This document shows, piece after piece, positions 1 through 64,000 of a stretch of DNA of 64,000 bases; within the stretch, counting starts at the first letter, position 1; each line of letters opens with the position of its first letter. The stretch covers positions 96,001 to 160,000 of the forward strand of contig OZ218778.1 of NCBI GenBank assembly GCA_965112635.1, in the 5' to 3' direction. The notes beneath the pieces are model-generated. The model worked only from the letters and a program-made list of their open reading frames with translations, was not told the DNA's origin and made no database searches. Origin of the DNA: an uncultured bacterium (GTDB lineage Bacteria; Oederibacteriota; Oederibacteriia; Oederibacteriales; Oederibacteriaceae). A program made the position numbers and the translations under genes.

Positions 1-1600
1 CCCACCCTAATCTTACTTTCATAATGACACCATTTCCAAACGTGACATCCTCTTGTCCTGATGGAACATAATAAAATGTTCCAGTGGCACTATTCGTTCT
101 AAAGTACAACGCCAAATTGTTTCCCGCTGGAGAAACATAAAAATCATATATCGACCGGGTTCCGTTGTCAGTGACATCAAAGACCCAATATTGTTTATTC
201 TCAGTCTTCCTAGCAGTCCAGCTTTCGTTTGACTTCAGATAAAAGGTAACATCGCCCCCGCAGGAGTTGAAAATATTTCCCACTTGCGGCCCAGTCCAGC
301 TATACCATCCTGATTGGTTGTTACTGGCTGCTCCAAAATACACGCCGTCCGTGGCGCTGCCCACAGGCTCAAATGCGCTGAAATTAACCGAACCCCCACT
401 ATTTATACGGACAGTACCTTGATACCCTTGGGCTGGAAATACTGGCAGTCCGTTCGTTCCATATCCGCTGGGAACTTCAGAGCTGTTTCCATCTATCAAC
501 ATCTGTACACAGGAGGGGTTAAAAGGCGTAACAGTATTGGTTGGAGTAAAGGTAAAAGTGCCCACTGCTGTTCCAGTAGTAGTTGCAGTTTGTGTTTGCG
601 TGTTCGTCCCTATTGTTGTTGCTGTTGAAGTAGTTGTCACAGTTGCTGTACCCGTACTGGTCATAGTAGATGTACCGGTAATGGTTGCCGTTTGAGTTGC
701 TGTATTCGCAGCAGTGGCAGTTAAAGTTATCGTCGCCGTGGGTGTCTCCGTGGACGTAACAGTGACCGATAACGTCAGAGTCTGCGTAGGAGTTTGTGTG
801 GCCGTGGCTGTTTGGGTATATGTGTTTGATGCAGCCAGAGTATACGTAGATGTTGGAGTAGTTGTAGTAGTATTGGCGCAGGGGCAGGAGCTCGACGTGC
901 TTATCTGGAAATCAGCTATCGGGGCCAAGCAGGAAAAATATCCAGGATAACCGCCATCCATTGTTGTTGCCCCAAAATTAAACATGGAGTTGCTGCCCCA
1001 GCCATCAGTCGCCGCAGTATAACTAATGGTCTGAACCAGAGCATGATTGATATAAAGGTAATTATTTGTTCCATCCCACCGCAGTCTTACTTTCATAATG
1101 GCACCATTCCCAAATGTGGCATCCTCTTGTCCTGTGGGAACGTAATAAATGTGGCCGCTGGTCTCGTTCGTCTGGTAGACAAGCGTTAAATATCCACTCT
1201 GCGGTTGAATATAAAAATAGTACACCTGCCGGCTTCCAGTATCGGTGACATCAAAGACATAGTATTTTGTGTTTTCAGTCTGTCTGGCTGCCCAGGTTTC
1301 GTTGCCCTTTAGGTAAAAAGAGACATCCCCGCCGCAGGAATTGAAAATATTTCCAATTTCTGGCCCGGTCCAGCTATACCAGGCTGAATTAGTAACTTGC
1401 TGCTTGCCTGCTTCAAAATATACACCGTCTGTAGCACTGCCTAAAGGCTCAAAAACATCATAATTCACAGAACCAGTTCCATTTATGTGGACGGTGCCTT
1501 GATACCCTTTGGTTGGATATACTGGATTCCCGTTGGAATTTCCGTTGGGCACTTCCGAACTGTTCCCCGCTATCTTTAGCTGCACGCAGGAAGGAACAAA
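1..1600 (-). repeat. Internal domain duplication (copy A ~890-1600, copy B 1-~520, offset ~1074 bp)
   Basis: Both copies share PSCVQ..GNSSEVP..GYQGTV..FEP.GSATDGVYF..WYSWTGP..GNIFNSCGGDV.FYLK.NE.W.AR..VFDVTD..YYVP.GQED.TFGNG.IMKVRL.W; DNA 'cttactttcataatg' at 12 and 1086. Confidence 0.9.
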
Positions 1601-4567
1601 GGGTGTGGCCGTATAAGTTGGAGTCCCAGTCGTTGATGCTGTCGTTGTATTGGTAGTTGTAGGCGAACAACCCGAAATTGTGCTCGAAGTAAAAGAAGAC
1701 ACATAACCACTGCCAAGCGTGTTGTTTTCATTATAACTGTGCATGCCAACTACCGTATTTGAGCCTAATGCAGTGTCTGTTTCCGTATCAACCAAGTTCC
1801 AATTTATATAAATTTGAACGCTGCTTCCAGTATAAGTCGCAGTTATGGTATCTCCATCAGCAGCAACAGGTCCAATATTTTTAAAAACAACGATGTTATC
1901 ATCAACATCTTCTTCTAGGTAATATTGATCACCGCTTATCCCCGAAACAGACCAATAACTTATGGGGATGGGGATATCGGATTGTAATAACGCCCTGAAA
2001 TACATTTCCCATGTGCAATAACCAGAATTAAAACTATTCACAACCATTGTGGTGGTTCCATCACCATTAAAACTGTCTATATACGCTTCCCCATCATCAT
2101 TAAAGGCATCAGCCATATTGTTAGTTATTCTAATATCGGTATCAACACCGTAGGTCCACCATTGTCCCGTGTCCGCAGTTCCGAGAGTTGGGGCATTAGG
2201 TCGGTGGAATGAATCGCTTATTACTGGCCCGCAAATCACCCTTGTGACCGTGGAGGTACCCGTTTGAGTTGCCGTAGCCGTGGCGGTTTGCGTGCTCGTG
2301 ACTGTCGCCGCTGGAGAGGCCGTAGTAGTAATGGTCGCCGTAGGAATAGGCGTATAATTCAGAGCACTAATTTTTGCCACCAAAGCTTCCGCGTCTGCAC
2401 CAGCAGCAGGATCCCATCCGCCCACATAGCAATTATTAAATTGATCTAAGGCAATACCCGTTGCATCAGAATCAGTATTAGCTACTGTTCCCAAAAATTG
2501 TGAGAATAGTACAGGTGCTGATGGAAAAACAGCGGGATTTAATATGGCGACGAACCCATCACTTCCAGTTAGTCCACCCATGAAGTTGGGTGTGTTGTAG
2601 AAGGAACCGTCGGAAGATAAAGTATATCCAGCCACATAAACCAAACCGTTTGAACCTACAGCGATTGCGTTGGCATAGTCATTTGAATCTCCCCCTAAAT
2701 AGGTGAAATAATTCAGATCTGTCAAACCATTGGTAAATTGGGCAACAAAAGCATCGCCACCCCAATAATAATCAATATTGGAATTACCACCACTATAGGG
2801 GTAGCCATTGGAGTTAAAGTTGGGGGAAGTAGTATTTCCCGTCACCCAAATATTAAAAGTATTTGGATCAATAGCGATGGCATTGAATGAAGTGTCTTGT
2901 GATCCACACACAACGGCTGAGGACACAATAGTCTCAGATGCAGTAGGCTGGGGGTACAACAACGAGACAAACCCGTAAAAAAATGCAAATTGGGCACCTG
3001 AGGCACCCCACTCATAATTAAGGCCAGGAAGGTCAAGACCAGCTGTCTCTCCGGCCACAAAGACACTCCCAAGTTGATTTGCAACAATCCCCCAGCCTTC
3101 ATCACCGTATCCTAAAAAGGTCGAGTATTCCACGTTCGATAAAGTAGCACAATCCAACTCAGTTACAAAGGCCGATGAAATCGCATCGCATGTCGTTTGA
3201 ATAGCATTAGAGGTCAAGGGGAAATCGCTAGAGTTTGTGTCTCCAGTCACAAAGACATTTCCATTCCCTTCAACATCAAGGGCAATACCGTTGCCCCAAG
3301 TATCCCCGTTGTTTGAAGAGGTGCCCCTAGAGCCCCCAAGGAGAGTGGAGACTACACAAGTACCTGAAGAATTAAACTTGGCCACGAAGGCGTCGTTTAA
3401 TCCAGAAAAAGGCATTCCACTACCGATCACAGGAAAATCGCTTGCATAGGTGCCGCCAGTTATATACGAATTGTCGCTGCCATCTACGGCTATTGAATTT
3501 CCAAGTACATTAAATTGACTCTCATTACTCCCCCCCAAATAAGTGATCCAATTTAGGGAAAGAACTGGAACGGTAGTAAACTGAGCCACAAAAATGTCTG
3601 AATTGTCTGTGCCTGTAAATGAATTGGTGGCTGGCAGGTTGGTGGAAGTAGTAGATCCCTCCAAATAAACAAAGTTTCCACTTGGATCCACACTTATTCC
3701 GCAACCTAAATTATTGCCATTCCCCCCAAGCAAGATGATGGAAACAACAGGATCAATCACCAGGGGACGGGAGCGATCATAATTCTTGATCTCAAACCCT
3801 ACCGCATGGTCTTCCTTTTTCACATAATGGCCCTCTAGCTGCTCCCTTTTTCCATCTTTCTCCTGATAGATCACCGGAGACTCAAAACCCACCGAACCTA
3901 TCCCGGTTCTTAGTGTCAAATTCCCGTTCGCATCTGGCTCCGCATCCTCCGCTCCTTCCCACTTTAACCGGATCACCCCAGGATCAGTCCCTGGTTTTAC
4001 AACAAAAACATATTCCAATTTCCTTTGGTTGCCGTAGTAAACCATATCCACACCGGGATAGATGTTTTCCGCCTTTACCTGCGCGTACAAGGGCACCTTG
4101 GTCCGGTCCTTGGAACGGTCTTTCCCCAAGAAATAATTAGCGGTAGCCGTCATTTTATCCATCCCTTGCCAACTGGCCTTGATGTCAGCCCCATCCAGTT
4201 TGATCCGTATCACTGCTTCCCCATTATTATGTTCTTTGTCAGCGCCTCGTTTTTTGGACAGAAGATTTTTCCTGGCTGCTTGTTTCACAAGTTTCAGTAC
4301 CGCCTCGTTAGCAGTGATAAAAATTGCATTTCCCCTGGCCCTGGAATAATACCAAACGGAAGGATCGGCCTGTCCTTCGTTTGCCTCAAAGAACAAAGGA
4401 AAATCAGCGTATGATATTTTGGGATTAAGATGGATTGCTGTTTTTACAATAGGTTTTTGTGCTGAAATTTTTTCAAGAGGCATTGTGACGAGAAGACAAA
4501 GAAAAATGAAAATGAATATTATGAGGTGAGGGCTTTTTAATCTGCATTTTTGAAAGGTATTAGACAT
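2..4567 (-). CDS. Large secreted surface protein (>1520 aa, 3' end beyond window): SBBP-type beta-propeller region, Thr-rich linkers, duplicated beta-rich domains
   Basis: Not in the ORF track (no stop inside the window). Manual translation from ATG at 4567: MSNTFQKCRLKSPHLIIFIFIFLCLLVTMP (signal-like), then FPLFFEANEGQAD, NIYPGVDMVYYGNQRKLEYVFVVKPGTDP, YDRSRPLVIDP and repeats such as TYLGGSN/IAVDGSDNSYITGGT/DAFVAKF typical of SBBP-repeat proteins. The frame is consistent with the last codon TGG at 4..2. Confidence 0.85.
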   Translation of the reverse strand, partial: MSNTFQKCRLKSPHLIIFIFIFLCLLVTMPLEKISAQKPIVKTAIHLNPKISYADFPLFFEANEGQADPSVWYYSRARGNAIFITANEAVLKLVKQAARKNLLSKKRGADKEHNNGEAVIRIKLDGADIKASWQGMDKMTATANYFLGKDRSKDRTKVPLYAQVKAENIYPGVDMVYYGNQRKLEYVFVVKPGTDPGVIRLKWEGAEDAEPDANGNLTLRTGIGSVGFESPVIYQEKDGKREQLEGHYVKKEDHAVGFEIKNYDRSRPLVIDPVVSIILLGGNGNNLGCGISVDPSGNFVYLEGSTTSTNLPATNSFTGTDNSDIFVAQFTTVPVLSLNWITYLGGSNESQFNVLGNSIAVDGSDNSYITGGTYASDFPVIGSGMPFSGLNDAFVAKFNSSGTCVVSTLLGGSRGTSSNNGDTWGNGIALDVEGNGNVFVTGDTNSSDFPLTSNAIQTTCDAISSAFVTELDCATLSNVEYSTFLGYGDEGWGIVANQLGSVFVAGETAGLDLPGLNYEWGASGAQFAFFYGFVSLLYPQPTASETIVSSAVVCGSQDTSFNAIAIDPNTFNIWVTGNTTSPNFNSNGYPYSGGNSNIDYYWGGDAFVAQFTNGLTDLNYFTYLGGDSNDYANAIAVGSNGLVYVAGYTLSSDGSFYNTPNFMGGLTGSDGFVAILNPAVFPSAPVLFSQFLGTVANTDSDATGIALDQFNNCYVGGWDPAAGADAEALVAKISALNYTPIPTATITTTASPAATVTSTQTATATATQTGTSTVTRVICGPVISDSFHRPNAPTLGTADTGQWWTYGVDTDIRITNNMADAFNDDGEAYIDSFNGDGTTTMVVNSFNSGYCTWEMYFRALLQSDIPIPISYWSVSGISGDQYYLEEDVDDNIVVFKNIGPVAADGDTITATYTGSSVQIYINWNLVDTETDTALGSNTVVGMHSYNENNTLGSGYVSSFTSSTISGCSPTTTNTTTASTTGTPTYTATPFVPSCVQLKIAGNSSEVPNGNSNGNPVYPTKGYQGTVHINGTGSVNYDVFEPLGSATDGVYFEAGKQQVTNSAWYSWTGPEIGNIFNSCGGDVSFYLKGNETWAARQTENTKYYVFDVTDTGSRQVYYFYIQPQSGYLTLVYQTNETSGHIYYVPTGQEDATFGNGAIMKVRLRWDGTNNYLYINHALVQTISYTAATDGWGSNSMFNFGATTMDGGYPGYFSCLAPIADFQISTSSSCPCANTTTTTPTSTYTLAASNTYTQTATATQTPTQTLTLSVTVTSTETPTATITLTATAANTATQTATITGTSTMTSTGTATVTTTSTATTIGTNTQTQTATTTGTAVGTFTFTPTNTVTPFNPSCVQMLIDGNSSEVPSGYGTNGLPVFPAQGYQGTVRINSGGSVNFSAFEPVGSATDGVYFGAASNNQSGWYSWTGPQVGNIFNSCGGDVTFYLKSNESWTARKTENKQYWVFDVTDNGTRSIYDFYVSPAGNNLALYFRTNSATGTFYYVPSGQEDVTFGNGVIMKVRLGW

Positions 4568-4818
4568 AAAAATCCTTTCTTCAGACAAATTATAGAACCC
4601 ACGAAAATATCTGAAAAAAAGTATATTCCGCATATCCAATTATTCAAGTTAAAAAATTGCTAAAAAAGCGTTAAAAAGACAAGTGGTTTTGTAACTCAAT
4701 GTAAAAAACCAGGATGTTAACCCGGGAATTTGTCTTACGACCCAAAAGGAATGAAAACCTAAAAATTTCCAATCTTCACCATTTTGATCTAAGGCAAAGG
4801 AGGGCAGAAATATATTAC

Positions 4819-6357
4819 CTACCGAAGCATTATAAATTTCTTTGGACCTATTTTGCTGGAACCTAAAGAGCCGTAATCAATGTTAATCATGTACAGATAA
4901 ACCCCTGTGGCAAATTTACTGGTGTCTATCAAGCTCGCCTGTGAGCCTGCTGGCTTGACTTCACCTACTGTTTCCACCAGTTCAGCGACCTCATTGTAAA
5001 CCCGTATCTTCACATAGCCCGGCGCTGATAAACAATAGGCGATGGTGGCCTCATCTCCCTTAACCGGCGAGGGATAGATATAGGATGTTCCGGGGTCGCA
5101 CGGAACCGACACAGGTATGGGAGTGGCTGTTACAGTAGGGATAGGAGTAATTGTAGGAGTGTAGTTATTGTATATCAGCACCCGGTTATTTGCCCCATCC
5201 TCAACATAAAGACGTGTGCCATCGCTATAAACACCCCAGGGATAGAAAAGCGTGCTGGCTCCCACTCCTCCCCCCTGATTGGCTGTGCCTGTGAGCATGT
5301 TGGGCTGGCCTATGACCATATCCGCCGGGGCGTTATTAACCGCCGGGATGCTGTTGTAAATCAGCACACGCGAATTTTGACAATCAGAGATATAGAGTTT
5401 TGGACCATCGCTGTATACAGCCCTTGGGAAAAAAAAACCGTTGGCGGTTATCGTGGTGCAAACACACTGGTTTGCAGCCCCTGAGCTCATTGTGCTCTGG
5501 CCTACGACTACATCTGCCAAGGCGTTATTAACTGTCGGAATGCTGTTATAGATTAATACCCGGTTGTTGCTACCATCCGTGATAAAGAGCCGTGTGCCAT
5601 CGCTGTAAACTCCATATGGCCCGCTAAGGGTATTGGCTCCCACAACCCCACCTTGGTTGGGACTGCTGCCGCTCATAGTGCTCTGGCCTACGACCACATC
5701 TGCCGAGGCGTTATTAACCGTAGGAATGCTGTTGTAAATCAGCACACGCATATTTCCACCATCAGAGATATAGAGTTTTGTACCATCGCTGTAAACTCCC
5801 TCAGGCTGGAAAAGCGTATTGGCTCCCACAACCCCACCTTGGTTGGAGCTGCTGCCGCTCATAGTGCTCTGGCCTACGACTACATCAGCCGAGGCATTAT
5901 TAACCGTAGGAATGCTGTTATATATCAGCACCCGGCTGTTGAAGTTATCCGCAATAAAGAGCCGTGTGCCATCGCTGTAGACCCCCATGGGGAGATACAA
6001 AGTATTGGCTGCCGTTACGCCTCCTTGGTTGGCACTACTCCCGCTCATGTTGGCCTGGCCCACCACCACATCAGCCGAGGCGTTATTAGTTGTTGGGATG
6101 CTATTGTAGATCAGCACCCGGTTGTTGACATGATCCGCAATAAAGAGCCGTGTGCCATCGCTGTAGACCCCAATGGGGTTATATAAAGTATTGGCGGCCG
6201 CCGAACCACCCCGGTTAGCAGTGTTCGTGAGCATATTGGGCTGGCCTATGACCACATCCGCGGGTTGGTCTGTCCAATAGCCAAATACTGCCATTGGGCA
6301 AGCCAGGAAAAAGCATGCGGCAGCAACCAGTAACCCTGTTTTAATGCGTATGTCCAT
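4819..6357 (-). CDS. Secreted six-bladed NHL-type beta-propeller protein with TP linker and T9SS-type C-terminal sorting domain
   Basis: Signal peptide; six ~62-aa repeats ADVVVGQ...P.GVYSDGTRL.I.D..N.RVLIYN; TPTITPIPTVTATP linker; C-terminus YIYPSPVKG...KIRVYN..ELV..FATGVYLY..KKFIMLR. Confidence 0.85.
   Translation of the reverse strand: MDIRIKTGLLVAAACFFLACPMAVFGYWTDQPADVVIGQPNMLTNTANRGGSAAANTLYNPIGVYSDGTRLFIADHVNNRVLIYNSIPTTNNASADVVVGQANMSGSSANQGGVTAANTLYLPMGVYSDGTRLFIADNFNSRVLIYNSIPTVNNASADVVVGQSTMSGSSSNQGGVVGANTLFQPEGVYSDGTKLYISDGGNMRVLIYNSIPTVNNASADVVVGQSTMSGSSPNQGGVVGANTLSGPYGVYSDGTRLFITDGSNNRVLIYNSIPTVNNALADVVVGQSTMSSGAANQCVCTTITANGFFFPRAVYSDGPKLYISDCQNSRVLIYNSIPAVNNAPADMVIGQPNMLTGTANQGGGVGASTLFYPWGVYSDGTRLYVEDGANNRVLIYNNYTPTITPIPTVTATPIPVSVPCDPGTSYIYPSPVKGDEATIAYCLSAPGYVKIRVYNEVAELVETVGEVKPAGSQASLIDTSKFATGVYLYMINIDYGSLGSSKIGPKKFIMLR
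5165..6265 (-). repeat. Six tandem coding repeats, ~186 bp period
   Basis: 'ccgaggc(g/a)ttatta' at 5703, 5889 and 6075 (exact 186-bp spacing). Confidence 0.9.
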
Positions 6358-6618
6358 CTCGGAATCCCCTTTTAACCTTTTCCTTGCTACGGCTAGGCCT
6401 GCTCTTATTATTTCCTTTCTAAAACAATTATAAACCTGCTTTGCCTAGAATAATATCTTTGAGAAATCTGGCGGTAGTAATGCTGCCTGAAAAATCCACT
6501 CGAGGCCTTTACCTTATATATAAAGCCAATTCATTTCCAATTGCCATCAATCTGGCTGACAAATAGTATCAACCTCCAAATTCAAATAATCATGTATTAA
6601 TTACTAATAAATTTTAAC

Positions 6619-6791
6619 TCCCCCCTATCTTGTTTTCTTCAAATTACACCGTCTCGGTACCCGACCAACTCACCCTCAATCCTCACTAATCTATTTAATG
6701 TTATTGAGGGGGAGTTAGTTGGGGAGAACCAAGCGCAGCGAAGGTGTCAGAGACGGTGGAAATACAAGGAGAAAAACAACTATAGGGGGGA
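6619..6791. other. ~173-nt nested imperfect inverted repeat (long hairpin), function unknown
   Basis: Pairings 6619-6628/6782-6791, ttgtttt 6630-6636/aaaacaa 6773-6779, caccgtctc 6647-6655/gagacggtg 6750-6758, 6667-6680/6703-6716 (one mismatch). Confidence 0.6.
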
Positions 6792-6907
6792 TATATAGAA
6801 CTATAGGGCTGAAATGTTTCACCCCCTTGAATTTGTCAACTGGGAAGGCTCCTCTATTTCACCCAATTCAAAGGCAACGTGTTCACCCAAAAGGTTAATC
6901 CAGTCTA

Positions 6908-7148
6908 CTTCGACTCCTTTTTCCATTTCATTCATCCCATAACCCGCCGCTTTGCGGCGCTATACGGGATGGCTGGGGGAGTAGGAGTCCTGCTCCCTCG
7001 GTGCTTCGCACCTCATCCGCAGCCGGCCGCCCTCGCTTCATCTGCCACTGGCAGCGCTCGGGTCGGCTTCGACTCCTTTTTCCATTTCATTCATCCCATA
7101 ACCCGCCGCTTTGCGGCGCTATACGGGATGGCTGGGGGAGTAGGAGTC
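6908..7148 (-). repeat. 82-bp exact direct repeat (6908-6989 and 7067-7148) including the last 20 nt of tRNA-Gln
   Basis: 'cttcgactcctttttccatttcattcatcccataacccgccgctttgcggcgctatacgggatggctgggggagtaggagtc' occurs twice, 159 bp apart. Confidence 0.95.
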
Positions 7149-7203
7149 GAACCTACAATAGGCAGATTCAGAGTCTGCTGTCCTGCCATTAGACGATCCC
7201 CCA
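7129..7203 (-). tRNA. tRNA-Gln (anticodon CTG)
   Basis: TGGGGGATCGTCTAATGGCAGGACAGCAGACTCTGAATCTGCCTATTGTAGGTTCGACTCCTACTCCCCCAGCCA: 75 nt cloverleaf, GTTCGA T-loop, encoded CCA, U1-A72. Confidence 0.95.
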
Positions 7204-7283
7204 ACTGTACATGGCCATCGAGTGTTTATTTTAACTAAAATAAAAGCACAGAAATACTAACATCTGGAGGCAAATCCGACAAG

Positions 7284-8729
7284 TTACCGCTGCAGAACGC
7301 GCTGGATACGCTGGACGCACTTTTCTTTGCCCAGCAGTTCCATGATATCAAAAAGGCCGGGCCCGATGGTCCGCCCGGTCAGGCTGACCCTCAAAGGATG
7401 GATAAGCTGGGCCGGTTTTACTTTGAGTTCTTCGGCGTATTGCCTGACCATCTGTTCGGCCTCCTCCTTGTTGAAATTTCCCGCCCTGGCCAGGCGCGCC
7501 TGCAATTCTTTCAACTGCGTGAGGCTGACTTCGTTCTCCAGCCACTTTTTTTCCGCGCTCTCCTCGAACGCATAATCATCCCTGAAAAAATAATCCACGA
7601 ATTCCGGGAAGACCTGGAAGGTTTGAATCCTTTCCCTTTCCAGATCCAGAAGGCGTAAAAAAAGTTTTTTTTGCTCTTCCGTGATAGGGTCGGAGACCAA
7701 TTTCCGCTCTTGCATCATGGGCAGGATGGCCTGGTAAAGCCGCTCCTGCGGCATCTGCCGAATATAAACGCCATTCATCCAGTCCAGTTTTTTCTGGTCA
7801 AAGATGGCAGGGTTCTTGCCCACCCGTTCCAAAGTGAACTTCTCAATCAGCTCGGAAAGCGAAAAAAGCTGTTGGCTGTCCGAGGTGGACCACCCCAGCA
7901 AAGAGAGATAGTTGACCAGGACTTCCGGTAAATAGCCCAGCTCCCTGTATTCGGTCACCAGCGTGGCCCCGTGCCTTTTGCTAAGGCGTTTCTTGTCCGG
8001 GCCCAGGATCTGGGGCAGGTGGGCGTAGCGGGGCACGGGTTGGCCCAAAGCCTGGTGGAGGAGGATCTGGCGGGGGGTGTTGGAAAGATGGTCGTCTCCC
8101 CGGATGACATGAGTGATCTCCATGGCCCCGTCGTCCACGGCGCAGGCGAAATTAAAAGCCGGCCCGCCGTCCGATTTCATCAGCACAAAATCGTCGATCT
8201 CTTTATGGTCCACTTGGTTGAGGCCATGCACCATGTCCTCGAAACTGGTCATCCCGGGTTCAACTTTGAACCTCCACACGAACCTTTCGCCGTTGGCTAT
8301 CCGTTTTTCGGCTTCAGCGCTGGGAAGAGACCGACACTGGCCGTCATAACGCGGCGGGAGTTTTTTAGCGGCCATTTCCGCCCTTTTTGCGGCAAGTTCG
8401 TCAGGGGTGCAAAAGCAAGGATAGACCTGGTTGTTTTTTTGGAGTGTGGCCAAGGCCCGGCCGTAAATGTCCAAGCGCTGGGACTGGAAATAAGGGCTCT
8501 TGGGCCCGCCGATCTTCGGACCTTCCTGGTAGTCCATGCCCAGCCATTTCAGGCTGTCCAAAATAGCCTGGGTAAAACGTTCCTCGGACCTTTCCTTATC
8601 CGTATCCTCGATCCTGAGGATAAAAACCCCTTTTTCATGCTTGGCAAAAAGCCAGTTGAAAAGCGCAGTACGGACATTGCCTATATGGAGGAACCCGGTA
8701 GGTGATGGAGCGAAACGGACCCTGACCAT
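7284..8729 (-). CDS. gltX: Glutamate--tRNA ligase
   Basis: VRVRFAPSPTGFLHIGN (HIGH-type), RIEDTD, LSKR (KMSKS-type); start moved to ATG 8729. Confidence 0.97.
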   Translation of the reverse strand: MVRVRFAPSPTGFLHIGNVRTALFNWLFAKHEKGVFILRIEDTDKERSEERFTQAILDSLKWLGMDYQEGPKIGGPKSPYFQSQRLDIYGRALATLQKNNQVYPCFCTPDELAAKRAEMAAKKLPPRYDGQCRSLPSAEAEKRIANGERFVWRFKVEPGMTSFEDMVHGLNQVDHKEIDDFVLMKSDGGPAFNFACAVDDGAMEITHVIRGDDHLSNTPRQILLHQALGQPVPRYAHLPQILGPDKKRLSKRHGATLVTEYRELGYLPEVLVNYLSLLGWSTSDSQQLFSLSELIEKFTLERVGKNPAIFDQKKLDWMNGVYIRQMPQERLYQAILPMMQERKLVSDPITEEQKKLFLRLLDLERERIQTFQVFPEFVDYFFRDDYAFEESAEKKWLENEVSLTQLKELQARLARAGNFNKEEAEQMVRQYAEELKVKPAQLIHPLRVSLTGRTIGPGLFDIMELLGKEKCVQRIQRVLQR

Positions 8730-8734
8730 TGGAT

Positions 8735-10276
8735 TTACTCCCATTCTATCGTGGAGGGAGGTTTGGAACTGATGTCGTAGACCACTCGGTTGACGCCTTT
8801 GACTTCATTAATGATACGGTTGGATATTTTTCCAAGCAAAGGATAGGGTAAGTTGACCCAGTCCGCGGTCATGCCGTCCATGCTGTTCACGGCCCTCAAG
8901 GCGATGACATTATCGTAGGTCCTCTCGTCCCCCATGACTCCGACGGTCTTGACGGGCAGTAAAACGGCAAAGGACTGCCAGATCTTATGATAGAGCCCCG
9001 CGGCCTTGATCTCATCGATCACGACCCAGTCCGCCTCCCGCAGGATCTTTAATCGCTCTTCGGTCACTTCTCCCAGGACCCGGATGGCCAGTCCCGGACC
9101 GGGGAAAGGCTGACGGCCCACAATATCCTCGGACACCCCCATCTCCCTTCCTACCGCTCTGACCTCGTCCTTAAAAAGCTCCCTGAGCGGCTCCACCAAT
9201 TTAAATTTCATCTTCTCGGGAAGTCCGCCCACATTATGGTGGGATTTGATGGTCGCCGAAGGTCCTTTGACCGAAACACTTTCAATGACATCCGGGTAAA
9301 GGGTCCCTTGGGCAAGATAAGGGATTTTTCCCAGTTTTTTTGCCTCTTTTTCAAAGACACTGATGAACTCCGCGCCTATGATCTTCCTCTTTTTCTCCGG
9401 ATCCAGCACGCCTTTTAACTTTCCTAAAAATGACCTGGTGGCATCAGCGTACACCAGCCGCATCTTGAAATGTCCCGCAAAGACCTTTTGGACCCTTTCA
9501 GCCTCGTCCTTTCTCAGGACGCCATTGTTGACGAACACGCAGGTCAGCTGTCTGCCTACCGCTTTATGCAAGAGAACCGCCGTGACCGAAGAGTCTACCC
9601 CTCCGCTCAGGGCGCACAAGACCCTTTCCTTGCCGATTTTTTCCCTGACCTGCTTGATGGTCTCCTTCACGAACGATTTCATGTTCCAGGTGCCTTGGCA
9701 TCCGCAGACCCTGTAAAGAAAATTGCGCAGAATTTCCTTACCTTGTGGAGTATGGACCACTTCGGGATGGAACTGCAATCCAAAGATCCTTTTTTGTTTA
9801 TCCTGCATGGCGCTGAAGGCGGAATTATGGGTAGAGGCGACCGGTTCAAAACCCTGGGGAAGCTTGACGACTTTATCCCCGTGGCTCATCCAAACCGTGA
9901 TCTTCTTGGGCAATCCCTTAAAAAGGTCAGAGGATGAGGAATGGCTCAACCAAGCGTGGCCGTATTCCCTTTTGGTGGATGAATCCACCCGGCCGCCCAG
10001 CAGGTAACCCATAAGTTGCATCCCATAGCAGATCCCCAAAACAGGGATCCCCAATGAAAAAATACCCTTATCCGGGATGGGCGCCTGTTTTTGATAAACG
10101 CTGGACGGTCCGCCTGAAAGAATAATCCCCTGCGGCTGGAGTTCTCTGAGACGGCTTGCCGAGGTGTTAAAGGGAAGTATTTCGCAATAAACTTTCAGTT
10201 CCCGGACCCGGCGGGCGATGAGCTGGGTGTACTGGGACCCGAAATCCAGCACATAAACAACTTCGCGCTTCGTCAT
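8735..10276 (-). CDS. guaA: GMP synthase (glutamine-hydrolysing)
   Basis: [47 protein letters not shown]. Confidence 0.98.
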
Positions 10277-10305
10277 AACATCCTTTTAATGGCAGAATCC
10301 ATGGG

Positions 10306-11466
10306 CTACTTCCCCATGCCCACCTTTTGAGACCGCTGGAATACTTTGCCTTCGGTCTTGATGGACGGAGCGATAATAATCTCGGTCATCTGCATTTCGC
10401 GAATATTCTTTACCCCCAGGACGCCCATGGACGTCTGGAGGGCTCCGACCAGGTTTTGGGAACCGTCATCCAGGTTCGCGGGACCGAGCAAGATCTCCTC
10501 CAACGAACCCGTGGTCCCCACCTTGATCCTCGTCCCCCTGGGCAGGTTGGCGTGCGGGGTAGCCATACCCCAGTGGTAACCGCATCCCGGCGCCTCTTTG
10601 GCGCGGGCAAAAGCCGAACCGACCATGACGGCGTCCGCCCCGCAGGCAATGGCCTTGCAGATGTCGCCTCCCACGGACATACCGCCGTCCGTGATGATGG
10701 GCACGTACCTGGCCGTCTGCTTGAAATAAAAGTCCCTGGCCGCCGCGCAATCGACCGTCGCGGTGACCTGCGGAACCCCTACTCCCAGCACGCCGCGGGA
10801 AGTACAAGCCGCGCCCGGCCCCACGCCGACAAGAACTCCGGCGACACCGGTCTCCATCAGTTCCAGCGTGGCGTTAAAGGTCACGGTATTTCCTGCCACC
10901 ACGGGGATCTTCATCTTTTTGCAGAATTTTTTGAAATCCAGAACCTTATACTTGGTTGAAATATGGCGGACCGTGGCCACGGTCGATTGGACAAAGAAAA
11001 TATCCGCTCCGGCCTTTTGGGCGATCTCACCGTATAGCTCGGACTTCTGCGGAATGGATGAAACAGCAGCCAATACTCCGCCCTTCTTTATCTCTTTGAT
11101 CCGCTTCACGATCAGTTCTTCCTTGACCGGCGGCAAATAAAGCTCCTGCACCAGCTTAGTCGCTTCCTCTGGCGAAGCGTCCGCGATCTGCTGAAGGACG
11201 GTTTCCGGCTCCTTATAGCGTGTTTGAACGCCTTCTAAGTTAAGAACCGCCATTCCACCCAGCCTGCCCATGGCAACCGCAAAGCTAGGGTCCACAACCC
11301 CGTCCATGGCCGAAGCCAGAATCGGGGTCTCTAATTTCAGCCCGCCCAGCTCAAAGGATATATCCACCTCTTCAGGATTGTAGGTGATATCCCCTGGTAC
11401 CAAGGCGATATCGTCAAAACCATATGTTTGCCTGGCTTTGCGGCCACGGCCGATCCAAAAACCCAT
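10306..11466 (-). CDS. guaB3: GuaB3-type IMP dehydrogenase (no CBS domains)
   Basis: GRGRKARQTYGFDDIALVP, SAMDGVV, catalytic GVGPGAACTSR; directly upstream of guaA. Confidence 0.88.
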   Translation of the reverse strand: MGFWIGRGRKARQTYGFDDIALVPGDITYNPEEVDISFELGGLKLETPILASAMDGVVDPSFAVAMGRLGGMAVLNLEGVQTRYKEPETVLQQIADASPEEATKLVQELYLPPVKEELIVKRIKEIKKGGVLAAVSSIPQKSELYGEIAQKAGADIFFVQSTVATVRHISTKYKVLDFKKFCKKMKIPVVAGNTVTFNATLELMETGVAGVLVGVGPGAACTSRGVLGVGVPQVTATVDCAAARDFYFKQTARYVPIITDGGMSVGGDICKAIACGADAVMVGSAFARAKEAPGCGYHWGMATPHANLPRGTRIKVGTTGSLEEILLGPANLDDGSQNLVGALQTSMGVLGVKNIREMQMTEIIIAPSIKTEGKVFQRSQKVGMGK

Positions 11467-11477
11467 CCTCAACCTCC

Positions 11478-11813
11478 CTATTTGTATGAGATTTTTTTAA
11501 ACTTTTCGAATAACAATAACCCCAAGAACACCACCATCGTTGCGACCAGTAAAATACCAGTTCCTACCAAAGAACCCTTGAGCCTGTCAAGAACCACTCG
11601 GGCGTTGGGGTCACCGGCGGATATACGATTAAGGGTATTATTGAAGCATAATAATAACAAACTAATAACAAAAAAGAAAACAACAGACAAGATAGCAAAT
11701 ATCTTGGCCACTCTGCTGAACCAGTTGTGCTCCCTGTATCTTTTTTCCAGCTGGACCTGCTTTTCAAACTCCGCGATCACCTGCTGGACCTTTTTCCCCT
11801 TATCCAACTCCAT
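11478..11813 (-). CDS. Small hypothetical membrane protein (2 TM)
   Basis: Two hydrophobic stretches; AAGGAG upstream of ATG 11813; co-oriented with neighbours. Confidence 0.6.
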   Translation of the reverse strand: MELDKGKKVQQVIAEFEKQVQLEKRYREHNWFSRVAKIFAILSVVFFFVISLLLLCFNNTLNRISAGDPNARVVLDRLKGSLVGTGILLVATMVVFLGLLLFEKFKKISYK

Positions 11814-11862
11814 CTGGTCACCCGCTCCTTCCGCCACCAAAAACACCCCCTTTCCTTGTTGC

Positions 11863-13401
11863 CTATCCTTTCTTCCAAATATTCCTGTCTAGGCTACGGT
11901 ACTGTATGGCCTCCAAAAGATGCGGCGCCAGGATATTATCCTGGCCATCAAGGTCCGCGATGGTCCTGGCCAGCTTAAGTATCCTGTCGTAGGCCCTGGC
12001 TGACAAACTCAACTGCTCCACCGCAGCGCGGAATATTTCCCTGGAAGCGTCGTCTAGAATGCAGAACTTTTTCAGGTGCCGATGTTGCATATGGGCGTTG
12101 TAGAGCAGGCCGCTTCCTTTGAGCCTCTGCTTTTGCCGCTCCCGGGCTCGCTGCACTCTTTCCCTGATGTTAGCAGAACTTTCACCGTCGGACAAACTCG
12201 ACATCTCTTTATATTTCAAACTAGGCACTTCTAAATGAATATCAATGCGGTCAAGCAAAGGTCCGGAAATGCGGGATACATACTTTTGGATCTGCAGGGG
12301 GGTACAACGGCAATCTTTCCTAAGGTCCCCATAATAACCGCAGGGGCAGGGGTTCATGGCCGCCGTAAGCATAAATCTTGCGGGATAAGAAATGGATGCC
12401 GCCGCGCGGGAAATGGTAACCCTCCCTTCCTCCAAAGGCTGCCGCAACACTTCCAGGACGTTCTTTTTGAACTCAGGCAGTTCATCCAGGAACAATACCC
12501 CATGGTGGGCCAAACTGACTTCCCCGGGTCTGGGGATGGCTCCGCCTCCGATCAAACCCGCGTCGGAGATCGTGTGATGCGGCGACCGGAAAGGTTTTTC
12601 TGTGACCAGAGCCGCATGGGAAGGCAAAAGACCAGCGACAGAATAAATCTTGGTGCACTCCACCGCCTCTTCCAGGGTGATGGAGGGCAGGATGGTGGGC
12701 AACCTTTTGGCCAGCATTGTCTTTCCAGACCCTGGGGGACCAATCATTAGGAGATTATGTCCGCCGGCCGCGGCCACTTCCAAAGCGCGCTTGGCGTGCT
12801 CTTGGCCCTTGATCTCCGAGAAATCGACCTTATGGCTTTGAACTTCCTGAAAAGCATCCTGGAGATCGAACGTATAGGGCTGGATCTTTTTCTCCCCATT
12901 GAGGATTTGGATGGCATCCAATAAATGGCCGACCGGGATGATTTCAAGTCCAGGGACCACGGCAGCCTCTTTGGCGTTCTCCGCGGGAACAATGACACCT
13001 TTCTTCTTGTTGTGCTTGGCTGCCAAGGCCATCGGCAAGATTCCCCGGACCGGCCTGACGCTGCCGTCCAGAGAGAGCTCACCAAGCACCAGATAAGCAT
13101 CCAGCTTATCAGAGGATAATTGTTGGGTGGAGGCTAGGATGCCTAAGGCCATGGGCAGGTCGAAAGCCGGACCTTCTTTCTTGATATCAGCTGGAGCCAA
13201 ATTGACCGTGATGTGTTTTAAGGGAAAAATAAATTGGGAATTTTGGATGGCGGACTTTACCCGCTCCTTACTTTCTTTGACAGCGGCATCCGGCAAGCCC
13301 ACGGTATTGAACTGCGGGAAGCCTGTTGCCGTATCAACCTCCACAGTCACCAGATACGCATCAACCCCCAGGACAGCGCTGCTGTGAACCATGGCTAGCA
13401 T
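11863..13401 (-). CDS. comM: YifB/ComM Mg-chelatase-like AAA+ ATPase
   Basis: [68 protein letters not shown]. Confidence 0.93.
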
Positions 13402-13511
13402 ACGGCCCCTATTCCCTTTCTAACCTTATAAATAAAAGTAAAATCACACGACAGGAACACGGCCTGTGGCGTAGCGGCTAAAAGGTGTGGAATATCTTTC
13501 CAAAACGCCTT

Positions 13512-13973
13512 TCATTCAACCCAAAAACCAATGGCTTCGGTATTTTTATTGGCTTCCCTTAGGCGTTGGCTCAGGATTTTGACCAGGATCTCCATGAGCT
13601 TGACCGAAGTCCCCTGAAACTTTTCTTTGAAATCCTCAAAATTTTTCTGGGTAATGACGAGCACTTTGGTGTCCATAGCGGCCTTGGTCCCGGCTGAGCG
13701 CGGCGCGCCGTCCAAGATCGCCATCTCTCCGAAAAAATCCCCTTTATTGAGGACCGCCACAGTGTTCTCCGTATTCTTGACCTTTTTGATCACTTTGACC
13801 GAACCCGAACGGATGATATACATCTTGTCCCCGGGAGTTTCCTCAGCAAAAATGACCTCGTCCTTTTTGAACACTGCCTCTGTGCAAACAGAAGCCAGGT
13901 TTTCCAGGTCCTGGGGTTCAAAATTCTTGAAAGCAGGGTATTCGGCCAAAAAATCAGTTACCGGCATATTCAC
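13512..13973 (-). CDS. Stand-alone cyclic nucleotide-binding domain protein
   Basis: GDKMYIIRSGSVKV and GDFFGEMAILDGAPRSA phosphate-binding cassette; no HTH. Confidence 0.9.
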   Translation of the reverse strand: MNMPVTDFLAEYPAFKNFEPQDLENLASVCTEAVFKKDEVIFAEETPGDKMYIIRSGSVKVIKKVKNTENTVAVLNKGDFFGEMAILDGAPRSAGTKAAMDTKVLVITQKNFEDFKEKFQGTSVKLMEILVKILSQRLREANKNTEAIGFWVE

Positions 13974-14000
13974 GCCTCGCTTTCACGCTGGTATTTTGCT

Positions 14001-15029
14001 CTACTTCTTAGCAACAGCACTTTGATCAGTCATTTTCTGCGCTAAAATGACTAGCTTCCGCTTTGCGTCCTCAACTAAATAACCGCCTTGGTTAATCTTA
14101 ATGAATTTCGTATATTCAGTAATAGCCTTTTCGAAATTTTCCCTATGTTCGTAAACTTGGGCGAGAAAATAATAGGCCGAAACATAGGTCGGGTCGATTT
14201 GAACGGCTTGGCGGTAAAAATCTATGGCTTCTTCGGGTTGGCCGATCTCATCCAAGAATAACCCGATCGTATTGAATGCTTTGGCGCTCTTCGGGTTCAA
14301 CTCCGCGACTTTTTTGAACATCTCCAAAGCTTCCTGTTGCATCCCCTTGGTCTTATACGCACTGGCCAGGTTGGAGTATGCCGCGCTATATTTAGGATCG
14401 ATATCGAGAGCCTGCTTGTATCCCTGAATGGCCCTGTCCAGCATCCCCTTTTCCGCGTAAAGATTGGCCAGGTCTAGGTTAGCTTTGGCCTTATTGACAT
14501 TCTGCTTAAGCGACTCCTCCATGAGCTTAATGGCCTCATCGATCATCCCTTGGTTATAATGGTCCAGTCCAAGATGGTGGTAACTATCCGCATAACTGGC
14601 ATCCAGTTCAATGGCCCTGTTGAATTCTTTCATCGCCTCATGGTACATGCCTTTGTCAAAATAAACATTACCGAGGTTGTTATGGAGGAGGGCGGAATTG
14701 GGGTTCTTAAACAACGCGCTATTGTAACTCCACACTGCGGCATTGAACTGTCCCTGCCAGGCCAGGATCAAACCAAGATTGTTCCAAGCTTCCACGCTGT
14801 CAGGGTTTAACTCCGTGACCTTTTTGAACGACTTATAAGCCTCATCGAGATTGCCCTGGTCAATATAGGCGAACCCTAGGTTGGTTAGCGCTTCCTGGTC
14901 ATTGGGGTCAACTTTCAAAGCTTGCTGGAACTCCAGGATGGCCTTTCCCAGTTCACCGTTGTTGGCGAGATCCTTGCCTTTTTGATTGGCTTCTTTCTTC
15001 TTTTCCTCGGGGGATTTAAAAAAACCCAT
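14001..15029 (-). CDS. Tetratricopeptide repeat protein
   Basis: ~9 consecutive 34-aa TPR motifs (e.g. AWNNLGLIL..GQFNAAV..Y..AL..NP). Confidence 0.9.
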   Translation of the reverse strand: MGFFKSPEEKKKEANQKGKDLANNGELGKAILEFQQALKVDPNDQEALTNLGFAYIDQGNLDEAYKSFKKVTELNPDSVEAWNNLGLILAWQGQFNAAVWSYNSALFKNPNSALLHNNLGNVYFDKGMYHEAMKEFNRAIELDASYADSYHHLGLDHYNQGMIDEAIKLMEESLKQNVNKAKANLDLANLYAEKGMLDRAIQGYKQALDIDPKYSAAYSNLASAYKTKGMQQEALEMFKKVAELNPKSAKAFNTIGLFLDEIGQPEEAIDFYRQAVQIDPTYVSAYYFLAQVYEHRENFEKAITEYTKFIKINQGGYLVEDAKRKLVILAQKMTDQSAVAKK

Positions 15030-15110
15030 TGATGCTCCCTTAAAAAAATAAGGTGTTTTTCTATGCTAACACATGCCCTTCAATTGTCAAGAAACCGGCT
15101 TTTTTAAACA

Positions 15111-15147
15111 AAAACCCGATTGCCGGTCTAGCCGGCAATCGGGTTTA
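15111..15147 (-). terminator. Intrinsic terminator after the Spy/CpxP-like gene
   Basis: aaacccgattgccgg-tctag-ccggcaatcgggttt hairpin followed by a U-run on the minus strand. Confidence 0.8.
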
Positions 15148-15177
15148 TCAATATCAAAACCATATAAAATTTACTTT

Positions 15178-15681
15178 CTACTTGTCTCCGCCCTTGTCAT
15201 TACCGCTGTCCTCTTTTTCTTGATCTTCTCCGCCTTTTTTCTTATCTTTCCATTCTTTCATCTTTTCCATCCCTTTTTTAGCCATTCCCAGGACCATCTG
15301 CGCCTGCTGGGTGGGGGTTAATATCTGTTTCATGCCATCAGCGCGCTGTTTATCCAAAACCTGCTCTTGGGTTCTATTGCTGGCCAGTTTATCCAACACT
15401 CCGCTGATATCGCTATCACTGCCTTTGCTATCAACCAACCCTTTTAATTGTTTTAAAAGGTCCTTATCACTATCTCTCAGGGGCTTCATTTTACCCTGTA
15501 TATCTTTTTGTAAATCCTGCATCTTGGTTTGCTGGTCTGTGGTTAATCCTAATTTCTCCGCCCACTTACCCTTTCCGTCTTTTCCTTCCTTCCCACCACC
15601 CTTGTCATCCGCCATAACAAAACTAGCTGACAACGCTAGGGCTAAAACTAATCCCCCAATAACTAACCCCTTAATCTTCAT
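15178..15681 (-). CDS. Spy/CpxP family periplasmic chaperone
   Basis: Signal peptide; LGLTTDQQ and ILTPTQQ (LTXXQ motifs); start at MKIKG with GGAGG RBS. Confidence 0.8.
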   Translation of the reverse strand: MKIKGLVIGGLVLALALSASFVMADDKGGGKEGKDGKGKWAEKLGLTTDQQTKMQDLQKDIQGKMKPLRDSDKDLLKQLKGLVDSKGSDSDISGVLDKLASNRTQEQVLDKQRADGMKQILTPTQQAQMVLGMAKKGMEKMKEWKDKKKGGEDQEKEDSGNDKGGDK

Positions 15682-15816
15682 TCCTTCCTCCTTATAGTTT
15701 GAATTTGGCAGCCTTCCGGCGTCTATATACATTAAAACAATCAAACCAGTCAATAAATTTCACTAGCAGTGGCCTAATAACCTTCTGTTTACAAAAGTAA
15801 TGGACTAGCAGGAAAT

Positions 15817-16281
15817 TCATTCCCTTTCCTGGAGCGAAACCTTCATGGCCTTGCTGAGGTTCCGCTTTTCCTCCCTTTCCTTGATAGACCGCCTCTTGTC
15901 GAACAGCTTTTTACCCTTGGCCAGCGCGATCTCCACTTTGGCCCGGCCGTCCTTGAAATACAGCCGGGTAGGGATAAGGGTGCAGCCTTTGATCTGCGCC
16001 TTACCCATAAGCTTCATGATCTCATTCTTATGGAGGAGCAGTTTTCTGGTCCGGGTCGGCGGAAGGTTAAAACGATTGCCCTGTTCATAGGGAGGGATAT
16101 GGAGGTTCAACAGAAACAGCTCGCCGTTCCGTATCATGGCGTAGCTGTCCTTGAGGCTGACCTGCCCGGCCCGCAGGGATTTGACCTCAGTGCCCTTGAG
16201 CATCATCCCGGCTTCGTAAAACTCAATGAGGTCGTACAAGAACCGGGCCTGCCGGTTGAGAGAAACTATCTTCTCGCCCAC
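15817..16281 (-). CDS. smpB: SsrA-binding protein
   Basis: EAGMMLKGTEVKSLR, RTRKLLLHK, KGKKLFDKR. Confidence 0.97.
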   Translation of the reverse strand: MGEKIVSLNRQARFLYDLIEFYEAGMMLKGTEVKSLRAGQVSLKDSYAMIRNGELFLLNLHIPPYEQGNRFNLPPTRTRKLLLHKNEIMKLMGKAQIKGCTLIPTRLYFKDGRAKVEIALAKGKKLFDKRRSIKEREEKRNLSKAMKVSLQERE

Positions 16282-18476
16282 CCTTTGCCTTTCCTATTCT
16301 TCTTAAAGTGTTTCTCTTTTTTGAATTTTCCTTTTTTCTTGTCCGAACGAAAACCACCCTGAAGGACAAAATCCATCTGGCGTTTTTCTGCGTCCACCTT
16401 GGTCAGTTTGACCTCAACCGGGTCCGCCAACCTGAAAACTTTGCCGCTTCGTTTTCCTTTCAGGGTGTGGTCCTGCTCTGAATAGACGTAATAATCGTTG
16501 TCCAGGCTGCTCACATGGACCAGGCCTTCCACCAGCCACTCTTTGATCTCCACAAAAAAACCGTACGACTGCACTCCGGTGATGACCGCTTTAAAATCCT
16601 CACCCAGCTTGTCTTTCATAAATTCTATCTTCTTGAGTTTCAGGCATTCCATCTCAGCTTCCTGAGCGTTCCTTTCCCGCTGGCTGGACATCCCAGCCAC
16701 TTCGGCCAGGTGCTTTTCCAGGGAAACCTTCTGGTCAACTGAGAGCTCGCCCTCTTTTCTGTTCTTTTTTAACAGCCTGTGGACCATCAAGTCCGGGTAA
16801 CGCCGGATGGGAGAGGTAAAATGGGTGTAATGATCAAAAGCCAGTCCAAAATGCCCGGCGTTGACATTGGAATACACGGCCAGTTTCATTGACCGCAGGA
16901 GGAGCATATTGACCATGCCCTCCTCCAGCCTTCCTTTGACCGCGGCCAGGATGCTTTGCAGGTGCTTTTGGCTGGCCCCTTCCGTTTTGACGAGTTTTAA
17001 ACCAAGCACCTTCACATAGTCGGAAAAGGTCTTCAATTTGATGTCATCCGGCTTTTCATGGATGCGGTACAGGAAAGGGGAACCTTTTTTGGCCATATGC
17101 TTGGCCACGGTCTTATTGGCCGCCAGCATAAAGTCCTCGATGAGCCTGTGACTAAATAGCCGCTTGACCGCAATGATGGCGGCAGGCTTTCCGGCCTTGT
17201 CCAAAATGACCTTAGTTTCCGGCAGATCAAAATCCAAGGCGCCCTCATCTATCCTCTTTTTGTAAAGTATATGGGCCAGCGACTGCATCATTTTGAGTGA
17301 GGGTACCAGAGATTGATAACAGCTGGTCATAGCAGGGTCGCCATCCAGGATGGCCTGGACCTTTTCATAGGTCATTCTTTCTTTGACCCGGATGACACTG
17401 TCCGCCAGCTCATAAGAAACGACATTGCCCCGGTGGTCGATATCCATAATAGCGCTTTGGGTCAACCGGTCCTGTCCGGCCACCAAGCTGCACAAGTTAT
17501 TGGACAGGGCTTCCGGCAGCATGGGTACGACCTGGCCAGGCAGATAAACGCTGGTGCCCCGACTATAGGCTTCTGCGTCCAAAGGCCGGCCTTCCCGGAC
17601 ATAATGGCTCACATCAGCGATATGGACAAAAAGCCGGAAGTTCCCGTTGGAGAGCGACTCCACGGCGATCGCGTCGTCAAAATCCTTGGCGTCTTCGCCG
17701 TCAATAGTGATGACAACCTGTCCCGTAAAATCTCGGCGGCCCGTTTTTTCTCCGGGCTGGACGGACAAGGGTATACCCGCCACTTCTTTAATGACCGCTG
17801 GTGGAAATTCCGGGGTCAGATTGTATTCACGAAGGATGGACTGCAGGTCAACTCCGGGGTCATTTTTTTTGCCGAGAATCTCTATGACCTTTCCCACGGG
17901 ATTGCCATCATTGGATGGCCACTCAGTGACCTCTGCGACCACTTTATCAAGATGGCTGGCGTCATTAAAACCCTCTTTGGCAATAATAATATTGGAACCA
18001 AATTTATAGTTATCCGGGACCACCAGGCCGACCCCGCCTTTTAGCTCAAAGGTTCCGACCAAGGTTTTATGTCCGCGCTCTAATATCCTGATGACCGCGC
18101 CTTCCGGTTTACCGTGCCCTCCCCATTGGTGCTGTATTCTGACCACCACCCGGTCATCGGTGAACGCCCCGTTCCGATGGATGCGGCTCACAAAAATATG
18201 GGGTTTTTTCGGGTCATCTGGGACCAGAAAACAGTAACCGTCTTTATGCCCCTGCAGCACTCCGGGAACAAGATTCATTTCCTCGGATAGTCCGTATCTT
18301 TCTCCTTTTAAACTGACGATTTCCCCGGCCGCCTTAAGTTCCAGCAGCATATCCAATAAATACCCTCTTAATTTACCTTTCATTTCCAGTTCTAGGCTGA
18401 GTTCTTCCAAGGTCATGGGCCGGTAAGTATTCTGCTGCATATATTTCAAGAGAATGGCTTTGGTAACGCGCATCAT
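16266..18476 (-). CDS. rnr: Ribonuclease R
   Basis: TIDGEDAKDFDDAI, VHIADVS, YTHFTSPIRRYPDL, S1 domain, basic tail. Confidence 0.96.
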   Translation of the reverse strand: MMRVTKAILLKYMQQNTYRPMTLEELSLELEMKGKLRGYLLDMLLELKAAGEIVSLKGERYGLSEEMNLVPGVLQGHKDGYCFLVPDDPKKPHIFVSRIHRNGAFTDDRVVVRIQHQWGGHGKPEGAVIRILERGHKTLVGTFELKGGVGLVVPDNYKFGSNIIIAKEGFNDASHLDKVVAEVTEWPSNDGNPVGKVIEILGKKNDPGVDLQSILREYNLTPEFPPAVIKEVAGIPLSVQPGEKTGRRDFTGQVVITIDGEDAKDFDDAIAVESLSNGNFRLFVHIADVSHYVREGRPLDAEAYSRGTSVYLPGQVVPMLPEALSNNLCSLVAGQDRLTQSAIMDIDHRGNVVSYELADSVIRVKERMTYEKVQAILDGDPAMTSCYQSLVPSLKMMQSLAHILYKKRIDEGALDFDLPETKVILDKAGKPAAIIAVKRLFSHRLIEDFMLAANKTVAKHMAKKGSPFLYRIHEKPDDIKLKTFSDYVKVLGLKLVKTEGASQKHLQSILAAVKGRLEEGMVNMLLLRSMKLAVYSNVNAGHFGLAFDHYTHFTSPIRRYPDLMVHRLLKKNRKEGELSVDQKVSLEKHLAEVAGMSSQRERNAQEAEMECLKLKKIEFMKDKLGEDFKAVITGVQSYGFFVEIKEWLVEGLVHVSSLDNDYYVYSEQDHTLKGKRSGKVFRLADPVEVKLTKVDAEKRQMDFVLQGGFRSDKKKGKFKKEKHFKKNRKGKGWARR

Positions 18477-18543
18477 AATTATTTTTCCTTTTTACAAATT
18501 CATTCGATTATTGAACTTTGACTGTACCATACATCAAATCATC

Positions 18544-18572
18544 TTGACTTTTTTTCACATAATCCCTAGTTT
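18544..18572 (+). promoter_or_regulatory. Putative sigma70 promoter of tRNA-Leu
   Basis: TTGACT-N17-TAGTTT ending 9 nt before the tRNA. Confidence 0.55.
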
Positions 18573-18581
18573 ACTATTTGT

Positions 18582-18667
18582 GCGGAAGTGGCGGAATGGC
18601 AGACGCGCTAGATTCAGGGTCTAGTGGGGGCAACCTTGTGGGGGTTCAACTCCCCCCTTCCGCACCA
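18582..18667 (+). tRNA. tRNA-Leu (anticodon CAG)
   Basis: GCGGAAGTGGCGGAATGGCAGACGCGCTAGATTCAGGGTCTAGTGGGGGCAACCTTGTGGGGGTTCAACTCCCCCCTTCCGCACCA: 86 nt, long variable arm, encoded CCA. Confidence 0.95.
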
Positions 18668-18996
18668 ATTCTTAAAGTTTCACCAACATACCCTTGTCAT
18701 TAGCGGGAAATAATAACCAAACGCCATAGCGTTTGGTTGGGGAGTTGAACGGGCGGAGCCTCGCAAAGCGAGGCGAGCCCCGCCTGGAGGCGAGAGCCGT
18801 TAGGCTCGAGACCGTAAGGTCAACTCCCCCCTTCCGCACCACAAAAGCCTCTGGCCATATTTCAATAATGCGTTTCCTCTCAGAGGCTTTTGCATCGGAA
18901 CAGCTTTCCGATGAAGACATTAAACCCACCAACAAACCCTTGTCATTAGCAGAACATTATGATCAAACGCGTTAGAGTTTGGTTTAGGAGTTTAAC
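18646..18996 (+). repeat. tRNA-Leu-linked repeat: 22-nt 3' end duplicated (18646-18667 / 18820-18841) plus ~70-nt degenerate flank repeat (18681-18750 / 18927-18996)
   Basis: tcaactccccccttccgcacca twice; caccaaca(t/a)acccttgtcattagc twice; aaacgc..gtttggtt..ggagtt(g/t)aac twice. Confidence 0.92.
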
Positions 18997-19016
18997 AACC
19001 TGACCCACATGATTTT

Positions 19017-22000
19017 TTAAAATCTCGCCAATCCCCCAATGGTCAACTGGAAGGCCCAATAATTACGGCCGACTGTAGTTTGATCCTGATAAATAAATTC
19101 CTGGAATTGCACTGAACCTTCGATGTTCTTGATCAAGTTGTATTGCAGAGTAGAAGAGTGCGTCCAAAGTTGTGATTTATCGTCGCTGTTAACGCCCCCG
19201 AATGAGGTATTTTCCTGCATATTGATATCCAAATGGTGGGTAAACCTGAATACCCCTGTGGGCTTAAATTTAAAGAACGCCAGGTCCATAAGACCTACAA
19301 AGGTGACATTGTGATTGAGGTCCACCGAAGGGTCTAGGCTCGTCGTGGTCGTTCCGGATTGATTGGCTATGGAGTTGGCCTGTGACATAGACCAGGTGCA
19401 ATTCGTGGAAAAATAAAAATCTTCCAGAGGCCGCCAGGGCAAAGATTCCGAAAAGGTTTGTGTAGTGGCGGTGTTGAGGAGATTATTCGAGTTATCCCTT
19501 TGTTCTGAATACTTGTAATTGTAATTTAAGCTCAACAGGTTCGGCTTTAAGATCTCCTGCCAGATTGGGAAAGGCACCTTGGAAAGCTGTGCTCCACTGC
19601 CGGCATTATAGACCAGATTATTATTAGCAAATTGGTTATTGATATCCGTGGATTGCCTTCTGGAAAGGTTAGGAGTAAAAGTCCAAACGTCGTAAAGGGG
19701 AAAATGGCTGCTGGCACTGTCTTCCGTGGCATAAGAACCATTCGTGACCAACTGCTGCAAAGGTGCAGTGAAGGGAGACCATAGGTCATTGAAAGCGGTC
19801 ACATTATCTCCAAAAAGGGCGTTGTTCAAGGTGTCTCCCCCGAGGCTGGTATTGGGCGCGCTGAGACTATAAAAAGTCTGGGTCACTGTTAATTTATGCT
19901 CGGCGGTGACTGTCCAAGGTAACTGGGGCAAGCTCATCCAGACCCCCGGCTGCATAGGGTCCACAAAATCTAAGCTGACGTTAGTATTTAAATTGTCCAG
20001 GGTGAAATCCCGGTTGTTGGAACCTGAATAATTGATCTGCGGGTCCATCCCTGGGATGAACTTAAATTCCGTATTCAGGGTCGCCCCGAGGTTGCGTTGC
20101 TGGGCCGCGAAATCAGGCCACACCAGTTCCTGAGTACTGGACTGTCCTGAAAGCCCGACGACATTATAAGTCAAGGCACCTCGGGCATCCTTGCCATAAA
20201 AACTATAGGAGGGAGACACCAACACCCCGGCCCATGGTTCATAACCTCCCCTCCAGGCGTAGGTCTGCTCAAGGATATCTGTGATGGAATCTTGATAAGT
20301 GGTAAAGAAAGGATTGTTGGGATCATAAGTATTCTTGTTTTCGGTGTATTTCACCGCCCCATTAAAAGAATTGCCCTTCCCCAAAGGTATTCCAAAGAGG
20401 CTTTGGGGAGCCGTGTAATCAATACGGGGCGCTAAACTCCATACCGTGGCGTCATTATTGATGCCAAAGTTCTGCTGCAAGTAAATTGTTTGCCTGTCCT
20501 GATAGCTGGAATCCAGATTGAAATTGAGCGGGTTGAAAAGGGTAAAACCTATCCCGCTGGTAACAAGCTGGGAATCTGTTTGAGGCAACCCCAGGAAATT
20601 CGGATTGGACTTGTATTGGTCTTCGGTAAGAACCTCGTCGTGGGAATAGTTCACGTTCACGGGCAAAAAACTGAACTGCTGGTAATTCGCATTGGTGGAA
20701 AAATCCCTCGTATGCTGCTTATTGATACCCTGCTGGGTCAGGGAAGCCTGGTCTATGAGCATAAAATCGGAGTCCACTTCCCGGTAGGTGCTGGAGGTGT
20801 TCAAAATATCGCTGTATTTGGTATTGACGGTCATCCTCCTGGCCAATCCATGCCTGACCACCACGTCGGTCACCCGAAGATTATCTATCCAGACAGTTCC
20901 AGAAGTGGGCCAGGAATTGGTGGTCATGACGCCTATGGAAACCTCCCTGATGCCGTTCAAGTAGGGAGGGCCGTTATCCCCGGCAGGCTGCACAGCGCCA
21001 CCCCGGACTTTGATCCTGTTCCCATCCGAACCATCCAAAACAACGACCATGGTCTGCCAGCTTCGAGCCATATTTGATGACAGAGGAAAGTTATATTGCA
21101 AATAGTCCGTATCGCTCGCACCCAAGCGGATAAATAAAGTTGCGGAGTTGTCGGTGACAAAATAGGGTAAAATATCCATCCGCACATCGCGGTAGGCCGA
21201 ATAGTCCTGCCCAAGATTATAATATTTCGTGGCCACAAAAAAGTTCTGGTTATTGGGTTGGGTTCCCGCCGCGGTTAGATTATAGTTGACCTTCAGGGAT
21301 TGCTCATGGATGGCGCTTGACTGGGTCGTGTCAAAAAAATTGGTGTTGGGTTGGTAACTAGGATCGAGCTGCTGGTTGATCGCGCCCACATTGAATTGGG
21401 TAGAGTCCACCACGGTCTGCATTTGGGCATTGCTGTAATTGACCAGTTGCCACTTATTTCCCGTGAATGCGATAGATTCAAAAGTGGCCTGGCACTTCGC
21501 ACCGGAGGAGTTGCCGAACCACATTCGGAAATGTTTGATAATGGTCTTGTCAGGGGTCCCGACGATACTGAACTGAGGATTGGTGGCGCCTTGAGCGTTA
21601 GGGATATATCCTGGCCCGCCGCTGAAATTCAAAGGGATCTTGATGTAATGCCATCCGCTGGGGAAGTCCAGGGGAAAGGAATATTCGTAATAAGCGTCAA
21701 TTTTATCCAGTATCCCATTGTTGTTCATGTCCCATGTGTTGAGATGGTCGTCTCCGACCCCCGCCAGAATTGTTCCTCCCAAATAATTTATAGGTAGGCC
21801 GTTATCTTCTCCTGGATTGAGGATGGTATCTTTGTTCTGATCCTCTGTCATTTCAGGCCAGGTTATAAGGGCCCCGGCCGAGCCATCGCCATTGACGTCC
21901 TCGCTGATGACACCCACATCAAGGTTGAGGGTCGTTCCCTGATTACCGCAGTTATTGACCCACATTTCAACGTATTGGTAGTTAGTAAAATCCTGGCCTG

Positions 22001-24557
22001 TGGTGGAAATAACTTGTCGCAGGCCGTCCCAAATACCTCCATTGGAAAAGTCGTAGTTCAACACAAGCTGCTTATCCGGTTGGGCTTGGGCAGAGGTATC
22101 ATGGCCCCCAGCAGTTTGATCAGTGAGCGTAGTAGTCCCTGCTGGAGATTTAGGGCTGAAAACCATGGGCACGGCTCGGTTGCCGGCGCTCAGTCCGCCT
22201 GTGGCCGGAGCACTGCTGGAAAACCAGGTGGATTTATCCATAGACAGGCTGAACACATTATCCACACTCTCCATGTTATCGATCATGGCCACCCCGGCTT
22301 CCCCATTCTGGCTATAGGTGTTCGGATTGTAGGTGCTTTGGGCGACCTCGCCCGACAGGTCCAGGTCAAGGGGAATATTCACATTGGGCATCAAGGGCAT
22401 GGCTGAAAGCGAATCGGATAGGGTCTCGCGGGGGATGCTCCACTTGGCGTCTCCATCGATGATATTCAGGTCATGAGGGGTGCTGCTGATATCCGGGGCC
22501 TGTTGGGGCGGCTGGTTGCCGTTATAAAGATAGGTCGTGCCGATCGCCAGATTGTCGGCGACCGCGTATTCTGCCCTGGCCCCGAACAAATTGCTTTGGA
22601 ATTGCCCGCCAAAGGGCTGGTACTCGTAGGTGATATTGATGGTGTTGGAGCGTCCCAGCCGGTCCTGGTCAAAAAAAGTGACCAGCCCCAGGTCGTAATC
22701 AATGGAATAGTCCACATTACTCACCCAGGTCTGGCCGTCCACCACGATCTTGTCGCTGTTCTTGATGATGTTGGTGTATTTTAGATTGAAAATATTTTTG
22801 CGGGATTTATAGACCATATGGATGGTATAAGCGGGAACCGGGCTGCTGGTGGAATAGATCCCCTGTTCCTGGGTGGTCGTGGGCGCATCATGGGAAAAAG
22901 CTTTTAGGACAGGATTGTTGCTCAGGTTTCCAAAATAGAGGATCCCAAAATCCGTGTCCATCGTAAAACTGCGTCCATCGACCAAGCCTTGCAAGGGGAT
23001 AGGCTGCTGCGTGGAATTATTCACCACCCTCATGACAAAATCCGGGTCATATTGGGGAGGAACGATTTTGCGGGCGTTCAAAGCGTACGCATTTAAAACC
23101 TGGTGGTCCAGGTCACTACTGGATTTTTGCAACAAGTTCAGTGTTCCTGTTTGGGCAGCCTCGTTCCTTCCCTGCGGTCCATTGCTGTCCACATAAGAGG
23201 CGGCAATGTAGTATGAAGCAGGAACAGGGACGAGAAAAGTGATGATACCGGTGCCATAATCAATCGTGTAATCTACCCCGGCATGCCGTAGGTTAAAATA
23301 AAAAACATTCCCGGGTTGGGATGCGTCTGGAATGGTCGTGCTGGTATGGTAATTGACGCTTTGTTCATCGGTCCAGATCTGCTCACTTCCGGGGGTTATC
23401 GGTAAAAAATTATTATTGATCACATGGATGTTGTAGTATTTCCTGCTGATAAAACTGGTATCCGGTATGTCCTGGGTGGTCTGGGTGGAATTTCCCTGGA
23501 ACTGCTCCAGGACCGTGATGCCTTTGGTTTGCGCGAAGACGACCGTGCCGCTCAATTTCTCCATGGGTCTTAGTTTGACCTGGATACCGAAAAGGCTCTT
23601 GTTATAGGCGGCAAATTCTGTATTGGGCAGGGAAAGAACGATATCTCCGAACGCGGCTTCCTGGATGACCTCGTCCTGGTCGCCTGTGTAGGTCACCTGA
23701 ATGGTCTGTTGTTGGTTGGTTGTCGCCGTATCGTCGTAATTCACGTTCACGGTTATTTTTCGGCCCACTTTGCCTTGCAGGCGGACTTGCATTTGTTGGG
23801 TCAGCCCAAACCCTTGCTGGTAACCTGGCGCGGTCACGTAAGCCGTGTCAGAATCTTTGGACAGGGTGTCTCCGTACTTGATGTTGACGGTCTTCTGCCC
23901 TTGGATGGAGAGCTTGGATTCTTGGGGTAGGTTCACCTCCACAGCGGGGATGCTCTCCACCACCGGGACAGAAGGCGGCACCGCGGTCAGCGCAGGTTTG
24001 GGAGGCAGGGCGGTCAATGCGGTTGCGGTGGGCGATATCCCGCCGGCCTGGGCGGTGCCGGTAAGCTGGCCGGGCTGGAGCGTGGCTTCGGCGGGCAACG
24101 GCGCATTGGGGAGCTCCCCGGCCAATGCCCCTGGTTCAAACAAAAAAGCCACACTCTGGCCTTGAGCCACTGCCAAATAGGGAAGCTGCTCATTAATAAA
24201 AATTTTCAATTCCTCACTGGTCCTGATATGGACCTCAAGGTCCTGTTCCGGAATGGTAGAGGGAGCTTGCTGGCTCTCTGCGATACTGATCCAGGCCTGC
24301 CTAAAGACCTCCGCGATCTGATCAAAAATGCTTACAGGACCGGTAAAAAGAACCCCTTCCTTTTTGTTGGGTGCTGAATTGTTTTGGGCTGGAAGTGATA
24401 ACGAGACGCAAAGAAGAAATAAACACAGACAAATCTTTAGGATAAAGTGAAAGATACCCGGATGCCTGACAGTCCACTTTTTTTCTTTGGTATGGGCAAG
24501 AAAACCCTGAGAATTTGCCTGCGCATGCCTGATCATATTGTCCATATCACTGCGCAC
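19017..24557 (-). CDS. sprA: SprA/Sov-like large outer-membrane protein (T9SS translocon homologue)
   Basis: SprA-like motifs QVRLQGKVGRKITVNVNYDD, YTGDQDEVIQEAAFGDIVLSLP..SLFGI, GVDYTIDYGTG, VAMIDNMES, YVEMWV, LDVGVISED; beta-strand-rich C-terminal half ending in Phe. Start uncertain. Confidence 0.75.
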   Translation of the reverse strand: MRSDMDNMIRHAQANSQGFLAHTKEKKWTVRHPGIFHFILKICLCLFLLCVSLSLPAQNNSAPNKKEGVLFTGPVSIFDQIAEVFRQAWISIAESQQAPSTIPEQDLEVHIRTSEELKIFINEQLPYLAVAQGQSVAFLFEPGALAGELPNAPLPAEATLQPGQLTGTAQAGGISPTATALTALPPKPALTAVPPSVPVVESIPAVEVNLPQESKLSIQGQKTVNIKYGDTLSKDSDTAYVTAPGYQQGFGLTQQMQVRLQGKVGRKITVNVNYDDTATTNQQQTIQVTYTGDQDEVIQEAAFGDIVLSLPNTEFAAYNKSLFGIQVKLRPMEKLSGTVVFAQTKGITVLEQFQGNSTQTTQDIPDTSFISRKYYNIHVINNNFLPITPGSEQIWTDEQSVNYHTSTTIPDASQPGNVFYFNLRHAGVDYTIDYGTGIITFLVPVPASYYIAASYVDSNGPQGRNEAAQTGTLNLLQKSSSDLDHQVLNAYALNARKIVPPQYDPDFVMRVVNNSTQQPIPLQGLVDGRSFTMDTDFGILYFGNLSNNPVLKAFSHDAPTTTQEQGIYSTSSPVPAYTIHMVYKSRKNIFNLKYTNIIKNSDKIVVDGQTWVSNVDYSIDYDLGLVTFFDQDRLGRSNTINITYEYQPFGGQFQSNLFGARAEYAVADNLAIGTTYLYNGNQPPQQAPDISSTPHDLNIIDGDAKWSIPRETLSDSLSAMPLMPNVNIPLDLDLSGEVAQSTYNPNTYSQNGEAGVAMIDNMESVDNVFSLSMDKSTWFSSSAPATGGLSAGNRAVPMVFSPKSPAGTTTLTDQTAGGHDTSAQAQPDKQLVLNYDFSNGGIWDGLRQVISTTGQDFTNYQYVEMWVNNCGNQGTTLNLDVGVISEDVNGDGSAGALITWPEMTEDQNKDTILNPGEDNGLPINYLGGTILAGVGDDHLNTWDMNNNGILDKIDAYYEYSFPLDFPSGWHYIKIPLNFSGGPGYIPNAQGATNPQFSIVGTPDKTIIKHFRMWFGNSSGAKCQATFESIAFTGNKWQLVNYSNAQMQTVVDSTQFNVGAINQQLDPSYQPNTNFFDTTQSSAIHEQSLKVNYNLTAAGTQPNNQNFFVATKYYNLGQDYSAYRDVRMDILPYFVTDNSATLFIRLGASDTDYLQYNFPLSSNMARSWQTMVVVLDGSDGNRIKVRGGAVQPAGDNGPPYLNGIREVSIGVMTTNSWPTSGTVWIDNLRVTDVVVRHGLARRMTVNTKYSDILNTSSTYREVDSDFMLIDQASLTQQGINKQHTRDFSTNANYQQFSFLPVNVNYSHDEVLTEDQYKSNPNFLGLPQTDSQLVTSGIGFTLFNPLNFNLDSSYQDRQTIYLQQNFGINNDATVWSLAPRIDYTAPQSLFGIPLGKGNSFNGAVKYTENKNTYDPNNPFFTTYQDSITDILEQTYAWRGGYEPWAGVLVSPSYSFYGKDARGALTYNVVGLSGQSSTQELVWPDFAAQQRNLGATLNTEFKFIPGMDPQINYSGSNNRDFTLDNLNTNVSLDFVDPMQPGVWMSLPQLPWTVTAEHKLTVTQTFYSLSAPNTSLGGDTLNNALFGDNVTAFNDLWSPFTAPLQQLVTNGSYATEDSASSHFPLYDVWTFTPNLSRRQSTDINNQFANNNLVYNAGSGAQLSKVPFPIWQEILKPNLLSLNYNYKYSEQRDNSNNLLNTATTQTFSESLPWRPLEDFYFSTNCTWSMSQANSIANQSGTTTTSLDPSVDLNHNVTFVGLMDLAFFKFKPTGVFRFTHHLDINMQENTSFGGVNSDDKSQLWTHSSTLQYNLIKNIEGSVQFQEFIYQDQTTVGRNYWAFQLTIGGLARF

Positions 24558-24722
24558 AAAGGCTCCCTTATTTTAGGCTCTGCCTTGAGGAGAGATGACT
24601 AGATCCAAATAGATATATTCTTTAAGAGGCAAAAGGTTTCCAAAAAAATTATACCATATGAATTAACCAAGGTTATAATAGGATTCAAAAGACCTCACTC
24701 TAAACCCAATACAGGATGAACC

Positions 24723-25847
24723 ATGAAGATTCTTTCCCGTTACATTATTAAGGAGATGGGACCCCCGTTTTTCTTGGGGTTCCTGGTTTTCACTTTTATT
24801 CTTCTTTTCAGCCAGCTTTACCAGCTGATCGACCTCATTATTAACAAAGGGGTTGGGTTCTTCACGACCTGCTGGCTTTTTTTCCTGTATCTCCCGGCCC
24901 TGCTGGCTGTCACCATTCCTCTTTCGCTGTTGGTAGCCTGCCTGCTGGCATTTGGCCGCTTGGCAGCGGACAACGAACTCATCGCGGTGCGTGCCAGTGG
25001 AGTGGGCCTGCGAAAACTCCTTATCCCGGCTCTTCTGGCCGGCTTGGTGTTGAGCCTGGTGATGGTCGAATTTAACGACACGATCCTTCCCGCGGCCAAC
25101 ATGGCCTACAAGAACCTGCTCTATGAGATCATCCAAAAACGCGCGGGCGTTCTCATCCAGGAACAAACTTTTATCACCGGTTTTGACGGCTATATCTTTT
25201 TTATTGGCAAGAAAGACAGCAAAACGGGACTTCTTCAGGACATCGTCATTTACAATATGGGGAACAACAAACAGCCTCTTTCCACGATCTTTGCCAAACA
25301 GGGTCGCGTAATCTCCGACAAGAACACGCTCAAGGTCACCATGGAACTGAACGACGGCGTGATGCACCAGTTGGGCAGACAGCAGGATCAGGGTTACTAC
25401 AACCGCCTTTTTTTCAACACCTACGTCATCAACCTGGATGTTTCAGGCATTTTGAGCAGGGCAGCGGCCTCCCGAAGCCCGCGGGAAATGAACCGCCGCG
25501 AAATCACAGCCCTGATCGACCAGGAAAAAAAGGCCGGCAAAGATATTAAATCCTTGCAGACAGAATACCAGCTTAAACTGGCCATTCCCTTCGCCTGCTT
25601 GGCGTTTTCCTTGATCGGTTCGCCCCTGGGAAGCCTGACCAGAAAAAGCGGTCGCTTTATGGGGGCAGCGGTCAGCTTGGGGCTCATCTTTATCTATTAC
25701 ATCCTCTTGTTCGGCGGTCAGATCACTGGGGAAAGGGGCATTTTGCCGGCCTGGTTTTCGATCTGGCTCCCCAACATCACTTTTAGTTTGTTGGGCTTAT
25801 TCCTGTTCCTTCGTGTCGCACAGGAAAAGCCCCTCATAAAGCTGTAA
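24723..25847 (+). CDS. lptF: LPS export ABC permease LptF
   Basis: MKILSRYIIKEM, FGRLAADNELIAVRASGV, 6 TM plus periplasmic domain. Confidence 0.9.
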   Translation: MKILSRYIIKEMGPPFFLGFLVFTFILLFSQLYQLIDLIINKGVGFFTTCWLFFLYLPALLAVTIPLSLLVACLLAFGRLAADNELIAVRASGVGLRKLLIPALLAGLVLSLVMVEFNDTILPAANMAYKNLLYEIIQKRAGVLIQEQTFITGFDGYIFFIGKKDSKTGLLQDIVIYNMGNNKQPLSTIFAKQGRVISDKNTLKVTMELNDGVMHQLGRQQDQGYYNRLFFNTYVINLDVSGILSRAAASRSPREMNRREITALIDQEKKAGKDIKSLQTEYQLKLAIPFACLAFSLIGSPLGSLTRKSGRFMGAAVSLGLIFIYYILLFGGQITGERGILPAWFSIWLPNITFSLLGLFLFLRVAQEKPLIKL

Positions 25848-25857
25848 GGAGCTTGGC

Positions 25858-26946
25858 ATGACTATCCTGCATAAATATATAGCCAGAGAATTTTTAATGC
25901 CCTTCCTTTTGACCTTGGGAAGTTTCGTGGCCATCCTCCTGATCTCCAACATCTTCGATGAAATGTCCTTGATCATGGACAATAAAGCATTTTTCTTGGA
26001 CTCCTTGTCCTATTTTATTTTAAAGATTCCCTTCCTGCTGTTGCAGATCCTCCCCCTCTGCGTGCTTCTGGCCACTCTTTTCTGCGTCGGAGGTCTGGCC
26101 AAAACCTACGAGATCACCGCCATGCGCACCAGCGGAGCCACGATCGGCTATCTCATGAAACCCGTACTGCTGGTCGCCTTGGCCATCAGCATCCTGTCCT
26201 TCCTTTTTAGTGAAGGGGTCGTCCCTTATGCCAACCGTATGGCCCAACAGATCAAAAGAGTGAAGATCGAACATTCCCCCTTTCCCACTCATCAAGTCAG
26301 GGAGAACGTGCCTTATATCGGCACTCAGGGCCATATCTATTACATCAAAACCTATGACGAAGAATTAAAAACGATGCATAACGTGACGCTATTTGAATAC
26401 ACCAACAACTATGTTCAAAAACGTGTGGATGCCGAACAGGCCGTTTTTCAGGATAATGTGTGGAACTTCTACAACGGGACGCTCAGAAAGTTCCTCAAAA
26501 CACCTCGCGCAGAACGCGAAATGGTCTCCTCTTTTAAGCATCTGGTCCTGCCTTTGGATGAAAAACCTTCAGATTTCCATGTCGAAAAGGTCGACACCAT
26601 GACCATGAGCAGCCGCGAGCTCTACGATTACATCCAGCAATTGAAGAAAAAAGGGGTCAATTACACCGAGCAGTTAGTGGAATATCACCTGAAATTCTCT
26701 TTTCCCTGCGCCAACTTTATCATGGCCCTGTTGGCGGCCCCCTTTGCCACAAGGATCAGGCGCACCAGCGACACCGTGCTGGGATTTTGCATCTGCCTTT
26801 TGGTCGCATTTATCTATGTGGGCTTTATCCAGGTAGGTCGCGCCCTGGGTGGAGGCGGCCTGCTTTCGCCTTTTTGGTCTGTTTGGATCGCCAATCTTGT
26901 GTTCGCGGTCCTGGGCTTCTGGGGAATTTATAAGGCCAATCGTTAA
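25858..26946 (+). CDS. lptG: LPS export ABC permease LptG
   Basis: ILHKYIAREF, EITAMRTSG; paired with lptF. Confidence 0.9.
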   Translation: MTILHKYIAREFLMPFLLTLGSFVAILLISNIFDEMSLIMDNKAFFLDSLSYFILKIPFLLLQILPLCVLLATLFCVGGLAKTYEITAMRTSGATIGYLMKPVLLVALAISILSFLFSEGVVPYANRMAQQIKRVKIEHSPFPTHQVRENVPYIGTQGHIYYIKTYDEELKTMHNVTLFEYTNNYVQKRVDAEQAVFQDNVWNFYNGTLRKFLKTPRAEREMVSSFKHLVLPLDEKPSDFHVEKVDTMTMSSRELYDYIQQLKKKGVNYTEQLVEYHLKFSFPCANFIMALLAAPFATRIRRTSDTVLGFCICLLVAFIYVGFIQVGRALGGGGLLSPFWSVWIANLVFAVLGFWGIYKANR

Positions 26947-27047
26947 ACCGTCCACAAAGATGATATTTTGGATGGGGGAAAACGAATTTCTGATATAATG
27001 TCGTTCTATATCCAGACAAAAATTCTAAGAAAGGCGATTTAAAGAAC

Positions 27048-29216
27048 ATGAGTCAGCGGTGTCCCGCGTGCAACGAACTGAACACCGACGCCAATCGTTT
27101 CTGTGAAAATTGCGGAGCAAAGCTGGTGGTCCCCGAAGCGCAAAAGCCCAAGGTCGAAGCAGCTACAGCGCCGGCCCCGGCCGTGACAATCGCCCCCCAA
27201 GCCCCGCCGGCCCAGCCAAAACCAAAACCAACCGCACCCAAAAAACCCAGCGTCCCGGCTGAAAAGCCCGCCGGACCCCTGCTCCCCTCTGTCAATCTTC
27301 CAGCCCTGGATTGGGAACGTTGCCTTTATATCATCCTTATCTTGATCGGTATCGTATCCAGATTTTACGACCTCGGTTACAAGGAACTCCACCACGACGA
27401 AAGCATCCACGCCTTGAACTCTTACACGCTCTTTAAAGGAGGAGGCTTCCATTACGATCCGGGTTACCACGGTCCCATGCTCTACCATATCAACGCGCTG
27501 GTCTATTTCCTTTTCGGGGCCTCGGATTACACGGCCCGCATGGCTCCGGCTTTCGTAGGCCTGCTTTTAATAGGCTTCCCCTACCTGATGAGGGATGTCA
27601 TCGGCAGGACCGCGGCCCTTGTTTTAGCTTTTCTGATCACCTTTTCGCCAACCTTTTTGTATGTCTCCCGCTTTATCCGGCACGATATTTACCTCGCCCT
27701 GGGCACTCTGGGGATGGCCTACGCCTTTTTTAAATTCAGAAAGGACGCCAAACCCCTTTATGTTTTTCTGTTCTCCATGTTCCTGGCCATATGCTTTACG
27801 AATATGGAATCCACCTATCTCCACGTTTCCATCTTTTTCCCATTTTTATTAATCATGTATTTCTGGGACGCTTCCCACCAGAGTTCCATCGCCAAAGTGA
27901 TAAGTCAATACAACGAATCGTTCAAAAAAGCTATGGATAAAGAAGGCAGCTATATGAGCCTAGGGCTGATCCTTTTGGTCATTGTCTTAGCCTGTGCGTT
28001 CCTTTTCTGGCCAAACTGGCAGGGTTACAAAGGCGCCCCTGGCAGTATGCTGGGGGACTTCGGCAATTATGTTGCGGTGGCCGACCAAAAAGGCAGGAAC
28101 GAAGGATTCATGTATGGCTTGATGAAGTTTTTGAGCACCAACCCCACCATAGCGGTTTGGCTCGTAGGCCTTGGGGTGCCCGCACTTTTGACCGTGACGT
28201 TTTATGGGTTGGCTTGGTATACCAAAAGCTTCAAGACCGCCTTTTACAGCTATTTGATCTTTTTCATCATTTTCATCCCATTTTTCACCACCATGATATT
28301 CGGCAATCCGCACGGCCTTTTTGACGGTTTTGTCAGGTCTCTGACCTACTGGCTTTCGCAGCAGCCCGTAAGCCGGGGCGATGAACCGTGGTATTACTAC
28401 TATGCCCTGCTGAGCATGTACGAGCAAGGCATTGTGTTCTTCACCATAGTCGGTTTTATCGTCTTTACGGCATTCAAAAGAAGCGTCCTCACGACCTTCG
28501 CCATGATCTGGGTCATCGGCGCCTTCACCGCCTACGTGCACGCCGCGGAAAAGATGCCCTGGATCACCATCCACATGCTTCTTCCCATGACTTTTTTGTC
28601 CGCCTTGACCATCGCTTATTTTTTGGAGAACGCCCACTGGGTCTTCAAATCTCTGACCCTCGCCCTTTGTTTCCTGTTCTTTATACTTTCCGTCCACAAT
28701 GCGGTCCTGCTGGCCTACATCAACCCGGCCAATCCCGTGGAACCCATGGTGTATGTCCAGTCCACCCCCCATATCCGAGACATTATGGGGACCATCAACC
28801 GCCTGTCCGAACGCCTTTCGGCCACGGACCCGGACCACCCCATCCAGGGCGGCAAAAACATGGAGATCACCTGCGAGGACCTGTGTTCCTGGCCTTTTGC
28901 CTGGTATCTGAGGGAGTACAAGAATCTTGACTATCCCACTCCGGTCAGGGTGGCCGACCGGCCGGTGATCCTCACCTGCTGGCAGACCGGACAGACCAAT
29001 GGCGTGGAACATGACACGGCTGTGGAAAAACTTTGCGCCGGCAAATACCACCGCCAAAAATACAAATTGCGTGCCTGGTGGGGCTGGACCGACACGCCCG
29101 ACTGGGACCTGGACAAATATTTCCAGTGGCTTTTCTACCGCCAGCCTTGGAGCAGCCTGGGCTCCCAGGACATGGTCTTCTGGGTCAGGAATGACCTTTG
29201 GGAGCAGAGCCAGTAA
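27048..29216 (+). CDS. TIGR03663/Agl23-like GT-C (PMT-type) membrane protein with N-terminal zinc ribbon
   Basis: CPAC..FCENCG ribbon, Pro/Ala linker, RFYDLG..LHHDESIHA, YDPGYHGP, SRFIRHD, EKMPW, PMVYVQS. Confidence 0.75.
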   Translation: MSQRCPACNELNTDANRFCENCGAKLVVPEAQKPKVEAATAPAPAVTIAPQAPPAQPKPKPTAPKKPSVPAEKPAGPLLPSVNLPALDWERCLYIILILIGIVSRFYDLGYKELHHDESIHALNSYTLFKGGGFHYDPGYHGPMLYHINALVYFLFGASDYTARMAPAFVGLLLIGFPYLMRDVIGRTAALVLAFLITFSPTFLYVSRFIRHDIYLALGTLGMAYAFFKFRKDAKPLYVFLFSMFLAICFTNMESTYLHVSIFFPFLLIMYFWDASHQSSIAKVISQYNESFKKAMDKEGSYMSLGLILLVIVLACAFLFWPNWQGYKGAPGSMLGDFGNYVAVADQKGRNEGFMYGLMKFLSTNPTIAVWLVGLGVPALLTVTFYGLAWYTKSFKTAFYSYLIFFIIFIPFFTTMIFGNPHGLFDGFVRSLTYWLSQQPVSRGDEPWYYYYALLSMYEQGIVFFTIVGFIVFTAFKRSVLTTFAMIWVIGAFTAYVHAAEKMPWITIHMLLPMTFLSALTIAYFLENAHWVFKSLTLALCFLFFILSVHNAVLLAYINPANPVEPMVYVQSTPHIRDIMGTINRLSERLSATDPDHPIQGGKNMEITCEDLCSWPFAWYLREYKNLDYPTPVRVADRPVILTCWQTGQTNGVEHDTAVEKLCAGKYHRQKYKLRAWWGWTDTPDWDLDKYFQWLFYRQPWSSLGSQDMVFWVRNDLWEQSQ

Positions 29217-29241
29217 CTCCGTATCTTGAGGTAACCTTCTG

Positions 29242-30024
29242 ATGAAAAAATCGTGCCTTATAGCCCTGCTTTTACTTTATCTGACCTGCTCCCCTTGTTT
29301 TGCCCTGCCTAGCCGGCCCCTTGGCTACGTAGGTGATTTCGCCGGCATCCTCGATGAAAGCACACGCCAGCAGCTCAACGATCTGATCACTGAGGTAGAG
29401 CAAAAAACTACGGCCGAGATCGCCGTGGCCACGGTCACTTCCCTGGAGGGCCGGAGCATCGAGGATTACAGCGTCGCACTCTTCAAAACCTGGGGCATTG
29501 GCAAAAAAGACAAGAATAACGGCGTGCTTCTGTTGGTGGCTCCCAATGAGAAAAAGGTCCACATCGAGGTCGGTTACGGCCTGGAACCCATCCTGCCTGA
29601 CGGTTTGTGTGGCGAGATCATCCGCCAAAATATAACCCCCTATTTTAAACAGGGGGACTTTGCCTCGGGTCTTCTGTCCGGTGTCCAGCAGATCAGCCAG
29701 GTTATTGTTAAAGGCGAACCCGCTTCAAATGGTTTAAAAACTCAAATCCTCTCTGACCCAATGCTGTTCAAACTTATATTTTTCGTATTTGTTTTTGTCA
29801 TCTATCTAGTTTCCAGGTTTTTACAGATGCTCGCTTACCGAAATACCCCTTACTACAAAAAATACGGCAGGCGTGGAGGATTTTTTTGGTTTGGAGGGCC
29901 GGGAGGTTTTATTGGTGGCTCCAGCGGTGGCTTTAGCAGCGGCGGCTTTGGTGGTGGCGGGTTTGGGGGCGGTGGTTTTGGCGGTGGCTTTTCCGGTGGC
30001 GGCGGTGCTAGCGGAGGGTGGTAG
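29242..30024 (+). CDS. TPM-domain (YgcG-like) protein
   Basis: YVGDFAGIL, WGIGKKDKNNGVLLLVA, IEVGYGLE..LPD, Gly-rich tail GGGASGGW. Confidence 0.9.
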   Translation: MKKSCLIALLLLYLTCSPCFALPSRPLGYVGDFAGILDESTRQQLNDLITEVEQKTTAEIAVATVTSLEGRSIEDYSVALFKTWGIGKKDKNNGVLLLVAPNEKKVHIEVGYGLEPILPDGLCGEIIRQNITPYFKQGDFASGLLSGVQQISQVIVKGEPASNGLKTQILSDPMLFKLIFFVFVFVIYLVSRFLQMLAYRNTPYYKKYGRRGGFFWFGGPGGFIGGSSGGFSSGGFGGGGFGGGGFGGGFSGGGGASGGW

Positions 30025-30068
30025 CCCCTAACAACAGCCCATAAAAGAGGGCTCGAAAAAGCTCTGGG

Positions 30069-31439
30069 TTACTTTTGGTTCAGCTCCATGTCGATGACCA
30101 TTTTCTGAGCCACAGATTTCATGGCGCTGTCCATGGCGTCGTTTAGGATCTTCTTTCCGGTTTCCCCGCAAAAACTCTCCAGCTTATTGTTCGGTGAAGG
30201 CTCCTTGACCATCACGTCATAGGCGGGATAAAAAGGCAGCGCAATATTCTTGAACTGCTGTTCGTATTTCAGGGGATCAGGCCTTCCGCTGGGATTGGTA
30301 TACAGGTAGACCGTGTCGCTGAGGATTCCCTGGGTGGCTACATCGCTGAGCTTCGCCCGGACGGCCACCTCCACGCTGAAATTTCCAAGATCCTCGCATT
30401 CACGAAGCCTGACCTGCTGGACGGTGACCTCCAAAAGTCCCTTGGACCCGCGGGTCGCGGCCTCAACCATGGCGTTGGCCGTGGAAGTTATCGGCTCAAG
30501 GACGGCCCCGTTCGCACTGAAGGCAGCGCTCAGAACATCGTAGAGTTTGCTGGTGTAATCTGTCGCCGCAAAGTCCTTGTTCATGTCCTGGAGGCAGGGC
30601 TCCCATTTGCCCCTGTCCGCTTCACCGCCGAAATAACCGACCGTCGCGCCGACGGGCGTGTAAAGCCAGGTAAAAATATTCATAAACCCGCTGGAATCGA
30701 TGGTTTCCGAGGGTTTTTTGGGCCCCCAGCCCATGTTATGTTCGAGGCTGCGGTCCATCCAGGGGACCGGCTGCAGGCTTTTGACGCAGGACACGGAGGT
30801 CGCCAGCGGAAAAGTCGTGGCTTTTTTCAGGTCAATGGCTTCCGCGTAATGCTTCATCAGCACGGTGGTCATGACCCCAAAATCTCTGTAATCGTTGATG
30901 GCGACCTTTTTGGCTTCGTCCGTGTCGTCTGAGATGGTCCCCTGCAGAGCGCAGGACTCCAGCGTCCTTCCGACCAGCAAAGCCACGCTCGCGCACTCCA
31001 CTTGCACAGACCCGATATACTGGACCGGTTTTCCGGATTCCACAATGAACTGGAAACAAGGGAACGGCTTGTATTCATAATGGGAATGAAAAGGGTTGTG
31101 GTTCGCCCCGATCGGCGGAGCAATGGCCAGATAATAACTCCCCGGGGCCAGTACGATGTAGAACCAGCCTTTGTCCTTGCTGAGGGATTCCGGATAGGAA
31201 TTATCAAAAAGGGTGATCTGGGTTCCCTTATCTAAAGAGCCGAGGCCGATCTCCCAGGGTCCCTCCAGAACCTCGTTGACCTTTCCGTCCACCTTGGAGA
31301 TCAATTTGAACAGGACAATGGATTTCTTGTTTTCCATGATGGCGCTCTTGTCGTCAGCAGAAATGCCTGAGCAAAGCGCCGGATAGAGGCAAAGAAGCAG
31401 GCCCAACAGAATGAGCTTAAGGAAGGACAATCGTGCCAT
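30069..31439 (-). CDS. Exported hypothetical protein
   Basis: Long ORF with signal-like N-terminus; ATG overlaps the tonB stop (TGATG). Confidence 0.7.
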   Translation of the reverse strand: MARLSFLKLILLGLLLCLYPALCSGISADDKSAIMENKKSIVLFKLISKVDGKVNEVLEGPWEIGLGSLDKGTQITLFDNSYPESLSKDKGWFYIVLAPGSYYLAIAPPIGANHNPFHSHYEYKPFPCFQFIVESGKPVQYIGSVQVECASVALLVGRTLESCALQGTISDDTDEAKKVAINDYRDFGVMTTVLMKHYAEAIDLKKATTFPLATSVSCVKSLQPVPWMDRSLEHNMGWGPKKPSETIDSSGFMNIFTWLYTPVGATVGYFGGEADRGKWEPCLQDMNKDFAATDYTSKLYDVLSAAFSANGAVLEPITSTANAMVEAATRGSKGLLEVTVQQVRLRECEDLGNFSVEVAVRAKLSDVATQGILSDTVYLYTNPSGRPDPLKYEQQFKNIALPFYPAYDVMVKEPSPNNKLESFCGETGKKILNDAMDSAMKSVAQKMVIDMELNQK

Positions 31440-32065
31440 CACGATTCCTTCAGGGCGAACCGAACAGGCAGGATGAGCTCGGAACTCACGGCCAGGCCGA
31501 ACCGTTTCGCCGGTTCAAACACCCAGGTTTTGACCGCTTGCAGGGCGGCTTGATTGAGCACTTCATAACCGCTGGAACTGACGATAGTCACTTCCCCCAC
31601 CCGGCCGTCGGAAAGGACTTGCACCTTGAGTTTGACCAGGCCCTGCCATCCATTCTGCCGCGCGACAAGGGGATATTCAGGGACAGGGTTACCCTGCCCG
31701 GGCAGGGCATTGCTGGCTCCAGCGCCTTGAGCCTCAAAGTTTTGGGCCGCGCCCTGGAAATTTGCCATGGACTGCCCAATGACCTGCACAATGTCTGGCT
31801 GCCGGGAAGCGTGGCTCATGGCTTTTGCCGGGCCCAGGGAAGCGGGATTATAAAGCTCCACAGCGACAGGTTCGTTGACGCTGGACCTTGAAGCGCTGAG
31901 CCTGAGTGTGGCCGGCTGGTAGATCCAGGGCATCATCACCCATCCCAGCAGGGCCATGTGGAACAAGGCCGAACCAGCCAGGCAAAAATGCAGCCTGTAC
32001 CGGGCTGCTAATTTTCCCAAACCCGGCTGCCATGTTCTGACCAATGGCAGGATCATTTCAGTCAT
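31439..32065 (-). CDS. tonB: TonB energy transducer
   Basis: TM SALFHMALL; PEYPLVARQNGWQGLVKL..SSGYEVLNQAALQAVKTWVFEPA. Confidence 0.88.
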   Translation of the reverse strand: MTEMILPLVRTWQPGLGKLAARYRLHFCLAGSALFHMALLGWVMMPWIYQPATLRLSASRSSVNEPVAVELYNPASLGPAKAMSHASRQPDIVQVIGQSMANFQGAAQNFEAQGAGASNALPGQGNPVPEYPLVARQNGWQGLVKLKVQVLSDGRVGEVTIVSSSGYEVLNQAALQAVKTWVFEPAKRFGLAVSSELILPVRFALKES

Positions 32066-32145
32066 GCAACCTTCTCCTTCTCAAAATTCCTGCTCCTAAG
32101 CCCAGGCTCCGGAGCAGGTAAACATTTTACTATACTTGTATGGTT

Positions 32146-34206
32146 CTAGAAAGTCAGGTTGACGCCTCCATGGTACGTGGTGCCTGGCAAAGGATAAAAC
32201 TCTTCATCCTCATATTTGATATTAAAGATATTGTCTGCAGTAAAAAATATCTCGCTCCCGGCTATAGACCATCCCAGCCTCGCTCCAAAAATGGAAGCAT
32301 CGGGCAGGAAGTGCTTGGTACCATAGCTGTCAACCCATTCTACCTTGTCAGTATAGTCGAATTTCACCAGGGCATTCAAACCCAGCCCCGGCTTTAATCC
32401 AAACCTGTAGCTGACTTTATTGAACGGAGCATACTCCAGCCTCTGATAATTTGAGCTGTCGTTATTTCTCCCCTGGCTTTCCAAATAGGTATAGCCCAGG
32501 GACTGTTCCACAATCTTTCCGATGTGGCTGGTCATATCCACTTCCATGCCCTGGTTATAAACATTTCCTATATTGACCGGACGGAAGTGCTGGATGGTCG
32601 GGTCCGTGCTGATATCTTCCCACTGGATCAAGTCTGTGATATCGCTCCGGTAAAAAGTAACACGCTGGGTCAGCAATTCCGACCAGTCCACCTCAACCCC
32701 TGCGTCATAACCCCAGGCTATCTCAGGGCTCAGGTTTGGATTGCCCTGCGTGTCTCCGGCTGGGCTGCCCCAAAAGGAAGGCCACGATGAAAATGGGGAA
32801 TACATATCATCCATGGTCGGAGCCCGGAAAGCCCGGCTTACGTTACCGGATAATTTAACGTTATCCATGGGCTTGTAAACCACAGTCAACCGGGGGTCGA
32901 ACTGGGTGCCAAAATCATCATAGTAATCAAACCTGCCCCCTAGGGTCGTAACGGTCGGTCCTAGATGCAGGATTTGCTCCAAATATAACGCCCGGCTCGA
33001 GATTGTATCTTCAATCTGGGTTTTATTGGGAACCACGGTCAAATCCTTGGTCACAGCGCTTCTGCTCTGGAGTCCCCAGCCCAGCATGAAATCTACAGGT
33101 GTGTTCAACTGGACATCCAGGCCAGTCATGGAATCATTATAATCATTGGCCTCAAAAGAATCCGGGTCTGCGTACTGCCTATCCACGAGATTGCCATAAG
33201 TCCGCAGGCTAAGTTCCATTCCCTGACTGAACTTTCGGCCGTATTCTATCTGGGCATAGCTCATGGTGTCGTTTTCGTCAGCGTTGGGATAGCCGGACTG
33301 CAGCTCCTTGTTCCCGTCCCACTTTGCAAAAGGGGTATTATTCTCTCCCGGAACACCATAATAGGCCTGGTGATAAAGTATCCTGGCCACTAGAGAGTCA
33401 TCGGGAGAAATATCCACCCCCATATTGCTGTTAAAATTATTGGCATCATAATGACTATTGGCTCTCCAACCGCCGTCCAGGTCTTTTTCCGCTGAAAAGG
33501 AATACCAGTGATTGTCATGTTTATCGCAAGCATTTATAATATATTCCTGTTCCCCATAACTTCCGAAAGAGGTTGTGATGGAAGAAACTGGTTTATCGCC
33601 GACCTTATTGGTAATGATATTGATAAGCCCGCCCAAGGCATTGGCTCCCCACAAAGCAGAACCGGGTCCTTTGACCACTTCGATGCGGTCAATATTGGAG
33701 ACAGAAATCGTGCTTAGGTCCGCGCTCCCCATCTCAATATCATTGATGGGTTGCCCATCGATCATCACTAAAACCTGGTCACTGGAAGCCCCGCCGCTGC
33801 GCATCCTGATTTCCCGGGGTGAACCTTCCGTTCCGGGATTTGACACATCCACCACGCCGCTGATACCTTCGATGGCGTCTGCGGCGGTATGGACATTGCG
33901 CTCTTTCAGCTGCGCCTGGGTCACCACGCTCACATTGGTTCCAAGCTCTGCCATACTGCTTTTTAACTTGGTGGCCGACACAACGACCTCATTGATCACG
34001 GCGGGTTCTTGTGCCGTCGTGGAAACCGCCCCGGCTGAGGCGGCCATCGTCTGAGCTACGGGAGTCACGCCCTGGCTTTCGGACACTGACGCACTTGCCG
34101 TAGGCGTGACCGGCAAACTCATTAACCCCTGCGCCCCTAAACTCATACTTGATAAAATCAACACCAAACTTGTTGCTGAAATCTTCAAGCTTTTTTCTCC
34201 TGACAT
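32146..34206 (-). CDS. btuB: TonB-dependent receptor, probable cobalamin transporter
   Basis: TonB box EVVVSAT, plug VLVMIDG..IDRIEVVKGPGSALWG, RAPT..MY, GNPNLSPE, C-terminal F; cobalamin riboswitch directly upstream. Confidence 0.85.
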   Translation of the reverse strand: MSGEKSLKISATSLVLILSSMSLGAQGLMSLPVTPTASASVSESQGVTPVAQTMAASAGAVSTTAQEPAVINEVVVSATKLKSSMAELGTNVSVVTQAQLKERNVHTAADAIEGISGVVDVSNPGTEGSPREIRMRSGGASSDQVLVMIDGQPINDIEMGSADLSTISVSNIDRIEVVKGPGSALWGANALGGLINIITNKVGDKPVSSITTSFGSYGEQEYIINACDKHDNHWYSFSAEKDLDGGWRANSHYDANNFNSNMGVDISPDDSLVARILYHQAYYGVPGENNTPFAKWDGNKELQSGYPNADENDTMSYAQIEYGRKFSQGMELSLRTYGNLVDRQYADPDSFEANDYNDSMTGLDVQLNTPVDFMLGWGLQSRSAVTKDLTVVPNKTQIEDTISSRALYLEQILHLGPTVTTLGGRFDYYDDFGTQFDPRLTVVYKPMDNVKLSGNVSRAFRAPTMDDMYSPFSSWPSFWGSPAGDTQGNPNLSPEIAWGYDAGVEVDWSELLTQRVTFYRSDITDLIQWEDISTDPTIQHFRPVNIGNVYNQGMEVDMTSHIGKIVEQSLGYTYLESQGRNNDSSNYQRLEYAPFNKVSYRFGLKPGLGLNALVKFDYTDKVEWVDSYGTKHFLPDASIFGARLGWSIAGSEIFFTADNIFNIKYEDEEFYPLPGTTYHGGVNLTF

Positions 34207-34274
34207 TTTTCAACCCTTTCTGCCCCCGCGGGCAAAACAAAATACCTTTGGATATCCTCCAATAGGTTTATAAC

Positions 34275-34415
34275 CATACTTCCGGTGTCCTGGCTTGGCT
34301 TCGTCCTTCCCTGTGCCTTCCCAGCCTTTTGGCCAGTGGTTTTCACAGGGTCGTCAGCATTTACAGTGGCGGGGCCGTCGCCGAATTTCACGGCGTTCCC
34401 GGAACTTTTCAATTT
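34275..34415 (-). promoter_or_regulatory. Cobalamin riboswitch upstream of btuB
   Basis: Minus strand GGGAACGCCGTGAAATTCGGCGACGGCCCCGCCACTGTAA..CCACTGG..GGGAAGG..AAGCCAGGACACC (B12-box). Ends approximate. Confidence 0.88.
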
Positions 34416-34461
34416 CTAATCTATTGATCACCCCCAATGGACAAACTCATTTAGATCCCAA

Positions 34462-35379
34462 TTAATTTTCCCTGGCTCTTTTGAGCCGTTCCAATATTTC
34501 CCGACAGCCCTTGACGACCCGCGGACCAGGTCTTTCTAAAAGGTCTAGAACAATGTCCGCGTAAATGTGCCGCTTTTTAACAGCCGTGACGTTCTGCCAA
34601 CCCTGCCTGGCGCATATCTCTTTGACCGCCTGGTCCTGGCTGATGGGATAACCCACAATGATGACATCAGGGTTTTGGCCGATGATATACTCGGCGCTGA
34701 CATTGACATAAGTGCCTTTCAGGGTGTCCCCGATGTTCTCGCCACCGGCGGTCTCGATGGACTCATGCAAGTCCGTTCCCGTGCCTACGGTCATATACGG
34801 GTTTTTCCAAAGCTCGAAATAAACCTTGGGCCTGTTCCTGCCAAAGAGCGCCCAGGCCTCCCGGCCTATCCCCTCCAGCTCTTTCCTGAGGCTGTTGACC
34901 ACCTTTTCAGCCCGCTGGCTCACCCCTGCCGCGCGCCCCATGAGCAAAATATCTTGGAATATCCTTTCAATGGAATTGGGATAGAGGACGAACACCGCGA
35001 TATCCAGCTTCTCCAAATTTTCCACCAGTTCTTTTTGCACACCGCCGGTGGCAAAGACCAGGTCCGGCTTTAAAGCCACAACTTTTTCTAGGCTGGGTTT
35101 GGAAAAAATACCCACCTTGGCCACTTTTTTTGCCTCAGGAGGATAATTACAGTCCTGGGTCACTCCGACCAGCTTGTTGCCCAGACCCAGCACAAATACG
35201 ACCTCCGTATCCGCCGGAGATAGTGAAACGATCCGCAGGGGCTCCTGCTTGACCGTCACGGTCCTGCCCACATCGTCGGTTAGGACCAGAGGTGTAAATC
35301 TCGTCGCCTTGGCGTCCAATACTGGAAAGCAAGACCAAAACAACCACAACGCCAAGTAAAAAATTTCATTTTTTTTCAT
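34462..35379 (-). CDS. btuF: Cobalamin-binding periplasmic protein
   Basis: RIVSLSPADTEVVFVLGLG.KLVGVT..CNYP, LEKVVALKPDLV, RPGPRV; riboswitch upstream. Confidence 0.85.
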   Translation of the reverse strand: MKKNEIFYLALWLFWSCFPVLDAKATRFTPLVLTDDVGRTVTVKQEPLRIVSLSPADTEVVFVLGLGNKLVGVTQDCNYPPEAKKVAKVGIFSKPSLEKVVALKPDLVFATGGVQKELVENLEKLDIAVFVLYPNSIERIFQDILLMGRAAGVSQRAEKVVNSLRKELEGIGREAWALFGRNRPKVYFELWKNPYMTVGTGTDLHESIETAGGENIGDTLKGTYVNVSAEYIIGQNPDVIIVGYPISQDQAVKEICARQGWQNVTAVKKRHIYADIVLDLLERPGPRVVKGCREILERLKRAREN

Positions 35380-35392
35380 TATTACTCCGCCC

Positions 35393-35426
35393 TAAAAACA
35401 AAAAACCCATGCGCCTCGCATGGGTT
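35393..35426 (-). terminator. Intrinsic terminator, riboswitch expression platform
   Basis: Minus strand AACCCATGCG-AGG-CGCATGGGTT-TTTTGTTTTT between the aptamer and the btuF start. Confidence 0.8.
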
Positions 35427-35484
35427 GGTCTTTGAGTGTCTATGGAACCGACTCCCTCACCTCGAGGAGCGCTTTTCTTTAAAT

Positions 35485-35635
35485 TTAGTTCGGGCCAGGT
35501 CTCCTGGCTTATGCCTCATCCTCGCCTGCACCTTCCCAGCCGGTGGGCCAGTGGTCTTACGCAGGTTCGTCAGCATTTACAGTGGCGGGGCCGTCGCTGG
35601 TTTTCACAGCGTTCCCTCTGCCCGAATATGTTTAA
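35485..35635 (-). promoter_or_regulatory. Cobalamin riboswitch upstream of btuF
   Basis: Minus strand AGGGAACGCTGTGAAAACCAGCGACGGCCCCGCCACTGTAA..CCACTGG..GGGAAGG..TAAGCCAGGAGACCTG. Ends approximate. Confidence 0.92.
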
Positions 35636-35664
35636 TTCAAAGAACATAAAACAATATCACTGCC

Positions 35665-35692
35665 ATTCTATTCTAAATAATCCCTTAGTCAA
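35665..35692 (-). promoter_or_regulatory. Putative sigma70 promoter of the btu cluster
   Basis: TTGACT-N16-TAGAAT. Confidence 0.5.
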
Positions 35693-35712
35693 GAGTCCCT
35701 TGTCATGTCAAT

Positions 35713-35750
35713 AAAAAAGCCCGGCCCCCCCATCAGGGAACCGGGCTTTT
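35713..35750 (-). terminator. Intrinsic terminator after hppA
   Basis: aaaagcccgg...ccgggctttt hairpin with a U-run. Confidence 0.8.
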
Positions 35751-35767
35751 GCAATCTTAGACTGTGA

Positions 35768-38215
35768 CTAGGACTTGATCCTCATCTTATAGAACGAACG
35801 CCATACAAAGGTCACCGACACCAAGAAAAAGCACAGGGCCACGACTAGCCTGGTCTGCTGGGGCAGGGTGATGGCCAGTTCCACAGCCAGTAAACCGAAC
35901 AGGGTCGTGAACTTGATGACCGGGTTCATGGCTACGGAAGAGGTATCCTTGAACGGGTCACCGACCGTATCGCCGACCACCGTGGCCGCGTGCAGCTCCG
36001 TCCCTTTTTGGTCCATATCCGTCTCCACGATCTTCTTGGCATTGTCCCACGCGCCGCCCGCGTTAGCCATAAAGATGGCCTGGTACAGGCCGAAGATGGC
36101 GATGGAGATCAGGTAGCCGATGAAGAAATAGGAGTCTAGGCAGGCGAACGCCAGCGTCCCGCAAAACACGGCGATAAAGATGTTGAACATGCCCTTTTGC
36201 GCGTACTTGGTGCATATCTCCACGACCTTCTTGGAATCGGTGATGGAGGCCTTCTGGGCTCCCTTGCCCAGATGGATATTGCGTTTGATGAACTCCACGG
36301 CCCGGAAAGCTCCGGTGGAGACCGCCTGCGTGGAAGCGCCGGTGAACCAGTAGATCATGGCGCCGCCGGTGATGAGTCCCAGCAGGAACATGGGGTTGTA
36401 AATGGAGAAATAGCTGGATGCGTTGGAGAGCGCCTGCTCCGTGATCTTCATCCCCTCCGTGTAATTGGGGGTCAGCTTGTTGGCCAGGAGCACCATGATG
36501 GAGAAGACCAGGGTGGTGGCTCCGACCACGGCCGTGCCGATCAAGACAGGCTTGGCGGTCGCCTTAAAGGTATTGCCCGCCCCGTCATTCTCTTCCAATA
36601 GCGCTTTTGCTCTCTTGAAGTTCGGGTCAAAACCGAAAGTTTTCTTGATATCGTTCTTGATATTTTTGATGGTCTCGATGGTGGACAGTTCGTACACGGA
36701 CTGCGCGTTGTCAGTGACCGGGCCGTAGGAATCCACGGCAATGGTCACCGGGCCCATGCCCAGGAAGCCAAAGGCCACCAGACCAAAAGCGAACACCGCC
36801 GGAGCGACCATCAGGGCCCCCAGGCCAAAAGTAGATACGCCATAGGCAATGGCCATCAGGATGACGATGGAAAGTCCTATATAGTAGGCCGAGAAGTTGC
36901 CGGCCACGAACCCGGACAGGATGGTGAGCGAAGGGCCGCCCTCCTGGGCCGACTCCACGACTTCTTGGACATGCCTGGACTTGGTGGAGGTGAACACCTT
37001 GACCAACTCGGGAATGATAGCTCCGGCCAGGGTACCGCAGGTGATGATACAGGACAGTTTCCACCACAGGGTCCCGTCCCCGAGATTGGGGATGAGCAGG
37101 CTGGAAACCCAGAAGGTCATGCCCACTGAAATAAGGGAAGTGATCCAAACCAGCGAGGTCAGAGGGGACTCAAAGTTCATCTCGTCGCTGTTCTTATAGC
37201 GGGCCATGGCCAGGACCTCGTTGACGCCATAAGCCACTCCTGAGGTCACGATCATCATGACGCGCATGACAAAGATCCACACCAGCAGCTGCAGCTGGAC
37301 CATAGGGTCCGCGACGGCCAGCAGGATAAAGGTGATCAGGGCCACGCCAGTGACGCCGTAGGTTTCAAAGCCGTCGGCCGTGGGGCCCACAGAATCGCCC
37401 GCGTTGTCGCCCGTGCAGTCGGCGATAACACCGGGGTTGCGCGCGTCGTCTTCTTTGATCTTGAACACGATCTTCATCAGGTCTGAGCCGATATCCGCGA
37501 TCTTGGTAAAGATACCGCCCGCGATCCTGAGGGCTGCTGCGCCCAGGGACTCGCCGATGGCGAAACCGATGAAGCAGAATCCGGCCAGGTCGCCGGGAAT
37601 GACCAGCAGGATGAACAAGAGGATGATCAATTCAATGGAGATCAGGAGCATGCCGATGGAAATGCCAGACTTTAAAGGGATGGAATAGGCCGGGAACGGC
37701 TTGCCTTTAAGTGCGGCAAAGGCTGTGCGGGAGTTGGCAAAAGTATTGATCCGGATGCCGAACCACGCCACAGTGATGGACCCAGCGATACCCACCAGGC
37801 TGAATCCCAGGATGATGAGCATGTTGAGCGTCCCTACGGGTTTAAGCCAGCCGAAATAGATCCCTATGACCACCCCGATGAACACCCACAGGAGCAGGAT
37901 GAACTTGATCTGCGTGAGCAGATATGTTTTGCAGGTCTCGTAGATCAGCTCTGAGATGTCTTTCATGGACTGATGGACCGGCAGGCTCCTCAGGTAAAGG
38001 TACATCACCAGGCCGAACAGCATGCCCAGGACGCACACGCCCATCCCCCACTGCAGGATGGTCGCCCCCGGGGTGCCCATAAAACTGACCAGCCCCAGGT
38101 CCGGGATCTTCAGGTCCGCCTCGCTCGCGAACGCTGGCATAGCTAAAAGGCTGATGGCCAATGTTGATACTATCGCGGCCAAAGCCCTTTGGAACCACTT
38201 AAAGCTTTTAACCAT
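35768..38215 (-). CDS. hppA: Membrane-bound ion-translocating pyrophosphatase (divergent type)
   Basis: GGIFTKIADIGSDL, EDDARNPGVIADCTGDNAGD, DSYGPVTDNA, GNTFKATAK, GGAWDNAKK, GDTVGDPFKDT. Confidence 0.93.
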   Translation of the reverse strand: MVKSFKWFQRALAAIVSTLAISLLAMPAFASEADLKIPDLGLVSFMGTPGATILQWGMGVCVLGMLFGLVMYLYLRSLPVHQSMKDISELIYETCKTYLLTQIKFILLLWVFIGVVIGIYFGWLKPVGTLNMLIILGFSLVGIAGSITVAWFGIRINTFANSRTAFAALKGKPFPAYSIPLKSGISIGMLLISIELIILLFILLVIPGDLAGFCFIGFAIGESLGAAALRIAGGIFTKIADIGSDLMKIVFKIKEDDARNPGVIADCTGDNAGDSVGPTADGFETYGVTGVALITFILLAVADPMVQLQLLVWIFVMRVMMIVTSGVAYGVNEVLAMARYKNSDEMNFESPLTSLVWITSLISVGMTFWVSSLLIPNLGDGTLWWKLSCIITCGTLAGAIIPELVKVFTSTKSRHVQEVVESAQEGGPSLTILSGFVAGNFSAYYIGLSIVILMAIAYGVSTFGLGALMVAPAVFAFGLVAFGFLGMGPVTIAVDSYGPVTDNAQSVYELSTIETIKNIKNDIKKTFGFDPNFKRAKALLEENDGAGNTFKATAKPVLIGTAVVGATTLVFSIMVLLANKLTPNYTEGMKITEQALSNASSYFSIYNPMFLLGLITGGAMIYWFTGASTQAVSTGAFRAVEFIKRNIHLGKGAQKASITDSKKVVEICTKYAQKGMFNIFIAVFCGTLAFACLDSYFFIGYLISIAIFGLYQAIFMANAGGAWDNAKKIVETDMDQKGTELHAATVVGDTVGDPFKDTSSVAMNPVIKFTTLFGLLAVELAITLPQQTRLVVALCFFLVSVTFVWRSFYKMRIKS

Positions 38216-38290
38216 TGTTCCTCCTTAAAATAGTTTTCCTCCGGTCCAATAAAGGGAGGGGTATACTTTTATGAAAACAACGAAAACATT

Positions 38291-38319
38291 ACTATAGAAT
38301 TATCCGTTTGAGCTGTCAA
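38291..38319 (-). promoter_or_regulatory. Near-consensus sigma70 promoter of hppA
   Basis: TTGACA-N17-TATAGT. Confidence 0.7.
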
Positions 38320-38434
38320 TAACGGCTGACCCTCTAAAAGAAACAGGTTGGCCGCATGATTCATGCAATTTTTTACAACAGACGCGCTTTAAAACTTGTT
38401 ATGGATCAATGTGATATTTGTAAAAAAGAGGCCA

Positions 38435-39004
38435 TTATTTCTGGTTCGGCGTCTCGGTGACCCGTGGAAGCGCGGGCGGTATCTTGGCCTTGCGGACCAA
38501 CTCGATGGCTTTTTCAGCCAGCGGATCCCCCATCGTTTCAGCATGGTAAAGGTCCTCCAACGCTGTCTTCTTATTATGCTTGTCCAGCTGGAATTCGGCG
38601 ATCCCACGCTTTAAATAAGCCGCGGCAAAACCAGGGTTGAGCTGGATCACCTTGCTCAGGTCTTTGATGGCTGCGGCGCAGTTGCCCGCGGCACAGTTGA
38701 GGGCTCCCCGGGCGAAATAAGCATCGGCGTTGTCCGGGGCGAATTCCACGGCCTTGTTATAGTCCGCAATGGCGCCTTTAATGTCAGCCAGGTCTTCCCG
38801 GGCCAGCCCGCGCTTGAGATATATAGCGCCATCTTGAGGGTCTTGAGCAAGGGCCTTGGTGCATTCATCGATCACTCTTTGATGTTCCTGGTAGGCGGCG
38901 GTGCTGGTGACCCCGTTGTATCCGGTGGCCGGTTTCGCAGCCTGGCTGATAGCGCTGAGAAACACCACGCAACAAAAGAAGACCGAACACAATATTTTTT
39001 TCAT
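38435..39004 (-). CDS. Exported TPR protein
   Basis: Signal peptide plus ~3 TPRs (YLKRG..AIADYNKAVEFAP). Confidence 0.85.
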   Translation of the reverse strand: MKKILCSVFFCCVVFLSAISQAAKPATGYNGVTSTAAYQEHQRVIDECTKALAQDPQDGAIYLKRGLAREDLADIKGAIADYNKAVEFAPDNADAYFARGALNCAAGNCAAAIKDLSKVIQLNPGFAAAYLKRGIAEFQLDKHNKKTALEDLYHAETMGDPLAEKAIELVRKAKIPPALPRVTETPNQK

Positions 39005-39066
39005 CAGCTTTCCCCTTTCGTTCAGGAACTATTGAGAGGATATTATACCACCCTCATCCACCCTGG

Positions 39067-39534
39067 TCATCCAAGGCAGGCTGGGGATATGATTTTCAAG
39101 GCCTGTCCCTTGGGTTTGAACACTATACGCCTCTTTTTTTCAGATATATGGGTGAATTCTATCTTAAGATAGTCCTTGGGCCAGGCCTCCTTTATCTTTT
39201 CGGCCCATTCGATGACGCAGACCCCTTCCCCAAAAAGGTATTCATCCAGGCCTATCCCCTCAACCTGCCGGACATTATCCAACCTGTAGAGGTCCAGGTG
39301 GTACAGGGGTATCCTGCCCTGGTAGGGCTGCATCAGCACAAAGGTCGGGCTGGTCACCTGCTCCTTGACCCCCAAACCCTTGGCCAGACCCTGGGTAAAA
39401 ACGGTCTTGCCCGCTCCCAGGTCGCCGATGAGCAGGACCACGCTGCCTTGTGGAAGCGTCTTCCCCAGCTCCTCGCCCAGCTTAAAGGTCTGCTGGCGGC
39501 TTTTCAAAATGATTTTCTTTTCTTTGTGTCGCAT
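39067..39534 (-). CDS. tsaE: tRNA t6A biosynthesis ATPase TsaE
   Basis: GDLGAGKT, SPTF, HLDLYRL, IEW. Confidence 0.96.
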   Translation of the reverse strand: MRHKEKKIILKSRQQTFKLGEELGKTLPQGSVVLLIGDLGAGKTVFTQGLAKGLGVKEQVTSPTFVLMQPYQGRIPLYHLDLYRLDNVRQVEGIGLDEYLFGEGVCVIEWAEKIKEAWPKDYLKIEFTHISEKKRRIVFKPKGQALKIISPACLG

Positions 39535-39535
39535 C

Positions 39536-40783
39536 TTAATCTTCCTCTGCCCGGGCCTGGAGCGATTTCAGCTGGACCAGTTCCGGCCACTTTTTCCCCA
39601 CGGCTCCCACGACCAGCATGGTGGCCACCCCGCCGCCCACCACCGAAATGACCGGGCCGAAAAGCCAGGCCGTCAGCCCGGACTCGAACCAGCCCAGCTC
39701 ATTGGAAATGCTGATGAACATATTGTTGACCGCCTGCACCCTGCCTCTCATGGCATCCGGGGTCCTGACCATGACCAGGGTATGCCGGACCACCACGCTG
39801 ATATTATCCATGCCTCCCACAATGGCCAGCAGCACCAGGGAAAACCAGAAGGTATGGGACATCCCAAATCCTATCGTAGCCACTCCAAATCCAGCCACGG
39901 CAATGAACAAAGCTTTGCCGGCTTGTTTCAAAATAGGGTATCTCGATAAGAACCATATCATGACCATGGCTCCGACGGAGGGGGCCGCCCTGAGCCATCC
40001 CAGGCCAGCCGGCCCCACCTGCAGGATATCCTTGGCGTAAATGGGCAGAAGCGCCACGGCCCCGCCGAACAGGACCGCGAACAGGTCCAGGGTCATTACG
40101 CTCAGCAGGATGGGATGGGTCCAGACAAATCGCACTCCTCCCGCCAAGGAATGCAAGGTGACTTTTTTCACGGCAACCTTTGTCTGCCTGACCCGTATCC
40201 CCGCCAGGAATAAGCAATAACACAAGATGGCCAGCATGGTAAACCCATAAACATAGGTTGACCCGGCCAATACGGCGATGAGCCAGCCTCCCAGGGCCGG
40301 TCCGATGACCGTCCCCACCTGCCAGCTGCTGCTTTGCCAGGTGGCGGCGTTGGCAAAATGTTTTAAGGGGAGCATCATGGGGACCAGGGTAGCTGTGGAC
40401 GGAGTGATAAACGCGCTGGCCATGGCATTAAAAAATAGGATCAGGTAAAAGTAAGGCACCGGACCCTTGTTCAAAGAGACCAGCAAAAGGGCCAGGGAAC
40501 AAAGCGCCTGGGCGATCAGGCCCAGGATTGCCACCTTTTTCCTGTTAAAGCGGTCAGCCGTATGCCCGGCAGGCAAGGCCAGCAGGATGATGGGGACGAC
40601 CTGGACCAGCCCCAGCCAGGCCAGCACCATGGCTGAGTGGGTCCGTTCATAAAGCTCCCAGCTGATGGCTACGGCCTGCATCTGCCCGCCAATGACCTGA
40701 ATAAGCCTGCCAATAAAATAAAGCCGGTAGGACGAATACCTGAACGCGGCATAAGGGTCCTGGGTTGTTTTGTTTCCCATCAT
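39536..40783 (-). CDS. MFS transporter (EntS/DHA3-like)
   Basis: ~12 TM; GHTADRFNRKK motif A; TPDAMRGRV. Confidence 0.88.
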   Translation of the reverse strand: MMGNKTTQDPYAAFRYSSYRLYFIGRLIQVIGGQMQAVAISWELYERTHSAMVLAWLGLVQVVPIILLALPAGHTADRFNRKKVAILGLIAQALCSLALLLVSLNKGPVPYFYLILFFNAMASAFITPSTATLVPMMLPLKHFANAATWQSSSWQVGTVIGPALGGWLIAVLAGSTYVYGFTMLAILCYCLFLAGIRVRQTKVAVKKVTLHSLAGGVRFVWTHPILLSVMTLDLFAVLFGGAVALLPIYAKDILQVGPAGLGWLRAAPSVGAMVMIWFLSRYPILKQAGKALFIAVAGFGVATIGFGMSHTFWFSLVLLAIVGGMDNISVVVRHTLVMVRTPDAMRGRVQAVNNMFISISNELGWFESGLTAWLFGPVISVVGGGVATMLVVGAVGKKWPELVQLKSLQARAEED

Positions 40784-40789
40784 CTCCTC

Positions 40790-41773
40790 TTAAAAATGCC
40801 GGTAGCCTTTGGGTTTCAGGGGCAGGTTTTTTAGTCCCGAGGTCATCAATCTTATTCCCTGCCTGGCCGGGATGATCCTGCCAATACAGGAAACTGGTAC
40901 CTGCCCTATTTTCTTCGGAACCTTGCCGAAAGACGCGGTGAAAACAAGTTCGTATTCTTCCCCGCCGTTCACGGCCCAGTCCAAAGCAGATTTTCTGGCT
41001 TTTTTAGCCAGGGTCACGGCTGGCTGAAACACGGGCACGACTCCTTCCAGGAGCAGGGCGCCGACCTTGCTTTCCTGGCAGATATGGTGTACTTCGCTGG
41101 CCAGGCCGTCACTGATATCCATCATGGCGTGCACGGCTTTTGTCTTCATGAGCGCCAATGACTCTTTGACCCGGGCTTGAGGAACAAGATGCCTTTTCTT
41201 TAACTCCCTAGCCGACCTGCCATCTATTTTTATTTTCCGGTTCTGCAGTAAAAAAAGCCCGGCTGCTGACCCGCCTAATGCTCCGGTGACAAAAATACCG
41301 TCCCCGACTTTGGCGCCTGAACGCAGGGCCGTGCCATAAGGCCCAGCCTCGCCCAAAACCGTCACATCCAGCACCACCTTGGAGCTTTTGACCGTGTCTC
41401 CGCCGACCAAAACTGCCCCGTATTTCTTGCAGGCCAGCTTGACACCCTTGTAAACACTGTCAAAAAATCTGACCGGCAAATCCCGGCAGCCCAGCGAAAC
41501 CACACAAAACCTGGGCACTCCTCCCATGGCGGCGATGTCGCTGATGGCCGTAGTAACCGCCTTGGCTCCCACCTCAAAAGGGGTGGCAGTTTTTAGGGAG
41601 AAATGGACATCCTCCACCGACATATCGCAGGTCAAAAGGATTTTCTTTGTTCCAAATCCTTTGAGCACAGCCGCATCATCCCCGATGCCGGTCAGCACAC
41701 CCTTGGTTCTTTTGGGCGCGCCCTTTTTCAGCCGGTCGATGAGACCAAACTCTCCTAACTTACCCAATTTCAT
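40790..41773 (-). CDS. thiL: Thiamine-monophosphate kinase
   Basis: GEFGLI, GIGDDAAV, SDIAAMGG, GGDT, DISDGL, GGEEYEL. Confidence 0.95.
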   Translation of the reverse strand: MKLGKLGEFGLIDRLKKGAPKRTKGVLTGIGDDAAVLKGFGTKKILLTCDMSVEDVHFSLKTATPFEVGAKAVTTAISDIAAMGGVPRFCVVSLGCRDLPVRFFDSVYKGVKLACKKYGAVLVGGDTVKSSKVVLDVTVLGEAGPYGTALRSGAKVGDGIFVTGALGGSAAGLFLLQNRKIKIDGRSARELKKRHLVPQARVKESLALMKTKAVHAMMDISDGLASEVHHICQESKVGALLLEGVVPVFQPAVTLAKKARKSALDWAVNGGEEYELVFTASFGKVPKKIGQVPVSCIGRIIPARQGIRLMTSGLKNLPLKPKGYRHF

Positions 41774-41943
41774 ATGGGACTTCCTTCTAATAAAATCATT
41801 ACCATCCCCTGCCCTGAGCAGCGTCGAAGGGTTCTCCTATTTGCGAAAGCTTCACAATCCCCACTCCTTTGCAGAATTCCTCGTAACATAACCAGTATAG
41901 GAAAAAAACAGCTGTTTCTAAAGTAAAGAATAGTTATCGGGAA

Positions 41944-42063
41944 GCGCCTAGAACACCACGGGCAAAGCCCGTGGATGAATAGGCGCAGGTGTAATAAATA
42001 CAATCCTCTCCGAGAGGATTCCAAAGGAGGATACTCCTTTGGTCAGCCAGCGTAGCTGGCTGA
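41944..42063. other. Intergenic cluster of perfect hairpins
   Basis: gcgccta..ccacgggc-aaa-gcccgtgg..taggcgc; aatcctctc-c-gagaggatt; ccaaaggag-gata-ctcctttgg; tcagccagc-gta-gctggctga. Confidence 0.8.
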
Positions 42064-42125
42064 ATGTTTTAGTGTCTAACTTTTGTTATAATCCTTATCA
42101 ATCAATTTCTCAAAAGGACAAAAAC

Positions 42126-43352
42126 TTGGATTTAAAAAGCAAAGAAATCGTTATTTTACGTGACTTGGCCAAGAGGGTGGCCGAGATCGCCGCACTGCCG
42201 GAGCAGGATATCAAAAGAAAGCTCTGGTACCAGCACAACGCTTTAAAGTCTGAAAAGGTCATGGTGCTTTGTTTTCCTGAGAACGGCTGGGCTGAACTGC
42301 TCCCGGACAGTGTGTTGCAGACCAAGGATCCCCTGTTTCGGGAAATGGAAAATAACCTGCGTATGAATATCTATATGCATGAACATATCCACGACGACAA
42401 TGTCCTGGATAATTTTTATGACCTAAATTATGTTTATGAGCGTAGCGATTACGGCCTGACCATGAAGAAGATCAAGAGCACCATGGAAACAGGCTCCTAC
42501 ACCTGGGAAGCCCCCCTGAAAGACCTGGAAGATATTGAGAAGCTTAAACCTTGCACCATCACCATTGACCAGGCCAAGACCAAAGAACGAATAGAACTGG
42601 CCCAGGAAGTGTTCGGAGATATTTTAAAAGTACGCCTCAAGGGCGGCTTTTTCTGGGGAGTGGGCCTGACCTGGAAACTGATCGACTTGCGCGGTTTGGA
42701 ACAAGTCATGATCGATCTCTCGGAGAACAGCGAGTGGCTGCACCGGGTCATGCAGTTCCTCCAAAAGAACATGATGCAGGAGCTGAATTTTTATGAAAAA
42801 AACAACCTGCTCAGCTTGAACAACGACAACGATTACGTGGGCTCTGGAGGACTTGGTTTTACCCACGAACTGCCGCAGGATGATTTTAACGGCCGGGTGA
42901 GATTAAAAGATATGTGGGGTTTCGCCGAGGCCCAGCCTCTAACCGGCGTCTCGCCCCGGATGCTGGATGAGTTTTCCCTGCAGTACGAACTGCCTTTGCT
43001 GGCCCGGTTCGGCCTGAACTGCTACGGCTGCTGCGAACCTCTGGACAAAAAATACAGCCTGGTCAAAAAGGTCCCTAATCTGCGCCGCGTCTCGGTCTCG
43101 CCTTTTGCCGATGTCGAGATCGCAGCCAGGGAATTGCAGGACAAATACATCTTTTCCTGGAAACCCTCGCCCACGGACATGGCCAATCCCCATTTTGACG
43201 AGCGGAAGATAAGGGAATACATCCAGCGGACGCTGGACATCGCCAAAGGCTGTGTCCTGGAGATAGTCCTAAAAGACCTGACCACGGTAAACCATGACCC
43301 CAGCCGCATTGACCGCTGGACCTCCATAGCCAAGGAGCTCACCAAAGGATAA
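42126..43352 (+). CDS. Uroporphyrinogen decarboxylase/MtaA-like TIM-barrel protein, unknown substrate
   Basis: LRGLEQVMIDL..WLHRVM, GVSPRMLDEF, YGCCEPL, RRVSVSP, FSWKP; start moved to TTG 42126 (AAAGGA RBS, TGnTATAAT upstream). Confidence 0.65.
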   Translation: MDLKSKEIVILRDLAKRVAEIAALPEQDIKRKLWYQHNALKSEKVMVLCFPENGWAELLPDSVLQTKDPLFREMENNLRMNIYMHEHIHDDNVLDNFYDLNYVYERSDYGLTMKKIKSTMETGSYTWEAPLKDLEDIEKLKPCTITIDQAKTKERIELAQEVFGDILKVRLKGGFFWGVGLTWKLIDLRGLEQVMIDLSENSEWLHRVMQFLQKNMMQELNFYEKNNLLSLNNDNDYVGSGGLGFTHELPQDDFNGRVRLKDMWGFAEAQPLTGVSPRMLDEFSLQYELPLLARFGLNCYGCCEPLDKKYSLVKKVPNLRRVSVSPFADVEIAARELQDKYIFSWKPSPTDMANPHFDERKIREYIQRTLDIAKGCVLEIVLKDLTTVNHDPSRIDRWTSIAKELTKG

Positions 43353-43420
43353 GTTCCCCCTCCTTTGCAACTCTTTTTGGGCCCAATTGGGACAGAATAT
43401 AAATTAAATAAGGAGATCGC

Positions 43421-44818
43421 TTGAAAGACTTTACCAAGGGAAATATTTTCCAGCAGTTGGTCGAATTTTCCATCCCCATGCTCCTGGCCAACCTGCTGCA
43501 GGCGGCCTACTCCATCGTCGACGCCATCTGGGTGGGCCGCTTGATCGGCTATGAAGCTTTTGCCGCGGTGAGCGTGACCATGCCACTGGTGTTTTTCCTG
43601 GTCTCGGCCGTCATCGGCATGACCATGTCCACCAACATCCTGATCGGACAGGCCTATGGTTCCCGCAACTTCGCCTACATGAAAAAGGTCCTGAGCAATT
43701 CCTTCATCTCCACCATGCTTATCGCCCTGGTCATCTCGGTTTTGAGCATCGTCTTTACGGGACCCCTGCTCCACTTGCTCAACACCCCCGAAAAGCTCAA
43801 GCCCTACGCCCACACATTTTTTCTCATCGCCGTGTCCGGGCTGGTCTTTTCCTTCGGTTACAACTGGTTTGGCGCGGTCATGCGGGGACTGGGCGACTCC
43901 AAGACCCCGCTCATCCTGCTCGTGTATTCCACGGCCCTCAACATCCTGTTCGTGCCCATCCTCATCCTGGGGTTTGGGCCTATCCCGCCCCTGGGCGTGG
44001 CTGGCGCGGCCCTGGGCACGGTCATCTCCAGCTTTCTCATCCTGGTTTGGGCCTATGTTTTCGTCCTAAGAAAGCACCCGGTGCTCAATGCGCATAACTG
44101 GGATTTCACCCCGGACTGGACCATCATCCGCAAAATATTTTCTATCGGCATCCCCATCTCCTTCCAGATGTCCATCGTCTCCCTGAGCGGCCTGTTCATC
44201 GTGTCCCTGGTCAACACCTTTGGGCCGGCTGTGGCCGCGGCCTACGGCATCGGCATGCGCCTGGACCAACTCGCCATCCTGCCGGCCATGGCTATCGGCA
44301 TGAGCGTCTCCTCCATGGTCGCCCAGAACCTCGGGGCCAAAGAGCACGGCCGGGTCAAGGAACTGGTCCGGCTCTCCCTGCTCACCGCGCTTGGCCTGTC
44401 CACCCTGTTTTTTGGCATCATCTACGGTTTCCCCCGCCTCATCGCCTCGGTTTTCACGCGTGAACTGCCTGTCGTGGACCTGACCGTGGACTATATCCGC
44501 ATCGTGGCCTTTACCTATTTCACTTTTTCAGTAATGAATGTACTGCAGAGCATCGTGCGCGGGGCCGGAGACACTTTTTACATGATGGTCTTTTCGCTCG
44601 TTGGGCTCATCATTGTCCGCTATCCGCTGGCCTTGTGGCTGTCCAAAACAGCTCTGCAGGAAAGGGGTATCTGGCTGGGTATTCTACTCTCCACCGTGGT
44701 CGGTCTGACCATGAATTACCTTTATTATCGGAGCGGGCGCTGGAAACGGCTGACCATCCTGCCCAAAATGCCTCCGCAAACAGCCCTGGAACGGGAAATC
44801 GAAGAAAATATCGTATAG
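43421..44818 (+). CDS. MATE family efflux transporter
   Basis: DFTKGNI..FSIPMLLANLLQ..VDAIWVG, RGLGDSKTPL, AQNLGA. Confidence 0.93.
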   Translation: MKDFTKGNIFQQLVEFSIPMLLANLLQAAYSIVDAIWVGRLIGYEAFAAVSVTMPLVFFLVSAVIGMTMSTNILIGQAYGSRNFAYMKKVLSNSFISTMLIALVISVLSIVFTGPLLHLLNTPEKLKPYAHTFFLIAVSGLVFSFGYNWFGAVMRGLGDSKTPLILLVYSTALNILFVPILILGFGPIPPLGVAGAALGTVISSFLILVWAYVFVLRKHPVLNAHNWDFTPDWTIIRKIFSIGIPISFQMSIVSLSGLFIVSLVNTFGPAVAAAYGIGMRLDQLAILPAMAIGMSVSSMVAQNLGAKEHGRVKELVRLSLLTALGLSTLFFGIIYGFPRLIASVFTRELPVVDLTVDYIRIVAFTYFTFSVMNVLQSIVRGAGDTFYMMVFSLVGLIIVRYPLALWLSKTALQERGIWLGILLSTVVGLTMNYLYYRSGRWKRLTILPKMPPQTALEREIEENIV

Positions 44819-44884
44819 AAGGAATTAACTGCGTATTAGGGATATAATTTGCACTACTAATTCGTGGAGGGGAGGCCGTCACCC

Positions 44885-45412
44885 ATGTTCACCCTGAACA
44901 CCCGCAACTTCATCATCATCCTTGTGGTCCTTCTGGGCCTTTTGGCGTATATGGTCATGCACCGCCCGGCATCTAACAGCGCTCCCCCTGCTGCCGGGAC
45001 GACAGCTGGCTCCGGTTTTGTGGACATCGACAGCAGACCCTTGGTCCTGGACGGCTGCAAAGGAAAGGTTTTGATCGTGGATTTTTGGGCCACCTGGTGC
45101 GGCCCCTGCAGGCGCGAGCTCCCTAATGTCATCGGCATCTATAACAAATACCATTCCCAAGGCTTGGATATCACGGGCGTCAGCGCAGACAATATGCCCA
45201 GGGAAGAATTCAGGGCTTGGCTTCAGCAAGCCGGTATCGGCTGGCCTCAATATTGGGACGGTCTGGGCTGGGGCAACAAGGTCTTCGCGCAATACGGCAT
45301 CCGGTCCATCCCCGCCACTTTCATCTACGACCGGCAGGGTAAGCTGGCCGCCCAAAATCTGCGTGGCCCTGACCTGGAAGCCAAAGTCGCCGAGCTGCTC
45401 GGTTCACACTAA
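44885..45412 (+). CDS. TlpA-family thioredoxin, membrane-anchored
   Basis: GKVLIVDFWATWCGPC, YGIRSIPATFIYDRQG. Confidence 0.9.
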   Translation: MFTLNTRNFIIILVVLLGLLAYMVMHRPASNSAPPAAGTTAGSGFVDIDSRPLVLDGCKGKVLIVDFWATWCGPCRRELPNVIGIYNKYHSQGLDITGVSADNMPREEFRAWLQQAGIGWPQYWDGLGWGNKVFAQYGIRSIPATFIYDRQGKLAAQNLRGPDLEAKVAELLGSH

Positions 45413-45425
45413 AGTGAAATTGAAA

Positions 45426-45455
45426 ACACCGCAAACCCCTGCGGTTTTGCGGTGT
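45426..45455. terminator. Hairpin between convergent genes
   Basis: acaccgcaaa...tttgcggtgt. Confidence 0.5.
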
Positions 45456-45489
45456 AGTAGGCTGCTAAAGGACCCTGTATTTAAGTTTT

Positions 45490-46308
45490 TCAGCAGCCTG
45501 CTAAATATTCTCTTAGTTTTTTCGCGTACTGGGGCAGGGCGATTTCCGGCTCCTCGATGTCCGGGCACCATTTCTTTTCCCACTCCACGGACAGCCAGCC
45601 CTGGTAATCGGCCCCCCGGAGCAGCTGGATAAGCTCCACGGTGGGCAGTTCACCCTGGCCTAAGAGCTGATATTTCCCTTCCAGACTCCCGGCCTGGTTG
45701 CGCTTCCAGTCCTTGATATGGACATGGCGCAACCTGGACTTGATGTCCTCAAAGGTTTCCTTCACCGGTTCGCCGATGATGCAGGAGGAATTCATCACAT
45801 CCCAGAGGATGCCGGCTCCCTTGCCCGGCACGCCTTCCAGCACTTTTTTGGCGACAGTACCGTGGGCAAAAGCGTCATGGGTCTCCAAAAGCACGGCCAC
45901 GCCCAGCTGGCTGGCCCTTTTTTCCAGGACTTTAAACCCCTCGATGCAGCCCCTGACCGCGTCGTCCAGGGCCGTGCCTTTGGGCGGCCCGGCAAAGACC
46001 CGGACAAAAGGCGCTTTCCACTCCACGGCCATTTCCAAAAAAGCCAAACACTCCTTGACCTGTTCTTCCAGTTTCAAGGGGTCGGGCTGGGCCAGGCCCA
46101 CCGAGGTGTCCACGCACACCACCGGCATCCCGTTGTCCGTGCACAGGGATTTGACCTTCCTGCGTTTTTCCTTGTCCAACTGCCCTGTCATCAGCTCCTT
46201 GTCCAGCAGCCGGATTTCCAGTCCCTCGTAACCGTCCTTTTTGGCCTCTTCCACGCATTGCTCCAGAGTCCACTCCGGGCAGGCCAGGGTCGAATAGCAA
46301 AGTTTCAT
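45490..46308 (-). CDS. Sugar phosphate isomerase/epimerase (xylose isomerase-like TIM barrel)
   Basis: STLACP.W, GYEGLEIR, LETHD, LWD, HVHIKD, SVEWEK. Confidence 0.88.
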   Translation of the reverse strand: MKLCYSTLACPEWTLEQCVEEAKKDGYEGLEIRLLDKELMTGQLDKEKRRKVKSLCTDNGMPVVCVDTSVGLAQPDPLKLEEQVKECLAFLEMAVEWKAPFVRVFAGPPKGTALDDAVRGCIEGFKVLEKRASQLGVAVLLETHDAFAHGTVAKKVLEGVPGKGAGILWDVMNSSCIIGEPVKETFEDIKSRLRHVHIKDWKRNQAGSLEGKYQLLGQGELPTVELIQLLRGADYQGWLSVEWEKKWCPDIEEPEIALPQYAKKLREYLAGC

Positions 46309-46336
46309 GGCGCCATTCCTTTCTTTTTTAGTTTTT

Positions 46337-46972
46337 TCACTTCTCCGCGATATGGACCTTGATCGGATAGCACAGGACCGATTCGCTGCCGAGGTATTTT
46401 AAGCCCGCCTCGGAAAACATCTGCCGGAACTCGGCCGTGCTGTACTGCTTGACGTGCGTTTTTTCCAGGGAGTGCATCTTGTTCTCGACCCACTTGGTAA
46501 AAACATCGTCCGGCGTGGCGTCCAGAATATACAGCCTGGCGTCCTGCTTCAGGACCCGGTACACTTCGGCCAGGGCATGCTTGGGGTTGGAATAGTGGTG
46601 GAAAGAAAAGGTGCAGATGGCGTTGTCAAAAAACCTGTGCCCGAACGGCAGGGCCTCGGAGCTGGCCACATGGAAGGAAACATTCTTTTGGCCGGCCGCG
46701 TTCGCCCTGGCCTTGGCGATCATTTTTTCCGAAATATCAATGCCCACGAAATTGCCTTTTCCCCGCCCTAACCCGGCCGCGTAACGCACGGCCCACCCTG
46801 TCCCGCACCCCAGGTCAAGGAAATTGGTGTCCGCCAGAGGGCCGATCATCTGGACCACCTTTTTTTGGAGATAACGGAAAACAAAATTCCACTTGTCAAA
46901 GGTCCTGGCCCACTGGTCGAACTTTTTCTGGTTGACCCTGTCGTGCTCGCTGAACTTTCCTGTTTTTCCCAT
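46337..46972 (-). CDS. Class I SAM-dependent methyltransferase
   Basis: FLDLGCGTG, GIDISEKMI, SFHHY..ALAEVYRVLK. Confidence 0.9.
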   Translation of the reverse strand: MGKTGKFSEHDRVNQKKFDQWARTFDKWNFVFRYLQKKVVQMIGPLADTNFLDLGCGTGWAVRYAAGLGRGKGNFVGIDISEKMIAKARANAAGQKNVSFHVASSEALPFGHRFFDNAICTFSFHHYSNPKHALAEVYRVLKQDARLYILDATPDDVFTKWVENKMHSLEKTHVKQYSTAEFRQMFSEAGLKYLGSESVLCYPIKVHIAEK

Positions 46973-47595
46973 TACTTTGCCTCGTAGAACCATATCTTTT
47001 GATCCACCTTATACTTGCTCCCGTCCTCATTATAAACAATAGCCGTGACAATGTATTCCCCCTCATCGATGACCGTGTCCTTTTTTAAGGGCACATTGTA
47101 TTCAAACCCGTAGGTCTGGGTATTGCCGTCATAGGGCAGGGTGATGACCGGAGGGTCGTCAATATCTAAGGTCAGATCGACCCTGGACGCCCCAGGAGCT
47201 GTGACCGCCACCTTGAACCTGTCTCCGTAGTGCAGGGTGGAGGGCGCGACCATCAAAGTCGCCAGGGGAGCCTGCTGGCTGGCCGGCTGGCCGGGCTGGG
47301 GCGTGGGCTCCACAATAGGGGCCTGTTCATTGCTGTTTTCCGTGCCTGCCTTGCTCGGCTTGGCCTGGATGACCTTGTGTCTGGGGAATACGATCTCCGG
47401 CGTCGGAATTGGTACCGCAGATGGGTTTGCGCTATAGACTTGGCGCATCAAATTTTCCACGGAACCGCTGCTGCTAGGGGTGGGCACGGGCCTTTGGACC
47501 GGCCGGTTTTCCTCCAGGGTGGTTCCGCATCCGGTCAGCCAAAGCATTAGCCCTCCGGCTGCCAGACTTAAGACCGTTGTTTTTAATTTAACCAT
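46972..47595 (-). CDS. Hypothetical lipoprotein
   Basis: Lipobox LTGC; Pro/Gln-rich linker; beta-rich C-terminus; overlaps the recJ stop and the methyltransferase start. Confidence 0.7.
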   Translation of the reverse strand: MVKLKTTVLSLAAGGLMLWLTGCGTTLEENRPVQRPVPTPSSSGSVENLMRQVYSANPSAVPIPTPEIVFPRHKVIQAKPSKAGTENSNEQAPIVEPTPQPGQPASQQAPLATLMVAPSTLHYGDRFKVAVTAPGASRVDLTLDIDDPPVITLPYDGNTQTYGFEYNVPLKKDTVIDEGEYIVTAIVYNEDGSKYKVDQKIWFYEAK

Positions 47596-49294
47596 TTTTA
47601 GACACACGGAAATCTTTGACCTCCAACTGCACGGTTTCCTGGTCATTCCACCTGTTGATGGATGGTGAAAAGACCAGGTCTATGTCCAGGCCGGGAAGCA
47701 GCTCCCCGAACCTATCCGCCTCGCGGAACAGGATAGCGTCCCGGAAAACCCCGTTGGACTTGACGCTGAACTTGATATGCTTGTCCCCGCCCACCAGTTT
47801 GGGGTTCCCGGCCACCTGGACCCTCCGGGTCCCCAGCAAAGGTCCTGGGTTGCCCACTCCCAGAGGCGCCAGCTTTTCCAGGTCAGCCACCAGGCGGGCG
47901 TCAACATCCTGAAGAGGCACCTCCGCGTCTATCCGCAGTTTGGCCTGGAGCGCTTCGGAGGACACGCCTCCCTCAGCCAGCTTTAAGAACGCCTCCTCGA
48001 ACTCGGTCAGTTTGTCCTTTTCCACGGACAACCCCGCGGCCATGCTGTGGCCTCCGAACTTGACCAGGGATTTGCCGCATTTTTCCAAAGCCTGCGTGAT
48101 GTCAAAACCCTCCACCGACCTGGCCGAGCCTTTGCCCTGGCCCAGCTGGAAACTCACCACCACGGCCGGCCTGCTATAACTCTCCACCAGCCGCGAGGCC
48201 ACCAGCCCGATGACGCCGGGATGCCACCGCTCGTCGCTCACCACAATGGCCTTTTTATACTTTCCGTCCAGGTCGGTTTCCACCTTTGTCTTGGCCTCCG
48301 CGACGGCCTTGCGTTCCATCTCCTGCCTCTGCTTGTTGACCTGGTCCAGGGTGCGGGAGGCCGGCAAAGCGCCCTGGTAAGAGGGGCTCAAAAGCACCCG
48401 CAGGCCCAGGCTCGGGTCGCCTATCCTTCCGCCGGCATTGAGGCGGGGGCCCAGTATAAAAGCCAGGTGATAGCTGGCCAAAACCTTGTCCCCGATCCCC
48501 GCGATCTCCTTGAGGGCTTTTAGTCCTGGCCGGATCTGGTCATTCATCAGCCGGAGGCCCTGGTCCGTGATATAACGGTTTTCCCCATATAAAGGCACCA
48601 TATCCGACACCGTACCCAGGGCCGCCAAGTCAAAATAAGACTGGCTGCGGCTGGCTTTGCCCGCTGATTCATAAAGGGCCTGGCATACTTTAAGGCACAG
48701 CCCGGAGGCGCATAAATGGTCAAAGGGATAGGTGCAGTCCGGCTGGTGCGGGTTGATGAAGGTGTTGGAGGGCGGCACCTGCTCCACGACCTCGTGATGG
48801 TCCACCACCAGGACTTCCATCCCAAGCTCCCTGGCCCGGAGGATCTCCGTGGCCGAGGTCGTCCCCGAATCAATGCAGACCAGGACCTTGGTGCCGCCTT
48901 TGGCCAGGAATTCCACGGCCGGGATATTGAGGCCGTAGCCCTCCTTGAGCCGGTCGGGAAAGTAGTAAAACACCGTGCCGCCCAGCGTCTCGATCGTATG
49001 GTGCAGGATGGCCGTGCCGCTGATGCCGTCCACGTCGTAATCGCCGTAAAGCGTGATGCGCCGCTTGTCCTGGACGGCCCGCCAGAGGATATCCACCGTC
49101 TCCTTCATCCCCTTGATGTCCCAGCAGGAGGCGCTGAATCCGGGTTTTTTTTCCAGGAACACCCGTGCCTGCTCCTCGGTTTTATACCCGCGATTGATCA
49201 GGATCTGGGAAAGGAATGGGGTGATGCCGAGCTTGGCGGAAAGTTCTTTTTGCAGGTTCAGGGAAGGCGTGACGATCAACCAGGATTTGGGCAT
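47588..49294 (-). CDS. recJ: ssDNA exonuclease RecJ
   Basis: YGDYDVDG, PDRLKEGYG, VDHH, GPRLNAGGR, GSARS, FGGH. Confidence 0.96.
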   Translation of the reverse strand: MPKSWLIVTPSLNLQKELSAKLGITPFLSQILINRGYKTEEQARVFLEKKPGFSASCWDIKGMKETVDILWRAVQDKRRITLYGDYDVDGISGTAILHHTIETLGGTVFYYFPDRLKEGYGLNIPAVEFLAKGGTKVLVCIDSGTTSATEILRARELGMEVLVVDHHEVVEQVPPSNTFINPHQPDCTYPFDHLCASGLCLKVCQALYESAGKASRSQSYFDLAALGTVSDMVPLYGENRYITDQGLRLMNDQIRPGLKALKEIAGIGDKVLASYHLAFILGPRLNAGGRIGDPSLGLRVLLSPSYQGALPASRTLDQVNKQRQEMERKAVAEAKTKVETDLDGKYKKAIVVSDERWHPGVIGLVASRLVESYSRPAVVVSFQLGQGKGSARSVEGFDITQALEKCGKSLVKFGGHSMAAGLSVEKDKLTEFEEAFLKLAEGGVSSEALQAKLRIDAEVPLQDVDARLVADLEKLAPLGVGNPGPLLGTRRVQVAGNPKLVGGDKHIKFSVKSNGVFRDAILFREADRFGELLPGLDIDLVFSPSINRWNDQETVQLEVKDFRVSKNG

Positions 49295-49296
49295 GC

Positions 49297-49962
49297 TCAG
49301 AACGGGGTGTTCTTTTTGCTGAACACATCCGGCGACACGATGCCTCCGGACATGACCAGCTTGATGCCGTCCTCCACGGAGAGCTCCAGGGGGGTCACTT
49401 CCGGGGCCTCGCAGAACACCGTGTAGCCGAGGTAAAGCTGATTGGTCGGCACGAACACGTGCAGGACCTTTTTGGCCCCCTCTCCCGCCGGGATGACGCT
49501 GTCCCGGGTGACGAACCCGAGCGAGTAGTTGCCCTTGCGGGGATACTCGATGAGGACCACGGCCCGGAAACTTTTTTTCCCCGAACCGATGGTCTCAGCC
49601 ATTTGCTTGGCCGCGTGGTAGATATTGCCCATGACCGGGATGTGCGTGATCAGGGACTCCAGCCACTCAAAGAATCGCTTGCCGAAAATATTGGTGGACA
49701 GGTAGCCGACGAAGACCAGGATGATGACGGCCAGCACCAGGCCCAGGATGGTCATGACCTGGTATTTGAGCAGGATGTCGAAAAGGCCGGGGGCCATGAT
49801 GTACTGCAGGGCGGTCTTTCCCAGGGGCCCCACCCAGTATTCCAGGAGCCGGTAAAGGACCAGCAGGATGAAATAGGTGACGAGCAGGGGCAAAAAGGTG
49901 ATGAGCCCCGTGATGAAATAGCCCCTCAACCTGACCCTGAACTTATCTTTTTTCTCGACCAA
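49297..49962 (-). CDS. DUF502 membrane protein
   Basis: YFITGL..LP, IPVMGNIY, VLIEYPRKG, FVPT, IKLVMSGG. Confidence 0.85.
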   Translation of the reverse strand: MVEKKDKFRVRLRGYFITGLITFLPLLVTYFILLVLYRLLEYWVGPLGKTALQYIMAPGLFDILLKYQVMTILGLVLAVIILVFVGYLSTNIFGKRFFEWLESLITHIPVMGNIYHAAKQMAETIGSGKKSFRAVVLIEYPRKGNYSLGFVTRDSVIPAGEGAKKVLHVFVPTNQLYLGYTVFCEAPEVTPLELSVEDGIKLVMSGGIVSPDVFSKKNTPF

Positions 49963-50071
49963 GGGACCTCCTTAGGCTTTTGACTGACCGGTTGATTTTA
50001 CCATTAATTAAAGGAGTGGTTACATAACTATCATGCTAAAAAAGCCTTGGAATGCGGGGAAAACGGGCGGC

Positions 50072-51004
50072 TTACTGGTTGTGGGGCTTTTTGGAGGTCA
50101 AAACTTCCCACTCCACCAGGATGGGGCTGGCCACGTAGACCGAGGAGTAAGTCCCCACGCACACCCCGAAAAGCATGGCCCAGGAAAAGTCGTGGATGAC
50201 GTCCCCGCCCAGGAAATAAAGGGCCAGGAGCACGAGCAGGACGGTGGAGGAGGTGATGATGGTCCGGCTCAGGACTTCGTTGACGCTCTTGTTGATGACC
50301 TCCCCGTAGGTCTCTTTGCGCCGGTAACGCAGGTTTTCGCGGATGCGGTCAAAGACCACGACCGTGTCGGTCAGGGAATAGCCGGCCAGGGTCAGCAGGG
50401 CCGTGATGATCAGGAGCGTGAACTCCTTGTGGAAGATCCACAGCATGCCGATGGTGGCCAGGACGTCGTGCAGGGTGGCGATGGCCGCGGCCACGCCGAA
50501 GCTGAAATCGAACCTTATCCAGATATAGGCCATGATGCCTATGAGGGCCCAGAACACGGCCCACAGCGCCTGCTGCCGCAGCTGCGACCCCACCGCCGGC
50601 CCGACCTCTTCGCTGCTGATCTTGCCTTTGTCCACGGGGTTGTCCGGGAACGCCTTGGTGAGGGCGTCGATGAGTTTGCCCGCCACGCCCGCGCCCACGG
50701 ACTCGGTCTGGGCCACCCGGACCAGGACCATGTTGTCGCTATCGCCCAGCTTCTGGATGACCGACTCTTTCCAGCCGGCCTGCTCCAGGGCTACGCGAAT
50801 GGCGCCGATATCCACCGGCTTTTGGAACCCTATCTCGACCAGGGTCCCGCCGGCGAAATCAACGCCCAAAGGCGCGTTGCCCAGGAAGATCTGGACCGTG
50901 CCGATGATGCCCAGGGTCACCAGGACGCCGGACAGGCAAAAAGCGTACCGGCGCCACTTGATGAAGTCCCAAGAGGTCTTTTTCCATTTCAGCAGTTCGA
51001 ACAT
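50072..51004 (-). CDS. secF: Protein translocase subunit SecF
   Basis: GVDFAGG, VGPAVG, GYSLTDTVVVFDRIRE, GTYSS. Confidence 0.96.
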   Translation of the reverse strand: MFELLKWKKTSWDFIKWRRYAFCLSGVLVTLGIIGTVQIFLGNAPLGVDFAGGTLVEIGFQKPVDIGAIRVALEQAGWKESVIQKLGDSDNMVLVRVAQTESVGAGVAGKLIDALTKAFPDNPVDKGKISSEEVGPAVGSQLRQQALWAVFWALIGIMAYIWIRFDFSFGVAAAIATLHDVLATIGMLWIFHKEFTLLIITALLTLAGYSLTDTVVVFDRIRENLRYRRKETYGEVINKSVNEVLSRTIITSSTVLLVLLALYFLGGDVIHDFSWAMLFGVCVGTYSSVYVASPILVEWEVLTSKKPHNQ

Positions 51005-51014
51005 TTTTCTCCCC

Positions 51015-52319
51015 CTAGATGCTCAGTGAAGAATACTGTTTTCTTAGGTCAAAGATGATCTTGGTGATGACCACGGCGGTAAAGAGGCTGATGACCACGC
51101 CCCAGAACAGGGTCACGGCGAATCCTTTGACCGGCCCGCTGCCGAACTGGAAGAGCACGGCGGCGGTGATGAGGGTGGTCACGTGCGAGTCGATGATGGT
51201 CCATAGCGCGTGGCTGTAACCGCCGTCAATGGCGGCCCGCACGGTCTTGCCGGCCCTCAGCTCCTCGCGTATCCTCTCGAAGATCAGCACGTTACTGTCC
51301 ACGGACATACCCATGGTCAGGATGATGCCGGCGATGCCCGGCATGGTCAGGGTGGCGTGCACCCCGCACAAAAAGGCCATCAGGAAAACGAAATTGACCA
51401 GCATCCCGATGTCCGCGATAAAGCCCGATATCCTGTAATAGATGATCATCCAGAGCATGACGGCGCAGATGCCCACGATGGCCGAAATAATGCCCGCTTT
51501 GATGGAATCCGCTCCCAGGGAAGGCCCGACCAGCTGGTTATGGATGATGGCGATGGGGGCCGGCAGAGCGCCTGACCTTAAGACCAGGGCCAGGTCCTTG
51601 GCCTCATCCAGCGAAAAATGCCCTTCGATCTGTCCCGAACCGCCGTCAATCCTGGTGCGGATGACCGGCGCGGAATAGACCCGGCCGTCCAGGATGATGG
51701 CCAGGTAGCGGCCGATGTTCTCGGAGGTCAGGTCCGCGAACTTGTCCGCGTACTCCTTGGTGAGGGTGAAATTGACCACCGGGCGCTGGTAGGAGTCCAT
51801 GACCACCTTGGCGTCGCTCAGGGCCGAGCCGGTCATGAGCTGCTTGCTCTCCAGCAGGTAGTATTTTTGCTCCTTGCCCGGCACGACTTCCAGGTCAGCC
51901 GGGACCTTGGACGGCATGGGGTCGCCGTTCTTGTCCAGATAATCGCTCAGGGAATGGGTGGTGTCCTGCAATTTGAACTCCAAAAGAGCGGTCTTGCCGA
52001 TGAGGTCTAACGCCCGGTCCTTGTCCTTGATGCCCGGGAGCTGGACCACGATCCATTTTTCGCCCTGCCTCTGGATGGAAGGCTCGGCCACGCCCAGCCC
52101 GTCCACGCGGTTGCGGATGATCTCCAAAGCTCTGTCCACGGCGTCGGCCGGCTTGGCCCCCACGGGCAGTTTGTCGGTCTGCACTTCCAGGACCAGGTGC
52201 AGCCCGCCCTGCAGGTCCAGCCCCAGGTTTATCTTTTGCTGGGGAGGATAGACCAGGTAAACGGCGTAAAATAACGCGGCGACAATGGCCAGGATGAGGA
52301 TCTTTTGAGGTGTGCCCAC
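51015..52319 (-). CDS. secD: Protein translocase subunit SecD
   Basis: LGLDLQGG, RVDGLGVAEP, VGPSLG, VDSNVLIFERIREE. Confidence 0.96.
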   Translation of the reverse strand: MGTPQKILILAIVAALFYAVYLVYPPQQKINLGLDLQGGLHLVLEVQTDKLPVGAKPADAVDRALEIIRNRVDGLGVAEPSIQRQGEKWIVVQLPGIKDKDRALDLIGKTALLEFKLQDTTHSLSDYLDKNGDPMPSKVPADLEVVPGKEQKYYLLESKQLMTGSALSDAKVVMDSYQRPVVNFTLTKEYADKFADLTSENIGRYLAIILDGRVYSAPVIRTRIDGGSGQIEGHFSLDEAKDLALVLRSGALPAPIAIIHNQLVGPSLGADSIKAGIISAIVGICAVMLWMIIYYRISGFIADIGMLVNFVFLMAFLCGVHATLTMPGIAGIILTMGMSVDSNVLIFERIREELRAGKTVRAAIDGGYSHALWTIIDSHVTTLITAAVLFQFGSGPVKGFAVTLFWGVVISLFTAVVITKIIFDLRKQYSSLSI

Positions 52320-52320
52320 T

Positions 52321-52677
52321 TTAGGATTGGGTTCCTTGTCTTAGAGAGTCTACGGCGCCCTTGAGGATCTTGACCTCTACGTTGTTGGCGATCCGGACTA
52401 GAAGTTCGTTCTGCCCCTCGAAACCGGTGATGGTCCCGATGATCCCGCGGAACACGACGACATCGCCTTTTTTGAGGTTCTCCAGCAGTTTCTGGTGCTC
52501 TTTTTGGGTCTTGCGCTGGGGCATGATGATCAAAAAAATGAAAGCGACCACGATCAATAAAAGGGGCATCAGTCCTGAAATAAATCCCGCGGGCGACGGC
52601 GCTGCCCCGGCGGCGGGCGCTGCGGGAGCCGCCGCGGTTCCTTGCGCGTATAATAATGAAACCAAGCTCAATAACAT
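52321..52677 (-). CDS. yajC: Preprotein translocase subunit YajC
   Basis: FIFLIIMPQRK..LKKGDVV..GIIG; located between tgt and secD. Confidence 0.9.
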   Translation of the reverse strand: MLLSLVSLLYAQGTAAAPAAPAAGAAPSPAGFISGLMPLLLIVVAFIFLIIMPQRKTQKEHQKLLENLKKGDVVVFRGIIGTITGFEGQNELLVRIANNVEVKILKGAVDSLRQGTQS

Positions 52678-52754
52678 ACCCAACCTCCTTGAATGTCCTT
52701 GTAATCTCTTAATATTGCGTTTCCTATCAAGAGCTCGATGGGAACATTGAAATT

Positions 52755-53870
52755 CTATTTTTTAAAAAAATTTTCTCTAAACTTCTTTTTTGCTTCTAAA
52801 AAAGTCCCTGAGGCGATAGCCTGCCTCATAGAACCCATTAAATCTATCATATAGGTCAAATTGTGTAAAGTAAGGAGCCTCTGCACCAGCAATTCGCCGC
52901 TCTGGAACAGATGGCGCAGGAATGAACGGCTGTAATTCTTGCAGGTAAAGCACCGGCAGGCCTGGTCCAGGGGTGCGTGGTCATGGGTGAATTCCGCGTT
53001 TTTGATGAGCATCTTGCCTTCGCTGGTGAACACCGTGCCGTTCCTCGCGTTGCGCGTGGGCAGGACGCAGTCGAACATGTCGATGCCCAGCTCCACCGCG
53101 TCCCACAGGTCCTCGGGGCTGCCCAGGCCCATCAGATAGCGGGGTTTTTCTTTGGGCAAATGAGGTGTGGTCCACCCGATGACCTCCAGCATGGTTTCCG
53201 CGGGTTCTCCCACGGACAAGCCGCCCAGGGCATAGCCCGGAAAGTCCATTTCCACCATGGCTTTCGCGCTTTGCTCGCGCAGGTCTTTATACACTCCGCC
53301 CTGCACGATGCCGAACAGGGCCTGGTCGTCCGGCCGCCTAAAGCTCCTCAGCGAGCGCTCGGCCCACTGGAGCGTGGTCTTGAGCGAGCTCTCCACCTCG
53401 CCCTGCGAAGCGGGATACTGGCTGCACACATCCAAGGGCATGATGATGTCCGAACCCAATATCTGCTGGATGTCCATCACCTTTTCCGGGGTCAGGAAAT
53501 GGCTGGAACCGTCCAGGTGGGACTGGAATTTCACTCCCTCATCCGACACCTTGGCCAGCTGGGCCAGGCTGAAAACCTGGAACCCGCCGCTGTCCGTGAG
53601 CATGGGCCCGTCCCACCCGCTGAACTTGTGCAGGCCTCCGGCCTCCCGGATGACCTCCATGCCCGGCCGCAGGTAAAGGTGGTAGGCGTTGGCAAGGTAG
53701 ATGGATACTCCCGCCTCCCTGAGCTCCTTCGAGGTCAGGGTCTTGACCACTCCCTGCGTTCCGACCGGCATGAAACAGGGCGTCAGCACCTCTCCGTGCG
53801 TCAGCGTCATCCTGCCGTTGCGCGCCTGGGTATCCTTATCCTTCGCTGTCACTTCAAACGAAAAAGCCAT
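52755..53870 (-). CDS. tgt: Queuine tRNA-ribosyltransferase
   Basis: TPCFMPVGT, TDSGGFQVFSL, GIVQGG, DMFDCVLPTR, C.CFTC. Confidence 0.97.
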   Translation of the reverse strand: MAFSFEVTAKDKDTQARNGRMTLTHGEVLTPCFMPVGTQGVVKTLTSKELREAGVSIYLANAYHLYLRPGMEVIREAGGLHKFSGWDGPMLTDSGGFQVFSLAQLAKVSDEGVKFQSHLDGSSHFLTPEKVMDIQQILGSDIIMPLDVCSQYPASQGEVESSLKTTLQWAERSLRSFRRPDDQALFGIVQGGVYKDLREQSAKAMVEMDFPGYALGGLSVGEPAETMLEVIGWTTPHLPKEKPRYLMGLGSPEDLWDAVELGIDMFDCVLPTRNARNGTVFTSEGKMLIKNAEFTHDHAPLDQACRCFTCKNYSRSFLRHLFQSGELLVQRLLTLHNLTYMIDLMGSMRQAIASGTFLEAKKKFRENFFKK

Positions 53871-54853
53871 TATTCCACCATCCTCACCCATTTAATGATC
53901 TTAAGCCCTTCTTTTTCGGGCACTGCCAGGTAAATATCGCCGTCCTTGTCCACCACCGCCGCCTTGCCCCCTATGGCCGGTTTAAAAAGCCTGGATTGCC
54001 ACAGGACCTTTCCCTGGGTATTCGCCACGGCGGCCAAAAAATGATCCTCGGATTCTGGATCGTCGGTTTGATAATCCACAAAATGATAGATCTTTCCTTT
54101 CTGGACCCCGATCAAATGGCTCCAGAGCGCATTGATTTTCGGAGCGTCCGTTCCGATGGGCTTAGGAAAATGGCTAAAAAAGACGCTCCTGAAATGCCTC
54201 AGATTTTTCTCGAATCTTTTCTGGTCACCTCCCGAGGAGAACGGGTCGCTGTCATAAAAACAGTCCTCCAAAAACTCCTTCCTGGGGATCACCACCATTG
54301 GCTTGTCCGATTTCCATGCTTTGAGGACCAAAACCGCATACCTGGTCTTGTAATCCACCAAAGCGCCGTTTTCATAGAATAGATGGGCATGCTCATTTCC
54401 CAATTTTCTATCCTTCAAGAGGTTGCCTTTTTTATCGAATATCTGTAAATTTCCGCGCAAACTGCTGTTTGCTGAATAGAGATACAACGAGCCTTCCTCA
54501 TCGAAAAGATAATCTACACCGATATAGTCATGCCTGATAGTTTGCAGGTATTGCCCGTTGGAACTGAATTTTAAGATCTTAAAACCTTTGCCTATCTGCT
54601 TGACCAGGGCCGGGTCATTTCCGCCTCCATAATCAAGATAAAGACAGCCCTCCGGGTCTATCGCCAATTGAAAAGGAACGCCTAAAACCTTCAAGGGGGC
54701 ATTATGGAAGCTTAATTGATAAAAAACGGTTTGCACCTGGTCATCCCCCGTGCCGTACGGGATGGTCACGAACGCCTCTTCTTTGAAATCCAGGCCGTCA
54801 GCTCGGCTCACGCCCAGCACAAACAAAACCAGGAGCAACAGGATTTTTTTCAC
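53870..54853 (-). CDS. Exported hypothetical protein, possibly beta-propeller
   Basis: GTG start MKKILLLLVLFVLG with GGAGAGG RBS; AIDPEG.LY, FDEEGSLY, VDKDGDIY blade-like motifs. Confidence 0.65.
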   Translation of the reverse strand: MKKILLLLVLFVLGVSRADGLDFKEEAFVTIPYGTGDDQVQTVFYQLSFHNAPLKVLGVPFQLAIDPEGCLYLDYGGGNDPALVKQIGKGFKILKFSSNGQYLQTIRHDYIGVDYLFDEEGSLYLYSANSSLRGNLQIFDKKGNLLKDRKLGNEHAHLFYENGALVDYKTRYAVLVLKAWKSDKPMVVIPRKEFLEDCFYDSDPFSSGGDQKRFEKNLRHFRSVFFSHFPKPIGTDAPKINALWSHLIGVQKGKIYHFVDYQTDDPESEDHFLAAVANTQGKVLWQSRLFKPAIGGKAAVVDKDGDIYLAVPEKEGLKIIKWVRMVE

Positions 54854-54906
54854 AGCAGCCACCTCTCCAATATGTCCAATGTCCAAAGTCCAAGGTTAGC
54901 GATTAT

Positions 54907-55941
54907 TTAGTCGATTATCAACATGCAGTCGCCGTAACTGTAAAAACGGTATCTATCTTTGACCGCCTGAGCGTAAAGCTCCAGCAATTTTTCCCTGCCG
55001 ATGAAGGCTGAGACCAGGAGCAGAAGACTGGAACCAGGCAGATGAAAATTGGTCAGCAGGTTTTTGACCACCTTGAACTTGTAACCCGGCATGATAAAAA
55101 GGTCGCACCAGCCCTCTTTTGGCTGGACCCGGCCCTGCTCTGTGGCGGCCCATTCCAATGCGCGGGTGGATGTCGTGCCCACGCACACCAATCGTTTACC
55201 CTGTTCCAGCGTCTGGTTGATGGTCTGGCTGGCCTGTTCGGTGATGCGGACATATTCCGGATGCATCTTGTGGGTATCCAAATCACGGACAGGCTTAAAA
55301 GTGCCCCAACCCACATGCAGGGTAAGCTCGGCGACGCACACCCCTTTTTGCCTAAGACTGTCCAAAATAGCCGGGGTAAAATGCAAGCCAGCCGTGGGGC
55401 TGGCAATGGAACCGTTTTCCCTGGCATAGACTGTCTGGTAACGCTCGCTGTCCATAGGCTCAGCCGGCCTGGTTATATAAGGAGGAAGAGGCACCTTGCC
55501 TTCTTTATCAATAAACGCCTGCCAATCCTCCACGGGACTGAACTGCACAATGCCTCCGGCCTGCTCCAAAAACTCTATTATTTCAGCAGTAACCTGGCCC
55601 TGGCTAAAGCTCAGTTTGGTGCCGGGTTTTGCCCTTTTTTTGGGATTGATCAGGGCTTCCCACTTACCTTGTCCCAAGTCACGGGTCAAAAGAAGCTCCA
55701 CCTTGCCGCCTGTGCCCAGCTTTTCTCCAAAGAGTCTGGCTGGAATGACCCGGCTCTGGTTGAGCACCAGGCAATCCCCCGGCTGGATGAATCCGGCAAA
55801 ATCCTTGAACGACCAATGCTGGACCTGTCCGCTCGTCTGGTCAAAGACCATCATCCGGCTCTGGTCCCGTTCCTTGGCCGGATACTGGGCTATCAACTCC
55901 TCCGGCAACTCATAATTAAAATCCTCGATTTTCATTTTCAC
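54907..55941 (-). CDS. queA: SAM:tRNA ribosyltransferase-isomerase
   Basis: FNYELPEELIAQ, PLPPYI, YQTVYA, PTAGLHF, TNFHLP, YRFYSYGD. Confidence 0.97.
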   Translation of the reverse strand: MKMKIEDFNYELPEELIAQYPAKERDQSRMMVFDQTSGQVQHWSFKDFAGFIQPGDCLVLNQSRVIPARLFGEKLGTGGKVELLLTRDLGQGKWEALINPKKRAKPGTKLSFSQGQVTAEIIEFLEQAGGIVQFSPVEDWQAFIDKEGKVPLPPYITRPAEPMDSERYQTVYARENGSIASPTAGLHFTPAILDSLRQKGVCVAELTLHVGWGTFKPVRDLDTHKMHPEYVRITEQASQTINQTLEQGKRLVCVGTTSTRALEWAATEQGRVQPKEGWCDLFIMPGYKFKVVKNLLTNFHLPGSSLLLLVSAFIGREKLLELYAQAVKDRYRFYSYGDCMLIID

Positions 55942-56024
55942 CCTTCTTAAAATTCTTGGTCCCGTATCAATAAGTTAGGCCAGTTTACCTCAAAAACCCA
56001 ATTAATTTAAGGTATGATAGGACC

Positions 56025-57503
56025 ATGGCCAAGGGAGAATATTTCACTTTTAAAAATTTAACGGACATACGCCAGAGGGTCAAAGACCTAAATCTATCGG
56101 ATGACCTTGGTTTTAGCGATGATATCAGCCCCGCCAAACCCGGACGAAAGATATCCTCACCCATAAACTGCGGCCCTTTTGTATTGAGCAACCGCTTTGC
56201 CATCCATCCCATGGAAGGCTGGGACGCTGACCCTGTGTCCGGCGCTCCCACCCTGGACACTTTGCGGCGCTGGGAGCGGATGGGGCAAAGCGGAGCCAGT
56301 CTGCTCTGGGGCGTGGAGGCCATGGCCGTGGATTTCGAGTACCGGGCCAACCCCAACCAACTTGTCATCAACGAAAGCACAGCTCTTGCCTTGGAACAAG
56401 GCCTTAAACTCATCCGGCAAGCGCATTCCCGTTGCTTTGGCACAGCCAGCAGGATCGTCATCGGTGCCCAAATCACCTGTTCAGGCAGGTACAGCCACGG
56501 CCGGCTCAAAGGCTCTCCCCTGCTACTGATGTACCACCACCCGGAACTGGACAAACGCGTCCACGCGGACAAGGACACGCTTCTGATGACCGACCAGAAA
56601 ATAGAGTCCATCGTGGGACAATACGCCGCAGCCAGCCGGGTCGCCAAAAAGATCGGTTTTGATTTTATTGACATCAAGGCCTGCCACCGCTACTGGCTCA
56701 ATGAAACTCTCGCAGCCAAGACCAGGCCCGGCCAGTATGGCGGCTCCTCTGATAATCGGACAAAAATATTCCTGATGATCGTGGACGCCATCAGACGGGA
56801 AGTCGGCCCGGATTTCACCCTGGGCTCCCGGCTCAATGCCTGCGACGGTATCCCATTTGAGGAAGACCCGGCCACCCAGCGCCCGGGCTTAAAAGGTTAT
56901 GGCCATCCAAGCCCTTTTACCACGCCTTATGTGTGGGGTTGGGGAGTCAATGAGAGCGACCCTCTCCAGCCGGACCTCTCGGAGCCCATCCAGCTCATCG
57001 CCAAACTCAAGGCCAAGGGACTAAAATTGTTCAACATTTCCTCAGGCAGTCCGTATTCCAACCCGCACTTTTCCCGTCCCACGGAAACTCCGCCTGTGGA
57101 CGGCTACCAGCCCCACCACGACCCTTTACATGAAGTGGCCCTGCACTTTTCCGTTGCGGCAAGCATCAAAAAGGCGCACCCCGACATCGTGGTCATCGGC
57201 ACAGCCTACTCCTACTTGCGCCAGTTCAAGGCCCATGCCGCGGAATATAATATCGAGAAGGGCCGGGTGGATATGGTGGGACTTGGCCGGGCCCTGCTTT
57301 CCTACCACGACGAGGCCAGGAAACTGCTGGAAACCGGGGAGGCCAAGATAGAAAAAGGAAGGATGGTCTGTACCGGAGACTCGGCTTGCACCACCGGCCC
57401 CCGTTTCGGCCTGAAATCCGGCTGTATCTTTGATCCCTACTATGTCCAGGTCAACCAGGCCATCAAATCCCGCCTGACCGAAATAGGCCTCACCAAAAAA
57501 TAG
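56025..57503 (+). CDS. NADH:flavin oxidoreductase (old yellow enzyme family)
   Basis: NRFAIHPMEGWD, GFDFIDIKACHRY, YGGS..NR, DMVGLGR. Confidence 0.85.
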   Translation: MAKGEYFTFKNLTDIRQRVKDLNLSDDLGFSDDISPAKPGRKISSPINCGPFVLSNRFAIHPMEGWDADPVSGAPTLDTLRRWERMGQSGASLLWGVEAMAVDFEYRANPNQLVINESTALALEQGLKLIRQAHSRCFGTASRIVIGAQITCSGRYSHGRLKGSPLLLMYHHPELDKRVHADKDTLLMTDQKIESIVGQYAAASRVAKKIGFDFIDIKACHRYWLNETLAAKTRPGQYGGSSDNRTKIFLMIVDAIRREVGPDFTLGSRLNACDGIPFEEDPATQRPGLKGYGHPSPFTTPYVWGWGVNESDPLQPDLSEPIQLIAKLKAKGLKLFNISSGSPYSNPHFSRPTETPPVDGYQPHHDPLHEVALHFSVAASIKKAHPDIVVIGTAYSYLRQFKAHAAEYNIEKGRVDMVGLGRALLSYHDEARKLLETGEAKIEKGRMVCTGDSACTTGPRFGLKSGCIFDPYYVQVNQAIKSRLTEIGLTKK

Positions 57504-57504
57504 C

Positions 57505-58500
57505 TCAGTAGTTGAAGCTTACCTTGAGCTTGAGAGGGTTGTTGGTGGGGTCCACCAAAAAGCCCACGGCGCCCGCGATCTCGTTCCACCAAAAATGGGC
57601 GGCCACGCATTTGGACAGCTTGTAACCCTGGTCCTGGAACAGCCAGCCGCTGTAAAACCCGAACATCGTGGCAAAGGCCACGTCTCCCCAGGCCTGGGCC
57701 TCGGTCTCGCCGTTGAAATAAATATTGAAATAATGCATCCCCCCAAAGGTCACGCTGGCAATGGCCAGCCCGGCCAGCGGTCCGTAGTCTTCCTCCATCT
57801 CGGTCTGGAAATATCCCCGGAAAAAAGACTCCTCCGAAGCCGCCACCGTGGTATTGAGCAGGGTCCAGGAGGTCTCATAGACGGCGGTTCCGTCGCCCTG
57901 GCCAAAATCATGGCCGAACATGGTCACGGTGCTGAGGGAGTTACAGTGCTGGGTGACCGGCGAGATGGAATAAACGGCCCACAGATAGGCTCCGCTCAGC
58001 AGGGCCACGCCCCACACATAGGGCGAAGTGAGATTTTCCCATTTATAGGGGGCCAGCAGCAGTTGCGGGACAGGCGTAGGGTCGATGGGGTGGCGGTAAT
58101 CAAGGTCGGGCCGCCTGAGCCTGGCCTCCCGGTAGGCGTCATAGCTCTGCAGGGTATAGACCTCGCCGAATAGAAAAAAGAAATAGTTGTATTCCGGGCT
58201 GTTGCTTTCCCATATTTTGTACTGGTTCCACAGGGACAGGCCCCCCAGCCCGATACTGCCGAGGAGGATGGGATAGGCCGCCCCGTAATCTCCCAGGTAA
58301 AAATGCCCTCCTGCCGGTATGGTGGCCCAGGCCATGGCGTCATGCGGGTCGATTTTGGCGGTCTGGGTGACATTTTCACCCGTGCCCGGGATGGCTGCCC
58401 CTAGACTGGCCGCAAAGAATAGGACGCACAACACGGCGCTGAGGCAGCACAAAAGGGTTCGGGGAGCGCGGCAAAGCCGGCAAGCAGGGGTCATCAGCAC
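57505..58500 (-). CDS. CPBP (Abi/CAAX) intramembrane metalloprotease with N-terminal extension
   Basis: EESFFRG, FGGMH, AAHFWWN. Confidence 0.8.
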   Translation of the reverse strand: MLMTPACRLCRAPRTLLCCLSAVLCVLFFAASLGAAIPGTGENVTQTAKIDPHDAMAWATIPAGGHFYLGDYGAAYPILLGSIGLGGLSLWNQYKIWESNSPEYNYFFFLFGEVYTLQSYDAYREARLRRPDLDYRHPIDPTPVPQLLLAPYKWENLTSPYVWGVALLSGAYLWAVYSISPVTQHCNSLSTVTMFGHDFGQGDGTAVYETSWTLLNTTVAASEESFFRGYFQTEMEEDYGPLAGLAIASVTFGGMHYFNIYFNGETEAQAWGDVAFATMFGFYSGWLFQDQGYKLSKCVAAHFWWNEIAGAVGFLVDPTNNPLKLKVSFNY

Positions 58501-58505
58501 TCCTT

Positions 58506-59261
58506 TTAGAGCGTGAACTTTTCTCCCAGGTATATTTCTTTGGCTTTCTTGTTGGTGACCAGCTGGCGGGAAGTGCCGGACAGGAGGATATCGCCGGCGT
58601 ACATGATATAGGAGCGGTCCGTGATGGCCAGGGTCTCCCGGACATTGTGATCCGTGATGAGGACGCCCAGTCCTTTTCTCTTGAGCTGGCTTACGATGCC
58701 CTGGATGTCCAGCACCGCGAGGGGGTCGATGCCCACGAACGGCTCGTCGAGCAGGATGAACCGGGGCGACATGGCCAGGGTCCGGGATATCTCCACCCTG
58801 CGCCGTTCCCCCCCGGACAGGGTGTAGGCTTTTTGCTTGGACAGGTGCAGGATGCCCAGCTCTTTCAAAAGCGCCTTGGCCCGGGACTCCCGCTCGGCGG
58901 GGCTGCCATCCATCATCTCCAGGACCGCCATGACGTTGTCGTAAACGGACAGCTTCCTGAATACGGACGGCTCTTGCGCCAGGTAGCCGATGCCCTGCCG
59001 GGCTCTAAGATACATGGGCAGTTCGGTGATGTTCTGTTCGTCCAGGTAGATGGAACCGCTGTCCGGCCTGATCAGGCCCACCACCATATAAAAGGTCGTG
59101 GTCTTGCCCGCGCCGTTGGGGCCCAAAAGCCCCACCACCTCGCCCTGGTGCACCTCCACGCTCACGCCTTTGACCACCTGGCGGTGCTTGTAGGTCTTGT
59201 TAAGCCCCTGGGTGCGCAACACGCCTTGAGGAACGGTCCGGGTCTTATGGGTCTTTTTCAA
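58506..59261 (-). CDS. lptB: LPS export ABC ATPase
   Basis: GPNGAGKTT, YLAQEPSVFR, LSGGERRR, LLDEPF, ITDHNVRETL. Confidence 0.96.
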   Translation of the reverse strand: MKKTHKTRTVPQGVLRTQGLNKTYKHRQVVKGVSVEVHQGEVVGLLGPNGAGKTTTFYMVVGLIRPDSGSIYLDEQNITELPMYLRARQGIGYLAQEPSVFRKLSVYDNVMAVLEMMDGSPAERESRAKALLKELGILHLSKQKAYTLSGGERRRVEISRTLAMSPRFILLDEPFVGIDPLAVLDIQGIVSQLKRKGLGVLITDHNVRETLAITDRSYIMYAGDILLSGTSRQLVTNKKAKEIYLGEKFTL

Positions 59262-59284
59262 AAGGGTCCTTTCCCTGCTGTTCT

Positions 59285-60001
59285 TTAGAAATTGCTGTTG
59301 GCGAAATCCGCCGAATAAAAGGTCGCTTTCACCCTGCCCTGCAGGACGATGCGGTCGTCCTTGAGGTAGGCGGTGATGGTCTCTCCCTGGAATATATTGC
59401 GTCCCTTGATGACCTCCGGAGAACCGGTCAACTGCATGGTCTGTTCGGTGTCCGAATAAAAAGCCTGCTCTGAATTGGTCTTAATGTCCTGCCGGATGAT
59501 CCAGACATTTCCTTTGGCCAGGGCCTTCTTTTCCCGGTCCTGGAGCTCTATACTATCACCCCGGATGCACAATTCGCCCGCTTTTTTGTCCTGCCTGGTG
59601 AACTCCGGATGGCCTGTGGCCACCACGACCTTCATGTTGTTCCTGTATTCCAGTTCGTCGCTGATGAGCTGCATGGCTTGGCTGTCGTCCGTCAGGCACA
59701 CGTGGCCCTGGGCCGTGGCGCTGTCCTTGGCCGAAGTGCCGACCAGCCTGTCCGAGACCATCCGGGAACTCCCCTGCCTGACCACGACATGCCCGGTCCA
59801 GGTGTTGGTCTTGTCCGTGCCGTTGTAGGACACCTTGTCGGCGCTGATATAGACAGGCTCCTTGGATTTAGCCCTCTCCTGGAGCAGTTCCTGGGCTTTG
59901 GGCACCGGCGTCGGGACAGCCTGGCCCCATCCTGCCAGGGGCAGCAGGCACAGCCCCGACAAAAGCACGGCCCATCGCGTCAAAACTCCCTTTGTTTTCA
60001 T
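59285..60001 (-). CDS. lptA: LptA/OstA-like periplasmic protein
   Basis: PVYISAD, TGHVVVRQG, LTGSP, GRVKATF; ATGA overlap with lptC. Confidence 0.8.
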   Translation of the reverse strand: MKTKGVLTRWAVLLSGLCLLPLAGWGQAVPTPVPKAQELLQERAKSKEPVYISADKVSYNGTDKTNTWTGHVVVRQGSSRMVSDRLVGTSAKDSATAQGHVCLTDDSQAMQLISDELEYRNNMKVVVATGHPEFTRQDKKAGELCIRGDSIELQDREKKALAKGNVWIIRQDIKTNSEQAFYSDTEQTMQLTGSPEVIKGRNIFQGETITAYLKDDRIVLQGRVKATFYSADFANSNF

Positions 60002-60588
60002 TGCTTGATCCTCTGTACTTGCGTGATGTCCTTGATCCTGCCCCGCGGGTCCATGATCTGCAGGTGGTCCAGGTTGGCGCTGGCCACCAGGCCGAAGCCC
60101 GTGAGGACATTGCCGTCCCCGTAAGTGACCTTGACAAAATCGTCGGTGGTTATTTTTTTGTTCCGGGGGTCCCACTGGAGCGTCTGGGTCTCCAGCTTGG
60201 TCTTCTGCTGGCCCATCAGCACCACGTGCCCTTCCACCTCGGCTTCATTGGTCTGGGTCTGCACGGTCCCCTTGTCCGCGGTCAGGTAGGAGACCAGGCG
60301 TCCGGCGTTGTAGCCGTAGATCCTCACCCTTTCCGCGTAGGCCTTGTTCTTGGTTTCGTAGACCATGGCGTTGTCCGCCTGGAATTCCCAGGTGGTCCTG
60401 CCTTTGACCGTTTCCACGAGCCTGAACCCTTCCAAATAAGCGCTGGGATAATTTTTGCCGATGACCGTATTCGAAGCCGGCCCGCTGTTCCCGCGGGAAC
60501 AGCCCAGGCATAGCACCGGCAGCAGGAACAGCCACCCGAGCGCCTTAACGGTTCTTATCTTCAACTGGCTTGGTTTTCCAACGGTCAT
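59998..60588 (-). CDS. lptC: LPS export protein LptC
   Basis: WEFQAD.A, LTADKG, LETQTLQWD..KITTD.FV; position in the lpt operon. Start uncertain. Confidence 0.8.
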   Translation of the reverse strand: MTVGKPSQLKIRTVKALGWLFLLPVLCLGCSRGNSGPASNTVIGKNYPSAYLEGFRLVETVKGRTTWEFQADNAMVYETKNKAYAERVRIYGYNAGRLVSYLTADKGTVQTQTNEAEVEGHVVLMGQQKTKLETQTLQWDPRNKKITTDDFVKVTYGDGNVLTGFGLVASANLDHLQIMDPRGRIKDITQVQRIKQ

Positions 60589-61417
60589 GGACCCACACCC
60601 ACTGTTCAGGATTGTTGCGGATATGCTTTTCCAAAAATGACGTGTATTGCTGGACCACGGACTGGATATTATCGGGGCCGACGGATATCTCCGGCTCTCC
60701 AATGATTTTATACCGGCCGTCCGCTTCCCGTCTAATGATAAATGGCACCAGGGCTGCACCGGTGTGCTGGGCCAGGATGGCCGGGCCTGCCGGTGTGGAA
60801 GCCGGTCTCCCGAAAAAATCCGCGAATACGCTTTCCACGCCCGTGTCCTGGTCGCACAAAACCCCTACGACCTTGCCCTCTTTGAGGGCTTTTAAGATGG
60901 GTTTGGGGCTGGCCTGCCGGGAAAAGGTCGTATATCCTTGGGCTTCCCGATAGCTATTGAGCAGGTTATTCAAGCGTTCATCATAAACCGCCCTGCCTAT
61001 CACAGCCACAGGCAAGCGGTGAGCTACTGCGGCAGCCATCAGTTCCCAGTTGCCCAAGTGGCCGGTCACACCCAGCACCCCTTTGCCCTTTTTAAAGGCA
61101 TTTTCCAGGTGTTCAAATCCCTCAAAGGTGACCATACTGTCCAGCTTTTGAGCAGACCACCGGCGGAATTTAACCAGCTCTGCCACGCATATCCCGAAAT
61201 GCCTGTACATCCCCCGGCATATCCTCTTAATTTCCGCAGGGCTTTTTTCCGAGAAAGCGGCTTGCAGGTTTTTCAGCGCCCGGTTCCTTCCATGGCTGTC
61301 GAAATAATAGGCCACCCCCCCCATCCCCGCCAATATCAGCCTGCTCAATCCTAAGGGCATGAGGCTAAAGAATAAAATCCACGGCCTGATGCACCAATAG
61401 ATAATAAAATTTTTCAT
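60545..61417 (-). CDS. Lipid A late acyltransferase (LpxL/HtrB family)
   Basis: HLGNWEL, LCDQ, FFG.PA, PEQWVWVHDRWK. Confidence 0.9.
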   Translation of the reverse strand: MKNFIIYWCIRPWILFFSLMPLGLSRLILAGMGGVAYYFDSHGRNRALKNLQAAFSEKSPAEIKRICRGMYRHFGICVAELVKFRRWSAQKLDSMVTFEGFEHLENAFKKGKGVLGVTGHLGNWELMAAAVAHRLPVAVIGRAVYDERLNNLLNSYREAQGYTTFSRQASPKPILKALKEGKVVGVLCDQDTGVESVFADFFGRPASTPAGPAILAQHTGAALVPFIIRREADGRYKIIGEPEISVGPDNIQSVVQQYTSFLEKHIRNNPEQWVWVHDRWKTKPVEDKNR

Positions 61418-61520
61418 TCTCAGCCTTTCTAAATCTATTGCACAGCTATCGTGTATAAAAACTGTTCCTTATGATTTTACCAGTTTGCCTGGTTTTTCTC
61501 CTGATAAAACACCGCAGGTC

Positions 61521-62351
61521 CTAGGGCCTGTTTTGCCTGCTCCTCTGGCCGTTCCGGAAAGCCCCCGGAGACTGCCGGATGGCCTTGCTGAAGGCTGTGG
61601 AAAAATACCTTTCGTTCTTGAAACAGCACTGGGTGGCAATGGCCTTTAAAGGCATGGTGGAGTGGGTCAAGAGGCTCTTGGCCCGCTCTATCCTTTGGCC
61701 AATCAAAAAACGGACCAGACTGGTCCCGTAGGTCTCTTTGAAAACATGCCTGAGATGGTCATAACCCACCCCGATTGCCTCGGCCACCTGCTCCATCTTT
61801 TGCAGGTCAAAAAGGTGCTCCTGGATATATTGCCTGGCCTTGTCCGCCTGGGCCACGGTCTCTTTGAGGGTATTGCGGGGCAGACTGCTCCTGGCTGACT
61901 CGAACAGCGACAGCACCAAAGCGGTGACCCTCAGGTTCAAGACCCTTTGACCGGACCAGTCCAGGGACACGGGCGGATAAGCCAGCTGTAGCAGTTCCTG
62001 CTGCTGGTAAGGACTGAGGCTAGCGGTCAGGCAGGCCGTTTCCTCCAATTCGCCGGGCCAGGGCCGGCTGGCCGAGAAAAGCAGGCAGATGTCCTCGGCT
62101 CCCGGTTCGGAGACCTGGTCGTGGAACACCTTGGGGGGATATACAAAAATGCTTTCCTCTTTGAAGCTCACGGTCTTTTTGGCCTTGCCGGTTTTGACGA
62201 TGCTCTGGCCTCCGCCCTTCACGTGGTAAACCAGCTCAAAATCGCCATGCTCGTGAAAACCGCATCTGGCCACGCAGTCAAAACGGCAGCCCATGATGAA
62301 TTCCAGGGTGACTTTGGAAAAAAAAGACTCCCGGCTGAACGGTTGTTCCAA
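61521..62351 (-). CDS. AraC family transcriptional regulator
   Basis: Cupin FHEHGDFELVY; C-terminal HLRHVFK..RIERAKSLL..FKNERYFS..SPGAFR. Confidence 0.92.
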   Translation of the reverse strand: MEQPFSRESFFSKVTLEFIMGCRFDCVARCGFHEHGDFELVYHVKGGGQSIVKTGKAKKTVSFKEESIFVYPPKVFHDQVSEPGAEDICLLFSASRPWPGELEETACLTASLSPYQQQELLQLAYPPVSLDWSGQRVLNLRVTALVLSLFESARSSLPRNTLKETVAQADKARQYIQEHLFDLQKMEQVAEAIGVGYDHLRHVFKETYGTSLVRFLIGQRIERAKSLLTHSTMPLKAIATQCCFKNERYFSTAFSKAIRQSPGAFRNGQRSRQNRP

Positions 62352-62408
62352 GAAAACCCCCTTTTTCTTCGATTATACCTAGCTGGCATGCCCTTGGCAA
62401 CCAAATAG

Positions 62409-62462
62409 TGGAATATTTAACCATTCTTTGGAATAGATATAAAGGGTTTTATAGCCTATAGT
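62409..62462 (+). promoter_or_regulatory. Candidate AraC-type operator/promoter
   Basis: Direct repeat TGGAATA at 62409 and 62429 next to the -35 position of a TATAGT -10 (62457-62462). Confidence 0.4.
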
Positions 62463-62504
62463 TCCAAATATCGAAATGAATTCTAATTCCAAAAGGAGGA
62501 AGAT

Positions 62505-63497
62505 ATGGCTTCAAGATTGGTTTTTACAGGCAAGCAGCAAGTTAAATACGAGTCCTTTGAACCGCCCAAAGTGGACAAAGGCATGATCAAGGTCCGCGCG
62601 CTTTACTCGCTCATCAGCACGGGCACCGAGACCATCGTTTACAACCGCCTGTTCGACGCGGGCAGTCACTGGGACAACTGGGTCAAGTATCCTTTTTATC
62701 CGGGATACTCCATGGTGGGCGAGGTCGTGGAGACGGGACCGGAATGCAAGGCCAAAGTCGGCGACAGGCTGGCCATGAGGACCGGCCACGCCTCCGTCCA
62801 GGTGATCCCCGAGGCCTACACTTTGCCTGTTCCCAGGGAAATGGACCCCAAGTCCGCCTCCTGGTTCGCCCTGGCCAAGATCACTTTCACCGGAGCCCGG
62901 GCCGCGCAATACAGCCTCGGCGACAGCGTCCTCATCATCGGTGCCGGACCCATCGGTCAGATGTCCACGCGCTGGGCCAGAGCCGCCGGCGTGGAGACCA
63001 TCATCGTCTGCGACATGCTGGAATCCCGTCTCAAGTTGGCCAAGGCCGGAGGCGCCACGCATATCCTCCCCAAACCCATCAACCAGTGCGCGGCCGACAT
63101 CAAGTCCATCACCAAGGACCAGATGACCCGGGTGGTTCTTGACGGCACGGGCAACGCCGAGGTGTTCAGCCAGGCCCTCCAGCTGGCCAGGCACCGCGGC
63201 CGGGTGGTCGTACTGGGCGACACCGGCGCGCCGACCTTGCAGCATCTCACCCCTGACCTCATCCTGCGGGGACTGACCGTCATCGGCGCCCACGACGGCC
63301 ACACGGATGCCGAGTGGAGCGAACAGCGCATGGTCACCCTGTTCTTCAACCTGTGCCTGACCAACCGGTTCGACATGAACAACATGATCACCCACACGTT
63401 CCAGCCCCAGGACTGCGTCAAAGCTTTTGAGACAGCGAGCAACCGTAAAGCCGAAGCCATGGGCCTGCTCTTTGACTGGACAGGCATCAAAGACTAA
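62505..63497 (+). CDS. Medium-chain dehydrogenase/reductase
   Basis: SLISTGTE, PGYSMVGEV, Rossmann GAGPIG; lacks the GHE/Cys zinc ligands. Confidence 0.88.
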   Translation: MASRLVFTGKQQVKYESFEPPKVDKGMIKVRALYSLISTGTETIVYNRLFDAGSHWDNWVKYPFYPGYSMVGEVVETGPECKAKVGDRLAMRTGHASVQVIPEAYTLPVPREMDPKSASWFALAKITFTGARAAQYSLGDSVLIIGAGPIGQMSTRWARAAGVETIIVCDMLESRLKLAKAGGATHILPKPINQCAADIKSITKDQMTRVVLDGTGNAEVFSQALQLARHRGRVVVLGDTGAPTLQHLTPDLILRGLTVIGAHDGHTDAEWSEQRMVTLFFNLCLTNRFDMNNMITHTFQPQDCVKAFETASNRKAEAMGLLFDWTGIKD

Positions 63498-63513
63498 TAT
63501 GGAGGAACAACAC

Positions 63514-64000
63514 ATGAACAACATCAAACTCAGCGCGCCGGACTGGTGCTTTTACCGGGATAGTTTCGGGCCGGCGGAATATTACAACAACCTCAGGAAG
63601 CTCGGTTACACCGGCGTGGAAATGGTGGACTCCAAGCGCTGGCCTGCGGCCAAAACAGCCGGCCTGGAGATCGTCAACATCTCCCTGGCCAGTTTGGAAA
63701 AAGGTTTTAACCGGACCGAGAACCATGCCGGGCTAATCGAAGAGATCCGCAAGAATATCGAGCTGGCCAAGGCGAACAATATTCCCCAGATCATTGTTTT
63801 CAGCGGCAACCGCCAGGGCCAGCCGGACGAGGCAGGCTTTAAAAACTGCGTTTTGGGCCTGAAAAGGGCGGTTTCTGACGCCCAAAAAGCGGGCATCACC
63901 CTTGTTTTTGAAATGCTCAATTCCTATGACCACAAAGACTATCAGGGAGACCGCAGCGCCTACGGCTTCAGGCTGGTCAAAGAGGTCGGCTCGCCGGCCC
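63514..64000 (+). CDS. Hydroxypyruvate isomerase-like TIM-barrel protein (partial)
   Basis: Manual translation: LGYTGVEM..GFNRTENH..IIVFSGNR..FEMLNSYDHKDYQGD; GGAGG RBS; runs off the window. Confidence 0.85.
   Translation, partial: MNNIKLSAPDWCFYRDSFGPAEYYNNLRKLGYTGVEMVDSKRWPAAKTAGLEIVNISLASLEKGFNRTENHAGLIEEIRKNIELAKANNIPQIIVFSGNRQGQPDEAGFKNCVLGLKRAVSDAQKAGITLVFEMLNSYDHKDYQGDRSAYGFRLVKEVGSPA

Follow-up and report, generated by a model that had tools for sequence, protein, structure and literature searches.

In the 64,000-nt stretch of DNA analysed here (the window), the genes for tRNA-Gln(CTG) and tRNA-Leu(CAG) are each followed by inverted and direct copies of their own 3′ parts, arranged around a GC-rich core, which raises the question of what these structures are and how two unrelated tRNA genes came to carry them. 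We consider, with a probability of about 70%, that both loci are tRNA-linked repeats of the RtT kind, that is, gene-less inserts of about 150–220 nt lying directly behind a tRNA gene and on the same strand. Each proposed unit would begin with a hairpin-bearing spacer, followed by an inverted copy of the 3′ part of the tRNA, which covers the T-loop and 3′ T-stem and in some cases reaches into the acceptor strand; a conserved, structured core would come next, and last a tail copy of 15–22 nt that begins in the T-loop.

At the Leu locus, where all features lie on the forward (+) strand, tRNA-Leu(CAG) (18582–18667; ARAGORN and Rfam tRNA) is the host gene of a unit that we call type A. It is followed by a spacer (18668–18714) containing the word GCGGGAA (18703–18709), which resembles the 5′ acceptor strand of tRNA-Leu, GCGGAAG, and is complementary to the acceptor 3′ strand in the tail copy; overall, such acceptor-like spacer words track their host only weakly, with at least six of seven positions matching in 16 of 29 cognate comparisons versus 136 of 782 non-cognate ones. 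Next comes the spacer ('F') hairpin (18715–18738; 10 bp, 4-nt loop), recognized as an inverted repeat and by covariation, whose position is conserved in type A units, with compensatory changes in 8 of 8 modelled pairs. The 12-nt inverted T-arm GGGGAGTTGAAC (18739–18750), the exact complement of GTTCAACTCCCC in tRNA-Leu, forms the 5′ strand of a closing helix, P1. The type A core (18751–18819; 69 nt, 138 bits with the type A model) is a three-way junction, in which P2 (GGGC..GCCC) carries a variable hairpin and P3 (GCCU..AGGC) carries a 3×3 internal loop and a hairpin. An exact 22-nt direct copy of the tRNA-Leu tail (18820–18841) then completes P1 with its 3′ strand and goes on into the acceptor 3′ strand and CCA. 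Behind it, the hairpin CAAAAGCCUCUG...CAGAGGCUUUUG (18842–18892; 12-bp stem, 27-nt loop) is a possible terminator for a joint transcript of tRNA-Leu and its unit; it was not among the calls of the terminator scan. Finally, positions 18927–18996 hold a second spacer, hairpin and inverted arm, which are the remnant of an older unit.

The Gln locus lies on the reverse (−) strand and carries a unit of type B behind tRNA-Gln(CTG) (7129–7203; ARAGORN, Rfam tRNA 61.4 bits). Fold prediction and comparison place in the first spacer copy (7078–7128) a hairpin, GCGCCGC-AAA-GCGGCG enclosed by UCCCGUA/UAUGGGA in the predicted fold, and a box, ATGAATGA, which is shared with the type B unit behind tRNA-Ser and with viral and gut copies of type B. 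The first inverted T-arm, AGGAGTCGAAG (7067–7077), was found by inverted-repeat search, and 10 nt of it (7068–7077) are the exact complement of the T-loop and 3′ T-stem of the tRNA. The GC-rich type B core (6990–7066; 77 nt) lies between the two repeat copies; its 5′ module, CCGAGCGCUGCCAGUGGCAGAUGAAGCGAGG, is a hairpin with tandem GA/GA internal loops on either side, and its 3′ part was found in this genome alone. Next, the final 20 nt of the tRNA, from inside the T-loop to CCA, are repeated in direct orientation (6970–6989), and the second spacer copy (6919–6969) begins a second, truncated unit, which stops at the second inverted T-arm (6908–6918) with no core after it. The whole arrangement rests on an 87-nt direct repeat (6903–6989 and 7062–7148; 98% identity, spacing 159) that spans the final 20 nt of the tRNA and the hairpin spacer of 51 nt and includes the word AGGAGTCGAA, which is exactly complementary to TTCGACTCCT in tRNA-Gln. 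A helix between inverted arm and tail copy is possible in the Gln unit but is absent from the predicted minimum-energy fold.

An earlier sequence-only reading of this DNA had proposed that the two tRNAs share one layout, that the inverted arm tracks the host tRNA and that the inner elements share little sequence; the exact inverted words at both loci and the assignment of the cores to two unrelated families, type A behind Leu(CAG) and type B behind Gln(CTG), bear this out. Its second inverted T-arm is exact at Gln; at Leu, it must be called degenerate, since the second spacer and arm are only 81% identical to the first (18681–18750).

The layout at both loci is confirmed as real and far beyond chance. 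Scanning every tRNA gene for an inverted T-arm and a tail copy, we found the layout behind 6 of the 48 predicted tRNA genes of this genome. In these six alone, the 600 nt downstream contain an exact inverted word of at least 10 nt whose match is the T-loop/T-stem, at an offset of −21 to −24 from the 3′ end; five of them also have a direct copy of 15–22 nt located 136–172 nt downstream. A 10-nt inverted word behind tRNA-Pro(ggg) was discarded, as it maps to the acceptor strand (offset −11) and both it and the accompanying direct copy derive from the adjoining tRNA-Pro gene; the remaining inverted matches downstream of tRNAs are 9-mers at other offsets, 459–494 nt away. Conversely, a pattern search placed all four type A and both type B cores behind tRNAs, and a seventh unit, the fifth type A copy, lies within a decayed tRNA-Ser duplicate, at its T-loop. 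As all copies in this genome (five of five type A and two of two type B) adjoin a tRNA gene or pseudogene, dispersed intergenic repeats of the REP/BIME or MITE type were rejected. An assembly artefact is also countered by pieces identical to 6908–6989, 6960–7081, 7119–7205 and 18823–19005 in contigs of other runs, which possibly come from non-independent samples.

The folds of these units are conserved to a degree that their sequences are not. For the predicted RNA folds, z-scores range from −5 to −7, and in the type A alignment 90.7% of cells are paired, compared with 73.2% in shuffles and 24–46% in slid controls. Both sides vary in 26 of 37 type A pairs, a number reached by none of 500 shuffles. 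The covariation asked for by the earlier reading is, therefore, shown to be strong for type A. G-U/U-G combinations outnumber A-C/C-A ones (43 versus 11), indicating that the folding strand is the tRNA-sense strand. At Leu and in other type A units, the core is closed on this strand by pairing between the inverted copy and the direct one. The whole unit looks like the acceptor/T-arm half of its tRNA, except that the core takes the place of the T-loop.

A conserved RNA-like fold behind a tRNA could mean that the unit is an RNA device that acts in cis from the tRNA 3′ trailer to tune the maturation or stability of particular tRNAs. Its inverted arm would pair either with the T-arm of its own tRNA, so that the precursor is trapped, or with the tail copy downstream, which would free it. 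The units are always on the same strand and directly 3′ of the tRNA, and the conservation of their GA internal loops is suggestive of an RNA that folds. Besides, no terminator separates tRNA and unit in this genome, and the tail copy has hairpins or T-runs behind it. In the predicted minimum-energy folds of tRNA-Leu plus unit, the inverted arm and GCGGGAA pair with the T-arm and acceptor strand of the same tRNA, with or without the tail copy; the energy models ignore tRNA tertiary structure, modification and co-transcriptional folding. Such a device would have to account for a unit present behind only 6 of 48 tRNAs, for orthologous tRNA genes of related Elusimicrobiaceae that work without one, for units that decay, are truncated or sit behind terminators, and for the same cores serving 16 tRNAs and, in the case of type B, lying mostly outside tRNA contexts. 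This patchy, dispensable distribution argues against a required role in maturation, and we regard the device as unlikely, even though, according to a preprint (10.1101/2024.07.17.603846), rtT RNA takes part in processing the tyrT transcript.

The distribution of the cores points to mobility. Neither the type A nor the type B core had a match in the 98 other genomes of the phylum that were searched, among which there is no close relative of this genome. Elsewhere, type A occurs mostly in Elusimicrobiaceae, with 2–10 copies per carrier genome and behind tRNAs of 16 anticodon species, which, together with the six tRNAs here, upholds a recurrent system rather than a coincidence. Among 44 distinct type A loci, 33 have a same-strand tRNA upstream within the flank examined, 21 have an exact inverted word of at least 9 nt and 25 have an exact direct word of at least 9 nt. 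The type B module was found at no fewer than 120 metagenome loci (gut) and in three viral contigs, mostly in non-tRNA contexts (a tRNA lies upstream in only 6 of 80 loci examined). Matches of this kind show, at the sequence level, that both core families are common to distant phyla. The GA-rich internal loops are conserved, as is sequence across phyla, and both hint that the units have a specific partner or function, which a purely selfish reading leaves unexplained.

Direct evidence of insertion comes from Elusimicrobiaceae, which belong to another phylum than the genome studied here. We inspected 21 tRNA-Val(CAC) loci, of which 10 are filled, 6 are empty, 3 are truncated and 2 carry other repeats; orthologous loci with tandem units were also seen. 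When the filled locus L237 is compared with the empty locus L250, the flank of the empty site is found behind the tail copy and the tRNA is intact, while the insert is bounded by a 20–21-nt direct repeat beginning in the T-loop. Given that orthologous loci are empty, filled, tandem or truncated, the units are insertions, and the view that they behave as inserted DNA is supported. In Elusimicrobiaceae, an intrinsic terminator stands between the tRNA and the unit, an order that is easier to reconcile with inserted DNA than with an RNA transcribed together with the tRNA.

Direct copies of a tRNA 3′ end that start in the T-loop are the classic footprint of integrase insertion, a general rule reportedly formulated by Williams in 2002, and the loci could accordingly be ordinary scars (attL/attR remnants) of prophages or islands that integrated and excised, with incidental hairpins. 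What lies between the repeats, however, is a conserved, covarying structure found behind many tRNAs in several phyla; it is only 150–220 nt long, holds no gene remnants and includes an inverted arm, which a scar does not need. We therefore consider such scars highly unlikely.

The loci could also be a different kind of recombination site, folded as single-stranded DNA in the manner of attC, which was one of two possibilities offered by the sequence-only reading, or of CTX attP, and served in trans by a tRNA-anchored system: the closing stem would reproduce the T-loop-to-3′-end duplex in one strand, and a recombinase acting there would insert the unit. A conserved fold with largely variable sequence and a bias to one strand, the identity of the stem with the target duplex, the insertion polymorphism with its direct repeat, the tandem arrays, and the absence of reverse transcriptase (RVT_1) from genome G000 and three of four other carrier genomes all agree with this. 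A contig in run X1 that joins 7066 back to 6908 might be added, but the joint falls within an 82-nt repeat and can equally be an extra tandem copy or a cycle in the assembly graph. Against it, the variable cargo and the recombinase that were sought did not appear: no gene was seen between or inside units at any inspected locus, here or in Elusimicrobiaceae, and neither the Gln nor the Leu locus has a recombinase gene nearby. The neighbours are genes for a class I Glu/Gln-type aminoacyl-tRNA synthetase, GMP synthase, RNase R, SmpB and repeat proteins, and the units contain no Pfam-annotated gene in a scan that left out ORF 6879–7238 (119 aa), which overlaps the Gln unit and its tRNA. The T-loop words, GTTCRAN, also do not fit the consensus of the attC R′ site, GTTRRRY. 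Moreover, insertion with the tail of one tRNA would damage a different tRNA, so that the spread to 16 species would be left unexplained. An attC-like cassette system is not supported, and we rate folded sites acting in trans as improbable.

Our preferred reading, tRNA-linked repeats of the RtT kind, would work as follows. The units would be non-autonomous selfish inserts that use the T-loop-to-3′-end segment of a tRNA as their attachment or homology site, so that the tRNA stays intact and the old tail is pushed downstream. They could use the repeated tail to multiply in place and could also spread by horizontal transfer, as the absence of the cores from the 98 other genomes of the phylum and the presence of type B in metagenomes and viral contigs suggest. 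In some lineages, the spacer hairpin is a terminator. In this genome, which has no terminator between tRNA and unit, the two are probably co-transcribed, and trimming at the regenerated tail would then yield a stable small RNA, by analogy with what is reported for RttR of Escherichia coli. No step would require a protein encoded by the element.

Among known systems, att sites with a T-loop sublocation and CIMEs are the concepts that describe tRNA-targeting integrative elements and their integrase-less derivatives. The units share with these elements an insert flanked by a tRNA 3′-end direct repeat beginning in the T-loop, an intact tRNA, the displacement of the resident tail and flank downstream, and tandem accretion. 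As in a CIME, 3′-end direct repeats with the resident flank behind the distal repeat are present in Elusimicrobiaceae, and the repeats are present in the window; an integrase gene or island-gene remnants within or beside the insert were found at neither locus. The units differ in being 150–220 nt long, in lacking integrase and cargo, in carrying an inverted copy of the target and in having one core that serves many tRNAs.

Integron attC sites have inverted core sites (RYYYAAC / GTTRRRY), with gene cassettes between sites. They are likewise defined by structure, fold from one strand and conserve pairing more than sequence. However, the units have no cassette ORFs and, near the two loci here, no integron integrase context, and their stems copy the adjoining tRNA instead of family-wide core sites; the arms are T-loop words (GTTCAAC, TTCGACT; GTTCRAN) with C at the fourth position, and do not match the attC core-site consensus.

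The closest relatives in architecture are the RtT repeats of E. coli, long known and unexplained. The earlier reading took the layout to be undescribed and tyrT-type repeats to lack an inverted T-arm closing a fold; in tyrT/tyrV, however, GGGGAAGGAT pairs with AATCCTTCCCC of the next tRNA-tail copy, and this helix is the outer stem of the Rfam RtT consensus structure (RF00391). K-12 has 16 RtT copies, behind Tyr, Pro, Lys/Val, Ser and Arg, and those behind tRNA-Pro and tRNA-Ser have arms matching these tRNAs. Like the units described here, RtT lies directly behind the tRNA on the same strand, in several tRNA species with arms following each host, occurs in tandem and ends in a copy of the last ~19 nt of the tRNA; in both, inverted T-arm and tail copy form the outer helix of a GC-rich multi-hairpin core, continued by the acceptor strand and CCA. 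The core sequence and inner fold have no detectable relation to RtT: the RF00391 model (gathering score 45 bits; 133–137 bits on the E. coli positive control) failed to match any of the six loci of this genome, even with E allowed up to 5, or any of 13 type A loci of other genomes with E up to 0.01, and the type A model scored at most 11 bits on the tRNA-sense strand of six RtT-bearing loci. The units also have an extra spacer hairpin and occur in other phyla. For RtT, an RNA product is documented, RttR, which is encoded by one tyrT repeat unit (PMC3318445). On architecture alone, the units would add new core families to a kind of element that is already known, if poorly understood; the cores are new and the layout is not. 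More tentatively still, RtT, type A and type B may be separate branches of a single class of insertion modules that spans phyla, is defined by structure and encodes no protein. Such modules would home to the T-loop-to-3′-end segment of tRNA genes, rebuilding both arms from the target at each insertion. As a side effect, the inverted arm of such a module might trap the tRNA precursor whenever the tail copy is missing, which would make piecemeal loss hard. Integration of this kind would be target-templated and self-reprogramming, carried out in trans by some enzyme or by replication template switching at the hairpins of the tRNA itself.

In the whole window, ARAGORN predicts two tRNA genes, tRNA-Gln(CTG) at 7129-7203 on the minus strand and tRNA-Leu(CAG) at 18582-18667 on the plus strand. 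The sequence-only reading had described a shared layout behind both of them, built on the T-arm of each tRNA, and this observation is confirmed by exact inverted words and exact tail copies at the two loci. Behind tRNA-Gln, reading along the minus strand, a hairpin spacer of 51 nt is followed by AGGAGTCGAA(G), the exact complement of the T-loop and 3' T-stem of the tRNA, then by a GC-rich core of 77 nt, an exact copy of the last 20 nt of tRNA-Gln, and the spacer and inverted word again; the resulting repeat is 87 nt long, 98% identical and has a spacing of 159 nt. Behind tRNA-Leu, the spacer has a 10-bp hairpin at its end and leads into the exact inverted word GGGGAGTTGAAC (12 nt), a core of 69 nt, the last 22 nt of the tRNA as an exact copy, a 12-bp hairpin and a degenerate second spacer and inverted arm, 81% identical to the first. 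Spacer, inverted word, core and tail copy are referred to here as a unit. The neighbours of the two loci encode a class I Glu/Gln-type aminoacyl-tRNA synthetase, GMP synthase, RNase R, SmpB and large repeat proteins. With neither a recombinase or transposase nor a cargo gene found near either locus, the earlier suggestion of an attC-like cassette system is left unsupported.

Other features were recorded in the same window. About 100 nt beyond the Gln units, at 6768-6809, two adjacent 21-nt words are 76% alike and each contains CTATAGGG. Immediately downstream of the Leu unit lies an ORF of 1846 aa (19017-24557, minus strand) without any Pfam family at E<=1e-5. At 34283-34401 and 35477-35663, both on the minus strand and ~1.1 kb apart, are two cobalamin riboswitch aptamers (Rfam RF00174, 82.5 and 100 bits).

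Contigs from four peat runs were compared with positions 6300-19400 of the window, at low depth, and none of them spanned a whole unit. For positions 6908-7066, one low-depth contig of a single run (X1) links 7066 back to 6908, a step back of 159 nt. This joint falls within an 82-nt repeat, with 82 letters that fit either side. It may reflect a circle, a cycle in the assembly graph or one more tandem unit, and is therefore given no weight here.

The genome carrying the window (G000) is a single contig (C1) of 2.88 Mb with 48 predicted tRNAs. A scan of all of them, as proposed in the sequence-only reading, showed that the layout recurs at six: Gln(CTG), Leu(CAG), Leu(TAG), Leu(GAG), Arg(TCG) and Ser(TGA) have an exact inverted T-loop/T-stem word of 10-12 nt located 44-73 nt downstream. 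Five of the six also have a direct tail copy of 15-22 nt, 136-172 nt downstream, the Ser copy being 11 nt long. The layout in this genome is, then, a system and not two coincidences. Two unrelated core families are present. Type A, hosted by the three Leu genes and Arg, has the consensus GAA-GGGCGGAGC-(variable hairpin)-GCGAGCCC(C/A)GCC-UGGAGGC-(hairpin)-GACCGNAAGG, and type B is hosted by Gln and Ser, with CCGAGCGCUGCCNGUGGCAGAUGAAGCGAGG and more common to both copies. Pattern searches detected neither core elsewhere in G000, and no unit was found behind its tmRNA gene. Using R1, a covariance model of type A, we detected a fifth type A copy. It is embedded in a decayed duplicate of tRNA-Ser(TGA) (G000:C1:1439313-1439565, plus strand, outside the window; L025:1377-1629) that lies 48 nt upstream of the intact gene. 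The duplicate retains the 5' acceptor strand, the D-arm, the variable arm and the 5' T-stem, with a larger hairpin in place of the anticodon arm and the core in place of the T-loop.

The nearest genomes available for comparison with G000 belong to the same phylum only. Among 98 other genomes of this phylum, neither type A, searched with R1, nor type B, searched with a 24-nt word allowing <=2 mismatches, was found; an exact-pattern search gave only chance-like matches in 40 relatives, and the type A pattern had 0 matches in viral contigs. In a collection with one genome per species, the exact type A pattern was detected in 46 stretches, all of which are matched by R1. The carriers are mostly Elusimicrobiaceae gut MAGs, and further labels include Bdellovibrionales, Bacteriovoracia, Saccharibacteria, Alpha- and Betaproteobacteria and Actinomycetota, a few of which may result from mis-binning. 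A same-strand tRNA gene lies upstream (flank <=600 nt) at 33 of the 44 distinct type A loci, with 4 more cut by the locus edge, and the host tRNAs cover 16 anticodon species. Exact inverted words of >=9 nt were found at 21 type A loci, exact direct words of >=9 nt at 25, and both at 15, while the number of copies per carrier genome ranges from 2 to 10. For type B, a 29-nt word (28 specified bases) was detected at at least 120 metagenome loci, many labelled human gut metagenome. A shorter 16-nt word gave 21 matches in viral contigs, three of which extend into real type B similarity; Rfam returned no match at E<=1 on these three loci. A tRNA gene (Trp or Met) is located upstream at only 6 of the 80 type B loci inspected. 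At the tRNA-linked loci, the core lies between tRNA-derived pieces and the tail copy, and another core type can occur in the same array; away from tRNAs, the flanks of the type B module supply a variable stem that closes it. In these searches, both cores are common to distant bacteria and not to relatives.

Direct evidence that these units are insertions was obtained in Elusimicrobiaceae, that is, in another phylum than that of G000. The tRNA-Val(CAC) locus of one type A carrier (L038) served as query against 81 Elusimicrobiaceae genomes, and 21 loci were inspected. The tRNA gene is nearly identical across them and the sequence behind it differs: at least one unit is present at 10 loci (one of them with 2-3 tandem units of diverged core), a truncated remnant at 3, other repeats at 2, and the terminator and next gene only at 6. 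In a filled locus (L237), a different terminator stands directly behind the tRNA, followed by the unit, and the resident terminator and downstream gene come after the tail copy; comparison with an empty locus (L250) therefore sets the inserted DNA at ~215 nt. The insert, bounded by a direct repeat of 20-21 nt, contains a terminator of its own and an acceptor-like word, together with spacer hairpin, inverted arm, core and tail copy; equivalently, it is the same circle opened in the T-loop. In other filled loci, both terminators are identical, and therefore the duplication can reach beyond the terminator, or the copies have been homogenised. Units are gained, lost, amplified in tandem and decayed, and their cores are shared horizontally.

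Two further arrangements were observed around tRNA genes. The Elusimicrobiaceae loci L028, L034, L039, L042, L252 and L258 carry a different repeat, ~110-130 nt long and bounded by the inverted ends TTTTTCTTC...GAAAAAA; it has been inserted within type A units as well as behind the same tRNA genes, in some cases as arrays. In L044 (Bacteriovoracia) and L064 (a MAG), a long near-perfect palindrome has the tRNA 3' end plus 36-39 nt of flank as its left arm, and its right arm continues directly into the inverted tRNA-tail copy of the unit.

Folded as RNA, type A units have z-scores of -5 to -7, and their common structure consists of the spacer hairpin, a closing helix (P1) formed by the inverted arm and the tail copy, and a three-way junction whose two arms carry GA-rich internal loops. 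Covariation was assessed on the 46 matches from other genomes (45 distinct rows); in this alignment, which was fitted to R1 and is biased towards its structure, standard pairs make up 90.7% of the cells (73.2% in shuffles), both partners change in 26 of 37 pairs, the observed pairing values were reached by 0 of 500 shuffles, and sliding the partners by 1-3 columns lowers pairing to 24-46%. The type A fold is conserved. In most sequences, the bases of column pair 63/161 do not truly pair; with this pair excluded, G-U/U-G cells outnumber A-C/C-A cells by 43 to 11, which indicates that the tRNA-sense strand is the one that folds, as RNA or single-stranded DNA. Similarity (>=6 of 7 positions) between the 5' acceptor strand of the tRNA and the word 5' of the spacer hairpin was seen in 16 of 29 cognate vs 136 of 782 non-cognate comparisons, an imperfect tracking among loci that are related to one another. 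The possibility that a class II tRNA variable arm gave rise to CCGNAAGG, the 3' end of the type A core, was considered and dropped, because these bases have other partners in the covarying structure.

The Gln type B unit can form the closing helix, but the minimum-energy prediction is a different fold; the z-scores of this unit are -3.2 as RNA and -2.6 as DNA. The 5' module shared by type B copies is a hairpin between tandem GA/GA loops (26 aligned copies). In L077, L078, L083 and most of L093-L172, this module is part of a ~105-nt motif composed of a variable closing stem, a GA-loop hairpin and GCGGUCAAAAUUUC-hairpin-GAAAUUUUGGGCACCGCAACAG, which is seen again in metagenome contigs (many with a human gut label) and in three viral contigs, mostly away from tRNA genes.

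The elements described here are tRNA-anchored, gene-less, structured inserts whose arms are copied from the host tRNA. We propose that the stretch from the T-loop to the 3' end of the tRNA gene would serve as their attachment or homology site, that the unit would persist because the tRNA stays whole, and that amplification would proceed via the repeated tail. In G000, the unit would be read through from the tRNA promoter, given that there is no terminator between tRNA and unit and that hairpins or T-runs lie behind the tail copy. In predicted folds of a transcript comprising tRNA-Leu and its unit, which ignore tRNA tertiary structure, the inverted arm pairs with the T-arm of the tRNA itself, and a trap-and-release effect on the tRNA precursor is possible.

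Alternative origins were also considered. A retro-copy of the mature tRNA was rejected, since the Arg(TCG) gene has no encoded CCA and its tail copy likewise lacks it, so that tail copies derive from DNA and not from mature tRNA; in addition, G000 and 3 of 4 other carriers lack the RVT_1 reverse transcriptase domain. A hairpin that has no core and only one inverted loop is what tandem-inversion-duplication and quasi-palindrome template switching would produce. Neither is supported as the source of the inverted arm, as such a product was not seen except in L038. There, at ~500-560 on the minus strand, a core-less copy behind a full unit has an acceptor-like word and the spacer hairpin, then the inverted arm, a loop of 6-7 nt and a T-loop/T-stem copy.

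Besides the cobalamin aptamers, Rfam returned only tRNAs and chance-level matches, both on the window at gathering score and on six G000 loci at E<=5, and we found neither a description of type A or B elements nor an explanation of the origin or function of the E. coli tRNA-linked repeats (RtT, Rfam RF00391) in the full texts searched. The two core families, without Rfam entry, therefore seem to be new, as does their spread across phyla; the direct evidence, from another phylum, of such units as insertions is also new. The same architecture with unrelated cores is found in a peat bacterium, Elusimicrobiaceae, predatory bacteria and gut communities. For annotation, such units mean false 'att scars' and partial tRNA matches, and for assembly, short-read contigs that break at tRNA genes.

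The architecture itself, which the sequence-only reading had taken to be undescribed, is that of the RtT repeats. In the tyrT-tyrV region of strain K-12, each repeat starts with the last 19 nt of tRNA-Tyr; ~46 nt further on lies GGGGAAGGAT, the complement of the T-loop/T-stem word, then a GC-rich core of ~95 nt and the next tail copy. The outer helix of RF00391 is exactly the inverted word plus the tail copy. The 16 RtT matches in K-12 are located behind tRNA-Tyr, Pro, Lys/Val clusters, Ser and Arg, and the inverted word tracks the host (GAGGAT for Pro, GGGGGGAT for Ser). Papers by Egan and Landy in 1978, Rossi in 1981 and Rudd in 1999 reportedly deal with tyrT and may bear on prior description. 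According to one article (PMC3318445, citing Bosl and Kersten 1991), one tyrT repeat unit codes for the sRNA RttR, and a preprint reports that under stress the 'mobilome' coverage of the tyrT region is raised, and states that the mode of action is not known (10.1101/2024.07.17.603846).

Although sequences of these E. coli repeats were recorded decades ago, neither an origin nor a function has found acceptance. Our units have the same layout, and the arms of both follow the host tRNA, whereas the cores differ: RF00391 has no match on the units described here, and R1 gave no meaningful match on six E. coli loci bearing RtT, so the cores represent different families within one architecture. With the recurrence of this architecture, and with units that come and go behind one and the same orthologous tRNA, what had been a peculiarity of E. 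coli becomes a general class open to testing, for which RtT in E. coli K-12 offers a tractable model of how a gene-less element copies both strands of its target.
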